This document shows positions 1-46,987 of a stretch of DNA of 46,987 nucleotides, piece by piece. Positions within the stretch are counted from its first letter, which is position 1. Every line of letters begins with the position of its first letter. The translations under genes were made by a program, and so were the position numbers. This DNA is from a virus (taxonomy: Duplodnaviria > Heunggongvirae > Uroviricota > Caudoviricetes): IMG/VR virus record IMGVR_UViG_2531839402_000001. One strand, written 5' to 3'. The notes beneath the pieces were generated by a model, which worked only from the letters and a program-made list of their open reading frames with translations, was not told the origin of the DNA and did not search any database.

Positions 1-84
1 TAGAACCTGAAACCTAGAACCTGAAACCTAGAACCTGAAACCTAGAAACTGAAACCTAGAAACTGAAACCTAGAAACTGAAAAC
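1..84. repeat. Tandem array of six 14-bp units TAGAA(C/A)CTGAAA(C/A)C, probably truncated by the window edge
   Basis: Units at 1,15,29 (TAGAACCTGAAACC), 43,57 (TAGAAACTGAAACC) and 71 (TAGAAACTGAAAAC). No spacers. The unit length is not a multiple of 3 and contains TAG on both strands, so the array is non-coding. Confidence 0.95.
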
Positions 85-135
85 TCGACTTTAGAGATGC
101 CTCGCGAGCAAAGGCGTGGGGCTAGGAGTACAAGC

Positions 136-405
136 ATGTCAGCACTGAAAAAACAGCGCATCGATCTCAGATTAACCGACGACGACAAGAGCATGATCGA
201 AGAAGCTGCGGCAATGACCAACCAGACGATTACTCAGTTTATGGTTGCCAGTGCCTCTGAACGTGCTGCGGAAGTGATAGAGCAACATCGCCGATTGATT
301 CTTAGCGAAGAGTCCTGGAATCTGGTAATGAATGCTATCAGCAACCCGCCTGCACCGAATGATAGGCTGAAACGAGCTGCCAAGCGTCTACAAAGCATGG
401 AGTAA
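136..405 (+). CDS. Type II antitoxin, DUF1778 family (TacA/AtaR/KacA-like RHH), 89 aa
   Basis: AGGAG RBS at 124-128, ATG at 136. KKQRIDLRL...IEEAAAM...TITQFMVASA..RAAEVIEQHRRLILSEESW..VMNAISNPPAPNDRLKRAA is typical of DUF1778; it lies directly upstream of a GNAT. Confidence 0.92.
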   Translation: MSALKKQRIDLRLTDDDKSMIEEAAAMTNQTITQFMVASASERAAEVIEQHRRLILSEESWNLVMNAISNPPAPNDRLKRAAKRLQSME

Positions 406-408
406 GAC

Positions 409-933
409 GTGGCCGATCTGACCATAGAGATGTTTTCAGCACAAGCCGTTTACGATTTTTCGGGCTTCGACTGCGGCGAACCATCTCTGAATGATTTCCT
501 GCAAAACCGCCTGGTACAGCAACACAACGGGCGTATATTACGTGGCTACCTGCTTCTTACCAAAGATCCGGTGCCGAAAGTTAAGGGTTTTTACACGCTA
601 TCCGGGAGCTGTTTTGCAAGACAGACGCTACCATCGAACACCCAGAAGCGGAAAATCCCCTACGCAGATGCACCCAGCGTTACGCTTGGCCGTCTGGCAA
701 TAGATATCAGCCTACAGAAACAAGGCTACGGGGAGGTTCTCGTAACGCACGCGTTGAAGGTTGTTTATCAGGCTTCTCGCGCAGTAGGCATATACGCTTT
801 GTTTGTGGATGCACTAAACCAAAGCGCAATGCAGTTCTATCAGAAGTTTGGATTCATCCCTTTGACGGGGGCGAATGCCAACTCGCTTTTCTACCCCACG
901 AAAAGCATTGAAGAGCTGTTTGAAGCAGAGTAA
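409..933 (+). CDS. Type II toxin, GNAT acetyltransferase (TacT/AtaT/KacT-like aminoacyl-tRNA acetylase)
   Basis: FDCGEPSLNDFL, VKGFYTLS, TLGRLAID..LQKQGYGEVLV and A..FYQKFGF motifs; 3 nt after the DUF1778 gene. Confidence 0.92.
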   Translation: MADLTIEMFSAQAVYDFSGFDCGEPSLNDFLQNRLVQQHNGRILRGYLLLTKDPVPKVKGFYTLSGSCFARQTLPSNTQKRKIPYADAPSVTLGRLAIDISLQKQGYGEVLVTHALKVVYQASRAVGIYALFVDALNQSAMQFYQKFGFIPLTGANANSLFYPTKSIEELFEAE

Positions 934-936
934 ACG

Positions 937-962
937 AAGCCCCTCAATCGAGGGGCTTTTTT
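937..962. terminator. Intrinsic terminator between the TA operon and the convergent lysis cassette
   Basis: AAGCCCCTC-AATC-GAGGGGCTT followed by a T run. Confidence 0.85.
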
Positions 963-1197
963 AATTCAAGGCTTGCCTGTCCTGCCAGTTGCACAATCGC
1001 TCCCCCATCGTGTTATGGAAGAGGATCTCGCGTTCCGTCTCTTCGGTCATACAGTCGTCGTTACTGACATAAATAGGGTTTGCTGCATCGCAAAACAGCA
1101 CGCCGGAAGTCTGTGTCTTAATCACGCAGCCACTTATCATGCAGCTCGCGATGAACAGCAGAAGCATCTTTCCGCCGCACCTCATCAAGTGTTTCAT
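961..1197 (-). CDS. Putative o-spanin (Rz1-like lipoprotein); start at 1197 or 1167
   Basis: Hydrophobic signal with lipobox ISG-C and a Cys-containing periplasmic part; overlaps the 3' end of the upstream membrane gene; last gene of the lysis cassette. Confidence 0.7.
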   Translation of the reverse strand: MKHLMRCGGKMLLLFIASCMISGCVIKTQTSGVLFCDAANPIYVSNDDCMTEETEREILFHNTMGERLCNWQDRQALN

Positions 1198-1369
1198 TTT
1201 TGACGTCCACTGTACTTTGAAGCCTCTTTCTGTCTTCCTGTCGGGCCTTCTCTTCGATTGCTTGCCGAGCCGCACGACCTCCCATCGTATAAGCACCGAC
1301 AAGCACGAAAAGAACGGCAGCCAGAGTCATCAGAGCAAACTTCAGCTTTGAAAATAGGCTGCCGGTCAT
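1118..1369 (-). CDS. Putative i-spanin (Rz-like), 83 aa
   Basis: ATG at 1369 just after the endolysin stop; N-terminal TM (FALMTLAAVLFVLVGAYTMG) followed by a charged helical region. Confidence 0.72.
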   Translation of the reverse strand: MTGSLFSKLKFALMTLAAVLFVLVGAYTMGGRAARQAIEEKARQEDRKRLQSTVDVKNETLDEVRRKDASAVHRELHDKWLRD

Positions 1370-1370
1370 A

Positions 1371-2063
1371 TCAGACCATCCCGTTCTGGTGTTTTCGCAC
1401 CTGTGACCAGGCGATAAAGACAGCCACCACAATGGTCGCGATACCGAAGATGATCCGAACCGTATCACCACTGGTGATGTGTCCCTGCGCCTTGTCCATT
1501 GCCGCAGAGACCTGTGGCATGACGTCGGCCAGCTGTGCCAGACCAATTCCCGCCGTAACGGTCGCACCGGCAGTCTCTTTGGTTACAGGAACAGCCTTCA
1601 CGGTTTTCACCGGCTTAACGACACCAGCGCGACGCAGACCTTCCTCAATAACTTCTGCCGCATACCAGGTATTCGGCGTTTTGAGCGGGCCACGGCCATT
1701 TTCATGACGGATAATCGCCTCAACCAGTGGACGCAGAGTGTCGTAGTCGTGCAGATCGATGATCATGTCCGGGGTGACGCCAACGGCTTTAGATACCTCG
1801 TTCACGTAAGCCACGGTGTTGTTTTCATGCGGCGGCGCCCAACGCTCGATGACTTCGCGGATCGTATCGATGCTGGAACCGTCTTTTGCGCGGCGCTTAT
1901 CATGGTAGGTGATGAGCGTCACAGTCAGTGCCCGAATCCCCCATACGGGGTCTTTGAAGGTGCAGAAACGCGTCTCTGCAGGGTTGTTTACTAACCCTTG
2001 CCACGGCGAACCTTTATCCAGGTTCCCGGGGTTATTGTTACGAATGCCTCTTGGAGTACCCAT
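1371..2063 (-). CDS. Putative endolysin (lysozyme-like GIRNNNPGN family) with C-terminal hydrophobic segments, 230 aa
   Basis: PRGIRNNNPGNL, F..PVWGIRA, ERWAPPHENNT..Y and AIIRHENG motifs; lies between the holin-like and spanin genes. Confidence 0.75.
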   Translation of the reverse strand: MGTPRGIRNNNPGNLDKGSPWQGLVNNPAETRFCTFKDPVWGIRALTVTLITYHDKRRAKDGSSIDTIREVIERWAPPHENNTVAYVNEVSKAVGVTPDMIIDLHDYDTLRPLVEAIIRHENGRGPLKTPNTWYAAEVIEEGLRRAGVVKPVKTVKAVPVTKETAGATVTAGIGLAQLADVMPQVSAAMDKAQGHITSGDTVRIIFGIATIVVAVFIAWSQVRKHQNGMV

Positions 2064-2079
2064 CCTTGTTGTTCTCCTG

Positions 2080-2403
2080 TTATTGCAGTCCATTTTTCAC
2101 GCCATAAGCGGCCAAACCCAAAAGCAGTACGGTGATCAGGAACGAGGTAATCTTGGAAATAATGCCCCCAAAGAACCCGCTTGAAATTGTGTCGAGCCGA
2201 TTAAGAAGTTTGTCCAGGTTGGAATGCTGAATGCTATGTTGCGCCGGAGTCATATCACCAAAGTAAGTTCGCAGTTGATCGTTGACCTCCTGACCAATAT
2301 CGTCGCGAAGCTCCTTACTTAATTTGCCGACGACTTCTCGCGCAACAATTGCGGCAATGCGCTCAACCTGCTCTGGCGTCACGCCTGCCATCTCGTTTGA
2401 CAT
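2080..2403 (-). CDS. Putative holin or holin-like membrane protein, 107 aa
   Basis: GGAGG RBS; a single C-terminal hydrophobic segment (FFGGIISKITSFLITVLLLGLAAYGV); first gene of the lysis cassette. Confidence 0.6.
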   Translation of the reverse strand: MSNEMAGVTPEQVERIAAIVAREVVGKLSKELRDDIGQEVNDQLRTYFGDMTPAQHSIQHSNLDKLLNRLDTISSGFFGGIISKITSFLITVLLLGLAAYGVKNGLQ

Positions 2404-2460
2404 GTCTTCCTCCATGAATAAGCCAAATCGAATGGCGAATTTATATCATAAATTAAAAAT

Positions 2461-2490
2461 TAATAGTAGGTAAGTGCTTACCTACTATTA
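2461..2490 (-). promoter_or_regulatory. Late-type dyad operator/promoter upstream of the lysis genes
   Basis: TAATAGTAGGTAAG-TG-CTTACCTACTATTA with perfect 14-bp arms; minus strand reads GGTAAG-CA-CTTACC-TACTAT. Confidence 0.75.
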
Positions 2491-2502
2491 TGATTAACTA
2501 AA

Positions 2503-3936
2503 TTACTCCTGAATGGCAGTAACCAAATCTGCGTCGAGAGCTGTTTGATTTACCTTAAGGATATCTCCCGCTTCGGATGAATGAAGTGTATTCTCCAGTG
2601 ATTCAACTCGTTGTAGCAGTACCTTAACAGTTGCCAGCATATCCATCATGAGCACGTTATTGTCCAATTGCAGGCGATCGTCATTTACTTGCATGCCGTT
2701 CTTCATGTACGAAGTGTGCACCTGCTTAACATATTGAGGATCAACTTCCTGTGCCTGTTGAGCGACAATCCCTCTGCGAACTCTGCTCAGCTCATCATCG
2801 TTGTAGATAAACGTCACTAACTCAAGCTGACGAATGCGATCAACAGACAGCTGACCGTCAGTAGGTTCAATGTCATGCTTTAACCGCGCATCTGACGTCC
2901 CTTGAAATTGAACATTCCCATTCTGGCTACTGTAAATCCTGCCGCCAGGTAAGAACTGCCAGTACTGGACATCCTGCGAATAACCGCGAAGCATGACGAC
3001 CAGTCGATGGTTGGTTCCGACCTGTTCCTCAAACCAGATACCTCCCGCCCCAGAGTCGCCATTCCCGTCCGCGCCCCGCGTGTTTAATCTCCACGTGCTC
3101 CTCGGGGTGGCGATGATATCTCCCACTGCTGGTGAACCGTCAGATGATAAACGGCATGTAAAGCCGTCGCTATAAGCTGAGTTGTACAAAGTGCAAGCAC
3201 CATACATACCAGTACCTCCACGTACACGTAGCCCCGGAGTAATGGATAGCGCCACATCTTCTGTATAGATCCTGTGCGTATAGTCAGCCGTAGAATTGTT
3301 ATGATGAAAGTCAATGAATGGCGTAGCAGCAGAAAGCTCAATGCTCCCGGCATCAATAGCAGTGAACTTCGTGGCACTATCCTTTCGCAAAATTTGGCCT
3401 GAAGCCGTAATGTTGGCACTGAACGTAACGCCCTTACTGAACGTCTGAGTCTGTGTGAACGTGTTTGCGACGCTCGTTTTCGCTGCGTCTTTCAGCGAGT
3501 TGCTGAGAGCCGCAAGATCAGACGCTTTCGCCATTCCTGAAACAGCAGGAACAGTCACAGATGCACCTGTTAGAGGATCTGTCATCGTAATATCGCCACT
3601 TCCAGTCAGTGCGGTAGACCATCCCTGGACAACGTTACGCCAAAGGGTGAATGCGCTGGCTAGTTGGTTCGCAAAAGACGATGTACTGGCTGTTTCTGAT
3701 GTGATAATTCCATATTTCGCACCAGAAAAAGCTGTTGTGATGTTTCTCGTCAAAGTCAGTTGAGTGTCATTATTAACAGATTTGATGGCATACAGATCTG
3801 CACTTCCATTGCGATAAATGACAAGAATCGACCCCTCTTGAATACCAAGTGCAGCCTCCGACCACTTGGTGGAAATACCAGTAACCTTTGTCTGGTTTGC
3901 TGCACCTGTAACGGTGCCAACTTCGTACATTGCCAT
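2503..3936 (-). CDS. Side tail fibre with C-terminal intramolecular chaperone (peptidase S74-type) domain, 477 aa
   Basis: AAGGA RBS and ATG at 3936; N-terminal fibre attachment region; FIDFH..DY..RI fibre motif; SDARLKHDI autocleavage motif followed by a coiled coil. Confidence 0.85.
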   Translation of the reverse strand: MAMYEVGTVTGAANQTKVTGISTKWSEAALGIQEGSILVIYRNGSADLYAIKSVNNDTQLTLTRNITTAFSGAKYGIITSETASTSSFANQLASAFTLWRNVVQGWSTALTGSGDITMTDPLTGASVTVPAVSGMAKASDLAALSNSLKDAAKTSVANTFTQTQTFSKGVTFSANITASGQILRKDSATKFTAIDAGSIELSAATPFIDFHHNNSTADYTHRIYTEDVALSITPGLRVRGGTGMYGACTLYNSAYSDGFTCRLSSDGSPAVGDIIATPRSTWRLNTRGADGNGDSGAGGIWFEEQVGTNHRLVVMLRGYSQDVQYWQFLPGGRIYSSQNGNVQFQGTSDARLKHDIEPTDGQLSVDRIRQLELVTFIYNDDELSRVRRGIVAQQAQEVDPQYVKQVHTSYMKNGMQVNDDRLQLDNNVLMMDMLATVKVLLQRVESLENTLHSSEAGDILKVNQTALDADLVTAIQE

Positions 3937-3961
3937 AATTACATTCCTTGTTATTTTAATT

Positions 3962-3982
3962 GGCGGCTCTTGAAGAGCCGCC
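3962..3982. other. Perfect GC-rich hairpin between J and the fibre gene (no U tract on the coding strand)
   Basis: GGCGGCTCT-TGA-AGAGCCGCC. Confidence 0.6.
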
Positions 3983-3988
3983 TGAAAC

Positions 3989-6900
3989 TTAAGCCAAAGA
4001 GATGGAGCCGGTTGTCCTGTACATGGAGATAACCCCTGTAAATCGGAACTGCCCGCTATCGCCACGATTAGGCCACTGGATCGTGATATTCTGCGTTTGG
4101 CCGTAATTTGATGCCGGTATACGAATGGAGAAAATTGAAGTTTCAAAATTTTTACCTTCGTTACCTGAATCAAATGTCCATACAACTGTTTCATCAACGC
4201 GGATTGTTACGTTTTGACGCCAAACCTGCTGAATAATAATAGACCCGTTAAACACCATACGACGCTCAAATGGCATGCCCTGCACAGTAGCTATAGGATA
4301 CCGAGTACCTGATGATGTATCGGCTGTAGAAGGCCAGTTTTTAACAACACGGTCGGTCATTGTCACAACATCACCAACAATTTTATTAGCTTGCACTGTG
4401 CCAAGCACAGTGCAGTTCTCATTAATAGTCACGTTGTTAAGTACGCCAGTATTTGCGTGAACTTCGCCTCTGATATATACATTACTGAATCTGGAACGAC
4501 CATCTTTGTTGATAAACCACGTAGGATATCCATCACTTTCACGACTATCAGAACTAATTTCTTGCGCGATTTTCGCATTGGTGATGGAGCCATCCTTAAT
4601 CACAGCGGCATTCATGTAGGCAACGCCATTTTCCACAACAAATGGTGTGGTAGTGTTTCCGTTAGAGGTATTGATTAAGCCGAAGCGATCAGCCTGAACC
4701 AGAAACTGGCTCTGCAAATTTTTGCCATCGATACCTAAAGCGATACCAGCAGCATACTTTTTACCGTTGCTGTTGGTTTCCATTTTGACCATCCAGGTGC
4801 TATTAACGTTGCCGTTTTCAACAACCGTTTTCTTCAGCTCCTGCAGCTCGGCAGACTGGCCTCCTACCTGGGCCGTTAAATTCGTTTGCTGCTGAGACAG
4901 CGCACTAATCGTTGTGGCCTGAGTCTGCTGAGTTGATTTAATTGCCGCCATCGAAGTGGTGGCGTTATTCAACTCCGTCTGGTTCTTGATGTTTGCCGAT
5001 GCCTGCGCATCAATTTGCGACTGCAAGCTGGTATTCAGCGACGACTGCGTTTTCTCGTTGTTGGTGATGGTTTGCGCCATCTGATCAACCTTCGAAGACG
5101 CATCGTTCACCTGGGACGTCAAAGAGGACAGCTGAGACGCCTGGGATGTCACCTGCCCTTCTACATTGGTAACACGTGAGGTAAGGCTGGTGAGCGCGGA
5201 TGCGTTCGCATTAGCCGAATCTTGAGCCTCTTTTGCGTCGGTGATATCGGTGACAACAACGTCATCGATATACAGATCATACCCCGGTGTACCAGTGCCA
5301 GTTGTGCCGCGGGTAGATACCCAAAATGCGCCGCGAGTGTGGCCAGCGGCTACACGGAGCGTACCGGTGAATTTCTTCCATGCGCCTCTTGCACCCAATG
5401 CGGCTTCATTGATAGTGATTGCCGTCGGCCAGTTATTGTTGTTGGCAGCGTTTTGGGTCTGCAAACCAACGAGCGTTGACCACCCAGAGGATGGCGACTG
5501 ATCTGCCGGCATCATCGCCCAGAGTTCAATGCGGAATACCGCATTTTCACGCAGAGCAATCCACTTACCGATGGTTTTATCGCTGTTTCCGCCCTCACCG
5601 GCGCCGCGGGAAACACGCAACGACTTCGTTCCGCTTCGTTTCTGAGAGCTGACGACGACCGCACGCGAGCCGCTGATCTGCTGGTTTTCGGAGTACGTCT
5701 CCAGAGAACCATCAAACCACGGGTTGCTCCCCATCGCCTGAACAGTACTCAAAGAGTTTTTGAGCGAAGTTGTCTGGCTGCTCTGGGTTTCAATTTCTTT
5801 CTCGTTCTGCGTGACGCGATTCGTTAATGCCGTTAACGCAGCCGCATCAGCTTTCTTCGAAACATTTGTGTTTGTGGTAGCAAGGTCATTCTTAAGTTGC
5901 GTAACCTGGCTGCCCTGGCTGGTGATGTCATTCTCTGTCTTGGTCACACGACTATCGAGCTTAGTGATCGCGCTCGAGTTCGCCTGAGTTTCAACAGAGT
6001 CGGTCACATCGACGACATAAAAATCATCAAAGTACATCGCGCCGGCTGACAAGAAAGCAGTGAACTGAACGTCAGCAAGGACATCCTTTGTCGCCTTCCA
6101 TGTCCAAGACACCTCCTGCCAGTTAGAGGTGAACGGGCCATAAGCCTTACTTGCGATCAGGCCATTACCGTCCGCCACACGGAATTTTGTATTGTCGGTC
6201 GACTGAATGGTGGTATTAGGGTCCTGCTTTGCCCAAATTCCAATTTTGTACGACCGATCCTTCTTGAAGGAGATCTTCTGGCCTACGCCTGCAGAACCAC
6301 CCGCTGCTAGTTTGGCGGCTTTGGTGCCAAGATGTGGAACCTGCAGCGTTGCCACCGTGGCAATACCGCTCCAACCAGTGTAGCCCTCCGTACCACGCTC
6401 AAAAGACGGGTTTACGATCAGGTTACCGGGGATCTGGCTTGCTGCATCCACGCTGGCGTTACTGGACGCAAGGCTGTTTTCCAGCGCTGTTGTCGAGGAG
6501 CTCAGGGAGTCAATATTATCCCCTTGGGTCTTCACTGTATTCTGGAGCGTGGTAATTGCAGATGCGTTCGCATCAGCCTTCATCATCACACCACCAGCGG
6601 CGCCCAGCCCCATCATTACCCCGTTCACAAACTCGACTGAGGTCGAAATGTGGGCGGTGCCGTCGCCACCGGTTGGCGCACGCAGTTCCAGACCATCGCC
6701 CGGCTTCATACCTTTGCGGCCAAGGAGAATGTAGGCGCCACGATACGGCAGAGAGTTAACGACTTCGGAAGTGCCACCAAGAGATTCCAGGGCAGACAAC
6801 ACCTTACCTCGGTTGCCAGTTGGCTCATCGAATGTCAGGACGCAAACGTAAGTCCCACTGGCCAGTGCCTCGATATCAGCCGACATCGTGGCGCCATTAT

Positions 6901-9900
6901 TCGCGCTGCCAAAGACATCGTATGTTTTGGAGGTCGCAATCACCGTTGATCCGTCGCTGTGTTTTGCAAAAGTGACCAGCGCCCAGCTGCGACCAGGAGT
7001 AAACAGGTTCTTGCCGCTTTCATCAAACACCCCATGGGTAACGCTATTGCCATTACCCCGTGCGGTTACAGTAAACACAGTGCGACGGTTCATCGAGGCC
7101 TGCAGGCTGGTAATGCTGCTGTTCGCTGCGGTTAAATCGTCACCCTGAGATGTCACCGTGTTCCGGAGATCCTGCAATGCTGAAGCATCAGCTTTCTTGG
7201 CAATGTTGTTCTGAGCTGTCGACAGCCCGTTTTCCAGCGATGTGGTGCGATTACCGATAGAGCTTATGGAAGTGCCCTGCTGATTCACTGTCGTTGTCAA
7301 CAAGTCCACAGCCGACGCGCTGGCGCTATCAGCCGGAGAGTCGTTCCAGTCGGAAACAACGTTACCTACCTCAAACTTCGGGCTGTTGATGTACACCGTC
7401 TGGTCTTTGGAGGTATTGCTCTCGATACGGCACAGAATCAGGCGCTTGGTGCCCGTGGTAGGTGTCTGTTTCCACTTAACCCAGTAGCGGGCCCATGAAG
7501 TGGTCAGCGTGAACTGCGCACGGCCATCACTGTTGTTACCCTTCGCACCCTGGCTGGTCTCGATAGACGTTGTAGTGTTCGGATTGTAGAAGAACGCCGT
7601 CATAATCTGGCCAGCAACACCGCCTTTCGCATAGAAGCTGTAAACGTACTCACCTGCATCGACCGGCGACTCAAGCGTGATTTCCCGCAAATCCCTGTAA
7701 CCGGAGCCGGCTTTTACAGTTGCGCCAATTACCGCGTTACCACGATACGTGTCGCTGGTAACGTTCAACCAGCCGGTCATATCGCCAGAGTTCTTAATCA
7801 GGTTTGTACCGCCAACAGAAATGGCATCAACCTTGTTGTTCAGATTCGTGACAGAAGAACTCGTTGAGTTAATGTCTTTTTCGGTCTGGGTAACACGGTT
7901 GGTCAGTGCCGTCAGAGCATTGGCGTCCGCTTTTTGAGCAACGTTTGCATTTGTTGTTCTCAAATTATTCTCAAGATTGGTAGTACGTGTACCAATGCTG
8001 GAGATATTCTCCCCCTGCTGATTTACCGTAGAGGTCAGCGAATCAACCGCTTTCGCCGTAGCATCGAGAGAATCCTGAACTTTGGAGGAGTCGGTTACGT
8101 TCCGCAGATGCCAGTCGGTCACATACCAGACGGTGCCGAACGGGCTGGACTGGTTGATTTGCAGGAATGGACGGAAGAAACCGCGATCGACAATTCCCTG
8201 ATTAATTTTGAAACGCCAGGTTACTCGCTGCCATGTGGCCGACGCCTTGCGGTTGCCGCCAGATGACAGAGGCGCGCCCACGCTGCCGCTTGGCCGTGTT
8301 GCGGTTCCGAGATACAGGTTGAAATCAGCGGAGCCGGTGCCACACGCGACGAGAGCAGACATTTCATAGACATCCCCCAATGTCGCCGGAATAGCAGCAA
8401 AATTTGGGTGATGGTCGCGAGCCGCAATGCGTGCAACATAAGCGTATGGGCAATTGGCTGGCACGCCCTCAGACGAGCTGGAAACCACAGTGAAGCCCAT
8501 CTGACTAAACTCTGGGTCAAATGTCGGGTTGCTAATCAAATCGCCACTTGTCGCATTCCCTGCGCGTACAGATGAATTAAGCGCAGTGATACTGCTATTC
8601 GCGGAGGATAAGCCCGACTCTGTTTGATCGACGCGCCCGGACAACACGCTTAAAGCGCTCTGATCCGCTTTTTTACTGACGTTGTTATTGGTCGTTGCCA
8701 GGTCATTTGTCAGTTTGGTGATGCTGTTACCCTGACTGGTGATCTGGTCACCCTGTTGGGAGACGGTCGAGTCCAGTGTCGAAATCGCATTGGCGTTAGC
8801 ATCTGCTGTACTTTGCGCATTGTAGGCATCAGTTACTTCGGTAATGACCAGGTCATCAATAAGGAATGAGTTTCCCGCCTTAACGCTGCTAACGTTAGGA
8901 ATAGAAATCCTCACCATTGCCTGCTTAATACCGCTCTTCGTTGATTTCAGGTAACCAGAAACCTTCGTCCATTGAGCTGTAGACAGATCTTTCGCCGCTT
9001 TGGTTACTGCTGGCCACTGCCAGGAGTTGTCCTGATACTGGAGCGACAAGCCAATGGAGATCTGCGCATTCTCGGCCATAGCGGTGCTCTTGGCATCCAG
9101 CTTAACCCAGCATTCCATATAGAAGACTGCGTTATCGCGAACCTGGAACCCGCTGAAAATGTGATTATCGCTGTTATCAGTTGCGTTAGCGTTGTAATCA
9201 TTCGGACGCGTCACACGGATGCACTTACTACCGCCATGCGAGTCATCAGTGGTCACGATAACGCGATTATTTGATAGATTATGGCCAACCGCGTAGCTTT
9301 CAAAAGTGCCATCAGGAAGCAGATTGGCGCCGCGTTTGGATTGCTGGTTCAGAGAGCTGCTGAGCGACGTAATGTTGCTGTTCGCCGCCGTCAGACCGGA
9401 CTCCGTCTTCTCTACCCGACCTGTCAGCGTAGTGACTGCCGACTGATCGGCCTTTTTCGCGATGTTTGCGTCAGCGACTTCGAGGTCATTGGTCAACTTA
9501 GTGATGCTGTTGCCCTGACTGGTGATCTTGTCACCCTGCTGCGTCACCGTGCTCGACAACGTAGACAGCGCATCGCTATTAGCCTTGATCTTCACCTCAT
9601 CCGTGATATCAAAGACCTTAAAGGTATCAACCCAGATTTCGGCATTAGCCGGGTGCGCGTAAAGCTTAAAGTTCTGACCATCAGCGTTAGAGGCAGTAAG
9701 CCCAGTCTCCCAGGTAATGGTCTGCCACTCACTGGTGAGTGTGACGTTTTTATCTTCATAATTGCTGTCGGTCTGGCCGATTTTATTCTGGCGCCGGATC
9801 AACATGTTCATCGCCCCGGACACGCCCTTGGCTTTAACCACAACACGATATTTGCGCTGACCATTAAGCGGCAGCGGCTTGTTGTTGTTGGAGAAGATGC

Positions 9901-12900
9901 CTGGGCTGGTCGTGGTCGTCCGGTTCAGCTTAACCCCAGCCTTACCATCACCGAAGTTGCCGAAAGCGACGCCCGCCGGATACTGGATATCCCAAGCAGT
10001 TGCACCCTGCAGGAAATCGTAGTTCGGGATCAGGTTGTCACCGGCGTTTCTGGCAGCGGTCAGGGTATTATTCAGGTTCGTGATGCTGTTACCCTGGCTG
10101 GAAATCGTATCCCCCTGCTTGGAGACCGTATTTTGCAGCGTAGACAGCGCCTGTGCATCTGCCTTATTCGCCAGATTAGCGTTGGTCTGTTCGAGGCTGT
10201 TTCGCAGATCAGTAACGCTCTGCGAGGTGCTCGTGACGCGATCACCTACGGTGCTGACGTTTGAGGTGACGGCGCTAATGACATTCGAAAGCGCGTTCAT
10301 CCCAAGAGCAGAATTCAGCTGGGCTACTTTCTCGGACAGTTTAAAACCGAGGTTAATGTAAGCCTGACCAGTCCATTGGTTCACCAGGAACTCAACCGTG
10401 CTCCAGCCAGCTTTCAGATCAAAGCTAACCGTATTCCAGCTCGCATTACCAAAGGCAGCCCTAACACCGTTCACGTACACGGCGCCCGTATCATCAAAAA
10501 CACGAGCCCCTGGTGCCATAGTGATGGTGGTATCAGCATTGACCTTCACGAAGGCTTTGTAATGCGCGATCACGTAACTGCCGGCGCTCGCAAAGTCCAG
10601 TTTTGCAGCGTCAGGAACCTCCTCGATCGAGGTTGGCGCCTTACCGTTGATATCGCTAAAGGTCGGCTCAATAGTGCTGTTTGCCAGTTGTACGTTGTAT
10701 ACGCTACGCACCCACATGTTCTGGCGGCCGTTAACTATCTGGTTTGACAGCGAAGTGATGCTGTTGGAGTTAGACGTAATGTCTTTTCCCTGCTGGGTCA
10801 CGGTACTGTTGAGGGTTGATAACGCATTGGACGTCGCATCAATCGCCTTCTCATTGCTCACGTCAACGCAGAAGACGTCATCGAGATACATATAGCCGGA
10901 AGCGACACTTGCGCGCAGAGACACAACCACGCTCGCGGTTTTGGCTGGCGTATACTCGCCGCTAATAAGCGCCCAGTTAGTCGACAGCCCGGCGCCAGTG
11001 ATCGGGATATCCTTTATCGGCGTCAGATCTGCGTTTCGAAGGCTAATTTTGTTGTTGCCGGCATTATTGATCGCGAAGTCAGCGGATTTGCGAACCCATG
11101 CGCCGATACGATAAGTCTTGCCGGCCTGCAGCTCGACCGTTTGGTTGCAGCCCGAGTCACCGCCAGAGGCCAGTTTGCCCGCCTGGATGATGTATTTACC
11201 CGATTTGGGGTTCTGGGCCTCCAACAGAGTCCAGCCGACATACTCCCAACCTTCGAAACCACGTTCAAAAGAGTTGTTTTTGAGCATGTTGCCGATGATC
11301 GCTTTCGAGGCATCCGCATCAGCATTGGCGTTATCCAGCGAGTTTGACAGGCTGGTGATGCTCTGGGACTGGCTGGAGATCTGATTTTCGGCAGCAGTTA
11401 CGCGGTTTGTCAGATTAGTCACAGCTGAGGCGTCAGCTTTGTTCTTGATGCTGTTCTGCATCGAAGTGATCTGCTGCCCCTGGCTGGTGATGGTGCCCTC
11501 AACAGACGATACCCGAGAGGTCAAAGCATTGGTGGCACTGGCGTTCGCCTCAATCGCCAGAGCATCAGTGACGTCAACAAAACCAACATCATCGAAGTAC
11601 TGAGAACCGGTTTTGAGAGAAGACATGATCGATACGTCAACTTTACCGGTCAGCGTCGCCTTCCAGGTATCAGAGACCTCCTTCCATGTTTCATCTTTGG
11701 GCAGATTCTCCGGACGGATCGGAATCTCTTTGAGCAACGTGGCCGCGCCAATACGCAGTTTGTTGTTGCCAGGGCTGCTGATCACCGCATCAGTGGTACA
11801 CCGCACAAAAGAGGACAGCTTGTATGTCCGCCCTTCGACGACGCTTACAGATTGCGTGATTTGCACCGTGCCGGCGGCGCAAACAAGAATTTTGCTACCA
11901 GAATGGGGCGCACTCGCCTTGATAACACTGGATACGCTGTTCCCTGCAGACCACCCTGCCAGGTCACGCTCAAAGGAGGCGTTAACCAGCAAATTGCTCG
12001 GGTTGCTTTTGGCAGTATCGGTATCGCTCTGGATATCGCTTAGCGAGTTATTCAGGGTGGTGATGCTTTCACTCTGGCTGCTAAGGGTTTTATCCTGCTG
12101 GGTTACGGTCGACTGCAGACCCGTGATCGCCTTGCTATTCGCAGATACACCAGACTCAACACTTCCTACGCGATTATCCAGCGTAGACAATGCCGCCCCT
12201 TGTGATTTAAGGGTGTTGCCCTGCTCTTCGACCTTCTGGGAAATTGTCTGTACCGCACTGGCATCGGCCTTCTGGCCAAGGCTTGTTTGCAACCCGGTAA
12301 TCTTGCTTGCCTGGGAAGCTTGTTCAGTGGACAGCGTATGCAGCTCTTCTGCAACAGAGGCTTTGTTTCTGTTGAATTCAGTCTGCAAGGATTCACGCGC
12401 ACTCGCTTCCGCAGCATCGGCGGTGATACGAGCATTTTTCTCCTGATAGATCAGACCGGAGCGAATGTCGTCCAGATTTCCGCTTTCAGAGGAACCGCGG
12501 ATTTGTGCAGCCAATGTGCTGCGCGCCTGCGCTTCGGCGGTATCCGCATTCGCACGAGCCTGCTGCTCTTCCTGTAACGCCGCCATGCCTGCGCCCGGCG
12601 TCGGCCGACCGACAGCGATCCAGTCGAATAACAGGTAATTGTCCGCATCCTGACCCGAAGTGAAATCGAAGCGGAAACGACGAATCGTTGTCGAATCTCT
12701 CCACTCAATGTCGTGCAGGGTCAGAATCGCAATACCCTTGTCATCGTATTCCGGCTCACTGATAACCACGGAGCGACCAGCATTCCAGCCGGTTTCATCA
12801 GCGCCGATCCAGAACATTTTGGCGTTCCAGGTTGGGTTGCCAACCTTTTTAATGCGCATCTTAATGAAACGATAAGCATGGGCATCGATCGTCAAGCCGT

Positions 12901-15900
12901 TAGGGGAACGACAGGTTGAGGTCGGATTGTTCGCTTTCAGCCAGCCATCGCTGGTGACGCTCATTGGCGTGTAGCCATTATCATCTTCCGTCCAGCCTTC
13001 AGCGTCCTGGTCGAAATACCAGATTTTCAGAGAGTCAAACTGTTCCCCTGTGCCAGCGGCAATCTGCGAGATCTGTCGCGCGAGGTTTTCGTCACCGGAG
13101 GTCACAACCTCAGACAAGCTATCGATAGAGGTTTTCAGCTCATTCTTCGCGCTCAGCAGTTGGTCGGCCGCTTGCTTGGCTGCATCATTAACATCTGCAA
13201 TACGGTCATTCGTCTCTTTCTGAATGGCCGCAGTCAGATCTTTGCTGGTCTGGGACAGCGACGTTGTCAGTGATGACTGCGCATTCTTAATCTTCTGCGA
13301 CAGAGCAGCGTCGCCGTCTTTAATCGACTGTTTTGCAGCTTCAATTTGGCTGTTTACGTTGGAGATGTTGGTATTGATCGTCTGGTTGACCGTATCGATA
13401 TTGTCGACAATTGTCTGATTGACGGTATCAATGTCCTCTTTCAGCGACTGATTGACAGAGTCAACCTGCGCCTTAATTTCGGAGGAGGTTTGCGCAAGGT
13501 CGTTTTCAACTTGCTGAATAGACTCGTTGACTGAGTTCTGAACCTCGCCAATGGCGTTGTCTACCGCCTCCTGAGTGGCTTTGCTGTCGATTTCGTCGAG
13601 CAGCTCCTTGCCGAGTTCAGAAGATGTGATCTTGTCTTTCAGGAAAGACAATACGTCGCGAGTGGTGGCCTCTGTACCGAGGTTCGAGTTCGGCTGGCCT
13701 ACCATCCCACGTTTGTTTACCGCACGAATCCAGTAATACCAGGTCTCGTTGTCACCCAGGCCAGCGTGAGTGAAAGTCGTTGTGGCGGCCTGAGCAATGA
13801 GTGTTGCGGTGTCCAGCTTATTTGTTTTGGACGCATACACGTTGATCTGCGCGAGGTCGACTGAATCAGGGTTAACCCAATTCAATACCACGTTACGATA
13901 ATCCCCCACCGCGGTCAGTGATGTGGGCGCCCCTGGCGGCGTCATCGTGCCTTTTACCTGATAGACAGCAGTAATGATCTCGGATTTTTTGCCGCCGAAG
14001 GAAACGGAATACAGCTGGAAGTCATATCGCCCATTTTCGGCAACATTGACGATTTCATATTGTTCTTCCGTGGCGCGGGCAGATTGCCAGTTCGAGACGT
14101 TGCCCTCGTCGGAGCGGCGCCAGCTGACCCAGTATTCTGGTGATTTACCTTCCCAGGCAAGCATCAGCTTCACGGACAAGTTGCCCGGACTGGACAGATA
14201 GGTGCCTTCTGAGATGACCAGATTGCTCGGTTTGGAATATGTGGGATCAAGAACCGTCGTATTTTCTGGAACGAGCGCGGCCCCGTTATCAATCGCCTGG
14301 TACTTAGATGCATTGTTCTGCACCACCGTGATATCAAACGACCCCGGGGTTTCACCTTGCGCGATAGCGACAACGCGCGCCCGCATTGGAACCAGGTCTG
14401 GTTCGGTGATCGTCCAGACGCCATTCGCTACTGGTTGATCGGCTGTGGCCAACGCCGTCTTGAAGGTAACTTTAGTGATGTTGTCGCCGGTCTCGTTGAT
14501 GTCTCGCTCAACGATTTTTCCTTCCTGATTGATGATACGGATGAAGCTACCGCTCTTTTTCAGAGAGACAGGTGCATCGAGGGTGATGCTGTTTTTGGTG
14601 AAAGAGACAATGCGACCGGAATTGCGTTTGCCGGCACGATATTTGTTCTGGATCAGAACGGTTTCGCCCGGCATCAGGAACGAGGCGTCCAGGCCCGCGG
14701 TAAAGGTGATCATGTCTGACTCCATACGCGCGGTATAGAGCAGCCACAAACCTACACGATGAGCCTGACCACGGCTGGTGCATCCGAACGCAACGGCCTC
14801 AGTCTTGCGCTCCCCGTATCGGGCCATCGCTTCCTGATCTTCAACATACTCAACGTTCTGCTTATAGCCGTCTTGTTTGTTGTTATAGGTAATCAGCGCA
14901 ACGGACGGCCGGTCTTTTCGAGCAGAGCCTTTATAGGTAAACAGGCCATCTTTTACGTTTGCGTTGGTAAACAGCATGACAGGGTCAGACGGGCTGTCCT
15001 GCATGATATTCACCATGCCACCAGCCCAGAAAACCATGCCACGGAAAGCGCCGGCAATATCCTGAATCAGACGATAAGCGTCCTGACGACTGGTGATCTG
15101 GGTGTTGATTGCAAAGCGTTTTTCTTTGCCGCCAAAGCCATCATCAACCTCTTCGTCGCAGTAGCGACCGATCTGATAAAGCTGGCCAAGGTCAATCATT
15201 GACTCCGAAACAAATTTGCCGAGGCCATAACGAGCATTGGTCAGCAGATCGAACAGAATCCAGGCAGGGTTGGAAGACGACAGAAGCTTAAAGGTTCCAT
15301 CCCAAACGCCGTTATAAGTGTTCGTGTTTTCATCATAATTCGAAGGCACACGGATTTTGAGGCCACGGATAAGATACGAACGTGACGGCATAGAGCTACC
15401 AAACTGCTCAGAGTTAACCTTAAGGCCAACCAGAACGGAGTTCGGGTAGTTCATTGGGGTGTCAACGATCTCACCGATAGAGTCGACCCAGGTATCGTTA
15501 AAGAGATACTGATCGTTGCTGTCGGCGGAGAGACGAAGCACGCGCACTTTATAGGCACGCCCAGGCTTTGGAAGCTGTATTTCGTAACTGCGGTAGTATA
15601 CACCAGTCTTTTTCGCAGTCAGCGTCACGTCAGAGCTGCTCTCACCTGTAGCAATCACGTCATAGAAAGAGCCATTGCCGTTGGCTAGCTGGAACTTAAA
15701 CTGGACCGAAGTACCGTTTGTGTCCCCTGTTTTCTTGTCAATGCTACGCAGCGACGGGAACTTCATGATCACTCGGACACGATCAGCGTCGTCGTTATCG
15801 ATGGCGACCGTAACCGCGTTTGTGGTTTTCAGCTGTGTGTTAACGGCCTTTGGCGTTTCGACAAAATCGAAACCAGGCATCGGGCTTTGGTCTTGCGAAC

Positions 15901-16162
15901 CATCCCGGAAATCCCAGGTTACACCGGAATAGTTGAATGATCCGTCTTCGTTCTCCAGCGCCACGCCATCGATGAAGATAGATTTAGCGCCGTTAATCAA
16001 CCCACCAACAACACCTTCCCCGAGCAGATCGAGGATAGACGCCATGGCCCGCGAATTAACGGTATCATCCGCTTCAACTGGTGTACGGCTTGAGCCTGAG
16101 CTCTTTTTGCCGCCCGCTCCCGCAATCAGGAGTGGCAATCTCTTTTTCTTGAACTGATCCAT
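3989..16162 (-). CDS. Giant central tail fibre / host-specificity protein J (lambda TipJ-like), 4,057 aa, with FN3 and multiple carbohydrate-binding-like modules
   Basis: AAGGGA RBS. The N-terminal ~640 aa have lambda J motifs (DLLGEG, SNPAW..FDLLTN.RYGLG, FGCTSRGQAHR.G.W). Then two FN3-like repeats, repeated N(L/M)..N..F...W beta-sandwich modules, and a DUF1983-like AAGIALG..SQFLVQADRF..PFVVENG region. Follows tail gene I. Confidence 0.93.
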   Translation of the reverse strand: MDQFKKKRLPLLIAGAGGKKSSGSSRTPVEADDTVNSRAMASILDLLGEGVVGGLINGAKSIFIDGVALENEDGSFNYSGVTWDFRDGSQDQSPMPGFDFVETPKAVNTQLKTTNAVTVAIDNDDADRVRVIMKFPSLRSIDKKTGDTNGTSVQFKFQLANGNGSFYDVIATGESSSDVTLTAKKTGVYYRSYEIQLPKPGRAYKVRVLRLSADSNDQYLFNDTWVDSIGEIVDTPMNYPNSVLVGLKVNSEQFGSSMPSRSYLIRGLKIRVPSNYDENTNTYNGVWDGTFKLLSSSNPAWILFDLLTNARYGLGKFVSESMIDLGQLYQIGRYCDEEVDDGFGGKEKRFAINTQITSRQDAYRLIQDIAGAFRGMVFWAGGMVNIMQDSPSDPVMLFTNANVKDGLFTYKGSARKDRPSVALITYNNKQDGYKQNVEYVEDQEAMARYGERKTEAVAFGCTSRGQAHRVGLWLLYTARMESDMITFTAGLDASFLMPGETVLIQNKYRAGKRNSGRIVSFTKNSITLDAPVSLKKSGSFIRIINQEGKIVERDINETGDNITKVTFKTALATADQPVANGVWTITEPDLVPMRARVVAIAQGETPGSFDITVVQNNASKYQAIDNGAALVPENTTVLDPTYSKPSNLVISEGTYLSSPGNLSVKLMLAWEGKSPEYWVSWRRSDEGNVSNWQSARATEEQYEIVNVAENGRYDFQLYSVSFGGKKSEIITAVYQVKGTMTPPGAPTSLTAVGDYRNVVLNWVNPDSVDLAQINVYASKTNKLDTATLIAQAATTTFTHAGLGDNETWYYWIRAVNKRGMVGQPNSNLGTEATTRDVLSFLKDKITSSELGKELLDEIDSKATQEAVDNAIGEVQNSVNESIQQVENDLAQTSSEIKAQVDSVNQSLKEDIDTVNQTIVDNIDTVNQTINTNISNVNSQIEAAKQSIKDGDAALSQKIKNAQSSLTTSLSQTSKDLTAAIQKETNDRIADVNDAAKQAADQLLSAKNELKTSIDSLSEVVTSGDENLARQISQIAAGTGEQFDSLKIWYFDQDAEGWTEDDNGYTPMSVTSDGWLKANNPTSTCRSPNGLTIDAHAYRFIKMRIKKVGNPTWNAKMFWIGADETGWNAGRSVVISEPEYDDKGIAILTLHDIEWRDSTTIRRFRFDFTSGQDADNYLLFDWIAVGRPTPGAGMAALQEEQQARANADTAEAQARSTLAAQIRGSSESGNLDDIRSGLIYQEKNARITADAAEASARESLQTEFNRNKASVAEELHTLSTEQASQASKITGLQTSLGQKADASAVQTISQKVEEQGNTLKSQGAALSTLDNRVGSVESGVSANSKAITGLQSTVTQQDKTLSSQSESITTLNNSLSDIQSDTDTAKSNPSNLLVNASFERDLAGWSAGNSVSSVIKASAPHSGSKILVCAAGTVQITQSVSVVEGRTYKLSSFVRCTTDAVISSPGNNKLRIGAATLLKEIPIRPENLPKDETWKEVSDTWKATLTGKVDVSIMSSLKTGSQYFDDVGFVDVTDALAIEANASATNALTSRVSSVEGTITSQGQQITSMQNSIKNKADASAVTNLTNRVTAAENQISSQSQSITSLSNSLDNANADADASKAIIGNMLKNNSFERGFEGWEYVGWTLLEAQNPKSGKYIIQAGKLASGGDSGCNQTVELQAGKTYRIGAWVRKSADFAINNAGNNKISLRNADLTPIKDIPITGAGLSTNWALISGEYTPAKTASVVVSLRASVASGYMYLDDVFCVDVSNEKAIDATSNALSTLNSTVTQQGKDITSNSNSITSLSNQIVNGRQNMWVRSVYNVQLANSTIEPTFSDINGKAPTSIEEVPDAAKLDFASAGSYVIAHYKAFVKVNADTTITMAPGARVFDDTGAVYVNGVRAAFGNASWNTVSFDLKAGWSTVEFLVNQWTGQAYINLGFKLSEKVAQLNSALGMNALSNVISAVTSNVSTVGDRVTSTSQSVTDLRNSLEQTNANLANKADAQALSTLQNTVSKQGDTISSQGNSITNLNNTLTAARNAGDNLIPNYDFLQGATAWDIQYPAGVAFGNFGDGKAGVKLNRTTTTSPGIFSNNNKPLPLNGQRKYRVVVKAKGVSGAMNMLIRRQNKIGQTDSNYEDKNVTLTSEWQTITWETGLTASNADGQNFKLYAHPANAEIWVDTFKVFDITDEVKIKANSDALSTLSSTVTQQGDKITSQGNSITKLTNDLEVADANIAKKADQSAVTTLTGRVEKTESGLTAANSNITSLSSSLNQQSKRGANLLPDGTFESYAVGHNLSNNRVIVTTDDSHGGSKCIRVTRPNDYNANATDNSDNHIFSGFQVRDNAVFYMECWVKLDAKSTAMAENAQISIGLSLQYQDNSWQWPAVTKAAKDLSTAQWTKVSGYLKSTKSGIKQAMVRISIPNVSSVKAGNSFLIDDLVITEVTDAYNAQSTADANANAISTLDSTVSQQGDQITSQGNSITKLTNDLATTNNNVSKKADQSALSVLSGRVDQTESGLSSANSSITALNSSVRAGNATSGDLISNPTFDPEFSQMGFTVVSSSSEGVPANCPYAYVARIAARDHHPNFAAIPATLGDVYEMSALVACGTGSADFNLYLGTATRPSGSVGAPLSSGGNRKASATWQRVTWRFKINQGIVDRGFFRPFLQINQSSPFGTVWYVTDWHLRNVTDSSKVQDSLDATAKAVDSLTSTVNQQGENISSIGTRTTNLENNLRTTNANVAQKADANALTALTNRVTQTEKDINSTSSSVTNLNNKVDAISVGGTNLIKNSGDMTGWLNVTSDTYRGNAVIGATVKAGSGYRDLREITLESPVDAGEYVYSFYAKGGVAGQIMTAFFYNPNTTTSIETSQGAKGNNSDGRAQFTLTTSWARYWVKWKQTPTTGTKRLILCRIESNTSKDQTVYINSPKFEVGNVVSDWNDSPADSASASAVDLLTTTVNQQGTSISSIGNRTTSLENGLSTAQNNIAKKADASALQDLRNTVTSQGDDLTAANSSITSLQASMNRRTVFTVTARGNGNSVTHGVFDESGKNLFTPGRSWALVTFAKHSDGSTVIATSKTYDVFGSANNGATMSADIEALASGTYVCVLTFDEPTGNRGKVLSALESLGGTSEVVNSLPYRGAYILLGRKGMKPGDGLELRAPTGGDGTAHISTSVEFVNGVMMGLGAAGGVMMKADANASAITTLQNTVKTQGDNIDSLSSSTTALENSLASSNASVDAASQIPGNLIVNPSFERGTEGYTGWSGIATVATLQVPHLGTKAAKLAAGGSAGVGQKISFKKDRSYKIGIWAKQDPNTTIQSTDNTKFRVADGNGLIASKAYGPFTSNWQEVSWTWKATKDVLADVQFTAFLSAGAMYFDDFYVVDVTDSVETQANSSAITKLDSRVTKTENDITSQGSQVTQLKNDLATTNTNVSKKADAAALTALTNRVTQNEKEIETQSSQTTSLKNSLSTVQAMGSNPWFDGSLETYSENQQISGSRAVVVSSQKRSGTKSLRVSRGAGEGGNSDKTIGKWIALRENAVFRIELWAMMPADQSPSSGWSTLVGLQTQNAANNNNWPTAITINEAALGARGAWKKFTGTLRVAAGHTRGAFWVSTRGTTGTGTPGYDLYIDDVVVTDITDAKEAQDSANANASALTSLTSRVTNVEGQVTSQASQLSSLTSQVNDASSKVDQMAQTITNNEKTQSSLNTSLQSQIDAQASANIKNQTELNNATTSMAAIKSTQQTQATTISALSQQQTNLTAQVGGQSAELQELKKTVVENGNVNSTWMVKMETNSNGKKYAAGIALGIDGKNLQSQFLVQADRFGLINTSNGNTTTPFVVENGVAYMNAAVIKDGSITNAKIAQEISSDSRESDGYPTWFINKDGRSRFSNVYIRGEVHANTGVLNNVTINENCTVLGTVQANKIVGDVVTMTDRVVKNWPSTADTSSGTRYPIATVQGMPFERRMVFNGSIIIQQVWRQNVTIRVDETVVWTFDSGNEGKNFETSIFSIRIPASNYGQTQNITIQWPNRGDSGQFRFTGVISMYRTTGSISLA

Positions 16163-16178
16163 GTTCAAAAAACTTCCC

Positions 16179-16790
16179 TTACAGTTGGTCTATGGTGATT
16201 GAAGAACTCACAATCTGTGAGCCAACTAAAATTTCCTCGCCGAAATTAAGCTGAACTGGGTTTCCCTGGTTGCTGGTGTTTTGAGGCCCATCGAAGTAAA
16301 ACGAATCCGTGTTATCCGCCTGTCTGACAGACGCATTTGATGCCTGCGGCGAAATCAGCATGGACACACCGCCCATCATCAATGACATCCCTCCCATCAC
16401 CAGCGCGGAAGACGCACCAAAAGTCAGCCCTGAGGCCAGAGCGCCGACAGCGATCATCGCGGCGCCCACGAAAGTCTGGAACCACCCAAACGCCTTACCA
16501 CCGCTGCCACGTGGTACGGGAGTAATGCGGATTTTTGCGATATTTTCCGACTCGCCCATCATCTGGTATTCGGTGTCGTCCATTGACCACTTGTGGCCCT
16601 GCTTATTTGTGACCTGGATGTGGTACTTATCGAAGTGGTTACGGTTACGCTTAATCCAGGCTTTAAAGCCCGGGCGATTCGCCTCAATCAAATCGATGGC
16701 TTGTTTGGTGTTGCGCACCTTCAATTTCCAGTGGCGGCCAAAGTTCTTTGCCATCGCACCGCCGAGCTGAACATGAACTAATTCAGACAC
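16179..16790 (-). CDS. Tail tip assembly protein I (lambda gpI-like)
   Basis: GTG start with AAGGGAG RBS; QLGG.MAK.FGR, I.ITPV..GSGG, a Gly/Ala-rich hydrophobic stretch and QG.PVQL.FGE..VGS. Confidence 0.88.
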   Translation of the reverse strand: MSELVHVQLGGAMAKNFGRHWKLKVRNTKQAIDLIEANRPGFKAWIKRNRNHFDKYHIQVTNKQGHKWSMDDTEYQMMGESENIAKIRITPVPRGSGGKAFGWFQTFVGAAMIAVGALASGLTFGASSALVMGGMSLMMGGVSMLISPQASNASVRQADNTDSFYFDGPQNTSNQGNPVQLNFGEEILVGSQIVSSSITIDQL

Positions 16791-17575
16791 GTCTCGTCTC
16801 CCTTGAGTAAATCCCTGTGACGCAGGTGATGCGTCGTGTGCTTCTGATACATCCCACCGTAATAAGCCCGACAGCTGAGACGGTCGATCTGGTGATGCAT
16901 GATCATGCCGTCGCCGATGTATACCGCGCAGTGATCTGGCATTTTCCCGTACTGGATGAAGAAGATGTCGCCGCGCTGGGGTTCCGTCCCCGGCGCCATG
17001 CGGACAAGTCCTTCATTTCGGTAGTTCTGGTCGAGGATGTCGTTGTCCCCCGTGTACCAGGAAGGAATATGCAGGTGGGCGTTTGCATTCAGCTCAACGT
17101 CAAATTCACGCTTTAGGTAATCGCGGCACAGCATCCAGCAATCAAACACACCGAATACGTATGGGCGCCCGAGGTAGGGCATCTCAAAACCACACGGATA
17201 AATGACGTTCATTTCGCTAAAGTGGAATGGCATATCGCTTTCCACATTTTTGCGAATTGCCAGAATCATCCACGGTAGTTCCGTCGCCTCGCACCCGGAG
17301 CGATCCGGGTCTGACGCCTCTGCGCTGCGCTCAACGTGAGAGTGCCAAATAGCGATCACTTCCCCAGCATCTTCGGCCGCAATAATGTCGCTGGCACGCA
17401 TGACAAAATCCTCACGTGGCGTTTCAGAGACATTCATCGCTTCCATAAAGCGATATTTCTCACCCTGTGTGCGCACCAGAAAGCCACACGCTTCATTCGG
17501 GTAACGTTGGATAGCGCAGCGATAGATATCCTGCATGACTTCTGAGCCCAGCTCAGGTAACGTCTGGTTACTCAT
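16778..17575 (-). CDS. Tail tip assembly protein K (JAB/Mov34 + NlpC/P60)
   Basis: YPNEACG, IWHSH (JAB); FGVFDCW..CRDY and PDHCAVY.GDG...HH (NlpC/P60). Confidence 0.92.
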   Translation of the reverse strand: MSNQTLPELGSEVMQDIYRCAIQRYPNEACGFLVRTQGEKYRFMEAMNVSETPREDFVMRASDIIAAEDAGEVIAIWHSHVERSAEASDPDRSGCEATELPWMILAIRKNVESDMPFHFSEMNVIYPCGFEMPYLGRPYVFGVFDCWMLCRDYLKREFDVELNANAHLHIPSWYTGDNDILDQNYRNEGLVRMAPGTEPQRGDIFFIQYGKMPDHCAVYIGDGMIMHHQIDRLSCRAYYGGMYQKHTTHHLRHRDLLKGDETCLN

Positions 17576-18266
17576 ATCGTGTCGCCCCAATAAATCCGCC
17601 AAAATGAATAACGCCATTCGCGAAGTAGTTGCGACGAGCATTACAGGCGTCGTAACGCTTGGTGCAGTAGTCGGCGCCGGCCAAAGAGGTTTGCTGGTTG
17701 TTTTTGTCGAAATAGGGGCCGGTGTAGCCACACTCTGTTCCGCGATATTTCCACGGGCAGCTGTTTTTGATGATCTGACGATACGGCAGTTGAACGCCCA
17801 TCAGATCTAAGACGCTGGACAGCTCGAATTCGACATACTGGTGCGTCTCCAGGGTCTTCTGTTCGACGAACCACATTTCATCAGCAAAATGCTGACTTGG
17901 GTCTGCGGTCGGGTTTCCATCCGGAAAGTTCACCGCGTCCAGAAAACGTGCCAGCGTCATCTTGCGAATGATTTTGCAGCCAATCAGATCGTCATTGGCC
18001 TGCAGCTCGGCAGAAATTACACCGTCGTAGTTGGAAACCTGAATCTTTGGACGAGGAAGTGTTCCCTGACCGCTTTTATCAAAGCCAGACGCTTTAATTG
18101 GCCACGGCTCATAGGAAACTCCCTGCCAGACAATTGGCTGGCTAAGCCCGTTGGTGCCGGCATGGAAATACAACTTGCCGCCGGAGGTTGTCACCGACAT
18201 ATCCAGCTCGAACAACTCAATGAGCGCAGAAGGCGATAAACTCTGAATATCAGCTCTAATACCCAT
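17568..18266 (-). CDS. Minor tail protein L (lambda gpL-like, Fe-S cysteines)
   Basis: LIELFELD, GV.YEPWPIKASGF, LPRPK, CPWKYRGTECGY, C.KRYDAC..R and FGGF.G motifs. Confidence 0.93.
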   Translation of the reverse strand: MGIRADIQSLSPSALIELFELDMSVTTSGGKLYFHAGTNGLSQPIVWQGVSYEPWPIKASGFDKSGQGTLPRPKIQVSNYDGVISAELQANDDLIGCKIIRKMTLARFLDAVNFPDGNPTADPSQHFADEMWFVEQKTLETHQYVEFELSSVLDLMGVQLPYRQIIKNSCPWKYRGTECGYTGPYFDKNNQQTSLAGADYCTKRYDACNARRNYFANGVIHFGGFIGATRYE

Positions 18267-18285
18267 CACTTCATCCTTGAAAAAC

Positions 18286-18310
18286 TCAACGTCACATCCT
18301 GTGACGTTGA
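18286..18310 (-). terminator. Hairpin followed by GTTTTT in the leader of gene L
   Basis: TCAACGTCACA-TCC-TGTGACGTTGA; T run on the minus strand just before the RBS of L. Confidence 0.6.
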
Positions 18311-18316
18311 TATATA

Positions 18317-18342
18317 ATAATAGATAAGTACTTGCTTATCTA
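18317..18342 (-). promoter_or_regulatory. Late-type dyad operator/promoter upstream of gene L
   Basis: Minus strand TAGATAAGCAAG-TA-CTTATC-TATTAT. Confidence 0.65.
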
Positions 18343-18352
18343 TAGTCACAAA

Positions 18353-18688
18353 TTAAGACTCAAAAACCTGTCTAAATGTTGCCGTAAGCACTTGATAACC
18401 TGGGTAACGCTTTACCGTATGGCTATCACATACCACGATAATTGCTTTGCCTCTTGGGTTAGTCCAAACGAATGACTCCACCCCTGCGCGGGCAGTCAAA
18501 AAGTCATCAACGTCGTTTACCACGTCATGGCTACGGGTGAACGTGAGAGACCACTCTTCTTTAATCCGATTGAGCCCCTGCGACTGGCGCTGCTCGTAAT
18601 CATCGCCGTAGTTCAGCACGGTCACGTTAGGCTTTACCGTTTTCTCAGACTCATAATCTGGATACCAATTAAATACTTTCCTCGACAT
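18353..18688 (-). CDS. Minor tail protein M (lambda gpM-like), 111 aa
   Basis: F.WYPD, V....YGDDYEQRQ.QGLN, FL..R.GVESF.W and ATFRQVF motifs; between tape measure and L. Confidence 0.9.
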   Translation of the reverse strand: MSRKVFNWYPDYESEKTVKPNVTVLNYGDDYEQRQSQGLNRIKEEWSLTFTRSHDVVNDVDDFLTARAGVESFVWTNPRGKAIIVVCDSHTVKRYPGYQVLTATFRQVFES

Positions 18689-18731
18689 ATCACTTCCTTG
18701 TGATGGCCGCCCGCTAAGGCGGCCGGCTTTA

Positions 18732-21700
18732 CTACCCTCTGGTGGTATGCGGATTAAGTGAACCACCAGAACGTTTCTCTTCGGCAATCGTCTCAAGCAC
18801 AATCGACTTGATTTGCCGTGCTGCGCCGTTCCAGAGACTGCTCTCGCTTCCACTGCTGCTCTCGCTGGTTCGGCCATCCTTGGTTACATTGATCTGAATC
18901 GAGACAGGTGACACCGCATTACCCGTACTCTTTCCACCTGACTCTGCAGAAAGTGTGACTGGAATGGTTCGACCATCTGGCAGCGGTACGTAAGCCTCAT
19001 TCATTGAGCCCTCGCCAAACATCGCCAACTGCGGTGAGGTGGCGATTCCGCCTTTCTGATAGGCTCTCAGAGGTACAACCCCTTCCTTGCCAAAGATGCC
19101 GCCATTGGCGTGTTTCTTCACATTAGGCTTTGGCTCAGATGAAGACGATGAAGCTGACCCAGCCCAGGCGGATACTGCGGTACTGGCCAGTGACAGACCG
19201 AAATTCAGCCAACGGCTGGACGAACTCGACGACGAAGCACCTACCATGGCGAATGTAGCTGCCAGCGCCCCAGCCGCGGTAGACAGATTCCCCATACTGA
19301 GGATGCTGCTGTTAACCGCTTTGGTTTGATCTTTCGTAGCGTCAGTACCGGTGAACAATGACTTAGTCCAGTCCCAGACGCCATTCACCGCCTGACTTAA
19401 ACCACTGGCCGCATTCTGAGACGCTTGCCCCATAGAGTTCACGCCGGAGGCTGTCTCCTTAGTGGCCTCGCCGACAGATTTATCCCCATTGGCCACCGAC
19501 ACACCAGAATTACCTAGCTGAACCCCTTGATTAGCGATCGCAGACGCTACGCCATTCATGAGATTTCCACTTTGTGCATTGCCAGCGTTTGTCGTTCCCA
19601 TTCCCAACATATTCATGAGAGGCAAAGTGATCTGAGTCTTCACGACCATGTTGGTGATGTCTTTAAGGAACGATGTGGCCAGACTGGAGATGCTCATCTT
19701 CCCGTTAACAACAAAGTCAGTAAGCGTGTCAGTTAAACCGCTAAACAGATCTGTCCAGGTACCTTCGATCTGGTCAGCCAGGTTTTCATATTCCAGAGCC
19801 AACTGCTGGGTCGCTGTGCCTGTTTGCTTAATCAGCGCATTATTGCCAGCGGCCACCAGCTGATTAAGCTGCTTGTTGTAAAGCGAGATGATTTTCGGGT
19901 CAGTCGCCTTATCACGCAGCTCGATCAGCGCCTTAAGATTGCGGTTGTAGGTATCCGAAAACTCGGCAGCCTTCTCCTCATGGCTTTGCATCAAGCCTGC
20001 GCTGATAATCGAATCCGATTCCGGCGCCCAAGCGCTGATCATTTGCTCGACGTTGCGGCGATTAAACATTTCACGGTATTCGGGGGTAGCGTTCCTCAAA
20101 TCCGCGAGACGTTTTTTAGCCTGGTCAACCATCTCCTGCGAGATAAACTCGTTAGGCGTGGCGTTTGCAAGATCGGTTAGTGACTTAGTGACATCACGCA
20201 GCGACTGATCAAACGACACGGTGGCCTTTGAACTTTCGCCCATTTGCCCCATGAGCTGATCAGCTTTATCCAGAGCCTTCTGGAAGCCGGCAGCCAGCTT
20301 CTGTTGCGCACTTTCCTCCCTCTTCGCGGCGCGTTCAGAGGCATTCGCGGTACGCTTCCCCGCCCTCTCGGCGGCAGCAGCATCCTGTTCACGAGCTTTG
20401 GTTAGTGCGGCTATGGCGGCTGCACGCTCCTTCTCGCTCATCTTTTCCAGAGACGATGCAGTGGAGGCTTTCTGCAGGTTAAGCTGGGTTTTAAGCTGCT
20501 TCGGCCCAATGATAGGTTTTCCTTCAAAATCCATCATTGGTGTGCCATCAGGCAGCGTGCGCTGGTAAACCGCAGAGTCCATCTGGTTGCGCATGTACTG
20601 CGCGAGCGCTTTATCAGCGCCTTTGTCGCTGGTGCCCAACCCAAGCACTGTTCCCTGGTTGGTCTTCACGCCCTTCCCGGTTTTCGCCGCGTTATCGCGT
20701 TCAAACTCAGCCTGTGTCAGTTCCTGAGCAATCGTCTCCAGGTGTTCCTGATAGCCGCGAATACTGCCCTGCAGCTTCTGAACCTGTTCTGTGTTTCCTT
20801 CTTTTTTCGCCTTTTCCAGCAAATCGCTAAAATGTGCGATCTGCTTTTCAGTTGCGGTCTTGCGCGATGATAAAGAGTCGACAAGTTTCTGGGCCGGCTG
20901 CAGATAAGATTTGTTTACTGTCTCTCGCAGCGGCGCAAGCAGCTTGTTCTTCTCATCATCGGACAGTGTTTTGTCGTCATTGATCTTCTGGATTTTGTCC
21001 AGTGCCTCCTGACGCGCTTTAACAAACGTAGCTGAGAAGAGCTGATTGTCCGCCCGGATTTTCTCGATCTGGGATTCAGCAGCCTCTTTCGCCAGACGTT
21101 TGGATACAGCGCCATCCCCCAGCGCGATGGTGTCAGTGGTTCTCTTGTACTCTTCCTGATTTTTCTTCAGTCGAGCCTCAACAACCTCTTTAGACTCCTT
21201 AACGGCGACAGGGCCGGCGACTGTGGAAATGTAGTTCACACTTTCGCCAGATTTAAGCGCTTGCTGGTCCCGCTGAATTTGCTTCTCTAGCTGCGATGCG
21301 CGCTCCGCCATTTGTGCGCGCTTGGCCGCCGTCATCGCTTCGGGGATTTTGCGAATCTCCTCAACAACTTTGGACGTTTCGTTGCGAAGCATGGTCATGT
21401 AGGTGATCAGCCCGGCAACAGCCACTGTTGCAACGGTAAACGCAGCACCAATCGGGTTTGCTGCGATAAACGCAGTCAGCCCAGCGAATGCCCCTTTCAG
21501 CCCCGTAATCGCGCCACGAATGGCAAAAATGAGCGATGGGATTGGTGCCAGTCCCATGCGTGCAGCACGATTGAAACGAGTGACCGCCGTCGCTCCCAGC
21601 GTGAATGGTGTCTGGATTACAGTGGACATCTTCATGAAGGTGGAAAGCATCTGGCCGCCGGCGCCGACAACACCTAAAATGCCCGCTCTGAGCATTTTAA

Positions 21701-23270
21701 ATGCCACCATTCCGGCGACAATTTTGCCCAGCGTAATAACCAACTCCTGATTCTTAGCCAACCATTGCGCCAGCTCGCGCAGGCCATCAATCGCGGTGGT
21801 AAGCCCCTCGCCCAATGAATTAGCGAACGAAATGCCTTCTGCGCTGTTCATTACGGCCGCCAGCTCTTTCATCCCCTTGGTCAGAGAATCAAGATATCCA
21901 GCCTGCCCTACTCGATCGGCAAACAGAGTGAAAGAGGTTTGCAGCTGCGCCAACGCACCGGTGTAGGTTTGCATCATATCTTTGGCGGCATTTTCGTTTT
22001 CCGCACGCAAACCAACAAACATCAATGAAAGAGCCTGTTTCGCTTCAACGGTCCCACTGGAGACGGCTTTGGTTAGCTCCCCCATCGTGATACCAGCCGC
22101 ATCTGCCATAGCCTTCATCGCATTTGGAACCGCTTCACCCAATTGCTGGCGGAGCTCTTCCATCGACACAACGCCTTTACCAGACATCTGTTGGACGGCC
22201 ACCGCCGCTCGCTTAAGCAACTCACTATCGCCACCAAAACGTGCGACTGAGTCCACCAGTGCCTTTAACGAGCCATCAGTAGGATCGAGCCCAGCAGAAC
22301 GGAACTTCACAAATGAGTCGGTTAAAGCCTGCATCGCAAATGGGGCATTTTTAGCCATGTCCACGATGTACTGCATGTCTTGGGCGGCAGCTTCTCCAGG
22401 ATTGACCTTATCCTTGTTCAACCCACGCAACATGACACGCATACGCTGCATCTCGGCCGCAGCCTCTACGATCGGCTTCTGCCAACCAAACAGGATGTCA
22501 GTGACCGTTCTGGCCGCATCCCCAATTTCCCCCAGAAGGAAAATATTGCCGCGTAATCCAGAGAAGACGCCATTTTCACGACCACCACCGCGATGGGACG
22601 CAGCGGTAAATCGATCAGCGCCACCTCCGCTGCCTCCCCCGACCGTTGTGGTTGTTCTAACCCTGACCGGACGGCTGATCAGCTGCTGGCTTCGAATAAC
22701 GCCATCCATCTGATCTTTGACTTTTTTTAACCCCTCGGCCGCCTGGCTTGTCGTTGTTCCCCAATTACTCAGACGCTTGCTGGTCGCATTTAGTCTGGTG
22801 TTCATTCCACCAAGAGAAGTAGTGGCACCCTTGATCTCAGTGTTGAATTTACCGGCATGGTCTCCTGCGTATTTAACCCAATCAGAAAACTCATTGAGTT
22901 CCGACTGAACCTTCCGCAATGATGCCAGGAACTTGTGCGTAGACGATGTGGCTGAATCAACGCGATCGGTGAATGTCCGCAAATCAGTGCTGATAGCGGA
23001 CAGTTCACGTTGTGCCTTTCTAGAGGTGTTGGAAACGAGCTCAAAACCGGCAGCTACGTCCTGTAGTTTGTCTGCCGTAGAATTGAGTCTGGTTTCAAGA
23101 GCGCCAAGAATGCTGGAGACCGAACCCAGAGAGCGCTCGAGGTTTTTAATTTTTTGAGCCGGTTTGGTAGCCCGCTCGCCAAATTTGGTAAGTAATTTAC
23201 CCGCCCGGTCGATTGACGCCGTAAACTGTTTGTCTTCCAGCGACAGGATAAACTCTACGTTTTGTGACAT
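18732..23270 (-). CDS. Tail tape measure protein, 1,512 aa
   Basis: Long helical Ala/Gln/Lys-rich ORF after the tail chaperones; tape-measure domain (AKNAPF...L.DSFVKFRSAG; QQM.GKG.V..EELRQQLGEAVP) and a C-terminal HANGGI..GEG..EA..PL motif. Confidence 0.93.
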   Translation of the reverse strand: MSQNVEFILSLEDKQFTASIDRAGKLLTKFGERATKPAQKIKNLERSLGSVSSILGALETRLNSTADKLQDVAAGFELVSNTSRKAQRELSAISTDLRTFTDRVDSATSSTHKFLASLRKVQSELNEFSDWVKYAGDHAGKFNTEIKGATTSLGGMNTRLNATSKRLSNWGTTTSQAAEGLKKVKDQMDGVIRSQQLISRPVRVRTTTTVGGGSGGGADRFTAASHRGGGRENGVFSGLRGNIFLLGEIGDAARTVTDILFGWQKPIVEAAAEMQRMRVMLRGLNKDKVNPGEAAAQDMQYIVDMAKNAPFAMQALTDSFVKFRSAGLDPTDGSLKALVDSVARFGGDSELLKRAAVAVQQMSGKGVVSMEELRQQLGEAVPNAMKAMADAAGITMGELTKAVSSGTVEAKQALSLMFVGLRAENENAAKDMMQTYTGALAQLQTSFTLFADRVGQAGYLDSLTKGMKELAAVMNSAEGISFANSLGEGLTTAIDGLRELAQWLAKNQELVITLGKIVAGMVAFKMLRAGILGVVGAGGQMLSTFMKMSTVIQTPFTLGATAVTRFNRAARMGLAPIPSLIFAIRGAITGLKGAFAGLTAFIAANPIGAAFTVATVAVAGLITYMTMLRNETSKVVEEIRKIPEAMTAAKRAQMAERASQLEKQIQRDQQALKSGESVNYISTVAGPVAVKESKEVVEARLKKNQEEYKRTTDTIALGDGAVSKRLAKEAAESQIEKIRADNQLFSATFVKARQEALDKIQKINDDKTLSDDEKNKLLAPLRETVNKSYLQPAQKLVDSLSSRKTATEKQIAHFSDLLEKAKKEGNTEQVQKLQGSIRGYQEHLETIAQELTQAEFERDNAAKTGKGVKTNQGTVLGLGTSDKGADKALAQYMRNQMDSAVYQRTLPDGTPMMDFEGKPIIGPKQLKTQLNLQKASTASSLEKMSEKERAAAIAALTKAREQDAAAAERAGKRTANASERAAKREESAQQKLAAGFQKALDKADQLMGQMGESSKATVSFDQSLRDVTKSLTDLANATPNEFISQEMVDQAKKRLADLRNATPEYREMFNRRNVEQMISAWAPESDSIISAGLMQSHEEKAAEFSDTYNRNLKALIELRDKATDPKIISLYNKQLNQLVAAGNNALIKQTGTATQQLALEYENLADQIEGTWTDLFSGLTDTLTDFVVNGKMSISSLATSFLKDITNMVVKTQITLPLMNMLGMGTTNAGNAQSGNLMNGVASAIANQGVQLGNSGVSVANGDKSVGEATKETASGVNSMGQASQNAASGLSQAVNGVWDWTKSLFTGTDATKDQTKAVNSSILSMGNLSTAAGALAATFAMVGASSSSSSSRWLNFGLSLASTAVSAWAGSASSSSSEPKPNVKKHANGGIFGKEGVVPLRAYQKGGIATSPQLAMFGEGSMNEAYVPLPDGRTIPVTLSAESGGKSTGNAVSPVSIQINVTKDGRTSESSSGSESSLWNGAARQIKSIVLETIAEEKRSGGSLNPHTTRG

Positions 23271-23277
23271 TCCCTTG

Positions 23278-23634
23278 TCATCCTCTGCCAAAAATTTGCA
23301 TCAGTTGCTCTTTGGCGTCGGGGTCTGCCTTATCCATATGCGGACGGTAGACTTTATCAGTAACGACTGGCCTTCCAATCCTGAGTTGCAAACCCTCCAT
23401 GAACGCCTTAACGCCATCGCCATCCGCTTGGGCGACGCGGGCGACCTGCAGATTGCGGACATCCTCTTCCGCTCGCAGACGATCGATATTGCGGCTGAGC
23501 ATCCAGAACATGGTCAATGGGACACTCAGTAGCTCTGTTGGCGATACGGCGTAGTGAGCAACTACACGACTGAAATAGAATCCGAGATCTATCGAAACGG
23601 TCTTTACCCCGGATTCATCGCGGGATATTACTTT
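23278..23634 (-). CDS. Tail assembly chaperone T segment, probably expressed as a G-T fusion by -1 frameshift
   Basis: The -1 frame is open from the A-AAG at the end of G (KVISRDESGVKTVSIDLGFYFSRVVAHY...LTMFWMLSRNIDRL) to the stop at 23278; no strong internal RBS. Confidence 0.72.
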   Translation of the reverse strand, partial: KVISRDESGVKTVSIDLGFYFSRVVAHYAVSPTELLSVPLTMFWMLSRNIDRLRAEEDVRNLQVARVAQADGDGVKAFMEGLQLRIGRPVVTDKVYRPHMDKADPDAKEQLMQIFGRG

Positions 23635-23945
23635 GCCCCTTCGCCAGCCGCTTTTTCGTTCTCTTCATCAATCACTTCCATGGCGAAGGTGAAGATCTGC
23701 TGGAGTTGCTGGACAGTCAGTTTTTCCAGAACGGAGTCAGGTACTGACGGAATGACTTTGCGTACCAGTTCTGCGTAGGCAGTTACCTGGTCGACGGGAG
23801 ACATATTCATGAGGTCTTTGTCTTCCATCTGCTTGATAGAAACAAAGAGGCCGACGGTCATTTCAACGATGGGATATTCTTTGCCACCAAATTTGATGCT
23901 TTTTTTCGGCGGCAGAATGGAGTCGAGATCGAGTAATTTGGTCAT
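23628..23945 (-). CDS. Tail assembly chaperone G-like, 105 aa
   Basis: Lies between the major tail and tape measure genes; ends GGG GCA AAG TAA. Confidence 0.85.
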   Translation of the reverse strand: MTKLLDLDSILPPKKSIKFGGKEYPIVEMTVGLFVSIKQMEDKDLMNMSPVDQVTAYAELVRKVIPSVPDSVLEKLTVQQLQQIFTFAMEVIDEENEKAAGEGAK

Positions 23946-23970
23946 GGTTTAAATCCTTTTAAACTCATAC

Positions 23971-23992
23971 AGAGGCCCATCCATGGGCCTCT
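23971..23992. terminator. Hairpin downstream of the major tail gene (weak terminator or mRNA stabiliser)
   Basis: AGAGGCCCAT-CC-ATGGGCCTCT; no clear U tract. Confidence 0.5.
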
Positions 23993-24006
23993 TGGGTTAT
24001 CACAAT

Positions 24007-24753
24007 TTAGCTTGCGGCAGTTACAGAGACGGCTTTGGTCGCCTTCTTGGCACCGTCATTAGTTGTGAAGGTGATATTGGCTGAACCGACAGCTTTACCA
24101 GTTACCAGTCCGTTCTGATCTACGGTCGCTTTATCAGTCGCATCAGAGCTCCACACGCCAGTCTTATTGGTTGCATCGGCCGGGGTGAAGGTTGCGCTCA
24201 ATTGAACTTTAGCGCCCACTTTTACGGTCGGTGAAGACGGGGTCAGCGTGACGCTCTCAACCGGCTTTGGGAGGCTCATTTTCCCCAACACGCCAGCGTC
24301 GTCCGGGTAAGCGGAAAACTCAACTGAGAACACGCGAACGTCGTCAGACTGGTAGGTCATGGTGAAGTTACCCGCGGTTGCTGCTTTAGGGATGGTCAGA
24401 ACATAATCCGTCGCATCCTGCGGGGTCAGCACCAACTCTTTCGCAACGTCGATCAGGTTCACTCCCTGCGCAGACGTGATGGTTACGGTATCTTCGCCAG
24501 AACTCAGCGTGGAACCTGGCATCAGATCGACCATGTTTTTCAACACGGATTCAGCCAGCGGCGCAGTAATGGTGATGTTGCGGCCCTGGATCAGCTCGGA
24601 AATCGTGGTCTGGCCCAGCTGGTCTACGGTCACTTTCAGCGTTTCGGTTGCGATTTCAACCTGAACACCGCCTTTGGTGTAACCCAGATCCACGCCACCA
24701 AACGACACCTTGCAGGCGCCAAGCTTGATGTTTTTAACATGGGTATTGGACAT
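24007..24753 (-). CDS. Major tail tube protein with C-terminal Ig-like (Big_2) domain
   Basis: IKLGAC.V.FGGVDLGYTKGGV tube-protein start; C-terminal VESVTLTP...VQLSAT.TPADATNK...WSS...ATVDQNGLVTG. Confidence 0.9.
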   Translation of the reverse strand: MSNTHVKNIKLGACKVSFGGVDLGYTKGGVQVEIATETLKVTVDQLGQTTISELIQGRNITITAPLAESVLKNMVDLMPGSTLSSGEDTVTITSAQGVNLIDVAKELVLTPQDATDYVLTIPKAATAGNFTMTYQSDDVRVFSVEFSAYPDDAGVLGKMSLPKPVESVTLTPSSPTVKVGAKVQLSATFTPADATNKTGVWSSDATDKATVDQNGLVTGKAVGSANITFTTNDGAKKATKAVSVTAAS

Positions 24754-24797
24754 TATTGGAAAACTCCTTTTTCCGTTAAAACAGTGTCATCCCGACA

Positions 24798-24825
24798 CAC
24801 AATAGTAAGTATATACTTACTTATT
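24798..24825 (-). promoter_or_regulatory. Late-type dyad operator/promoter upstream of the major tail gene
   Basis: AGTAAGTATATACTTACT is a perfect palindrome (24804-24821); minus strand reads AAGTAAG-TA-TATACT-TACTAT. Confidence 0.65.
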
Positions 24826-25213
24826 TATTCAGTTCAATAAAGTACCCGGCAAATTCAAGTGGAATCCCCGTTTCAATAAGCGATCCGTCATTTATTGGGT
24901 ACGTTATTGGCATCGCCATCGGCCTAACCATTTTGAAGAATACCCCGTCAGACTCTACGTTGCTAACAGGAAGGATATCCATGATTTTGTTTGCCATTTC
25001 AACAGATTTTGTAATACTCGCATTGCGAACTACTATCGTGAATGAGTCGAAGTAAAAACCCTGCAAATCCGGATCGATGGTTATGCCTGTATTGGGATTA
25101 ATCAGCAAGATGCCAGACTTAACTTTTGCTGGCATATAGTGACAGAAAATGTCTGTCCCTACTTTTCCAAGCCCATTTTTCTGTATCAATTTTGCGAATG
25201 CTTCTACAAACAC
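24821..25213 (-). CDS. Putative tail terminator/completion protein, 130 aa
   Basis: GTG start with GAGG RBS; size and position immediately before the tube gene. Confidence 0.7.
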   Translation of the reverse strand: MFVEAFAKLIQKNGLGKVGTDIFCHYMPAKVKSGILLINPNTGITIDPDLQGFYFDSFTIVVRNASITKSVEMANKIMDILPVSNVESDGVFFKMVRPMAMPITYPINDGSLIETGIPLEFAGYFIELNK

Positions 25214-25214
25214 A

Positions 25215-25688
25215 TCAACCTCGCGTAAATCCTGCTTTTCTGGCGGCTTCCATGATCGTCTGCGAAAATTGCTTTTCGCTGATCTGAGTCGCTCGCTCAA
25301 GGAAATATGGGCCCACTTTAGGCTTCACGCCGGCGACAGGAGGGTTGGTAACATTCTTCATACGAGACAAATAACCAAGACGGTACTTACCAAGCTCCAT
25401 GTATTTGGCATAGTCCCCCACCTCAACGCCTGGATGCCCTTCGCGCTGCTTTGCGCCTGATACGGAAAGCTCAATACGAAGTCCCGCGTATCCTTCTTTT
25501 ACAACCCGCGCAAAAATGGCGCTCTCCAGCGATCCGGTTTCAAGCGGGGCCATGGCTCGTGCCAGTCGTTCAACCAGACGCGCCAGCTTTTCCATGTCCC
25601 TGATTAGGTATCGCTTGAACGCTTTCTGGCTGTTATTAAGTCTGGCGCCGGCACGCTTAAACTGGTGTGCGTCATATTTCAAACCCAT
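25215..25688 (-). CDS. Putative tail completion protein (HK97 gp10-like)
   Basis: AMAPLETGSLESAI and YAKYMELG motifs, basic composition and position in the neck/tail block. Confidence 0.75.
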   Translation of the reverse strand: MGLKYDAHQFKRAGARLNNSQKAFKRYLIRDMEKLARLVERLARAMAPLETGSLESAIFARVVKEGYAGLRIELSVSGAKQREGHPGVEVGDYAKYMELGKYRLGYLSRMKNVTNPPVAGVKPKVGPYFLERATQISEKQFSQTIMEAARKAGFTRG

Positions 25689-26023
25689 ATATTCGCCCCC
25701 AGCTCAAGATGCCCAGGGCGGCCACGTAGTCCCCATCGCCGATGTACGCTTGAGACCTTCAGCTTCTGTCCCTCCAGCACAAGAACGTCATCGAGTTGAA
25801 CAGCGGCTTCAAGTGGAACAATAAGTACTGCGTCAAACAACTCCAGCGCCGCCTTTCCGCGACTTCCAGAGCTATCTGCCCTGACGGACGATTTTTCATT
25901 GCTCTGTTCAAATTTAACGACGCCTACTTTCGTCTTCCTGACGAACTGCAATTGCGCTTCACCGTAGACGTTTTTGGAACCAAACCGGTAGATCGACAAT
26001 TCGGCTTGCCACGAAATATTCAT
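25679..26023 (-). CDS. Putative head closure (stopper) protein, 114 aa
   Basis: AAGGAG RBS; beta-rich small protein with the D.YGE-like NVYGEA start and a C-terminal HLEL motif; position after the adaptor. Confidence 0.7.
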   Translation of the reverse strand: MNISWQAELSIYRFGSKNVYGEAQLQFVRKTKVGVVKFEQSNEKSSVRADSSGSRGKAALELFDAVLIVPLEAAVQLDDVLVLEGQKLKVSSVHRRWGLRGRPGHLELGANIWV

Positions 26024-26120
26024 CCACTCTCCTTGTGTGAAGTCGTCGCACTCATTACCAGGCGGAGGCGCGGTTTCCCGTCTTTGGCCTGTCGACCAGA
26101 AGTAAAGAGCACGACGTGTG

Positions 26121-26954
26121 TTACGCACGACGAACAATCATCCGATTGTTGATGTAACTAATAAGCAATCGCCAAGTGCTGCGAGCCACACGGACATTCG
26201 CCACTTTGCTTGTGCGGTACATATTGGTTGTTTCACCGATAGATTCAGACAAAATGCCGTCTTCACGCGCACTCGCAATATCGTTGCCATTGGCGATCTC
26301 GCATGCCTCATTAACGGTGGCCAGAAGCAGCGCCTCTTTAAAGTAGTCTGGCAACTCCGCAAACTGCTCCGAAGTGATCCGTTCCCAGTCCACCAAATCC
26401 TGCCGATACACGCCGTCAGCCCCCCAGGGAATGTCATAGACATTCAGCATGTTTTGGGGACGGTCATACCGGTCGAAATCGATGCGCAAGATCCTCCGGA
26501 TAGAGAAAGGTAATGTTTTGATTCGCCGTGTCGCTTCGATTAACCGCTTGCGCATCAAACCCTCTCCATCAGCCAGCAATGTATCTCCATTGATCATATC
26601 AATGGCCTGCATTTGAGCATCGGCTACGGTGGCAAACGACTGACCCGGGACGGATAGTTCAAAGCTATTAAGCAGCACATACATCTGCCGCTCTTCGTGG
26701 GTTAACCCACCCGCTGTGGCCTTCACGATGACGTAGCGCAGATCACGCTCTTTTTCGACCAGCTGGTTATGCTCTGCTGAGACCACAACCGGTATAGACA
26801 TTTGGCCTTCTGCAATATCGAGAGGCTCTTCGTCCACAAGAGTGGTGCCTGCACTATCTCGCACGGTGTAAGAGGCGGAATCGATATCCAGTACGTTAAA
26901 GGCGAAGGTCAGAGACACGATGTCTCCGCTACGAAACGTGTCGATCAGAGCCAT
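26121..26954 (-). CDS. Putative head-tail adaptor/connector protein, 277 aa
   Basis: TGATG-coupled to the upstream gene; C-terminal SF.TVADA...L..AT...G..SESIGETT..Y adaptor-like pattern; synteny. Confidence 0.6.
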   Translation of the reverse strand: MALIDTFRSGDIVSLTFAFNVLDIDSASYTVRDSAGTTLVDEEPLDIAEGQMSIPVVVSAEHNQLVEKERDLRYVIVKATAGGLTHEERQMYVLLNSFELSVPGQSFATVADAQMQAIDMINGDTLLADGEGLMRKRLIEATRRIKTLPFSIRRILRIDFDRYDRPQNMLNVYDIPWGADGVYRQDLVDWERITSEQFAELPDYFKEALLLATVNEACEIANGNDIASAREDGILSESIGETTNMYRTSKVANVRVARSTWRLLISYINNRMIVRRA

Positions 26955-27388
26955 CACTCACCGCCTTGTGCTTTCAGGATGCCCTCAATCATTTCAACAA
27001 TGCCCTTCGCTTTCACGCCAAGCGTGTTGCCGATCTGGCGCAGGCCGGCGATACCTTCACAGTCAGCAATGGACTCCAGCTCTTCTCGGGTGAAGCGCTG
27101 CACATCTTTTGTCTCCTCCTTCGCGACGCCACGTTTCATAGGGACAATATCAGGGGCCGTAGGCTCCACAATCTGATCGGCCACCAGCTCGTTACGATTG
27201 CTGAAGGCAGCTGATGGAGAGACATTTTTTCCATCAATGGTTTCGGCACGCATTGAGGCGCAGATCCGCTGTTGATCGAGAAATGGCAGCTCTGCTACGG
27301 AAATGCCGTCTTTAAAATAAACGCCGCACAGGATGCCCGTGTATCCAAGGAACTGAGGTTCCAGAAGATGAATTTTTGCTGGTTTCAT
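26954..27388 (-). CDS. Putative virion protein, 144 aa: N-terminal module shared with the upstream gene plus a C-terminal HeH/LEM-like helical motif
   Basis: 14/44 ungapped identity to the N-terminus of 27436..27864; C-terminus FTREELESIAD.EGIAGLRQIGNTLGVKAKGI.EMIEGILKAQ. Confidence 0.65.
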   Translation of the reverse strand: MKPAKIHLLEPQFLGYTGILCGVYFKDGISVAELPFLDQQRICASMRAETIDGKNVSPSAAFSNRNELVADQIVEPTAPDIVPMKRGVAKEETKDVQRFTREELESIADCEGIAGLRQIGNTLGVKAKGIVEMIEGILKAQGGE

Positions 27389-27435
27389 GAGTTTTCCTCT
27401 GAACAGGGTGGCCAGAGCCACCCCTTGTTACTGAA

Positions 27436-27864
27436 TCAGGCTGCAGCTGCTGTAACTTGAATAGTTGCGGTTGCTTTATGGCTGCCGTCTGCGGTCGTGA
27501 CTTCAATCGTCGCAGTCCCTTCTGCAACGCCGGTCACGAGACCAGTAGCCGCGTCAACCGTTGCAAATTCTGCATTTTTCGACGCCCAGGTAACTTTCTT
27601 GTTGGTAGCACCAGCAGGCGCCACGGTAGCCGTGAGTTGAACCGTTTTTTTCACCTCCACCGATGTCGACTTAGGACTTACCGAGACACCAGTAACAGCG
27701 ACAGTGGGCTCCAACGGAGCCGCTCGCATAGCTGCGGAGATACGGCTCTGCATGCGCTCGTTTACTGGGTGATCGGACACCGATTTAGTGAACGAGGTAC
27801 GGAACATCACCCCTGTAAAGTCGGTGAAGGCCTTTTCAGTGATCTTCACTTTTTTTTCTGACAT
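27436..27864 (-). CDS. Putative capsid decoration protein with Big_2 Ig-like domain
   Basis: Directly after the MCP; VAVTGVSVSP...VQLTATVAPAGATNKKVTW.S....ATVD..TGLVTGV.EGTATI. Confidence 0.8.
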   Translation of the reverse strand: MSEKKVKITEKAFTDFTGVMFRTSFTKSVSDHPVNERMQSRISAAMRAAPLEPTVAVTGVSVSPKSTSVEVKKTVQLTATVAPAGATNKKVTWASKNAEFATVDAATGLVTGVAEGTATIEVTTADGSHKATATIQVTAAAA

Positions 27865-27877
27865 TTATCGCTCCTAT

Positions 27878-27903
27878 AAAAAGGGTGGGCGTATAGCCCA
27901 CCC
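27878..27903 (-). terminator. Intrinsic terminator after the major capsid gene
   Basis: GGGTGGGC-TATAC-GCCCACCC-TTTTT on the minus strand. Confidence 0.85.
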
Positions 27904-27912
27904 ATTCAAAAT

Positions 27913-27936
27913 CAATAGGTAAGCACCTACCTATTG
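27913..27936. promoter_or_regulatory. Late-type dyad operator between the MCP stop and its terminator
   Basis: CAATAGGTAAG-CA-CCTACCTATTG. Confidence 0.6.
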
Positions 27937-27942
27937 TTAGGA

Positions 27943-28821
27943 TTAAATTTTGACGTTAGTCAGCGCCGCGATAGCTTTATCGTGCTTATTGGCCAGAGAG
28001 CAGTACCACTTCACACGAGTACGTACTGCGTCTTTGTTCTGAACAGTACCGATGTTTTCCACAACGATACCGGCGTTTTCGCCGCCGTACAGACCAGTTA
28101 CACCGTTTTCTTCAGAAAGGTGCAGACAGTAGATATCCGCTTTGGTGGAGTCCGCAACCGGAATGAAGTCGTTTACGATAAACGGAACGCCGTTATGGCA
28201 CAGCATTGGTCGACCGAAGTTTTCCATCATGATTTCGGACGGGCCTACGTTTACAGTACGCAGCAACGCACGATATGCACGAAGATGCTCAGAACGCATC
28301 ATGATGCAGTCTGCGCCCAGATCTTTAACTGCGTCGACCAGTTCGTCGAACATGGAGAAAGTCATGGAAGCGCCGGAGATGTCGATTTTCTGATCGTCAT
28401 GCATCAGCTTCGGAATACCGTCGAAGGCTTTGTTGTTGGTGGTGGAGTCGCCAACAATCAGATTGCGACGGAAGGCACGAGCCAGGCCTTTGACTTTCTG
28501 ACGAACCTGGATAGCCAGCTGGTTGTTAGTATCAGCCATAGTGGTAGCCAGGAACTTATCGACGTCAACGTCGCCAGCCAGAATGCGCAGCTTCGCAACT
28601 TTCTCTTCGAAGGTTGCTGCACCTTCGGTGATGGTGTCGTTCACATCAATGAAAGTAGCTTCGCTCAGGGTTTTTTCGCGGTTATACAGATATGCCTTCG
28701 AATTGATCTTCATGAAAGGCAGGACGGCGAACAGGTCGTCACGATCGATAATGGTCTCGATCACGCCCTGTTCAAGCTCGTTATTAGACAACTTTTCAGC
28801 TTCTTCACGCAGTAATGGCAT
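27943..28821 (-). CDS. Major capsid protein (HK97-fold, no delta domain), 292 aa
   Basis: Follows the scaffold; EQGVIETII...LPF, ILAGDVDVDKF, GD......FDG and RTRVKWY.SLA pattern; followed by a strong terminator. Confidence 0.9.
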   Translation of the reverse strand: MPLLREEAEKLSNNELEQGVIETIIDRDDLFAVLPFMKINSKAYLYNREKTLSEATFIDVNDTITEGAATFEEKVAKLRILAGDVDVDKFLATTMADTNNQLAIQVRQKVKGLARAFRRNLIVGDSTTNNKAFDGIPKLMHDDQKIDISGASMTFSMFDELVDAVKDLGADCIMMRSEHLRAYRALLRTVNVGPSEIMMENFGRPMLCHNGVPFIVNDFIPVADSTKADIYCLHLSEENGVTGLYGGENAGIVVENIGTVQNKDAVRTRVKWYCSLANKHDKAIAALTNVKI

Positions 28822-28847
28822 CTTTCATTTCCCTATGATTTAAGATG

Positions 28848-29747
28848 TTACTTGATTCCGATTTTCCCTAAACCGGCAGTCAACTTATCCATTGTCGACT
28901 TGTTCTTCGGCTGGGTTACTTTGTGGGTCGGTTTACTAATTGAACCAGCACCCTGCTTAGCTTCGCTGCGCAATAAAGCGTCAGCTTCCGGATCTGCACG
29001 TAAAATACGCTCAATCGCGGATTCGAACGGTAACGGCTTACCTTCACCGTCAACCAGAACAGCACGCTCTTTCTGACCTGCCGGCTTGTCATAGCCAACG
29101 ACGTTACCGTCTTCACCCACTTCGAAATGAGAGCCGTAGATAACGCGGGCCTTAGCCGGAGTCATCAGAACTTTTTCACGCAGGAAGTTGGAGCCAGAAA
29201 AGGAAGCGCCAACGGTCATTTCAACCAGTTGGGCTTTCAGTGCGGCGTTTTCGCTCTCCAGAGCAGAAAAACGTTCGTCACGTTGAGCCATCTCTGCCTG
29301 GTGAGCTTCAATCATTTGCTTTTTCACAGCATCGAATTCACCGCGGCGTTCCAGTTCAGCTTGCTCCGCCTCACGACGTGCGTTTTCTGCGGCTTGCTCC
29401 GCTTCAAGAAGCTGGCGTGCTCGTGTCGGATCGATATCACCGTACTGAGCCAGCTGATCGGCCATGGCACGCTCTTTTTCCTTGCGTTTCATGTTCTCTT
29501 TCAGCAGGTCAGCACCGGCTTTCTTGGATTTACGCAATTCAGCGAGCAACTCTTCCTGAGTCATCCCTCCGAATTCATCGTCTTCGATTTTCGGCTGATC
29601 CTTCTGCTCGCCGTTCTGCTTACCAGATTCCTGGCTGCCCTGCTCTTCTGCACCAGCAGGAGTACCAGCGCCTGCGCCACCACGTTCATGTGACTCGGCG
29701 ACATCCATGAGGCCACGACGGGCCATTAGCATTTGCCACAGATTCAT
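28848..29747 (-). CDS. Capsid scaffolding protein, 299 aa
   Basis: Highly charged coiled coil between portal and MCP; low-complexity N-terminus. Confidence 0.82.
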   Translation of the reverse strand: MNLWQMLMARRGLMDVAESHERGGAGAGTPAGAEEQGSQESGKQNGEQKDQPKIEDDEFGGMTQEELLAELRKSKKAGADLLKENMKRKEKERAMADQLAQYGDIDPTRARQLLEAEQAAENARREAEQAELERRGEFDAVKKQMIEAHQAEMAQRDERFSALESENAALKAQLVEMTVGASFSGSNFLREKVLMTPAKARVIYGSHFEVGEDGNVVGYDKPAGQKERAVLVDGEGKPLPFESAIERILRADPEADALLRSEAKQGAGSISKPTHKVTQPKNKSTMDKLTAGLGKIGIK

Positions 29748-29769
29748 AAAAATTCCTTTTAATTACTTA

Positions 29770-31344
29770 TCACTCGGTTGCTTGAGTTGATGAGTTCCCA
29801 TTCCCTTGGGATAGATCTTGTCCGCTCTCTTGGGCTGTACCACGATGATAAGTAAGTACTGACTTATTTTCAAGGGTGTTAAGAGCATTTTTTGGCGGAA
29901 AATTCAAGAGATCTTTCTCAAATTCTTTCTGCATCGCGGCCGAAATATTCGGGAAGATTTTCTCAATGAGCATTTCCATCTGATATCGACGCACAGAGTC
30001 CGGTGCTTCCAGCAGCCCAAGTTTCTCGGCAACGGCAAATTCATCCGTCAGACCGCGGATATCAAAGCTCTCAGGATAGGCAATCAGCGAATGCTCCTCA
30101 TCGAGATCGACCCCCATCCACTTCGCCACCAAAAACATCATCTGGCGTTCAGCCCGCTCAAGACGCTCGGCTTTAGTAATAAGCAAACTATTAACCCGCT
30201 GGAAGTCATATAACTTGGCGGCCCCGGATGAATTATCGATCCCCTTAGCGTTATCCTGCTTTGTTCGCTCACCAGCGACCCCAACGGAGTGGTAGATCTC
30301 ATTAATCACTGTCTGGATAGTGGTGATGATCATCTGAGCTTGCTTAGGGTCTGGCGACAAATAGAAAGGCTGGTTGCCACTTTCCGAGTCATAGGTGAAG
30401 ACGCGTTTTGTCCCCATTTCCATTACCTTTGTATGGTTCTCATCACCTGGCAGGAGAGACTGAACAGGAATGGCCAGTTGGCTGAACGTCTGATCCTGAA
30501 TAATGGCGTCAAGGTTCGACAGATAGTTGGCCACCGCACGGTCAAGGTAGGCGATATCATCAATAAGCGACGGGCTAAAATACGGCGATTCGCTCTCCCC
30601 TATGCAATCAACAGGAAACACAGGTACAACGCCAAGCTTGTGTTCGCCTTTATCTTCAAGCACAACTTTTGCGGTCCGACGGCCGGCACTCCCGGCGCCT
30701 TTCTTAACCTCTTCCCGGAAGAGAAACCACTCGTTACGTGTCCAGAGACGATAACGCTGAAACTCCTGGCCAGATGAGGTGAAAGGATCTTCATCATCGC
30801 GCGCCACTTCGACAATTAGCGCCCAGATCAAATTGCCGTCATCGTCCCACGCCATATCCAACATCTGCTGCGGAGAAATCCAGTAGGCATAGGCACGAAC
30901 ATCCTTCTTCTTCTCGTCAGCGACGGATTCTGCGTCACTATCCATCGTGCTATCGACCACCACCCAGACACGGCCATAGATGGAGGACTGGAGGTCAAGC
31001 GCTGACATAAAGCCATCGATGGAAACATTCTGTCGTGTCGCGCGTTTCCAGAATTTCTGAATTGGCTCAGGCGCTTCCTCAACATTCCGATGGATATCCT
31101 CTTTGAAGAGATATTTATTAATCAGGTTCACCACTTCCCTGGTGTGATTGAAGCGGTAGGCGCGTTCCAGGCGCTCCTTGAACTCCTGATCACCTTCTTT
31201 GAAGTATCGGAAAATGTTGTCATCGAACCAGGCACGCCCGCCAGCGTATGTGCTGGCGAGGAAATCCCAGTGCTCTTTTTTCTTTTTATATTCGGGGTGG
31301 CGTCTTGCCACAAGATCCTTAATTTGCTTATCAGTCAATTCCAT
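29770..31344 (-). CDS. Portal protein, 524 aa
   Basis: Immediately after terL; HPEY...W.FL..TY.GG start and SG.AK..DF..N motif; size typical of portals. Confidence 0.9.
   Translation of the reverse strand: MELTDKQIKDLVARRHPEYKKKKEHWDFLASTYAGGRAWFDDNIFRYFKEGDQEFKERLERAYRFNHTREVVNLINKYLFKEDIHRNVEEAPEPIQKFWKRATRQNVSIDGFMSALDLQSSIYGRVWVVVDSTMDSDAESVADEKKKDVRAYAYWISPQQMLDMAWDDDGNLIWALIVEVARDDEDPFTSSGQEFQRYRLWTRNEWFLFREEVKKGAGSAGRRTAKVVLEDKGEHKLGVVPVFPVDCIGESESPYFSPSLIDDIAYLDRAVANYLSNLDAIIQDQTFSQLAIPVQSLLPGDENHTKVMEMGTKRVFTYDSESGNQPFYLSPDPKQAQMIITTIQTVINEIYHSVGVAGERTKQDNAKGIDNSSGAAKLYDFQRVNSLLITKAERLERAERQMMFLVAKWMGVDLDEEHSLIAYPESFDIRGLTDEFAVAEKLGLLEAPDSVRRYQMEMLIEKIFPNISAAMQKEFEKDLLNFPPKNALNTLENKSVLTYHRGTAQESGQDLSQGNGNSSTQATE
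29845..29873 (-). promoter_or_regulatory. Sigma70-like promoter for scaffold/MCP inside the portal 3' end, with the late dyad in its spacer
   Basis: Minus strand TTGAAA-ATAAGTCAGTACTTACT(17 nt)-TATCAT. Confidence 0.7.
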
Positions 31345-31360
31345 TTGCTTTTCTTCCTTG

Positions 31361-31380
31361 ATAGGTAAGTACTTACTTAT
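31361..31380. promoter_or_regulatory. Late-type dyad operator at the terL/portal junction
   Basis: ATAGGTAAG-TA-CTTACTTAT. Confidence 0.65.
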
Positions 31381-32633
31381 CTTGAGCCACCAAGAATAAC
31401 ACGATTTTTCACGGGATACCTACGATGAACCGGGTAGCCCAGGGCATCCGCACTGTGCTCAATCCCCCCGCTCTTATCCATATCGCGAGAGCCTGGTTTG
31501 TAGATAACTTTCTCCAGTGAATCGATGAGATGTTTGCACTTAGGGTCGATATACAAACGAGTTTCGCCAGAGGCGCTCATCAACATGCGGTTCACTGAGT
31601 TCACACGATCAGCAATCGGTGGGTGCTTTTTCGGATAATCAACACGCAGAAAGCCCTTCTCCTTGAAGATGTCGATGTCCGATTCCCCACGAGCGTGCTG
31701 ACGATAGGCGCCGGCCGGGTCTGGGAAAATAGTGACTTGCGATTTCCACCGCCAGAAGCGACGCTCCAGCTCATCGCACACTTCTGCCGTATTCGACGAA
31801 AACAAGACAAGCTCATCCACTGCCCACAGCTCCCCATTCGGTTGTGGCTGCAGGATGACCGACGACATTGGATCAATGTTGAAGTCCTGGCCTACCCACA
31901 CCGGTAATTTAGGATTGAACTGCAGCGGCTTAACGTGAACGCTACGATCGAACGGGTAATATACGCGCCCAGACATGTTTTCGAAGCTGGCTAGGTACTC
32001 CTGTGCGAACGACTTAGGGTCCATATCGTTCTTGGCTGCCTCGATTTCTGCCGTCGGAACGAATGGTGAATCAGCGGTTACAAACTGCCAGCTTTTCCAC
32101 TGACCTTTACGTTGCAGCTCTTTGTTCTGCCCGATAGTCCATAGTTTGTGGAATTCGGAGAACCCTTTCGGCGTACCGATGATCAGCGCGCCCCCGCGGG
32201 TGGATGACAATGTCGGACGGAGAACCTTGTACCAGGTGTCTGGCTTCATATCCTGGAACTCGTCGAGCACAACGAAATGCAGCGCAACACCACGAAGCGT
32301 ATCCGGTTTATCTGCGCCTTTAAGCGCGATCTCCGAACCGTTTTTCAACACGATGGTCATCGTGGTGTCGTTCTTCTTCCGAATCCACTTACGCGGCAGA
32401 ACTTCCTGCAGATCATCCCACAAAATCTGGCGCGCCATTTGATAGGTCGGCGCGACGTACCAAACTCGTTGTTTTCTTTCCTTAGCGGCAGCGCGAATGA
32501 TGGTTGAGATCGACAGCCTCGATTTACCCCAACGTCGTCCGGCGCACACCACTTTGAAACGATGTGGCGACTGGAAGACTTGCATCTGCCCGGAGTGCAG
32601 TTGTACGAGACTTAGAGACGACGGGATGGACAT
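31377..32633 (-). CDS. terL: Terminase large subunit
   Basis: Walker A VCAGRRWGKS, LKGAD, Walker B VVLDEF, IIGTPKG, RNase H-like GQDFN and HSADALGY. Confidence 0.96.
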   Translation of the reverse strand: MSIPSSLSLVQLHSGQMQVFQSPHRFKVVCAGRRWGKSRLSISTIIRAAAKERKQRVWYVAPTYQMARQILWDDLQEVLPRKWIRKKNDTTMTIVLKNGSEIALKGADKPDTLRGVALHFVVLDEFQDMKPDTWYKVLRPTLSSTRGGALIIGTPKGFSEFHKLWTIGQNKELQRKGQWKSWQFVTADSPFVPTAEIEAAKNDMDPKSFAQEYLASFENMSGRVYYPFDRSVHVKPLQFNPKLPVWVGQDFNIDPMSSVILQPQPNGELWAVDELVLFSSNTAEVCDELERRFWRWKSQVTIFPDPAGAYRQHARGESDIDIFKEKGFLRVDYPKKHPPIADRVNSVNRMLMSASGETRLYIDPKCKHLIDSLEKVIYKPGSRDMDKSGGIEHSADALGYPVHRRYPVKNRVILGGSR

Positions 32634-32635
32634 GG

Positions 32636-33277
32636 TTATGCATCTCCATCATCGTCTTCGCCCGATGCGTCAAAATCGCTCTCAGCTTCGCTCAGCGCTT
32701 CTTCTTCGAGTGATTCCAACAGATCGTCATCAATCACTTCGGGCTCATCATCTTCCTTGCGCAGCTGGGCCACCTGTGACGGCGTTAGCTCGCCAAAGAC
32801 AAGGTTCGGAATATCTTCTTCACCGCCTTCTTCTTTCTCCATGCCCAAGGCCTTGGAGGAAATTTCGAAGCACTTAGCCAGCGTGCCGCTGGCGCGCTGC
32901 AGGCTTTTAAGATCGTCCTCAATCGAGGCCAGTGGCTTACCTTCGCGCTTTGCTGTAGTGACCTCGACCATCACCATCTGACCAAGGGCATACGCCCAGC
33001 CGTCATAGCGTGTCCGGCGGTCTTCTATCTTTTCGGCACGGGCTTTAGCGCGCAGTTCTGCATCGGACTTGAGAGACTCGCGCACCATCTTCCCAACAGA
33101 GTCGGCGCCTTTCTCTAATCCACGCTTTTTGAAGTGTCTGGAAAGCGTTTCACGACGGATGCCGTACTCTTCTTCCAGTTTTGAGAGCGTATACTCGCCC
33201 GAAGTCCATTTCGCTTCGGCTTCCGCCCATTCAGCCGGAGTCAGGCGAGTTTTGCTCTCGTCTTTTTCGACAGTCAT
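32636..33277 (-). CDS. terS: Terminase small subunit (N-terminal HTH, acidic C-terminus), 213 aa
   Basis: Directly upstream of terL; W..GEYTLSKLEEEYGIRRETLSRHFKKRG HTH; helical core. Confidence 0.8.
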   Translation of the reverse strand: MTVEKDESKTRLTPAEWAEAEAKWTSGEYTLSKLEEEYGIRRETLSRHFKKRGLEKGADSVGKMVRESLKSDAELRAKARAEKIEDRRTRYDGWAYALGQMVMVEVTTAKREGKPLASIEDDLKSLQRASGTLAKCFEISSKALGMEKEEGGEEDIPNLVFGELTPSQVAQLRKEDDEPEVIDDDLLESLEEEALSEAESDFDASGEDDDGDA

Positions 33278-33452
33278 AGATCCCTCTAAAACACACACAG
33301 AGCGCTTCCTTGCGCTCTTAAACAATTTGTTTTCTGGTTGTATTAATTAGGTCTGGGGAATCTGTTTGAGAGCCTGCTTCCGTATATATTTAATAAGTGA
33401 CTTATTAGTTATATATACAGACGCAGGCTGTTAATCTGACTCCCAGACCAAC

Positions 33453-33719
33453 TTACATCACCAGTAACTTGGCTCTGGCTCGACCTAATGTTGTCAGTCC
33501 CAAAGTTCGACGCTGGTAGCCAGAATCCTCTCGCGGCCGGCAGTCGTGCTTTTCGACCAAACCTTTCTTGATCAGTGCGCGCAGGGAGAATTGCATAGAC
33601 TGCTTTGTCGTCCGGTAAGGCAGCACTTCCAGCAGCTCGTCCAGATCGAGCAAATGGCCACGTTCATGGCCTAAGTTGATGGTCTTAATGATGTCTTTCT
33701 GTTTATCAGTCAGTGTCAT
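33453..33719 (-). CDS. Small winged-helix DNA-binding protein, candidate late-gene regulator, 88 aa
   Basis: LTDKQKDII...LDLDELLE.L...TTKQSMQFSLRALIKKGLVEK....RR.LGLTTLGR is a classic wHTH pattern; AAGGA RBS. Confidence 0.8.
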   Translation of the reverse strand: MTLTDKQKDIIKTINLGHERGHLLDLDELLEVLPYRTTKQSMQFSLRALIKKGLVEKHDCRPREDSGYQRRTLGLTTLGRARAKLLVM

Positions 33720-33728
33720 GGCAAATCC

Positions 33729-34619
33729 TTATGCCGGTAACGCAATATCCAGTGGTGCATTCAGCGGTTGTTTATCAAAAGCCAGCAGTGGCAGTGTGTC
33801 AGGCAGCTGGCGACCAAAATCAGGGTTGCGATAAACCCCATAGAGCGGTGAAGTGAAGCTCAGGTTGTGAATATCCTTGAGCAGTTTCACGATGCTGGCC
33901 TCATCCACCAGGCTATCCGCGATATCCTGAATGGTAGTGCCACGGTTGCGGCCTGCTTTTGCCAGAGAACTATTCTTGTGATAGTCCGCCACCAGATCTC
34001 GCAGAGCGCGGCGGCGGCGTGAATCAGTCATCGCAAACAGCTCTTTCACAATCGCTTCGTTGTCGCCGGGATCAGAACGAAAATGGCGCTGAAAGACGCG
34101 AAGCGCGCTTTCGTAGCTCTTCGGACGTTCAGGACGGATGAAGCAAAACCCTGCTTTCATGGCAAACGGGTTATATTTGCTCATCGACGACTGGATCTCG
34201 ATGATTGGCCGGTCATGCATCCTGCTAACCAGATTAATCATGCGATACGATACCCCGACGCCACGATACTGGGTGTCCACTACAGAGCGGCTTATCACAG
34301 CGAAGTTGTTGTTTACGTAGCGTCCCCAGTACTGATTTGCCACGGTGGTGTTGGTTGTGGGTTTCAGCTTTGGAAACATGCGATGCCGCGGCGCCAGCAG
34401 CAGTTTAGGGAAGGCCATAACTACAACGCCTACCAACCGACCATCAAGCTCACAACGGTAGTAGGTAGGGGCGAACGGCTTCCCATCTGTCTTGTAGTGA
34501 AGCGACTTAAGCGCGTGCCAGTCTTCAACCGTCCCCCTGGTGACGGTCATGCGCTCAAGAAAGTCCAGATGGCGCGGGAACTCCTCCGGGCGATACCGTT
34601 TAATGATGATGTCAGTCAT
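33729..34619 (-). CDS. GNAT-fold acetyltransferase-like protein (ABC-ATPase-associated type), 296 aa
   Basis: W..L..LHY, GRLVGVVV, acyl-CoA motif ISRSVVDTQYRGVGVS, NPFAMKAGF; C-terminal helical extension. Confidence 0.8.
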   Translation of the reverse strand: MTDIIIKRYRPEEFPRHLDFLERMTVTRGTVEDWHALKSLHYKTDGKPFAPTYYRCELDGRLVGVVVMAFPKLLLAPRHRMFPKLKPTTNTTVANQYWGRYVNNNFAVISRSVVDTQYRGVGVSYRMINLVSRMHDRPIIEIQSSMSKYNPFAMKAGFCFIRPERPKSYESALRVFQRHFRSDPGDNEAIVKELFAMTDSRRRRALRDLVADYHKNSSLAKAGRNRGTTIQDIADSLVDEASIVKLLKDIHNLSFTSPLYGVYRNPDFGRQLPDTLPLLAFDKQPLNAPLDIALPA

Positions 34620-35167
34620 CGCATCACCACCTTACGATTGCAAAAACCGCCACGGCAGATAGTGGATGCTGGACGAGTCACGATTCCCTCGATCGCAGGC
34701 AGTCCACCAGCTTTCTTGTCGGCCATAAACTGTAGTCGGGAACGATTGAACTCTTCCGCGATATAACCCTGCAGGTAGGTCAATGCCTCCTGATCATGGA
34801 GCTGCACGCCGTGATATTCTGCGGTCATCAGCGCCACGTGTAGCGCCTCATGCCAGTAGACTGTTTCATCGTAATTTTCTGGCAGGTAGACGCAATGAAG
34901 CATCGTGTCGGCCTGAACATAGCCCAGCGTTGTCACCATGCCGCCAACCCCATATACGAACTCGCTTTCATCGAGGCCGTAGAGCTGTTTTATCGTCTCG
35001 ACATAACGTCTTTCACCAAAGACGACACAGCAGCGATTGAAATACGGGGTAACGCGAAAACCATACGCGCCATGAGCACGAAGCCAATCACGCCATTCGG
35101 CTTCTGTAGTCCAGCGGCGGCGCAGATCTGGGCCCTCATAAATCGGGAAAGTCTTTTTAATCTGCAT
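34616..35167 (-). CDS. HExxH protein, putative zincin-like metallopeptidase, 183 aa
   Basis: YWHEALH followed by QEALTYLQGYI (candidate third ligand Glu); overlaps both neighbouring genes. Confidence 0.65.
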   Translation of the reverse strand: MQIKKTFPIYEGPDLRRRWTTEAEWRDWLRAHGAYGFRVTPYFNRCCVVFGERRYVETIKQLYGLDESEFVYGVGGMVTTLGYVQADTMLHCVYLPENYDETVYWHEALHVALMTAEYHGVQLHDQEALTYLQGYIAEEFNRSRLQFMADKKAGGLPAIEGIVTRPASTICRGGFCNRKVVMR

Positions 35168-35798
35168 AATCAACCTTCACTCGCTCCTTGTAGTGCTTGG
35201 TGATTTGCATGTTCGGCCGCAGTGCATTTTTCAGGTCTTCGTGAGTCGTTGCGACCATTACTGTTGCCCCTACCTTTCGCGCGGCGCGCTGCAGGTTAGA
35301 GGCAACAACCTGGGCAGTGACACGATCAAGAACTGCGCCAAATTCATCCGCAGCCCATACCTTCGCGCCCGACTCAATAAGCTTGGCGATCTTGAGCCGG
35401 TATTTCTGGCCATCCGACATTTCAGAAGGTTTGCGCACAAAGAGATAGGCATCGTTCAAGCCGGCCATCGAAAGCAGCCCTAACGCTTCGCTGGTAGTTT
35501 TACCCAGCTGGTCGATGACATTGACGTCGTTGTCAAAGGTAAAGTCATCAATGGAGGCGACTGAAAGCCCTTCCTCTTTCATCTGGCGTTGTAGCTCACG
35601 CAGCACGACAGATTTTCCGGAACCTGACTGGCCAGTGATGTAAACCACATCACCCTGCTCAACTTCCAGCTCAAGATTGTCGTAAAGTGTCCAGTCTTTT
35701 TCATCCAAGCCAAGCCCAAACGATTCGGCGATCTCAAGCGTGCGAGTGGTCTTGTTGACACGGGTCTGGAACGATACGTTGATGGTATATGTGCTCAT
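35157..35798 (-). CDS. Soluble ABC-family ATPase (no membrane partner), 213 aa
   Basis: Walker A GQSGSGKS, signature MSDGQ, Walker B/D-loop ADEFGAVLD, H-loop TTHED. Confidence 0.92.
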   Translation of the reverse strand: MSTYTINVSFQTRVNKTTRTLEIAESFGLGLDEKDWTLYDNLELEVEQGDVVYITGQSGSGKSVVLRELQRQMKEEGLSVASIDDFTFDNDVNVIDQLGKTTSEALGLLSMAGLNDAYLFVRKPSEMSDGQKYRLKIAKLIESGAKVWAADEFGAVLDRVTAQVVASNLQRAARKVGATVMVATTHEDLKNALRPNMQITKHYKERVKVDYAD

Positions 35799-36463
35799 GC
35801 TTCGACTCCCTCGGAGGAAACTTTCTGCGCATAAGCAACGAACGCGTCTACACCGCTCTCTCCCGTGATTTCTTCCATGTGGGCGAGCAAATCCCCCACG
35901 ACAATCGCAGAGCCAGCAGGGAGCGTTTTAAAGCCCAGAACATCGACCACTCGAACCTCTTCGGCGGCGACTTCGCGACTGATTTCGGTGTGCTCTTCTT
36001 TCTGGCGCTCGGTTTCCTCCCCCAGATCCATAACCAGTGCGCCAGTATCCATTTCTTCGGTCATGCTACCGACCAGCACGTTCAGCTCACGCTCGTCAAA
36101 GCCGAAGACTTCAACGTCACCAAGTACCAGAGACTCCAGCTCTTTCTGTAACTTAATGGCATCGTAATCAATGCTGGCCAGCCGGTTATCTTCCAGACGC
36201 TTCGCCTTCACTTCTTCATCGGACAGATCGTCGCGAACGATCACCGGCACACTTTTCAGCCCCGCTAAAAGCGCAGCTTCGCGGCGGCCGTGGCCAGTAA
36301 TGATGACATCGTCCTTATCGACAGTGATCGGCTGGTCAAAACCACGCTTTTTTATGGCTGCGGCCAGGTCGCGGATCTGTTGCTCGTCATGCTTTTTGGC
36401 GTTCATTTCATAGGGAATGAGCTCTGCCGGGTCTCGGTAGACGATTTCGAACGTTTTGGTCAT
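35795..36463 (-). CDS. ParB/Srx N-terminal-domain protein 2, 222 aa
   Basis: LIPYEMNAKKH...IKKRGFDQPITVD...IITGHGRREAA...VPV...RLEDNRLA; acidic C-terminal half. Confidence 0.88.
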   Translation of the reverse strand: MTKTFEIVYRDPAELIPYEMNAKKHDEQQIRDLAAAIKKRGFDQPITVDKDDVIITGHGRREAALLAGLKSVPVIVRDDLSDEEVKAKRLEDNRLASIDYDAIKLQKELESLVLGDVEVFGFDERELNVLVGSMTEEMDTGALVMDLGEETERQKEEHTEISREVAAEEVRVVDVLGFKTLPAGSAIVVGDLLAHMEEITGESGVDAFVAYAQKVSSEGVEA

Positions 36464-37143
36464 TAAATACACTCCTTGTAGTTATCGACCAGCCATACCA
36501 GAGCTTCACCAGCATTTTCCATGTCGTTGCCGGTGTTGATCGCCTGCTCTTTGATGATGGATTTGATGGTTTCGGTAACGCGATCAGAAGCGTCAAACGT
36601 CACTTTGAAGCGCATGGTCTGGTGTTCCGCACCAACACGCTCAGCTTTTTCACGAGAGTCCTTCTCAACGGGCTCTTCGTCACCACGCGACAACGCCTCA
36701 AGCATTTCCAGGTCGATTGCCGACTCACGAGCCAGTGTGGCCGCCAGTTCGTCGTCGTAAGGGGCAATTTCCGACAGCTGATAATCGAGTTCGGACTGAA
36801 TTTCCTCGATCAGACGCTGTAATGCGACCTGATCGTCTTCACCGTATCGCTCGTTATCGACCAGAGACATTTGTTTCGCGACCAGATCGCTTATTTTGCC
36901 CACCGATATAACGGGAACCGTGGAAATACCCTGTTCCATAGCGGCTCGCCAGCGATGTTCGCCACCGAGGATCTCAAATAAGCCCCCGTCCAGCTCACGC
37001 GCGAGAATTGGCTTGAAAAAACCCAGTTTTTCGATGGAGCCTTTCAGTTTTTCGAAGTTTTGAGCACCAACCGAGTTGGTGTTCCAGGGATTTGGCCGGA
37101 GTCTGGCCACTTCTACCTGCAGAATGGTAATTTTTACGCCCAT
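36463..37143 (-). CDS. ParB/Srx N-terminal-domain protein 1, about 226 aa (start may be 37167)
   Basis: LRPNPWNTN...SIEKLGFFKPILAR...EILGGEHRWRAA...VPV; TAATG-coupled to the next gene. Confidence 0.88.
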   Translation of the reverse strand: MGVKITILQVEVARLRPNPWNTNSVGAQNFEKLKGSIEKLGFFKPILARELDGGLFEILGGEHRWRAAMEQGISTVPVISVGKISDLVAKQMSLVDNERYGEDDQVALQRLIEEIQSELDYQLSEIAPYDDELAATLARESAIDLEMLEALSRGDEEPVEKDSREKAERVGAEHQTMRFKVTFDASDRVTETIKSIIKEQAINTGNDMENAGEALVWLVDNYKECI

Positions 37144-37165
37144 ACTTTTTGATACAATCCATTGC

Positions 37166-37184
37166 ATAAGTACTTACTTACTAT
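37166..37184 (+). promoter_or_regulatory. Late-type dyad operator/promoter upstream of the helicase, in the divergent interval
   Basis: ATAAG-TA-CTTACT-TACTAT on the plus strand. Confidence 0.65.
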
Positions 37185-37226
37185 TCTAGCCAATTAACAT
37201 ATAAAAGGCACGAAGGAAAGATATTT

Positions 37227-38786
37227 ATGACTGTTAGGATTGTTTCGAACGCGGTCAACGCTATGGTCTCCGGCGCTGATGACAACGTGAAGCGACTCGT
37301 CCAGGAAATGCTGAGTTACGAAGTCGAAGCCGGCGACTGGAAAGGCACCAGTACTATGTTCAACTGGAGCAAAAATGCCTTCCCCGCGGGTTTTGCCAAA
37401 TCGGTAGCAGCCAATCTGGTGAAGGCTGGCATCAAATGCGTCCATATTCGCAAAGACAAGGTTCCGGCGCTGGGCAAACCAAACCCGGCAGTTAACCCCT
37501 TCCCCTATAATCCGGACTATGCGTATCAAGATCAGGCTGTAGAGACACTGGTTCGCGAAGGAATGATGATTGCGCAGATCGCCACTGGCGGGGGAAAGTC
37601 TAACGTGGCTTGCAAAGCCGCGGCGCGTATTGGGCGCATGACGCTGTTTTTAACCACCCGCTCTGTACTTATGTTCCAAATGGCAGATAACTTCCAGAAG
37701 TCGATAGACTATCGAGCTGAGAATGGCGAACAGTGGCTCAAAGGTCAGAAGGTTGGCATCATTGGTTCTGGTGAGTTTCAGGTATCTCGCCATATCAATG
37801 TCGCAACAGTGCAAACCCTGGCGAGTTTTCTTGAAGAGCCTCCACGCGATATGCCGGCGGACAAAAAGGCTTATCATCTTAAGCGCCGGGAGCTGGTTAA
37901 GCGTTTCCTCTCAAGTGTCTCACTGCTAATCCTTGAAGAAGCACACGAATCCTCCGGTTCAAACTTTTATGACATCGCCAGGCTGTGCATTAACGCAGAC
38001 TATCGTCTGGCGCTGACCGCTACCCCGTTTATGAAAGCTTCAACTGAGGCCAATATGCGTCTGATGGCTGTTGCTGGACGCATCGAGATAAAGGTCACTG
38101 AAAAATATCTGATCGAGCGAGGTATTTTGGCCAAACCCTACTTCGTATACCATAAAATCGCGTACACTCCGGATGAGGCTCGTATACGAGCGGAGCTCGC
38201 TTCCAAGCATCTGAACTTCAGAGTTGGGATGAGCACGCCGTATCAGAAAGCTTATCAGCTCGGTATCGTTTACAATATTGGACGTAACGAGGCCGTCGTT
38301 CGCGACGCGCTGATGTACCGTGATCATGGACTGAACTGTATGACTCTGGTGAGGATCAAACGCCACGGTCAGATACTGATGGAAATGATGAAAGAGAGCG
38401 GCTTACGGGTAGATTTTATTTACGGTGAATCCAACCAAAGTACCAGACAGGCTAAGCTCAACAGCCTGGCTGCAGGGAAAATTGATGTGCTGATCGGCTC
38501 TACGATACTGGATGTCGGTGTCGATGTGCCAAGTGTTGGCGCCGTAATTCTTGCCGGAGGAGGCAAGGCCGAAGTCGAAATGCGTCAACGTGTTGGTCGC
38601 GGCCTTCGAGCCAAGAAAAATCAGGCAAATGTGTGTTTTATTTCGGATTTTATCGATATAAGCAACAAACACCTGATGTCACACTCATACGAACGAAAAC
38701 ACATTATTGACACCACTCCCGGGTTTGCGGAAGGCGTGTTGCCTGTCGGGAGCAGTTTTGACTTTGGTGTATTACAAAGAGATTAA
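37227..38786 (+). CDS. SF2 DExH-like helicase, 519 aa
   Basis: YQ Q-motif, IATGGGKS, LILEEAH (variant Walker B), LTATP, LDVGVDVP, QRVGRGLR. Confidence 0.92.
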   Translation: MTVRIVSNAVNAMVSGADDNVKRLVQEMLSYEVEAGDWKGTSTMFNWSKNAFPAGFAKSVAANLVKAGIKCVHIRKDKVPALGKPNPAVNPFPYNPDYAYQDQAVETLVREGMMIAQIATGGGKSNVACKAAARIGRMTLFLTTRSVLMFQMADNFQKSIDYRAENGEQWLKGQKVGIIGSGEFQVSRHINVATVQTLASFLEEPPRDMPADKKAYHLKRRELVKRFLSSVSLLILEEAHESSGSNFYDIARLCINADYRLALTATPFMKASTEANMRLMAVAGRIEIKVTEKYLIERGILAKPYFVYHKIAYTPDEARIRAELASKHLNFRVGMSTPYQKAYQLGIVYNIGRNEAVVRDALMYRDHGLNCMTLVRIKRHGQILMEMMKESGLRVDFIYGESNQSTRQAKLNSLAAGKIDVLIGSTILDVGVDVPSVGAVILAGGGKAEVEMRQRVGRGLRAKKNQANVCFISDFIDISNKHLMSHSYERKHIIDTTPGFAEGVLPVGSSFDFGVLQRD

Positions 38787-38788
38787 TT

Positions 38789-39064
38789 ATGACCGAAAAT
38801 CGCTCAATTTCATGTCAGGTGAAGCTCACCGAAAAAGCCAACGAAAAGCTTGGTTCGTTCAAAACGCGCCTGAAAGAGCGCAACATCAAAATGTCTAAGT
38901 CAGACATCATTAACCTTGTTCTGACCAAGATGAGCACAGCAGAGTTTGAGAAGATCGCGACCTCGATGGCAGCGGCTGAGAACGCTAGACAGAAAGTGTT
39001 GCAGATCTACGAGAACTCCGGGATGACCAAGGAAGACTTGGAAGATATCCTCAAACGTCTCTAA
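38789..39064 (+). CDS. Small putative DNA-binding protein (RHH-like), 91 aa
   Basis: Alternating beta strand SISCQVKLT then helix-turn MSKSDIINLVL; co-transcribed with the helicase. Confidence 0.6.
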   Translation: MTENRSISCQVKLTEKANEKLGSFKTRLKERNIKMSKSDIINLVLTKMSTAEFEKIATSMAAAENARQKVLQIYENSGMTKEDLEDILKRL

Positions 39065-39075
39065 CGCGTACTTAC

Positions 39076-39106
39076 GGAGGGCGTGGGTAAAAAGCTCTCG
39101 CCCTCC
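39076..39106. terminator. Hairpin between convergent genes
   Basis: GGAGGGCG...CGCCCTCC stem. Confidence 0.55.
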
Positions 39107-39114
39107 TCTACCAT

Positions 39115-39552
39115 TTATTTATAGGCTGTTTTCATGATGAACAGCTCTGCCGACACCGTCACCCCGATCCGATATTCGTCTTGCTTATCTTTTGACACCA
39201 TGATTTCTCTTTCGGTGTTCATCTTGCCGCACATAATAGACATACCCTGCAGATCTACAGACAGAATATGCTCGCCATAAGGCAGGTTTAACTCAACCTT
39301 CTCAGATGTTTTGATATCAGCAACTGGCTCACCATCAACAGAAAGCCGGCTGGTACAAAGCGCACCCTTACTGCCAGAGTCTCGTTTCACGATGATTTTT
39401 TGCGTATTCTCTGACGGCGTATTGTATTTGGTCGACAGTATTCTCGACGCTGGGACTGGGTCGGCAGCACTCGTCCTGACCGCCTGGGTTGAACATCCGG
39501 CCACCAGTAAACTGGAGGTTAGCAAAGCTATTAATGCGCACTTGTTCATCAT
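39115..39552 (-). CDS. Lipoprotein (DUF2846-like), moron-type
   Basis: Signal peptide with lipobox VAG-C; VKRDSG..G..C...VDG...A.I...E....L..GEH.LSV pattern. Confidence 0.8.
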   Translation of the reverse strand: MMNKCALIALLTSSLLVAGCSTQAVRTSAADPVPASRILSTKYNTPSENTQKIIVKRDSGSKGALCTSRLSVDGEPVADIKTSEKVELNLPYGEHILSVDLQGMSIMCGKMNTEREIMVSKDKQDEYRIGVTVSAELFIMKTAYK

Positions 39553-39707
39553 TCTTCACCATATAGAAACTTGCCTGCAAACTATAACAATTCTAAGTAT
39601 TTGCAACAAGGTAACGCTTTTTCGCCTGTCAAAACTAAGGAAATAGAAGATAATGGTGACTCGTACCTTCTGGTAATTTTTATCGCATAACATGAGGCGT
39701 TTAAAAT

Positions 39708-40238
39708 ATGCCCAATACCATTACCGATATCACCTACGGGATACCTGCTGAGGTCTGGCCGCGCGATTACTCAAAAGTAGAGGCGTCGTTGATGTTCTGG
39801 CGCAAGGAGCAAATTCCCGTCAAGGTCACGATGGAAGATGGCCAGGTGTTCTGCATGTACGTTCAGGGGACGATGTCCTCCCGTAACAAGGTAGATCTAT
39901 GCCCGGCGCCGTTCGACAAAGACAATCGTGTAAGGTTGCCACTTGAGCGAATCAGCACTATCGAGTCAGGTGTAAATGACGCTGTCACCCATGATTTCGT
40001 TGGTCGCGTAACCGTACATCCAGACTATGTTGATAACCGGCCATCCCGCCGTGATTTCTTTAAAATTTGCCGCCAGGCCCACGAGAACCAGAAATCAGTA
40101 AGGGTCTACATGGCGGACGGCCGCGAAATTGAAGGTGTGTCACTTGGCGTCGACGCTTGTCAGGTCACACTTGCCGTTGGGAACGGGCGAAAAATGATCG
40201 TCCTGTTTGATTGGGTTGAACGAATTCTGCCGTTTTAG
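39708..40238 (+). CDS. Protein with two Sm/LSm-like domains, 176 aa
   Basis: GAGG RBS; two copies of (P/S)V(K/R)V.M.DG...[beta]...(L/F)(E/D)(R/W)(I/V) resembling the Sm1/Sm2 motifs. Confidence 0.65.
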   Translation: MPNTITDITYGIPAEVWPRDYSKVEASLMFWRKEQIPVKVTMEDGQVFCMYVQGTMSSRNKVDLCPAPFDKDNRVRLPLERISTIESGVNDAVTHDFVGRVTVHPDYVDNRPSRRDFFKICRQAHENQKSVRVYMADGREIEGVSLGVDACQVTLAVGNGRKMIVLFDWVERILPF

Positions 40239-40247
40239 GATATTGAT

Positions 40248-40547
40248 GTGAAAACTGTAGCAGCATTAACATTCTTAACTTTCATTTTTAGCTCTTCCGC
40301 ATTTTCTCAAGAAAATAGCATTGAACGAGCTCAACGTGTCACTACAAAGGTGTGTTCAAAGGCGGAAGACTACGATTTGTGCATGTTAGAGCTAAGCATG
40401 GCTTTAGGCGCTGCATATCAAGATGGACTGATCGTTTCGGGATGCAAGTTGGGGCTTGATGAGCCTTCGAAAGACAAATGCGAAAACTCGGAACGTTTTG
40501 GGGAGTATATAATAAAAGAAATCAGGAACTATGCAAAAAAGATGTAA
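40248..40547 (+). CDS. Small exported protein with four cysteines, 99 aa
   Basis: GTG start; Sec signal ending S-A-F-S; four Cys in the mature part; AT-rich. Confidence 0.7.
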   Translation: MKTVAALTFLTFIFSSSAFSQENSIERAQRVTTKVCSKAEDYDLCMLELSMALGAAYQDGLIVSGCKLGLDEPSKDKCENSERFGEYIIKEIRNYAKKM

Positions 40548-40560
40548 ATTCCTATAAGGG

Positions 40561-40586
40561 TAATAACCGGCTATGTCCGGTTATTA
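40561..40586 (+). terminator. Hairpin terminator
   Basis: TAATAACCGG-CTATGT-CCGGTTATTA followed by TTT. Confidence 0.7.
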
Positions 40587-40764
40587 TTTATGGGTCATTT
40601 CCCGATAAATTAAATCACCATAAGTATGGTCAGAGCTAAATATATAAGGGTAATACACCGAGTACGGAATTTATTTAGGCAACACCTTCGAGAAAACGCT
40701 ATTTATTTCTAAGACTTTGATTTATTTGTGAAATAAATTTTTTATCACCCCTTGCGAAAAACTC

Positions 40765-40792
40765 TTGATTTTATTTTTTGTATGTCGATAAT
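40765..40792 (+). promoter_or_regulatory. Sigma70-like promoter for the 216-aa gene
   Basis: TTGATT-16 nt-GATAAT in a very AT-rich interval. Confidence 0.55.
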
Positions 40793-40870
40793 TACTTACA
40801 TCGAAAGCAAACATGCTGACGATAGACGAAAAACAAAATAAGTTTTCAATATTACATAAGGATTAAAATC

Positions 40871-41521
40871 ATGTCTAACGTAACCATTTCTAAAAAATCC
40901 ATCATTGATGCTGCTGTAGTTATCACTGACGAATTACAATTAAAAGCAGATCAAGCTACACAGACTTACAACGAACATTATCAGAATGGCACGCACACCA
41001 AAGCAGATAAAGCTAACATGCTTGCAGCGTCTACTAAACTTGCATACTTCGTGAATAACGTTGTAAACGCAGTAAACGACGATAAGCTGTCTGGTGTCTT
41101 CTACTACGCGATTAAAGCAAGCAAGCAAACGCCAGAAGTGTTTTTCCGCGAAGCGATGACAAATAGCTACTCTCTCGAAAAGCTGGTTTATCTGGTTAAA
41201 TCTATCAAGTCTGGTAAATGTGTGTATTCAGTCGCTGATATGTCCGGATCTCGCGTATTCGCTTTAATCGATATGATTAACGATGAGATCGACACGTTCA
41301 CAAATGGTGCTGTTTTCGATTTGATGAATGAAGCAAAACAAGCAAATGAAATTAAGTTAGATGCAGGATATACGCAAGCCAACCAGCTGATTAATCTGTG
41401 TGAACGTCTGGGACTGGTCGAGAAGATTAAAGGAATGGGCGCTGCCAAAAACGGATCGCAGCAATATCGCTTTATCAAAAATGATTTTTATAACTATCTG
41501 GCTGACGCTTTCAAAGCATAA
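40871..41521 (+). CDS. Hypothetical protein, possible C-terminal winged helix, 216 aa
   Basis: AAGGA RBS; C-terminal YTQANQLINLCERLGLVEK...QQYRF pattern. Confidence 0.8.
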   Translation: MSNVTISKKSIIDAAVVITDELQLKADQATQTYNEHYQNGTHTKADKANMLAASTKLAYFVNNVVNAVNDDKLSGVFYYAIKASKQTPEVFFREAMTNSYSLEKLVYLVKSIKSGKCVYSVADMSGSRVFALIDMINDEIDTFTNGAVFDLMNEAKQANEIKLDAGYTQANQLINLCERLGLVEKIKGMGAAKNGSQQYRFIKNDFYNYLADAFKA

Positions 41522-41533
41522 GTAGACGGATTC

Positions 41534-41552
41534 AGCGCCCACTATGGGCGCT
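41534..41552 (+). terminator. Terminator hairpin, copy 1
   Basis: AGCGCCCA-CTA-TGGGCGCT followed by AGTTTT. Confidence 0.75.
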
Positions 41553-41571
41553 AGTTTTAAGGATAAAAATC

Positions 41572-41775
41572 ATGATTAGCTATGACCAGATCCGCGCGGA
41601 GTATCGCGCTAAATATCGCGCTTATAAACTTGAACTCATCGACGAATTAAGCGCCCAGCGTGACGCGCTAAACTTTACGTTCTCTGATTTGCTTAACAGC
41701 AAGCGAGACTGTAAACGGAAAAGAGAATATTTGCGCTTGTCTGAAATGATCGGAAAGTTGCAAAACAGCATTTAG
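41572..41775 (+). CDS. Hypothetical protein, 67 aa
   Basis: AAGGA RBS; bounded by two identical terminators. Confidence 0.7.
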   Translation: MISYDQIRAEYRAKYRAYKLELIDELSAQRDALNFTFSDLLNSKRDCKRKREYLRLSEMIGKLQNSI

Positions 41776-41780
41776 CCACC

Positions 41781-41803
41781 AGCGCCCACTATGGGCGCTT
41801 TTT
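41781..41803 (+). terminator. Terminator hairpin, copy 2 (identical 19-mer)
   Basis: AGCGCCCA-CTA-TGGGCGCT-TTTT. Confidence 0.8.
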
Positions 41804-41878
41804 CCGTTTCAGGATCTCCACCATAACGCGCCAACAATGGCGCGTTTTCTTTTATCTGGCGTTCACTCATTCACACCA

Positions 41879-42000
41879 AAAATAAGCGCCATAAACGCGC
41901 CAATTTAACGCTTTTTTACGTGTGGTAGTACATACCCATTACACACAGTAAAAAACACGTTATAGCGCGTTTAAAAGCGTTTTAGCGTGTGGCTTATTTT
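41879..42000. other. About 120-nt imperfect inverted repeat (cruciform or ssDNA hairpin)
   Basis: AAAATAAGC/GCTTATTTT, TAAACGCGC/GCGCGTTTA, TAACG/CGTTA and TTTTTTAC/GTAAAAAA are nested complementary blocks. Confidence 0.75.
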
Positions 42001-42367
42001 GTCGTGTCGTGGGCGTGATCGTCTGGTGACGCGATCCGCGCTATCCTCCGGGGCGTGTCGGCAATATTGGCGCGATCCGTGGGCGCTCACGTATCATTAG
42101 CACGTTGGCGCAACGTGTACGCGCTAACAATGCAGCGCAGATCACAGCGCTGGATGTATGGCGCAAAAACAGCTTACGTCCACCAGCTGGTGACGATTCT
42201 GGTGTCTCCCTCTATACAAATTTTTCCCATGAGGCGACCCCCGCCGTTTCCCGAAAATTTTCTGGCCGTTTCCCGTCGGTTGCCCGGATGGCTTTCTGCC
42301 CGTTCCTGAATTTCCCTGCGGGAGCTGGTGGACGGAAAGAAAGGGGCATTTCCAGCCCCCTCCCCTC

Positions 42368-42850
42368 TTACTTGCCAGCCAGTATGTGAATCCGATTACT
42401 GGCTGGCATCTCTTTCACGAACTCCCCGCAAGTGACCTTCCACGAGTCGATACCGGCTTCGTAAATGACGTTTTTGCACTTAAGAGCATTGTCAGCGATC
42501 CGCACACCCTGAGCGGTTGCTTCCTGGTCTGTAAAGTCGAACCCTGACTCTGTTTTGATCCACACAGCAATCTGTGTTGCGAGCTCGATGAGTTTTGACT
42601 GACAGAACCGCCCGCTTCGAACCGGGAAGATAAACACCCCGAATCCTGAGGTGGTGACATAAGCTTTTTCGAAGACACGCGTGAATCGACGGTTGCAAAT
42701 GATGTCGTTGGCGATCTGCTGCTTCTCTTTCCCGGACAGCTGGATGGTCTCTTCTTCGCGCCAGGCGCCCAGGATGTTCTTTTCAATATCGGAGTATGTG
42801 ATAGAGATGGTGCCATGCGCGGGAGTGTTTACAGTGGCGATATAGTTCAT
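42368..42850 (-). CDS. Hypothetical protein, 160 aa
   Basis: AAAGGA RBS; own upstream promoter/operator element. Confidence 0.8.
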   Translation of the reverse strand: MNYIATVNTPAHGTISITYSDIEKNILGAWREEETIQLSGKEKQQIANDIICNRRFTRVFEKAYVTTSGFGVFIFPVRSGRFCQSKLIELATQIAVWIKTESGFDFTDQEATAQGVRIADNALKCKNVIYEAGIDSWKVTCGEFVKEMPASNRIHILAGK

Positions 42851-42864
42851 TGTGATAATCCTTT

Positions 42865-42899
42865 AAACAACTTGTTTTCTCGTTGGTTTAATTATCGCA
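42865..42899 (-). promoter_or_regulatory. Early-type promoter with AAACAA-N-TTGTTT operator
   Basis: Minus strand TTGGAC-16-GATAAT, then the dyad AAACAACTTGTTT at 42865-42877. Confidence 0.65.
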
Positions 42900-43024
42900 G
42901 TGGGTGTGAGGCGTCCAAGCGTTCTGTTTCGGCAGCTGGTGGCCGTCGGGAAGTCGGTGGGTGTTTCGGTAGCCTGGCGGTAAGAGGTGGGTGTTTTTAG
43001 CCTGCGGGAAAGCAGGTGGTAATT

Positions 43025-43050
43025 GAGGGCCACCAGCATCGGTGGCCCTC
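43025..43050. terminator. Hairpin after the 93-aa gene
   Basis: GAGGGCCACC-AGCATC-GGTGGCCCTC. Confidence 0.65.
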
Positions 43051-43055
43051 CCCTC

Positions 43056-43337
43056 TCAATGAAGTAATCCGATGTCGATGGTGTCGCCTGAATCTGTCAC
43101 GCGGATCATCAGCATAGCGAAGGCATTCAGTGGATAGCCGGCGTGCCATTCCGGGAAGCGGTCATCGCGCATGAAATCGGCAATGTCATAAACGCTATTT
43201 TGATAATGGAAGAAGCGGGAGCTGGTTTGTTCGTCCGGTTCGACGTGATCCATTTCTTTCTGCTCGGCCGGCGACAGGTCAAGCCAGGATTCCAGCCATA
43301 CGTTTTCTGCTTTCGGGGAGATGGTGAAATCGGTCAT
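43056..43337 (-). CDS. Acidic hypothetical phage protein, 93 aa
   Basis: GAGG RBS; 18 D/E versus 6 K/R by hand count; FF.YQ..VYDIADFMR...W..Y motif. Confidence 0.8.
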   Translation of the reverse strand: MTDFTISPKAENVWLESWLDLSPAEQKEMDHVEPDEQTSSRFFHYQNSVYDIADFMRDDRFPEWHAGYPLNAFAMLMIRVTDSGDTIDIGLLH

Positions 43338-43356
43338 GTGCGTTTCCTCACTGCGT

Positions 43357-43420
43357 TAATAACTTGTTTTCTTGTTGGTGTTATTATCGCAACGCAGGAG
43401 AGGCATAAAACAACTTGTTT
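43357..43420 (-). promoter_or_regulatory. Early-type promoter flanked by two operator copies
   Basis: Perfect dyad at 43408-43420, degenerate copy at 43357-43369; TGCGATAAT -10; 29-nt exact identity with 44812-44840. Confidence 0.7.
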
Positions 43421-43463
43421 ACGGGTTGGGGAAAATGGCGCGGGTTACGCGCCATTGGCTGGT

Positions 43464-43871
43464 TTACTGGACGTTGTAGACGGACTCAGGCAGATACTCT
43501 TCCAGAGAGCCGCCAGACACAATGGTAATGCCGTATGAACCAACCCAGGTATTGTTGGCGCCCAGGTTGCCCTCGATCATATCCTGAACCTGTGCCATCA
43601 GGTTTTCGAAAATGGTCTTCGGGTCTGTTCGATAATAGGCTTCAATGGCGGCCAGCAGAGTGTCCGAACCATTTTTCACTGACTGCTCGCCGACGGCATA
43701 AACCTTCGAGCGATCTCGCTTAAGAGTTGTGCGGGCCAGCTGGGTGGTCACATGCGGAACAGCCGATGCATCACGGAACTGAACGGTCAGCTGGGCCAGT
43801 TTATTGCCTTCTTCGTCAGTGCTGGATGCGTAGTAAAGGTCAAATACTAAATCTTCTTTGGTCAAACTCAT
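43464..43871 (-). CDS. Hypothetical protein, 135 aa
   Basis: GGAGG RBS before the ATG at 43871. Confidence 0.8.
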   Translation of the reverse strand: MSLTKEDLVFDLYYASSTDEEGNKLAQLTVQFRDASAVPHVTTQLARTTLKRDRSKVYAVGEQSVKNGSDTLLAAIEAYYRTDPKTIFENLMAQVQDMIEGNLGANNTWVGSYGITIVSGGSLEEYLPESVYNVQ

Positions 43872-43908
43872 TTTTACCTCCATGTAAATGCGTCGTAATA
43901 CTATCGCC

Positions 43909-43926
43909 GTAGGTAAGTACTTACAA
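43909..43926 (-). promoter_or_regulatory. Late-type dyad operator upstream of the 135-aa gene
   Basis: GTAGGTAAG-TA-CTTACAA. Confidence 0.6.
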
Positions 43927-43929
43927 TAC

Positions 43930-43957
43930 AAAAAAGCCCCGAAGGATCGACGGGGCT
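43930..43957 (-). terminator. Intrinsic terminator
   Basis: AGCCCCG...CGGGGCT with a T run on the minus strand. Confidence 0.75.
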
Positions 43958-43990
43958 GTCGTAAATTCGACTAATCTGTGTTGCACATGA

Positions 43991-44302
43991 CTATGCAATG
44001 GCGAGGGTTGTTGCGCGTTGAATTTCCTGCTGGGCGACCTTGTTAACTTCCAGTAAAGCCAACTCCAGATCTGACTCAGGCCAGATAACTTGTTTAGCTA
44101 CCCACCCTTTCCCACTATGGCGCCGGACGTTCATTACGATGCGCTTGCGAGAAGTTTCGCCGAAGACGACAACGGTTTCTTTGAAAAGTCGGATGGCTGT
44201 GCCGTTGGCCACTATGTCCAGTAAAGTGATCGAACCGAGTACTGCAGGTTTGTCTTTGCGAGGCTGGAGTTTATCCAGTTTCAAAATCATCTCGGTATTC
44301 AT
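43991..44302 (-). CDS. Hypothetical protein, 103 aa
   Basis: GGAG RBS before the ATG at 44302; own promoter element. Confidence 0.75.
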   Translation of the reverse strand: MNTEMILKLDKLQPRKDKPAVLGSITLLDIVANGTAIRLFKETVVVFGETSRKRIVMNVRRHSGKGWVAKQVIWPESDLELALLEVNKVAQQEIQRATTLAIA

Positions 44303-44314
44303 TACACACTCCGT

Positions 44315-44349
44315 AAACAACTTGTTTTCTTGTGTGTGTAAATAATACC
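44315..44349 (-). promoter_or_regulatory. Early-type promoter with operator
   Basis: Dyad AAACAACTTGTTT at 44315-44327; minus strand TTGGTG-16-TATTAT. Confidence 0.62.
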
Positions 44350-44413
44350 AGTGTGAAAACGGCCACCAAGCGAAGCGTTCCGGCATTCCGCTGGCCGCAG
44401 GCCACAATCACGC

Positions 44414-44439
44414 AAAAGCCACCTGCTGGTGGCGTTTTT
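44414..44439. terminator. Bidirectional-looking intrinsic terminator
   Basis: AAAA-GCCACC-TGCT-GGTGGC-GTTTTT. Confidence 0.75.
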
Positions 44440-44798
44440 CATAGGGCATCTAATTCCATAAAGAAGGTCACATCCTCGCCTTCAACCAGTCGAGCGTCAT
44501 CTGGCATCGTGTAGGCAAAGTCACCAGAGGCACCATTGTCGTACTCCTTCGACATTCTCACAGAGTCTTTGGCTAAATATTCATAACTGGTATCAAAATC
44601 TACCAGGGAGAGTTTCTCCGTGTTGTGTACGTGAACAGTGCCAAAATCACCATCCCCATACGTGTTAACCATCGCCAGCACGTTAGACAAATCTGGCGCG
44701 ATGTAAAACTCGTTCTGCCCCTCTACTGGTGACGTAATGAGAGCAGTGAAAGAAGTTTTGGCAGCATTACGAGTTGTAAAATAGTAATACCCAGACAT
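44439..44798 (-). CDS. Acidic hypothetical protein, 119 aa
   Basis: AAAGGAG RBS; about 20 D/E versus 7 K/R by hand count. Confidence 0.75.
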   Translation of the reverse strand: MSGYYYFTTRNAAKTSFTALITSPVEGQNEFYIAPDLSNVLAMVNTYGDGDFGTVHVHNTEKLSLVDFDTSYEYLAKDSVRMSKEYDNGASGDFAYTMPDDARLVEGEDVTFFMELDAL

Positions 44799-44811
44799 TG
44801 CATTAACTCCT

Positions 44812-44840
44812 TTGTTTTCTTGTTGGTGTTATTATCGCAA
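44812..44840 (-). promoter_or_regulatory. Early-type promoter element
   Basis: TTGTTTTCTTGTTGGTGTTATTATCGCAA, identical to 43364-43392. Confidence 0.68.
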
Positions 44841-46366
44841 TAAGACATAGGCGAAAAAGCATTTTGTATCGGGAAGCGCTGGAAAAGCAGTGAGTATCCG
44901 GGAACGTATCGGGAGCACTTTTTACATTATTCTTCTCAACGCGCACCGCAGGGCTGGTGGGCAGTATTTTCCTCTTCCCGAAAACCTACTGAAACAGCTT
45001 GTGACCCTCGAACGCTCTGGCAGAATACGTATCAGCAACTGCGCGCAGCGGGAAGAAAGCCACCCGCGCATCAAACGGTGTACCGCCAGGGAATCAGCCG
45101 TCCCCGCGGCGTTTTGTCTCTATACCGGCACGCCCCCTTTCCATGACGGGAACCCAGCCGTTTCCCGAAAAAACTCCAGCCGTTTCTACTCAGGTAGCCA
45201 GCCTTTCCCCTGCGGGGACGCTCCCGATAGATTTTCGCGGTGGCCCTTTCACTCATTCGACCGCAGGGATGTTACGGGGGATAAAATCAGGACTTGAATA
45301 AATACGGGAAAGGGAGCGATCCCCCTCCATCCTCTCTCTCTTATATCTGTGTTCTTTCCTGACTCGAATAACCTCTCTTATGGGGACTCGTATCTCTCTT
45401 ATTAGCGCTCTATACGGTGACCATTCGTATGGGAGAAAAGGCGACTTTCTTCTCTCTGCCGGTAAGTGGTTTTGCAGATGTTGTAGAGGTGGTTGTCTTG
45501 TGGTTTTCCTCTGGTCTGTATTCTTCGTTTTGGGGATAGTTCTTCTCTGTGTATGGAGTGATGGCGTGTGCGCTTTTCCTTTCGTTTACCTTGAGAGGTG
45601 GAAGTGTGGGTGATGTGGTTTCTGGTCTGTTGTCGTTCTCCGCATGTGAAGTAATGGCGTTCCCTACTTATCAGGAATTTGCGTTTTCTTTCGGGGTAAG
45701 AGTGGGTAAACGAGATGGCGCCGGGAGACTGTTCTGACCTGATCTTGTCTGGAGTTTCTTCCCGGGTATTCTCTTCCGTGTATTGGGGAATGGCGTTCAG
45801 AGAAATTGCCTTTCTCTCGTCGCTATTCAATGGTGGTCGAGATTTGTTTCATGGGGTCGGTAGCCTGGGGCAAAGAGGTTGGTCTTTTCGGTAGCCTGGC
45901 AGGAAGAGGTGGGTATTGCCTGGGTGTGGGGTAATGGCAGTTCCTTTTCTTCGTTATCTTGTTTTGTTGTTTTCTTATCGCCTAAAACAATTTGTTTATA
46001 TGCTCATTAAACGCAACGAGAGCGATTCTGAGCGTGTCTGTTTTGTGGTGGTATCAGGAGTCGTTTTTGGCGTTTTCGTCGCAGGGTGTTGGTCTCTGGT
46101 ACGCTGCTTAACGGATATAAGAAGTGGCATGGCAAAACGTCAACTTTTTGGACCAAATCAGGGTAAAGCGTTGACTTTTCATTGATGTGTTATTTATTTG
46201 TTTTCTTGTGGGTGTTATGTGCGTAAAAGCCTTGCCACGCCTGGAGTGTATGAAGTTGGAGAGTAGGGAAGAGGGGCGATCAACGAGTTCTTATAGAAAT
46301 CCTCAATTAGTGACCGCCAATGTCAACGTGTTGCAGGCTATGGCTGCGCGTTAACTATCCGCCAGG

Positions 46367-46771
46367 CTATCGCATAGAGCTGCTCTCTAACTTCCGTATC
46401 CATCCCCACTCATTGGCCAGTGCCTTTAACTCAGCTGGTATGTTGTCAAATACGGTGGCTATAAGGAGATGATCAGGTAGCTTACCCAGCTCGGCATCAC
46501 GATCAACAGGAACCACGTCGTAAGCGGCATCCAGTATCATCTTGATATTGGCGATCGCCGCTTCGGAGATGTTGAATGTACGCAGTTCATCTGCCCAGCT
46601 ATTGTCACGCATTCCGGCACGAACAATCCAATCATATTCTGTGCCGTGTGCCCAGTTCAGTCCGCGATCGGTGATTGGGTCAAAACAGGCAATTGGCAGT
46701 TGTTCAAAGTCTTCCGCGGTAACGTGCGCAGTGCTGATAATAGCTGTCTTATAGGCTTCAGTAATTTTCAA
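46367..46771 (-). CDS. Hypothetical protein, DUF5983-like
   Basis: ISTAHVT..D, W..GTEY.WIVR, S.A.I.NI and YD.V..DRDA resemble DUF5983 as recalled; TTG start. Confidence 0.6.
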   Translation of the reverse strand: MKITEAYKTAIISTAHVTAEDFEQLPIACFDPITDRGLNWAHGTEYDWIVRAGMRDNSWADELRTFNISEAAIANIKMILDAAYDVVPVDRDAELGKLPDHLLIATVFDNIPAELKALANEWGWIRKLESSSMR

Positions 46772-46787
46772 TATTACTTAAATCTCT

Positions 46788-46851
46788 TAACTAGTTGTTT
46801 TCTTATTTTAGTTATTATCAGAGATAAGAATAGGTAGAAAACATTTTGTTT
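46788..46851 (-). promoter_or_regulatory. Early-type promoter with two degenerate operators
   Basis: AAACATTTTGTTT at 46839-46851 and TAACTAGTTGTTT at 46788-46800 around a GATAAT -10. Confidence 0.55.
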
Positions 46852-46987
46852 GAAGCAGTGCGGCTGCCTCGATACTGTCATAGCGATAATCAGGCGCATA
46901 GTGTCAAAGCTAAGTTCAGATGTTAGGGGCAGGGCAAAGTTGAAATGTCCACTTCGTGCCAGGAGCGGAAGTTGCTAAGTTTGGTCT

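Follow-up and report, generated by a model that had tools for sequence, protein, structure and literature searches.

The DNA analysed here (the window) is a stretch of 46,987 nucleotides in which a single open reading frame occupies 3989..16168 on the minus strand. This frame comprises 4,059 codons when counted from a TTG. Translation from the ATG at codon 3 (position 16162; gene 3989..16162, minus strand; stop at 3989-3991) yields a product of 4,057 aa, the length given for the J protein in the original prediction. An NCBI record titled 'phage tail tip fiber protein' (P0004) is 100% identical to the gene product. The intact gene specifies the central tail fibre, of the lambda gpJ family, of a common SSU5-type Klebsiella phage-plasmid of about 110 kb, and 408 plasmids in PLSDB carry it. 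Hundreds of sequences of this gene already exist, and giant J proteins have been known since phiKO2 gp21. The architecture of the protein is nevertheless striking. The chain is about four times as long as lambda J, and the extra length is a coiled-coil rod with 11 domains of sugar-binding type. Downstream, outside the J gene, lies a side-fibre gene for 481 aa (2503..3948, minus strand), which bears the annotation 'putative tail fiber' in pJN2-26; its product ends in an intramolecular chaperone domain of the Peptidase_S74 family (Pfam 47.7 bits). All features described below are also on the minus strand.

The order of the protein is a lambda-J hub, 12 heptad-repeat segments alternating with 11 beta-sandwich modules that fold independently, a tail-tip domain and a variable end. 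The hub or core (aa 3-831; 13676..16162) contains the Pfam domains FNIII-A_GpJ, Phage-tail_3 and fn3. It matches lambda J in PDB 8iyk_J with an E-value of 4e-145 (aa 22-861 aligned to lambda residues 3-836) and the F2-pyocin fibre 25vf with 1e-144. About 2,950 aa of coiled coil and modules separate the hub from the tail-tip fibre domain (aa 3781-3908; 4445..4828). The latter is recognized by Pfam Phage_Tail_Tip, formerly DUF1983, with 135.5 bits over aa 3778-3908, and residues 843-1035 of lambda J align to aa 3773-3972. Thus, the array is indeed flanked by a lambda-J core and a DUF1983-like tip, and the length of about 1,130 aa quoted for lambda J agrees with the 1,132 aa of PDB 8iyk. The variable distal end (aa 3909-4059; 3992..4444), which shows 12-24% identity between length classes, is presumed to be the receptor-binding part. 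The 11 predicted module intervals were recovered within 3 nt, alternating with coiled-coil linkers; they coincide with stretches rich in aromatic residues, Gly and Pro that separate 12 segments poor in those residues.

The first linker, K0 (aa 832-1042; 13043..13675), is a long heptad-repeat segment in which the alignment with 9l9p_S reaches residue 1022. It is followed by the coiled coil K1 (aa 1189-1390; 11999..12604), by K2 (aa 1535-1625; 11294..11566), by the half-length unit K3 (aa 1772-1812; 10733..10855) and by K4 (aa 1947-2041; 10046..10330). K5 (aa 2190-2279; 9332..9601) is 68% identical to K6 (aa 2448-2540; 8549..8827). Then come K7 (aa 2694-2785; 7814..8089), K8 (aa 2945-3026; 7091..7336), K9 (aa 3184-3246; 6431..6619) and K10 (aa 3390-3479; 5732..6001). 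The last coiled coil, K11 (aa 3645-3780; 4829..5236), is homologous to the pre-tip shaft of solved J-like fibres, with alignments to 23gd_D 870-1118, 9l9p_S 899-1134 and the F2-pyocin fibre 1015-1200. K1 to K10 are paralogues of K11 (K10 and K11 are 42% identical, E 8e-9). Within the linkers, large hydrophobic residues give autocorrelations of 0.37, 0.30 and 0.25 at lags 7, 14 and 21. The linker profile matches P22 gp26 (E 3e-10) and reovirus sigma1 (1e-4), and sequence comparison indicates that the 12 linkers share ancestry with the trimeric coiled coil of gp26, the tail needle of P22.

The modules, which had been called lectin-like, all belong to carbohydrate-binding fold families according to Pfam, profile and structure comparisons (11 of 11). 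Checked domain by domain with profiles and AlphaFold models, they comprise eight CBM_4_9/CBM16-like domains, one CBM11-like, one PA14 and one ILEI/FAM3 domain. M1 (aa 1043-1188; 12605..13042) is a jelly roll whose homologue is the carbohydrate-binding domain in the megatron protein of roseophage R4C (profile A4 against 8gtc_M 487-617, E 1.9e-15), with galactose-binding-like and CBM families as atlas neighbours. The Pfam CBM_4_9 cut-off (25.9 bits) is passed by five of the 11 modules: M2 (aa 1391-1534; 11567..11998; 35.6 bits), M3 (aa 1626-1771; 10856..11293; 37.2 bits), M5 (aa 2042-2189; 9602..10045), which at 26.8 bits is barely above it, M10 (aa 3247-3389; 6002..6430; 38.5 bits) and M11 (aa 3480-3644; 5237..5731; 26.2 bits). 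M10 is nearest to CBM16 and matches the CBM16 structure 2zew over its full length (E 1e-10). M6 (aa 2280-2447; 8828..9331) is a divergent CBM_4_9-like domain below the cut-off (23.3 bits); hhalign relates the M6/M11 family to the M2/M3/M10 family with 99% probability (E 6.5e-18). M7 (aa 2541-2693; 8090..8548), a remote CBM_4_9-like domain, is the most conserved module family. It aligns with the M2 family over 140 columns (hhalign, 91% probability, E 1e-6), and its atlas neighbours are CBM_4_9 clusters at 0.94. Its invariant polar or aromatic residues are many (e.g., R44, H46, Q133, W141).

The remaining modules were assigned by other routes. M4 (aa 1813-1946; 10331..10732) is a PA14-fold domain with an Asp-Asp pair, D80 and D81, invariant in its family. 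Its AF2 model (pLDDT 94.0) has PA14 domains as best VIA-align matches (Cea1A, Z 11.3; MhLap, 10.9; RsgI3, 9.9; MpIBP, 9.8), BFVD matches include PA14/GLEYA phage proteins, and its profile matches the lectins 6t0q and 6kbj (E 4e-5). M8 (aa 2786-2944; 7337..7813; AF2 pLDDT 94.9) is a CBM4/CBM16/CBM30-like jelly roll. Its Foldseek matches are the phi812 baseplate protein, CBM4-2, Tuc2009 BppA and CBM16 (E 5e-6 to 1e-4); the model also matches CBM30, and the profile matches 3see, a 'sugar binding protein' (2e-4). M9 (aa 3027-3183; 6620..7090) is ILEI/FAM3-like, with 42.2 bits for Pfam ILEI (cut-off 27) and profile matches to FAM3B (6e-4) and FAM3C (7e-3).

A GN(L/M)..N..F-type motif opens exactly the eight modules expected, M2, M3, M5, M6, M7, M8, M10 and M11. 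The end motif had been attributed to most modules. In its strict form, (Y/F/L).DD....(D/E)(V/I)(T/S)(D/N), it is present in five of 11 (M2, M3, M6, M10 and M11). Relaxed forms, judged by eye, occur in M5, M7 and M8, so that 'most' is only loosely fair. The resemblances noted between modules are real: M2, M3 and M10 (ends near 11998, 11292 and 6428) are 33-35% identical (E about 1e-22), and M6 and M11 (near 9330 and 5731) 29% (E 2e-19). The start and end motifs are a signature of the CBM_4_9 fold, contributed by its N- and C-terminal strands, and are no evidence of a ligand site. The ligand residues of CBM16-1 we take to be W20, Q81, Q93, Q121 and W125. Since M10 keeps only the first of them, W20, in its alignment with 2zew, its ligand site, if any, differs from that of CBM16-1. 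A CBM fold is not in itself proof of a ligand, and glycan binding by the modules should be considered putative.

The array is 93-100% identical in elements of E. coli, Shigella, K. pneumoniae, K. variicola, K. quasipneumoniae, K. aerogenes and K. michiganensis. In contrast, the last ~150-200 aa are only 12-24% identical between length classes whose arrays are 93-100% identical to that of the window, and at least seven unrelated distal tip types are found on one and the same array. Because the array is near-identical across hosts while these tips are swapped onto it, the host appears to be tracked by the tip and not by the array. The original prediction of a glycan-scanning central fibre is supported in part, namely for a J-type fibre whose carbohydrate-binding-fold domains are joined by coiled coils. 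It is partly contradicted as regards module number and identity, which were expected to follow the host K/O type. Modules have dN/dS values of 0.06-0.08 (hub, 0.02-0.05) and are under purifying, not diversifying, selection; linkers and modules are constrained to an equal degree. Rare variants gain or replace single modules via the repeated linkers: M5 is duplicated in P0003, M6 is in tandem duplicate in P0002, and M7 is swapped for an unrelated module in pJN2-26. Relatives differ widely in module order and number, and each module family is kept in 12-50 divergent relatives. Phage records matched by the array include 55 from Klebsiella, as well as phages of Acinetobacter, Stenotrophomonas, Xanthomonas, Streptococcus and Enterococcus, and at most one Escherichia phage record. 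The array architecture is therefore enriched in phages of capsulated, polysaccharide-rich hosts.

We consider it somewhat more probable than an even chance that the protein is a generalist adhesion-and-reach fibre, in which the tip sets host specificity and the module array binds surface glycans weakly and multivalently. As a trimer, the protein would make a rod about 190 nm long, taking 0.148 nm for each of the 1,286 linker residues, with module trios projecting at 11 nodes and offering up to 33 weak, putative glycan-binding sites. Such sites could provide a reversible, low-specificity, multivalent hold on surface polysaccharide, be it capsule, O-antigen or another exopolysaccharide. A rod of this length would also carry the variable tip across a thick capsule to its specific receptor in the outer membrane, with no need for a depolymerase. 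A search of the six frames of G001, the nearest complete relative, found neither of two Pfam families, Pect-lyase (PF12708) and Beta_helix (PF13229). On this reading, host specificity would reside in the tip and the array would be a generalist device; from the sequences, such a low-specificity role in adhesion or reach is plausible. However, a 190-nm fibre must still let the tail tube reach the membrane after tip binding, which raises a question about any long-fibre reading.

Near-identity of the array on hosts with very different, unrelated surface glycans is as compatible with a structural role as with that of a generalist lectin. Modules that bind no ligand could act as stabilising nodes, holding the three chains in register and making a very long coiled coil stiffer; fibre length alone would then matter, set so as to span the capsule. 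The equal constraint on linkers and modules, the conserved motifs that are fold-signature strands with no obvious ligand site, and the seeming interchangeability of modules in relatives of varying order and number all agree with this. We nevertheless regard it as unlikely. The 11 modules come from four glycan-binding fold families, and none is a plain Ig or FN3 domain, although spacers of that kind would do equally well; each family persists in divergent relatives; and M7 is rich in the invariant polar and aromatic residues listed above.

In the mucus-adherence model, Ig-like capsid decorations are proposed to hold virions where hosts live. By analogy, the modules might bind non-host glycans (gut mucin, biofilm matrix) and keep virions near hosts. 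A shared habitat ligand would suit an array conserved over different enterobacterial hosts, and relatives of CBM_4_9/CBM16 bind plant and microbial glucans and mannans, judging from PDB titles. However, the modules are not on the capsid but on the organelle of infection, where they lie between the hub and the tip that binds the receptor, and it is in phages of capsulated hosts that this architecture is enriched. These points make the proposal improbable. [quoted passage not shown] K11 aligns with the pre-tip shaft of the F2-pyocin fibre and of the J-like gp24, and K1 to K10 are its paralogues. Moreover, the pattern SxSxxMxxLxS, reported for the F-type pyocin fibre switch (PMC12874032), occurs 23 times in the linkers (10.6 +/- 3.2 in shuffles), one conserved copy opening almost every linker. 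At about one per 33 aa, counting both orientations, the pattern is however far too sparse for a continuous beta-prism, and among solved structures the linkers best match the stable coiled coil of P22 gp26, not a pyocin fibre. Retraction would be compatible with glycan binding by the modules. Finally, a hidden depolymerase, at least one module degrading or modifying capsule or O-antigen, is very improbable: glycoside hydrolases are the usual carriers of CBMs and the M4 fold also resembles N-terminal domains of GH2 enzymes, but the GH2 match is a non-catalytic sugar-binding domain, PA14 domains score higher for M4, and Pfam, PHROGs and PDB comparisons detected no catalytic domain anywhere in the 4,057-aa protein.

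Several known systems share parts of this organization. Lambda gpJ (PDB 8iyk, 8xcj) has the hub and tail-tip domain in common with the present protein and an identical gene position after M, L, K and I. However, its shaft is short, whereas the coiled coil and 11 modules are inserted here between hub and tip, and the distal end here is unrelated to the LamB-binding domain of lambda. The F-type pyocin central fibre (PDB 25vf) aligns in the hub and pre-tip region and has a coiled-coil shaft, but this shaft consists of one coiled coil of 163 residues, for which a switch of fold has been shown, and carries no inserted modules (PMC12874032). The linker profile matches the trimeric coiled-coil core of P22 gp26 (PDB 4lin, 3c9i, 2poh), including an A-N-x-x-A-I-x-x-L element; gp26, by contrast, is a plug or needle of 233 aa in which no domains are inserted. 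The roseophage R4C megatron (PDB 8gtc), homologous to the M1 family at residues 487-617 (E 2e-15), also carries an accessory domain on a tail-tip hub protein, described as CtCBM11-like (PMC10276861), but has one such domain on a compact baseplate and no fibre array. Receptor-binding proteins of phages of Gram-positive hosts (Tuc2009 BppA, 5e7t; phi812 baseplate, 9euf) are likewise adsorption devices decorated with CBMs, which match the M8 fold; they have one or a few CBMs per baseplate protein, compared with eleven along the J fibre. Gp21 of Klebsiella phage phiKO2 (3,433 aa, 'similar to lambda J protein') is also a giant J with alternating coils and modules, 37% identical over 62% of the array, and the best plasmid match of the window is annotated 'Gp21'. 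PhiKO2 is, however, an N15-like linear plasmid prophage, and the module set and order of gp21 differ. Giant trimeric central fibres are also found in the pb4 orthologues (3,446-3,454 aa) of the T5-like Klebsiella grimontii phages Lyra, Lyris and Mirion, modelled with variable combinations of lectin-like and Ig-like beta domains and proposed to bind carbohydrates (PMC13611949). Their T5 pb4 backbone is unrelated to lambda J, and collagen triple helices take the place of alpha-helical coiled coils as linkers, so that the likeness between these fibres and the giant J array looks like convergence.

The J gene occupies a single uninterrupted frame on the minus strand (3989..16168), which comprises 4,059 codons from a TTG and encodes 4,057 aa from an ATG two codons downstream. 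In the order of ORFs in the window, it comes after homologues of the tape-measure, M, L, K and I genes, as in lambda-like tail operons. L, K and I are also annotated immediately upstream of J in the Klebsiella phage pJN2-26 and in phiKO2. Pfam identifies two hub domains, FNIII-A_GpJ (PF24801, aa 103-237) and Phage-tail_3 (PF13550, aa 359-521), with scores of 108.6 and 109.3 bits, and the tail-tip fibre domain PF09327 (formerly DUF1983, aa 3778-3908; 131-135 bits). The solved lambda J (8iyk_J) aligns with aa 22-861 (E 4e-145), and a second alignment pairs its residues 843-1035 with aa ~3773-3972. Judged by sequence, both ends of the protein place it in the lambda gpJ family. Thus, ~2,950 extra residues lie between the halves of what would be an ordinary J of 1,132 aa. 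The protein is already covered by PHROG 2589 (3,686-position profile). J is followed by a 481-aa side-fibre gene (2503-3948, minus strand) with a C-terminal Peptidase_S74 intramolecular chaperone domain (Pfam, 47.7 bits), in which no depolymerase-type domain was found by Pfam.

The inserted array consists of eleven modules (M1-M11) and twelve linkers (K0-K11). The eleven intervals put forward in the original prediction correspond to aromatic/Gly/Pro-rich stretches (M1, aa 1043-1188; M2, 1391-1534; M3, 1626-1771; M4, 1813-1946; M5, 2042-2189; M6, 2280-2447; M7, 2541-2693; M8, 2786-2944; M9, 3027-3183; M10, 3247-3389; M11, 3480-3644), and these alternate exactly with twelve stretches poor in the same residues. 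Self-BLAST of the whole protein gave the identity match only, and internal repeats were seen after cutting the protein into pieces; comparison of the pieces bears out the proposed resemblances among M2, M3 and M10 and between M6 and M11. The start motif attributed to eight modules is present in eight. The end motif attributed to most modules is found in its strict form in five, and only in looser forms in three more.

All twelve linkers are mutually related (35-68% identity) and are built as a doubled unit of ~44 aa each. Their large hydrophobic residues are heptad-periodic, with autocorrelations of 0.37, 0.30 and 0.25 at lags 7, 14 and 21, respectively. With a profile of ten linkers, the trimeric coiled coil at the core of the P22 tail needle gp26 is matched at E 3e-10 and reovirus sigma1 at 1e-4. 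From the heptad period and the gp26 homology, the linkers are assigned to the trimeric alpha-helical coiled-coil shaft type of P22 gp26. Moreover, K11, which is the last linker, aligns with the part of the shaft ahead of the tip domain, both in J-like fibres of solved structure (23gd, 9l9p) and in the F2 pyocin fibre. Assuming a continuous coiled coil, the linker total of 1,286 residues at 0.148 nm per residue would give a rod of ~190 nm. Tail length is usually converted at 0.15 nm per tape-measure residue, and the 1,519-aa tape-measure ORF of the window (18732-23291, minus strand) gives a predicted tail of ~230 nm; the predicted central fibre is nearly as long as the predicted tail.

The modules were scanned singly against Pfam CBM_4_9 (PF02018), the gathering cut-off of which is 25.9 bits. 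Scores at or above this cut-off are obtained for M2 (35.6 bits), M3 (37.2), M5 (26.8), M10 (38.5) and M11 (26.2); in these single-module scans M6 misses it (23.3 bits), and no CBM_4_9 match is seen for M7 or M8. Whole-protein hmmscan of the 4,059-aa J gave no CBM_4_9 match at E <= 1, whereas the same modules scanned singly reach 26-38 bits. Whole-protein annotation therefore undercounts CBM domains and hides most of the domain content of fibres of this kind. M10 can be aligned over its whole length with the CBM16 structure 2zew (E 1e-10). Most of the residues that we take to be the ligand residues of CBM16-1 are not kept in the alignment of M10 to it.

Homologues of each module were gathered from 1.84 billion cluster representatives and profiles were built per module. 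By hhalign, the M6/M11 and M2/M3/M10 families are homologous (99%, E 6.5e-18). The M7 family is probably homologous to the latter too, as judged from profile alignment (hhalign 91%, E 1e-6, 140 columns), and the language-model neighbours of M7 fall in CBM_4_9 clusters. Against the PDB, the M7 profile gave a single marginal match, to the central fibre gp20 of mycobacteriophage Douge (E 0.006), which is not relied on. The link to CBM_4_9 is through hhalign only for M6 and M7, and through the fold only for M8. Direct homology to the M2 family is unsupported by hhalign for the M8 (13%) and M1 (3%) families, so that the assignment of M8 rests on its fold and that of M1 on a homologue in roseophage R4C. 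The M1 family profile matches residues 487-617 of the R4C megatron protein (E 2e-15), a region described as a 'carbohydrate-binding domain' with CtCBM11-like topology (PMC10276861). M9 matches ILEI/FAM3 (PF15711) with 42.2 bits for a cut-off of 27, and its profile also matches FAM3B (6e-4) and FAM3C.

As sequence gave no assignment for M8 and M4, these two modules were modelled from alignments. Both predicted models are confident all-beta domains (pLDDT 94.9 and 94.0, respectively). The M8 model resembles CBM4-2, CBM16, CBM30 and CBM22, as well as the CBM domains of the phi812 and Tuc2009 receptor-binding proteins. In an exhaustive structural comparison of the M4 model with 48,161 chains, PA14 domains rank as the top four (Cea1A, Z 11.3; MhLap, 10.9; RsgI3, 9.9; MpIBP, 9.8), with 115-128 of 134 residues aligned; Flo5A and Epa6A are also matched, and matches in a viral structure library include PA14/GLEYA phage proteins. 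The M4 sequence gave no Pfam PA14 or GLEYA match, with no PA14 at E <= 10 and Cadherin-like (0.004) as the only hit. M4 is therefore filed as PA14-fold and not as a member of the Pfam family. Lectin-type PA14 domains, such as those of Flo5, Epa1 and MpIBP, carry a calcium-binding Asp-cis-Asp (DcisD) motif. An Asp-Asp pair in M4 (aa 1892-1893) is invariant among 17 homologues. Altogether, the eleven modules fall in fold families known for sugar binding, a likeness in looks that does not imply binding itself.

Relatives of the protein record how the array changes. The 4,317-aa variant P0002 contains an exact 261-aa tandem duplication comprising M6 and one linker, 91% identical to the adjoining copy (window equivalent 8549-9331), and the 4,249-aa variant P0003 contains a 193-aa duplication of the M5 unit. 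These duplications show directly that modules are gained by way of the repeated linkers. In pJN2-26, a module without a match among the module classes of the window stands in place of M7 and the adjoining half-linkers (window ~7934-8680, aa ~2497-2745), and both flanks are identical or almost identical. The cassette has been swapped cleanly, with break points that lie within linker repeats. In addition, the K5-M9 block (window 6471-9455) shows 93% nucleotide identity to tail-fibre genes of two Klebsiella phages of 46-52 kb, 48ST307 and Kp4865-4, which suggests that the phage-plasmid and unrelated temperate phages have recently exchanged a stretch of several modules. Using M4-M8 (aa 1805-2950) as a query for distant relatives, 873 clusters at 50% identity match, 148 of them at E <= 1e-30, and many of the proteins have 2,000-4,800 aa. 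The J-like proteins among the best 150 carry from none to a dozen of the module classes, in differing orders; within this set, an M1-class module is nearly always first behind the hub and an M6-class module is often last ahead of the tip. Further matches of the array lie in many siphophages of Klebsiella, in phages of other hosts rich in polysaccharide and in one Escherichia phage record at most.

Near-identical proteins of 4,044-4,092 aa number more than 1,843 on record, under the names 'phage tail tip fiber protein' or 'DUF1983 domain-containing protein'. The gene is found on 408 PLSDB plasmids, 399 of which come from Klebsiella, and the ~110-kb phage-plasmids are widespread in clinical isolates of this genus. 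Among 5,426 complete E. coli genomes, 15 have it, in every case on a plasmid (~110 kb among the rows listed). The top plasmid match is from K. oxytoca (99.9%, annotated 'Gp21'), and a K. michiganensis record has a J protein identical to that of the window. Among elements of E. coli, Shigella and five Klebsiella species, array identity is 93-100%, whereas identity of the distal end is 12-24%; in the set of the 120 closest proteins, seven types of tip are seen. Computed against two relatives, dN/dS is 0.06-0.08 in the modules, 0.03-0.06 in the linkers and 0.02-0.05 in the hub, M4 and M8 being somewhat looser (~0.2). The original prediction had proposed correlating module number and identity with the K/O locus of the host. 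It is the tip that differs by host while the array is constant; in view of this conservation and the low dN/dS, the idea that the modules are adapted to K/O type is unsupported and was rejected.

The data show a J-type fibre in which a very long coiled-coil shaft is broken by eleven constrained CBM-type domains and the distal end is swappable. As to its working, we lean, with modest confidence, towards generalist adhesion combined with reach. In a trimer, each module would be displayed three times along the ~190-nm rod; the modules may provide weak, multivalent, low-specificity attachment to surface polysaccharide, and the rod would allow the tip to reach its receptor through the capsule. No pectate-lyase (PF12708) or beta-helix (PF13229) match was found in any frame of the nearest complete relative. 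This fits a depolymerase-free route, as a narrow check of two families in the genome of a relative and not as proof of absence. The main rival is a structural ruler, in which the modules have no ligand. Conservation of the array across hosts with unrelated glycans fits a ruler equally well; on balance, we regard it as unlikely. It is more doubtful still that the modules bind glycans of the habitat. Just as doubtful is a retractable, fold-switching fibre, in which the modules would anchor in the capsule and successive switches of the linkers would shorten the rod. The alignment of K11 with the shaft region of the F2 pyocin fibre speaks for such a device. The pattern SxSxxMxxLxS, reported as the strand pattern of the fold-switching shaft in F-type pyocin-like central fibres (PMC12874032), is approximately twofold enriched but sparse in the linkers. 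If true, a retractable tether would be an ATP-independent winch drawing the tail tip to the outer membrane, so that a thick capsule is crossed without depolymerase. Finally, an enzyme hidden in the array is very improbable and was rejected, no catalytic domain being detected in the J protein with Pfam, PHROGs or the PDB.

Some relatives carry resistance genes, for carbapenemase or other (vB_Kpn_1825-KPC53, ST13-OXA48phi12.3), and further resistance-carrying elements have been treated (PMC9600943). Since the phage-plasmids are also common, virion adsorption is relevant to the transmission of resistance genes through infection. Spontaneous release from a K20 Klebsiella strain was described for a plasmid prophage with 99% identity to vB_Kpn_1825-KPC53, which gave a common host-range pattern on a capsular-type panel (bioRxiv 10.1101/2024.10.29.620800); this indicates that elements of this type produce virions able to infect in the laboratory. 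The fibre is a test case for siphophage passage of a thick capsule without recognisable depolymerase. Moreover, the system is experimentally tractable, as the array is conserved, the tips are swappable and modules are gained, lost or replaced through the linkers.

In the literature searched, no functional or structural study of the J array was found, and the central fibre and CBMs go unmentioned in the Webervirus receptor paper. The present analysis adds the identification of M4 as PA14 and of M1 as R4C-type, the homology between the linkers and gp26, and a link from K11 to the fold-switch region of pyocin fibres; it also contributes the selection analysis and sets the variable tip against the conserved array. 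The record of giant J proteins goes back to phiKO2 gp21 (3,433 aa), which is also matched by the array, and the predicted shaft of the window J is of the P22 gp26 coiled-coil type. Adsorption devices decorated with CBMs are a familiar feature of phages that infect Gram-positive bacteria, of which phi812 and Tuc2009 have M8-like CBMs. In T5-like phages of Klebsiella grimontii (2026), pb4 orthologues of ~3,450 aa were modelled with lectin-like and Ig-like domains joined by collagen helices, and a sugar-binding role was proposed for them (PMC13611949). The two designs appear convergent, with collagen linkers in pb4 but coiled coil in the window J, and both types of fibre pose the same question of the real role of strings of CBM-like domains on central fibres.
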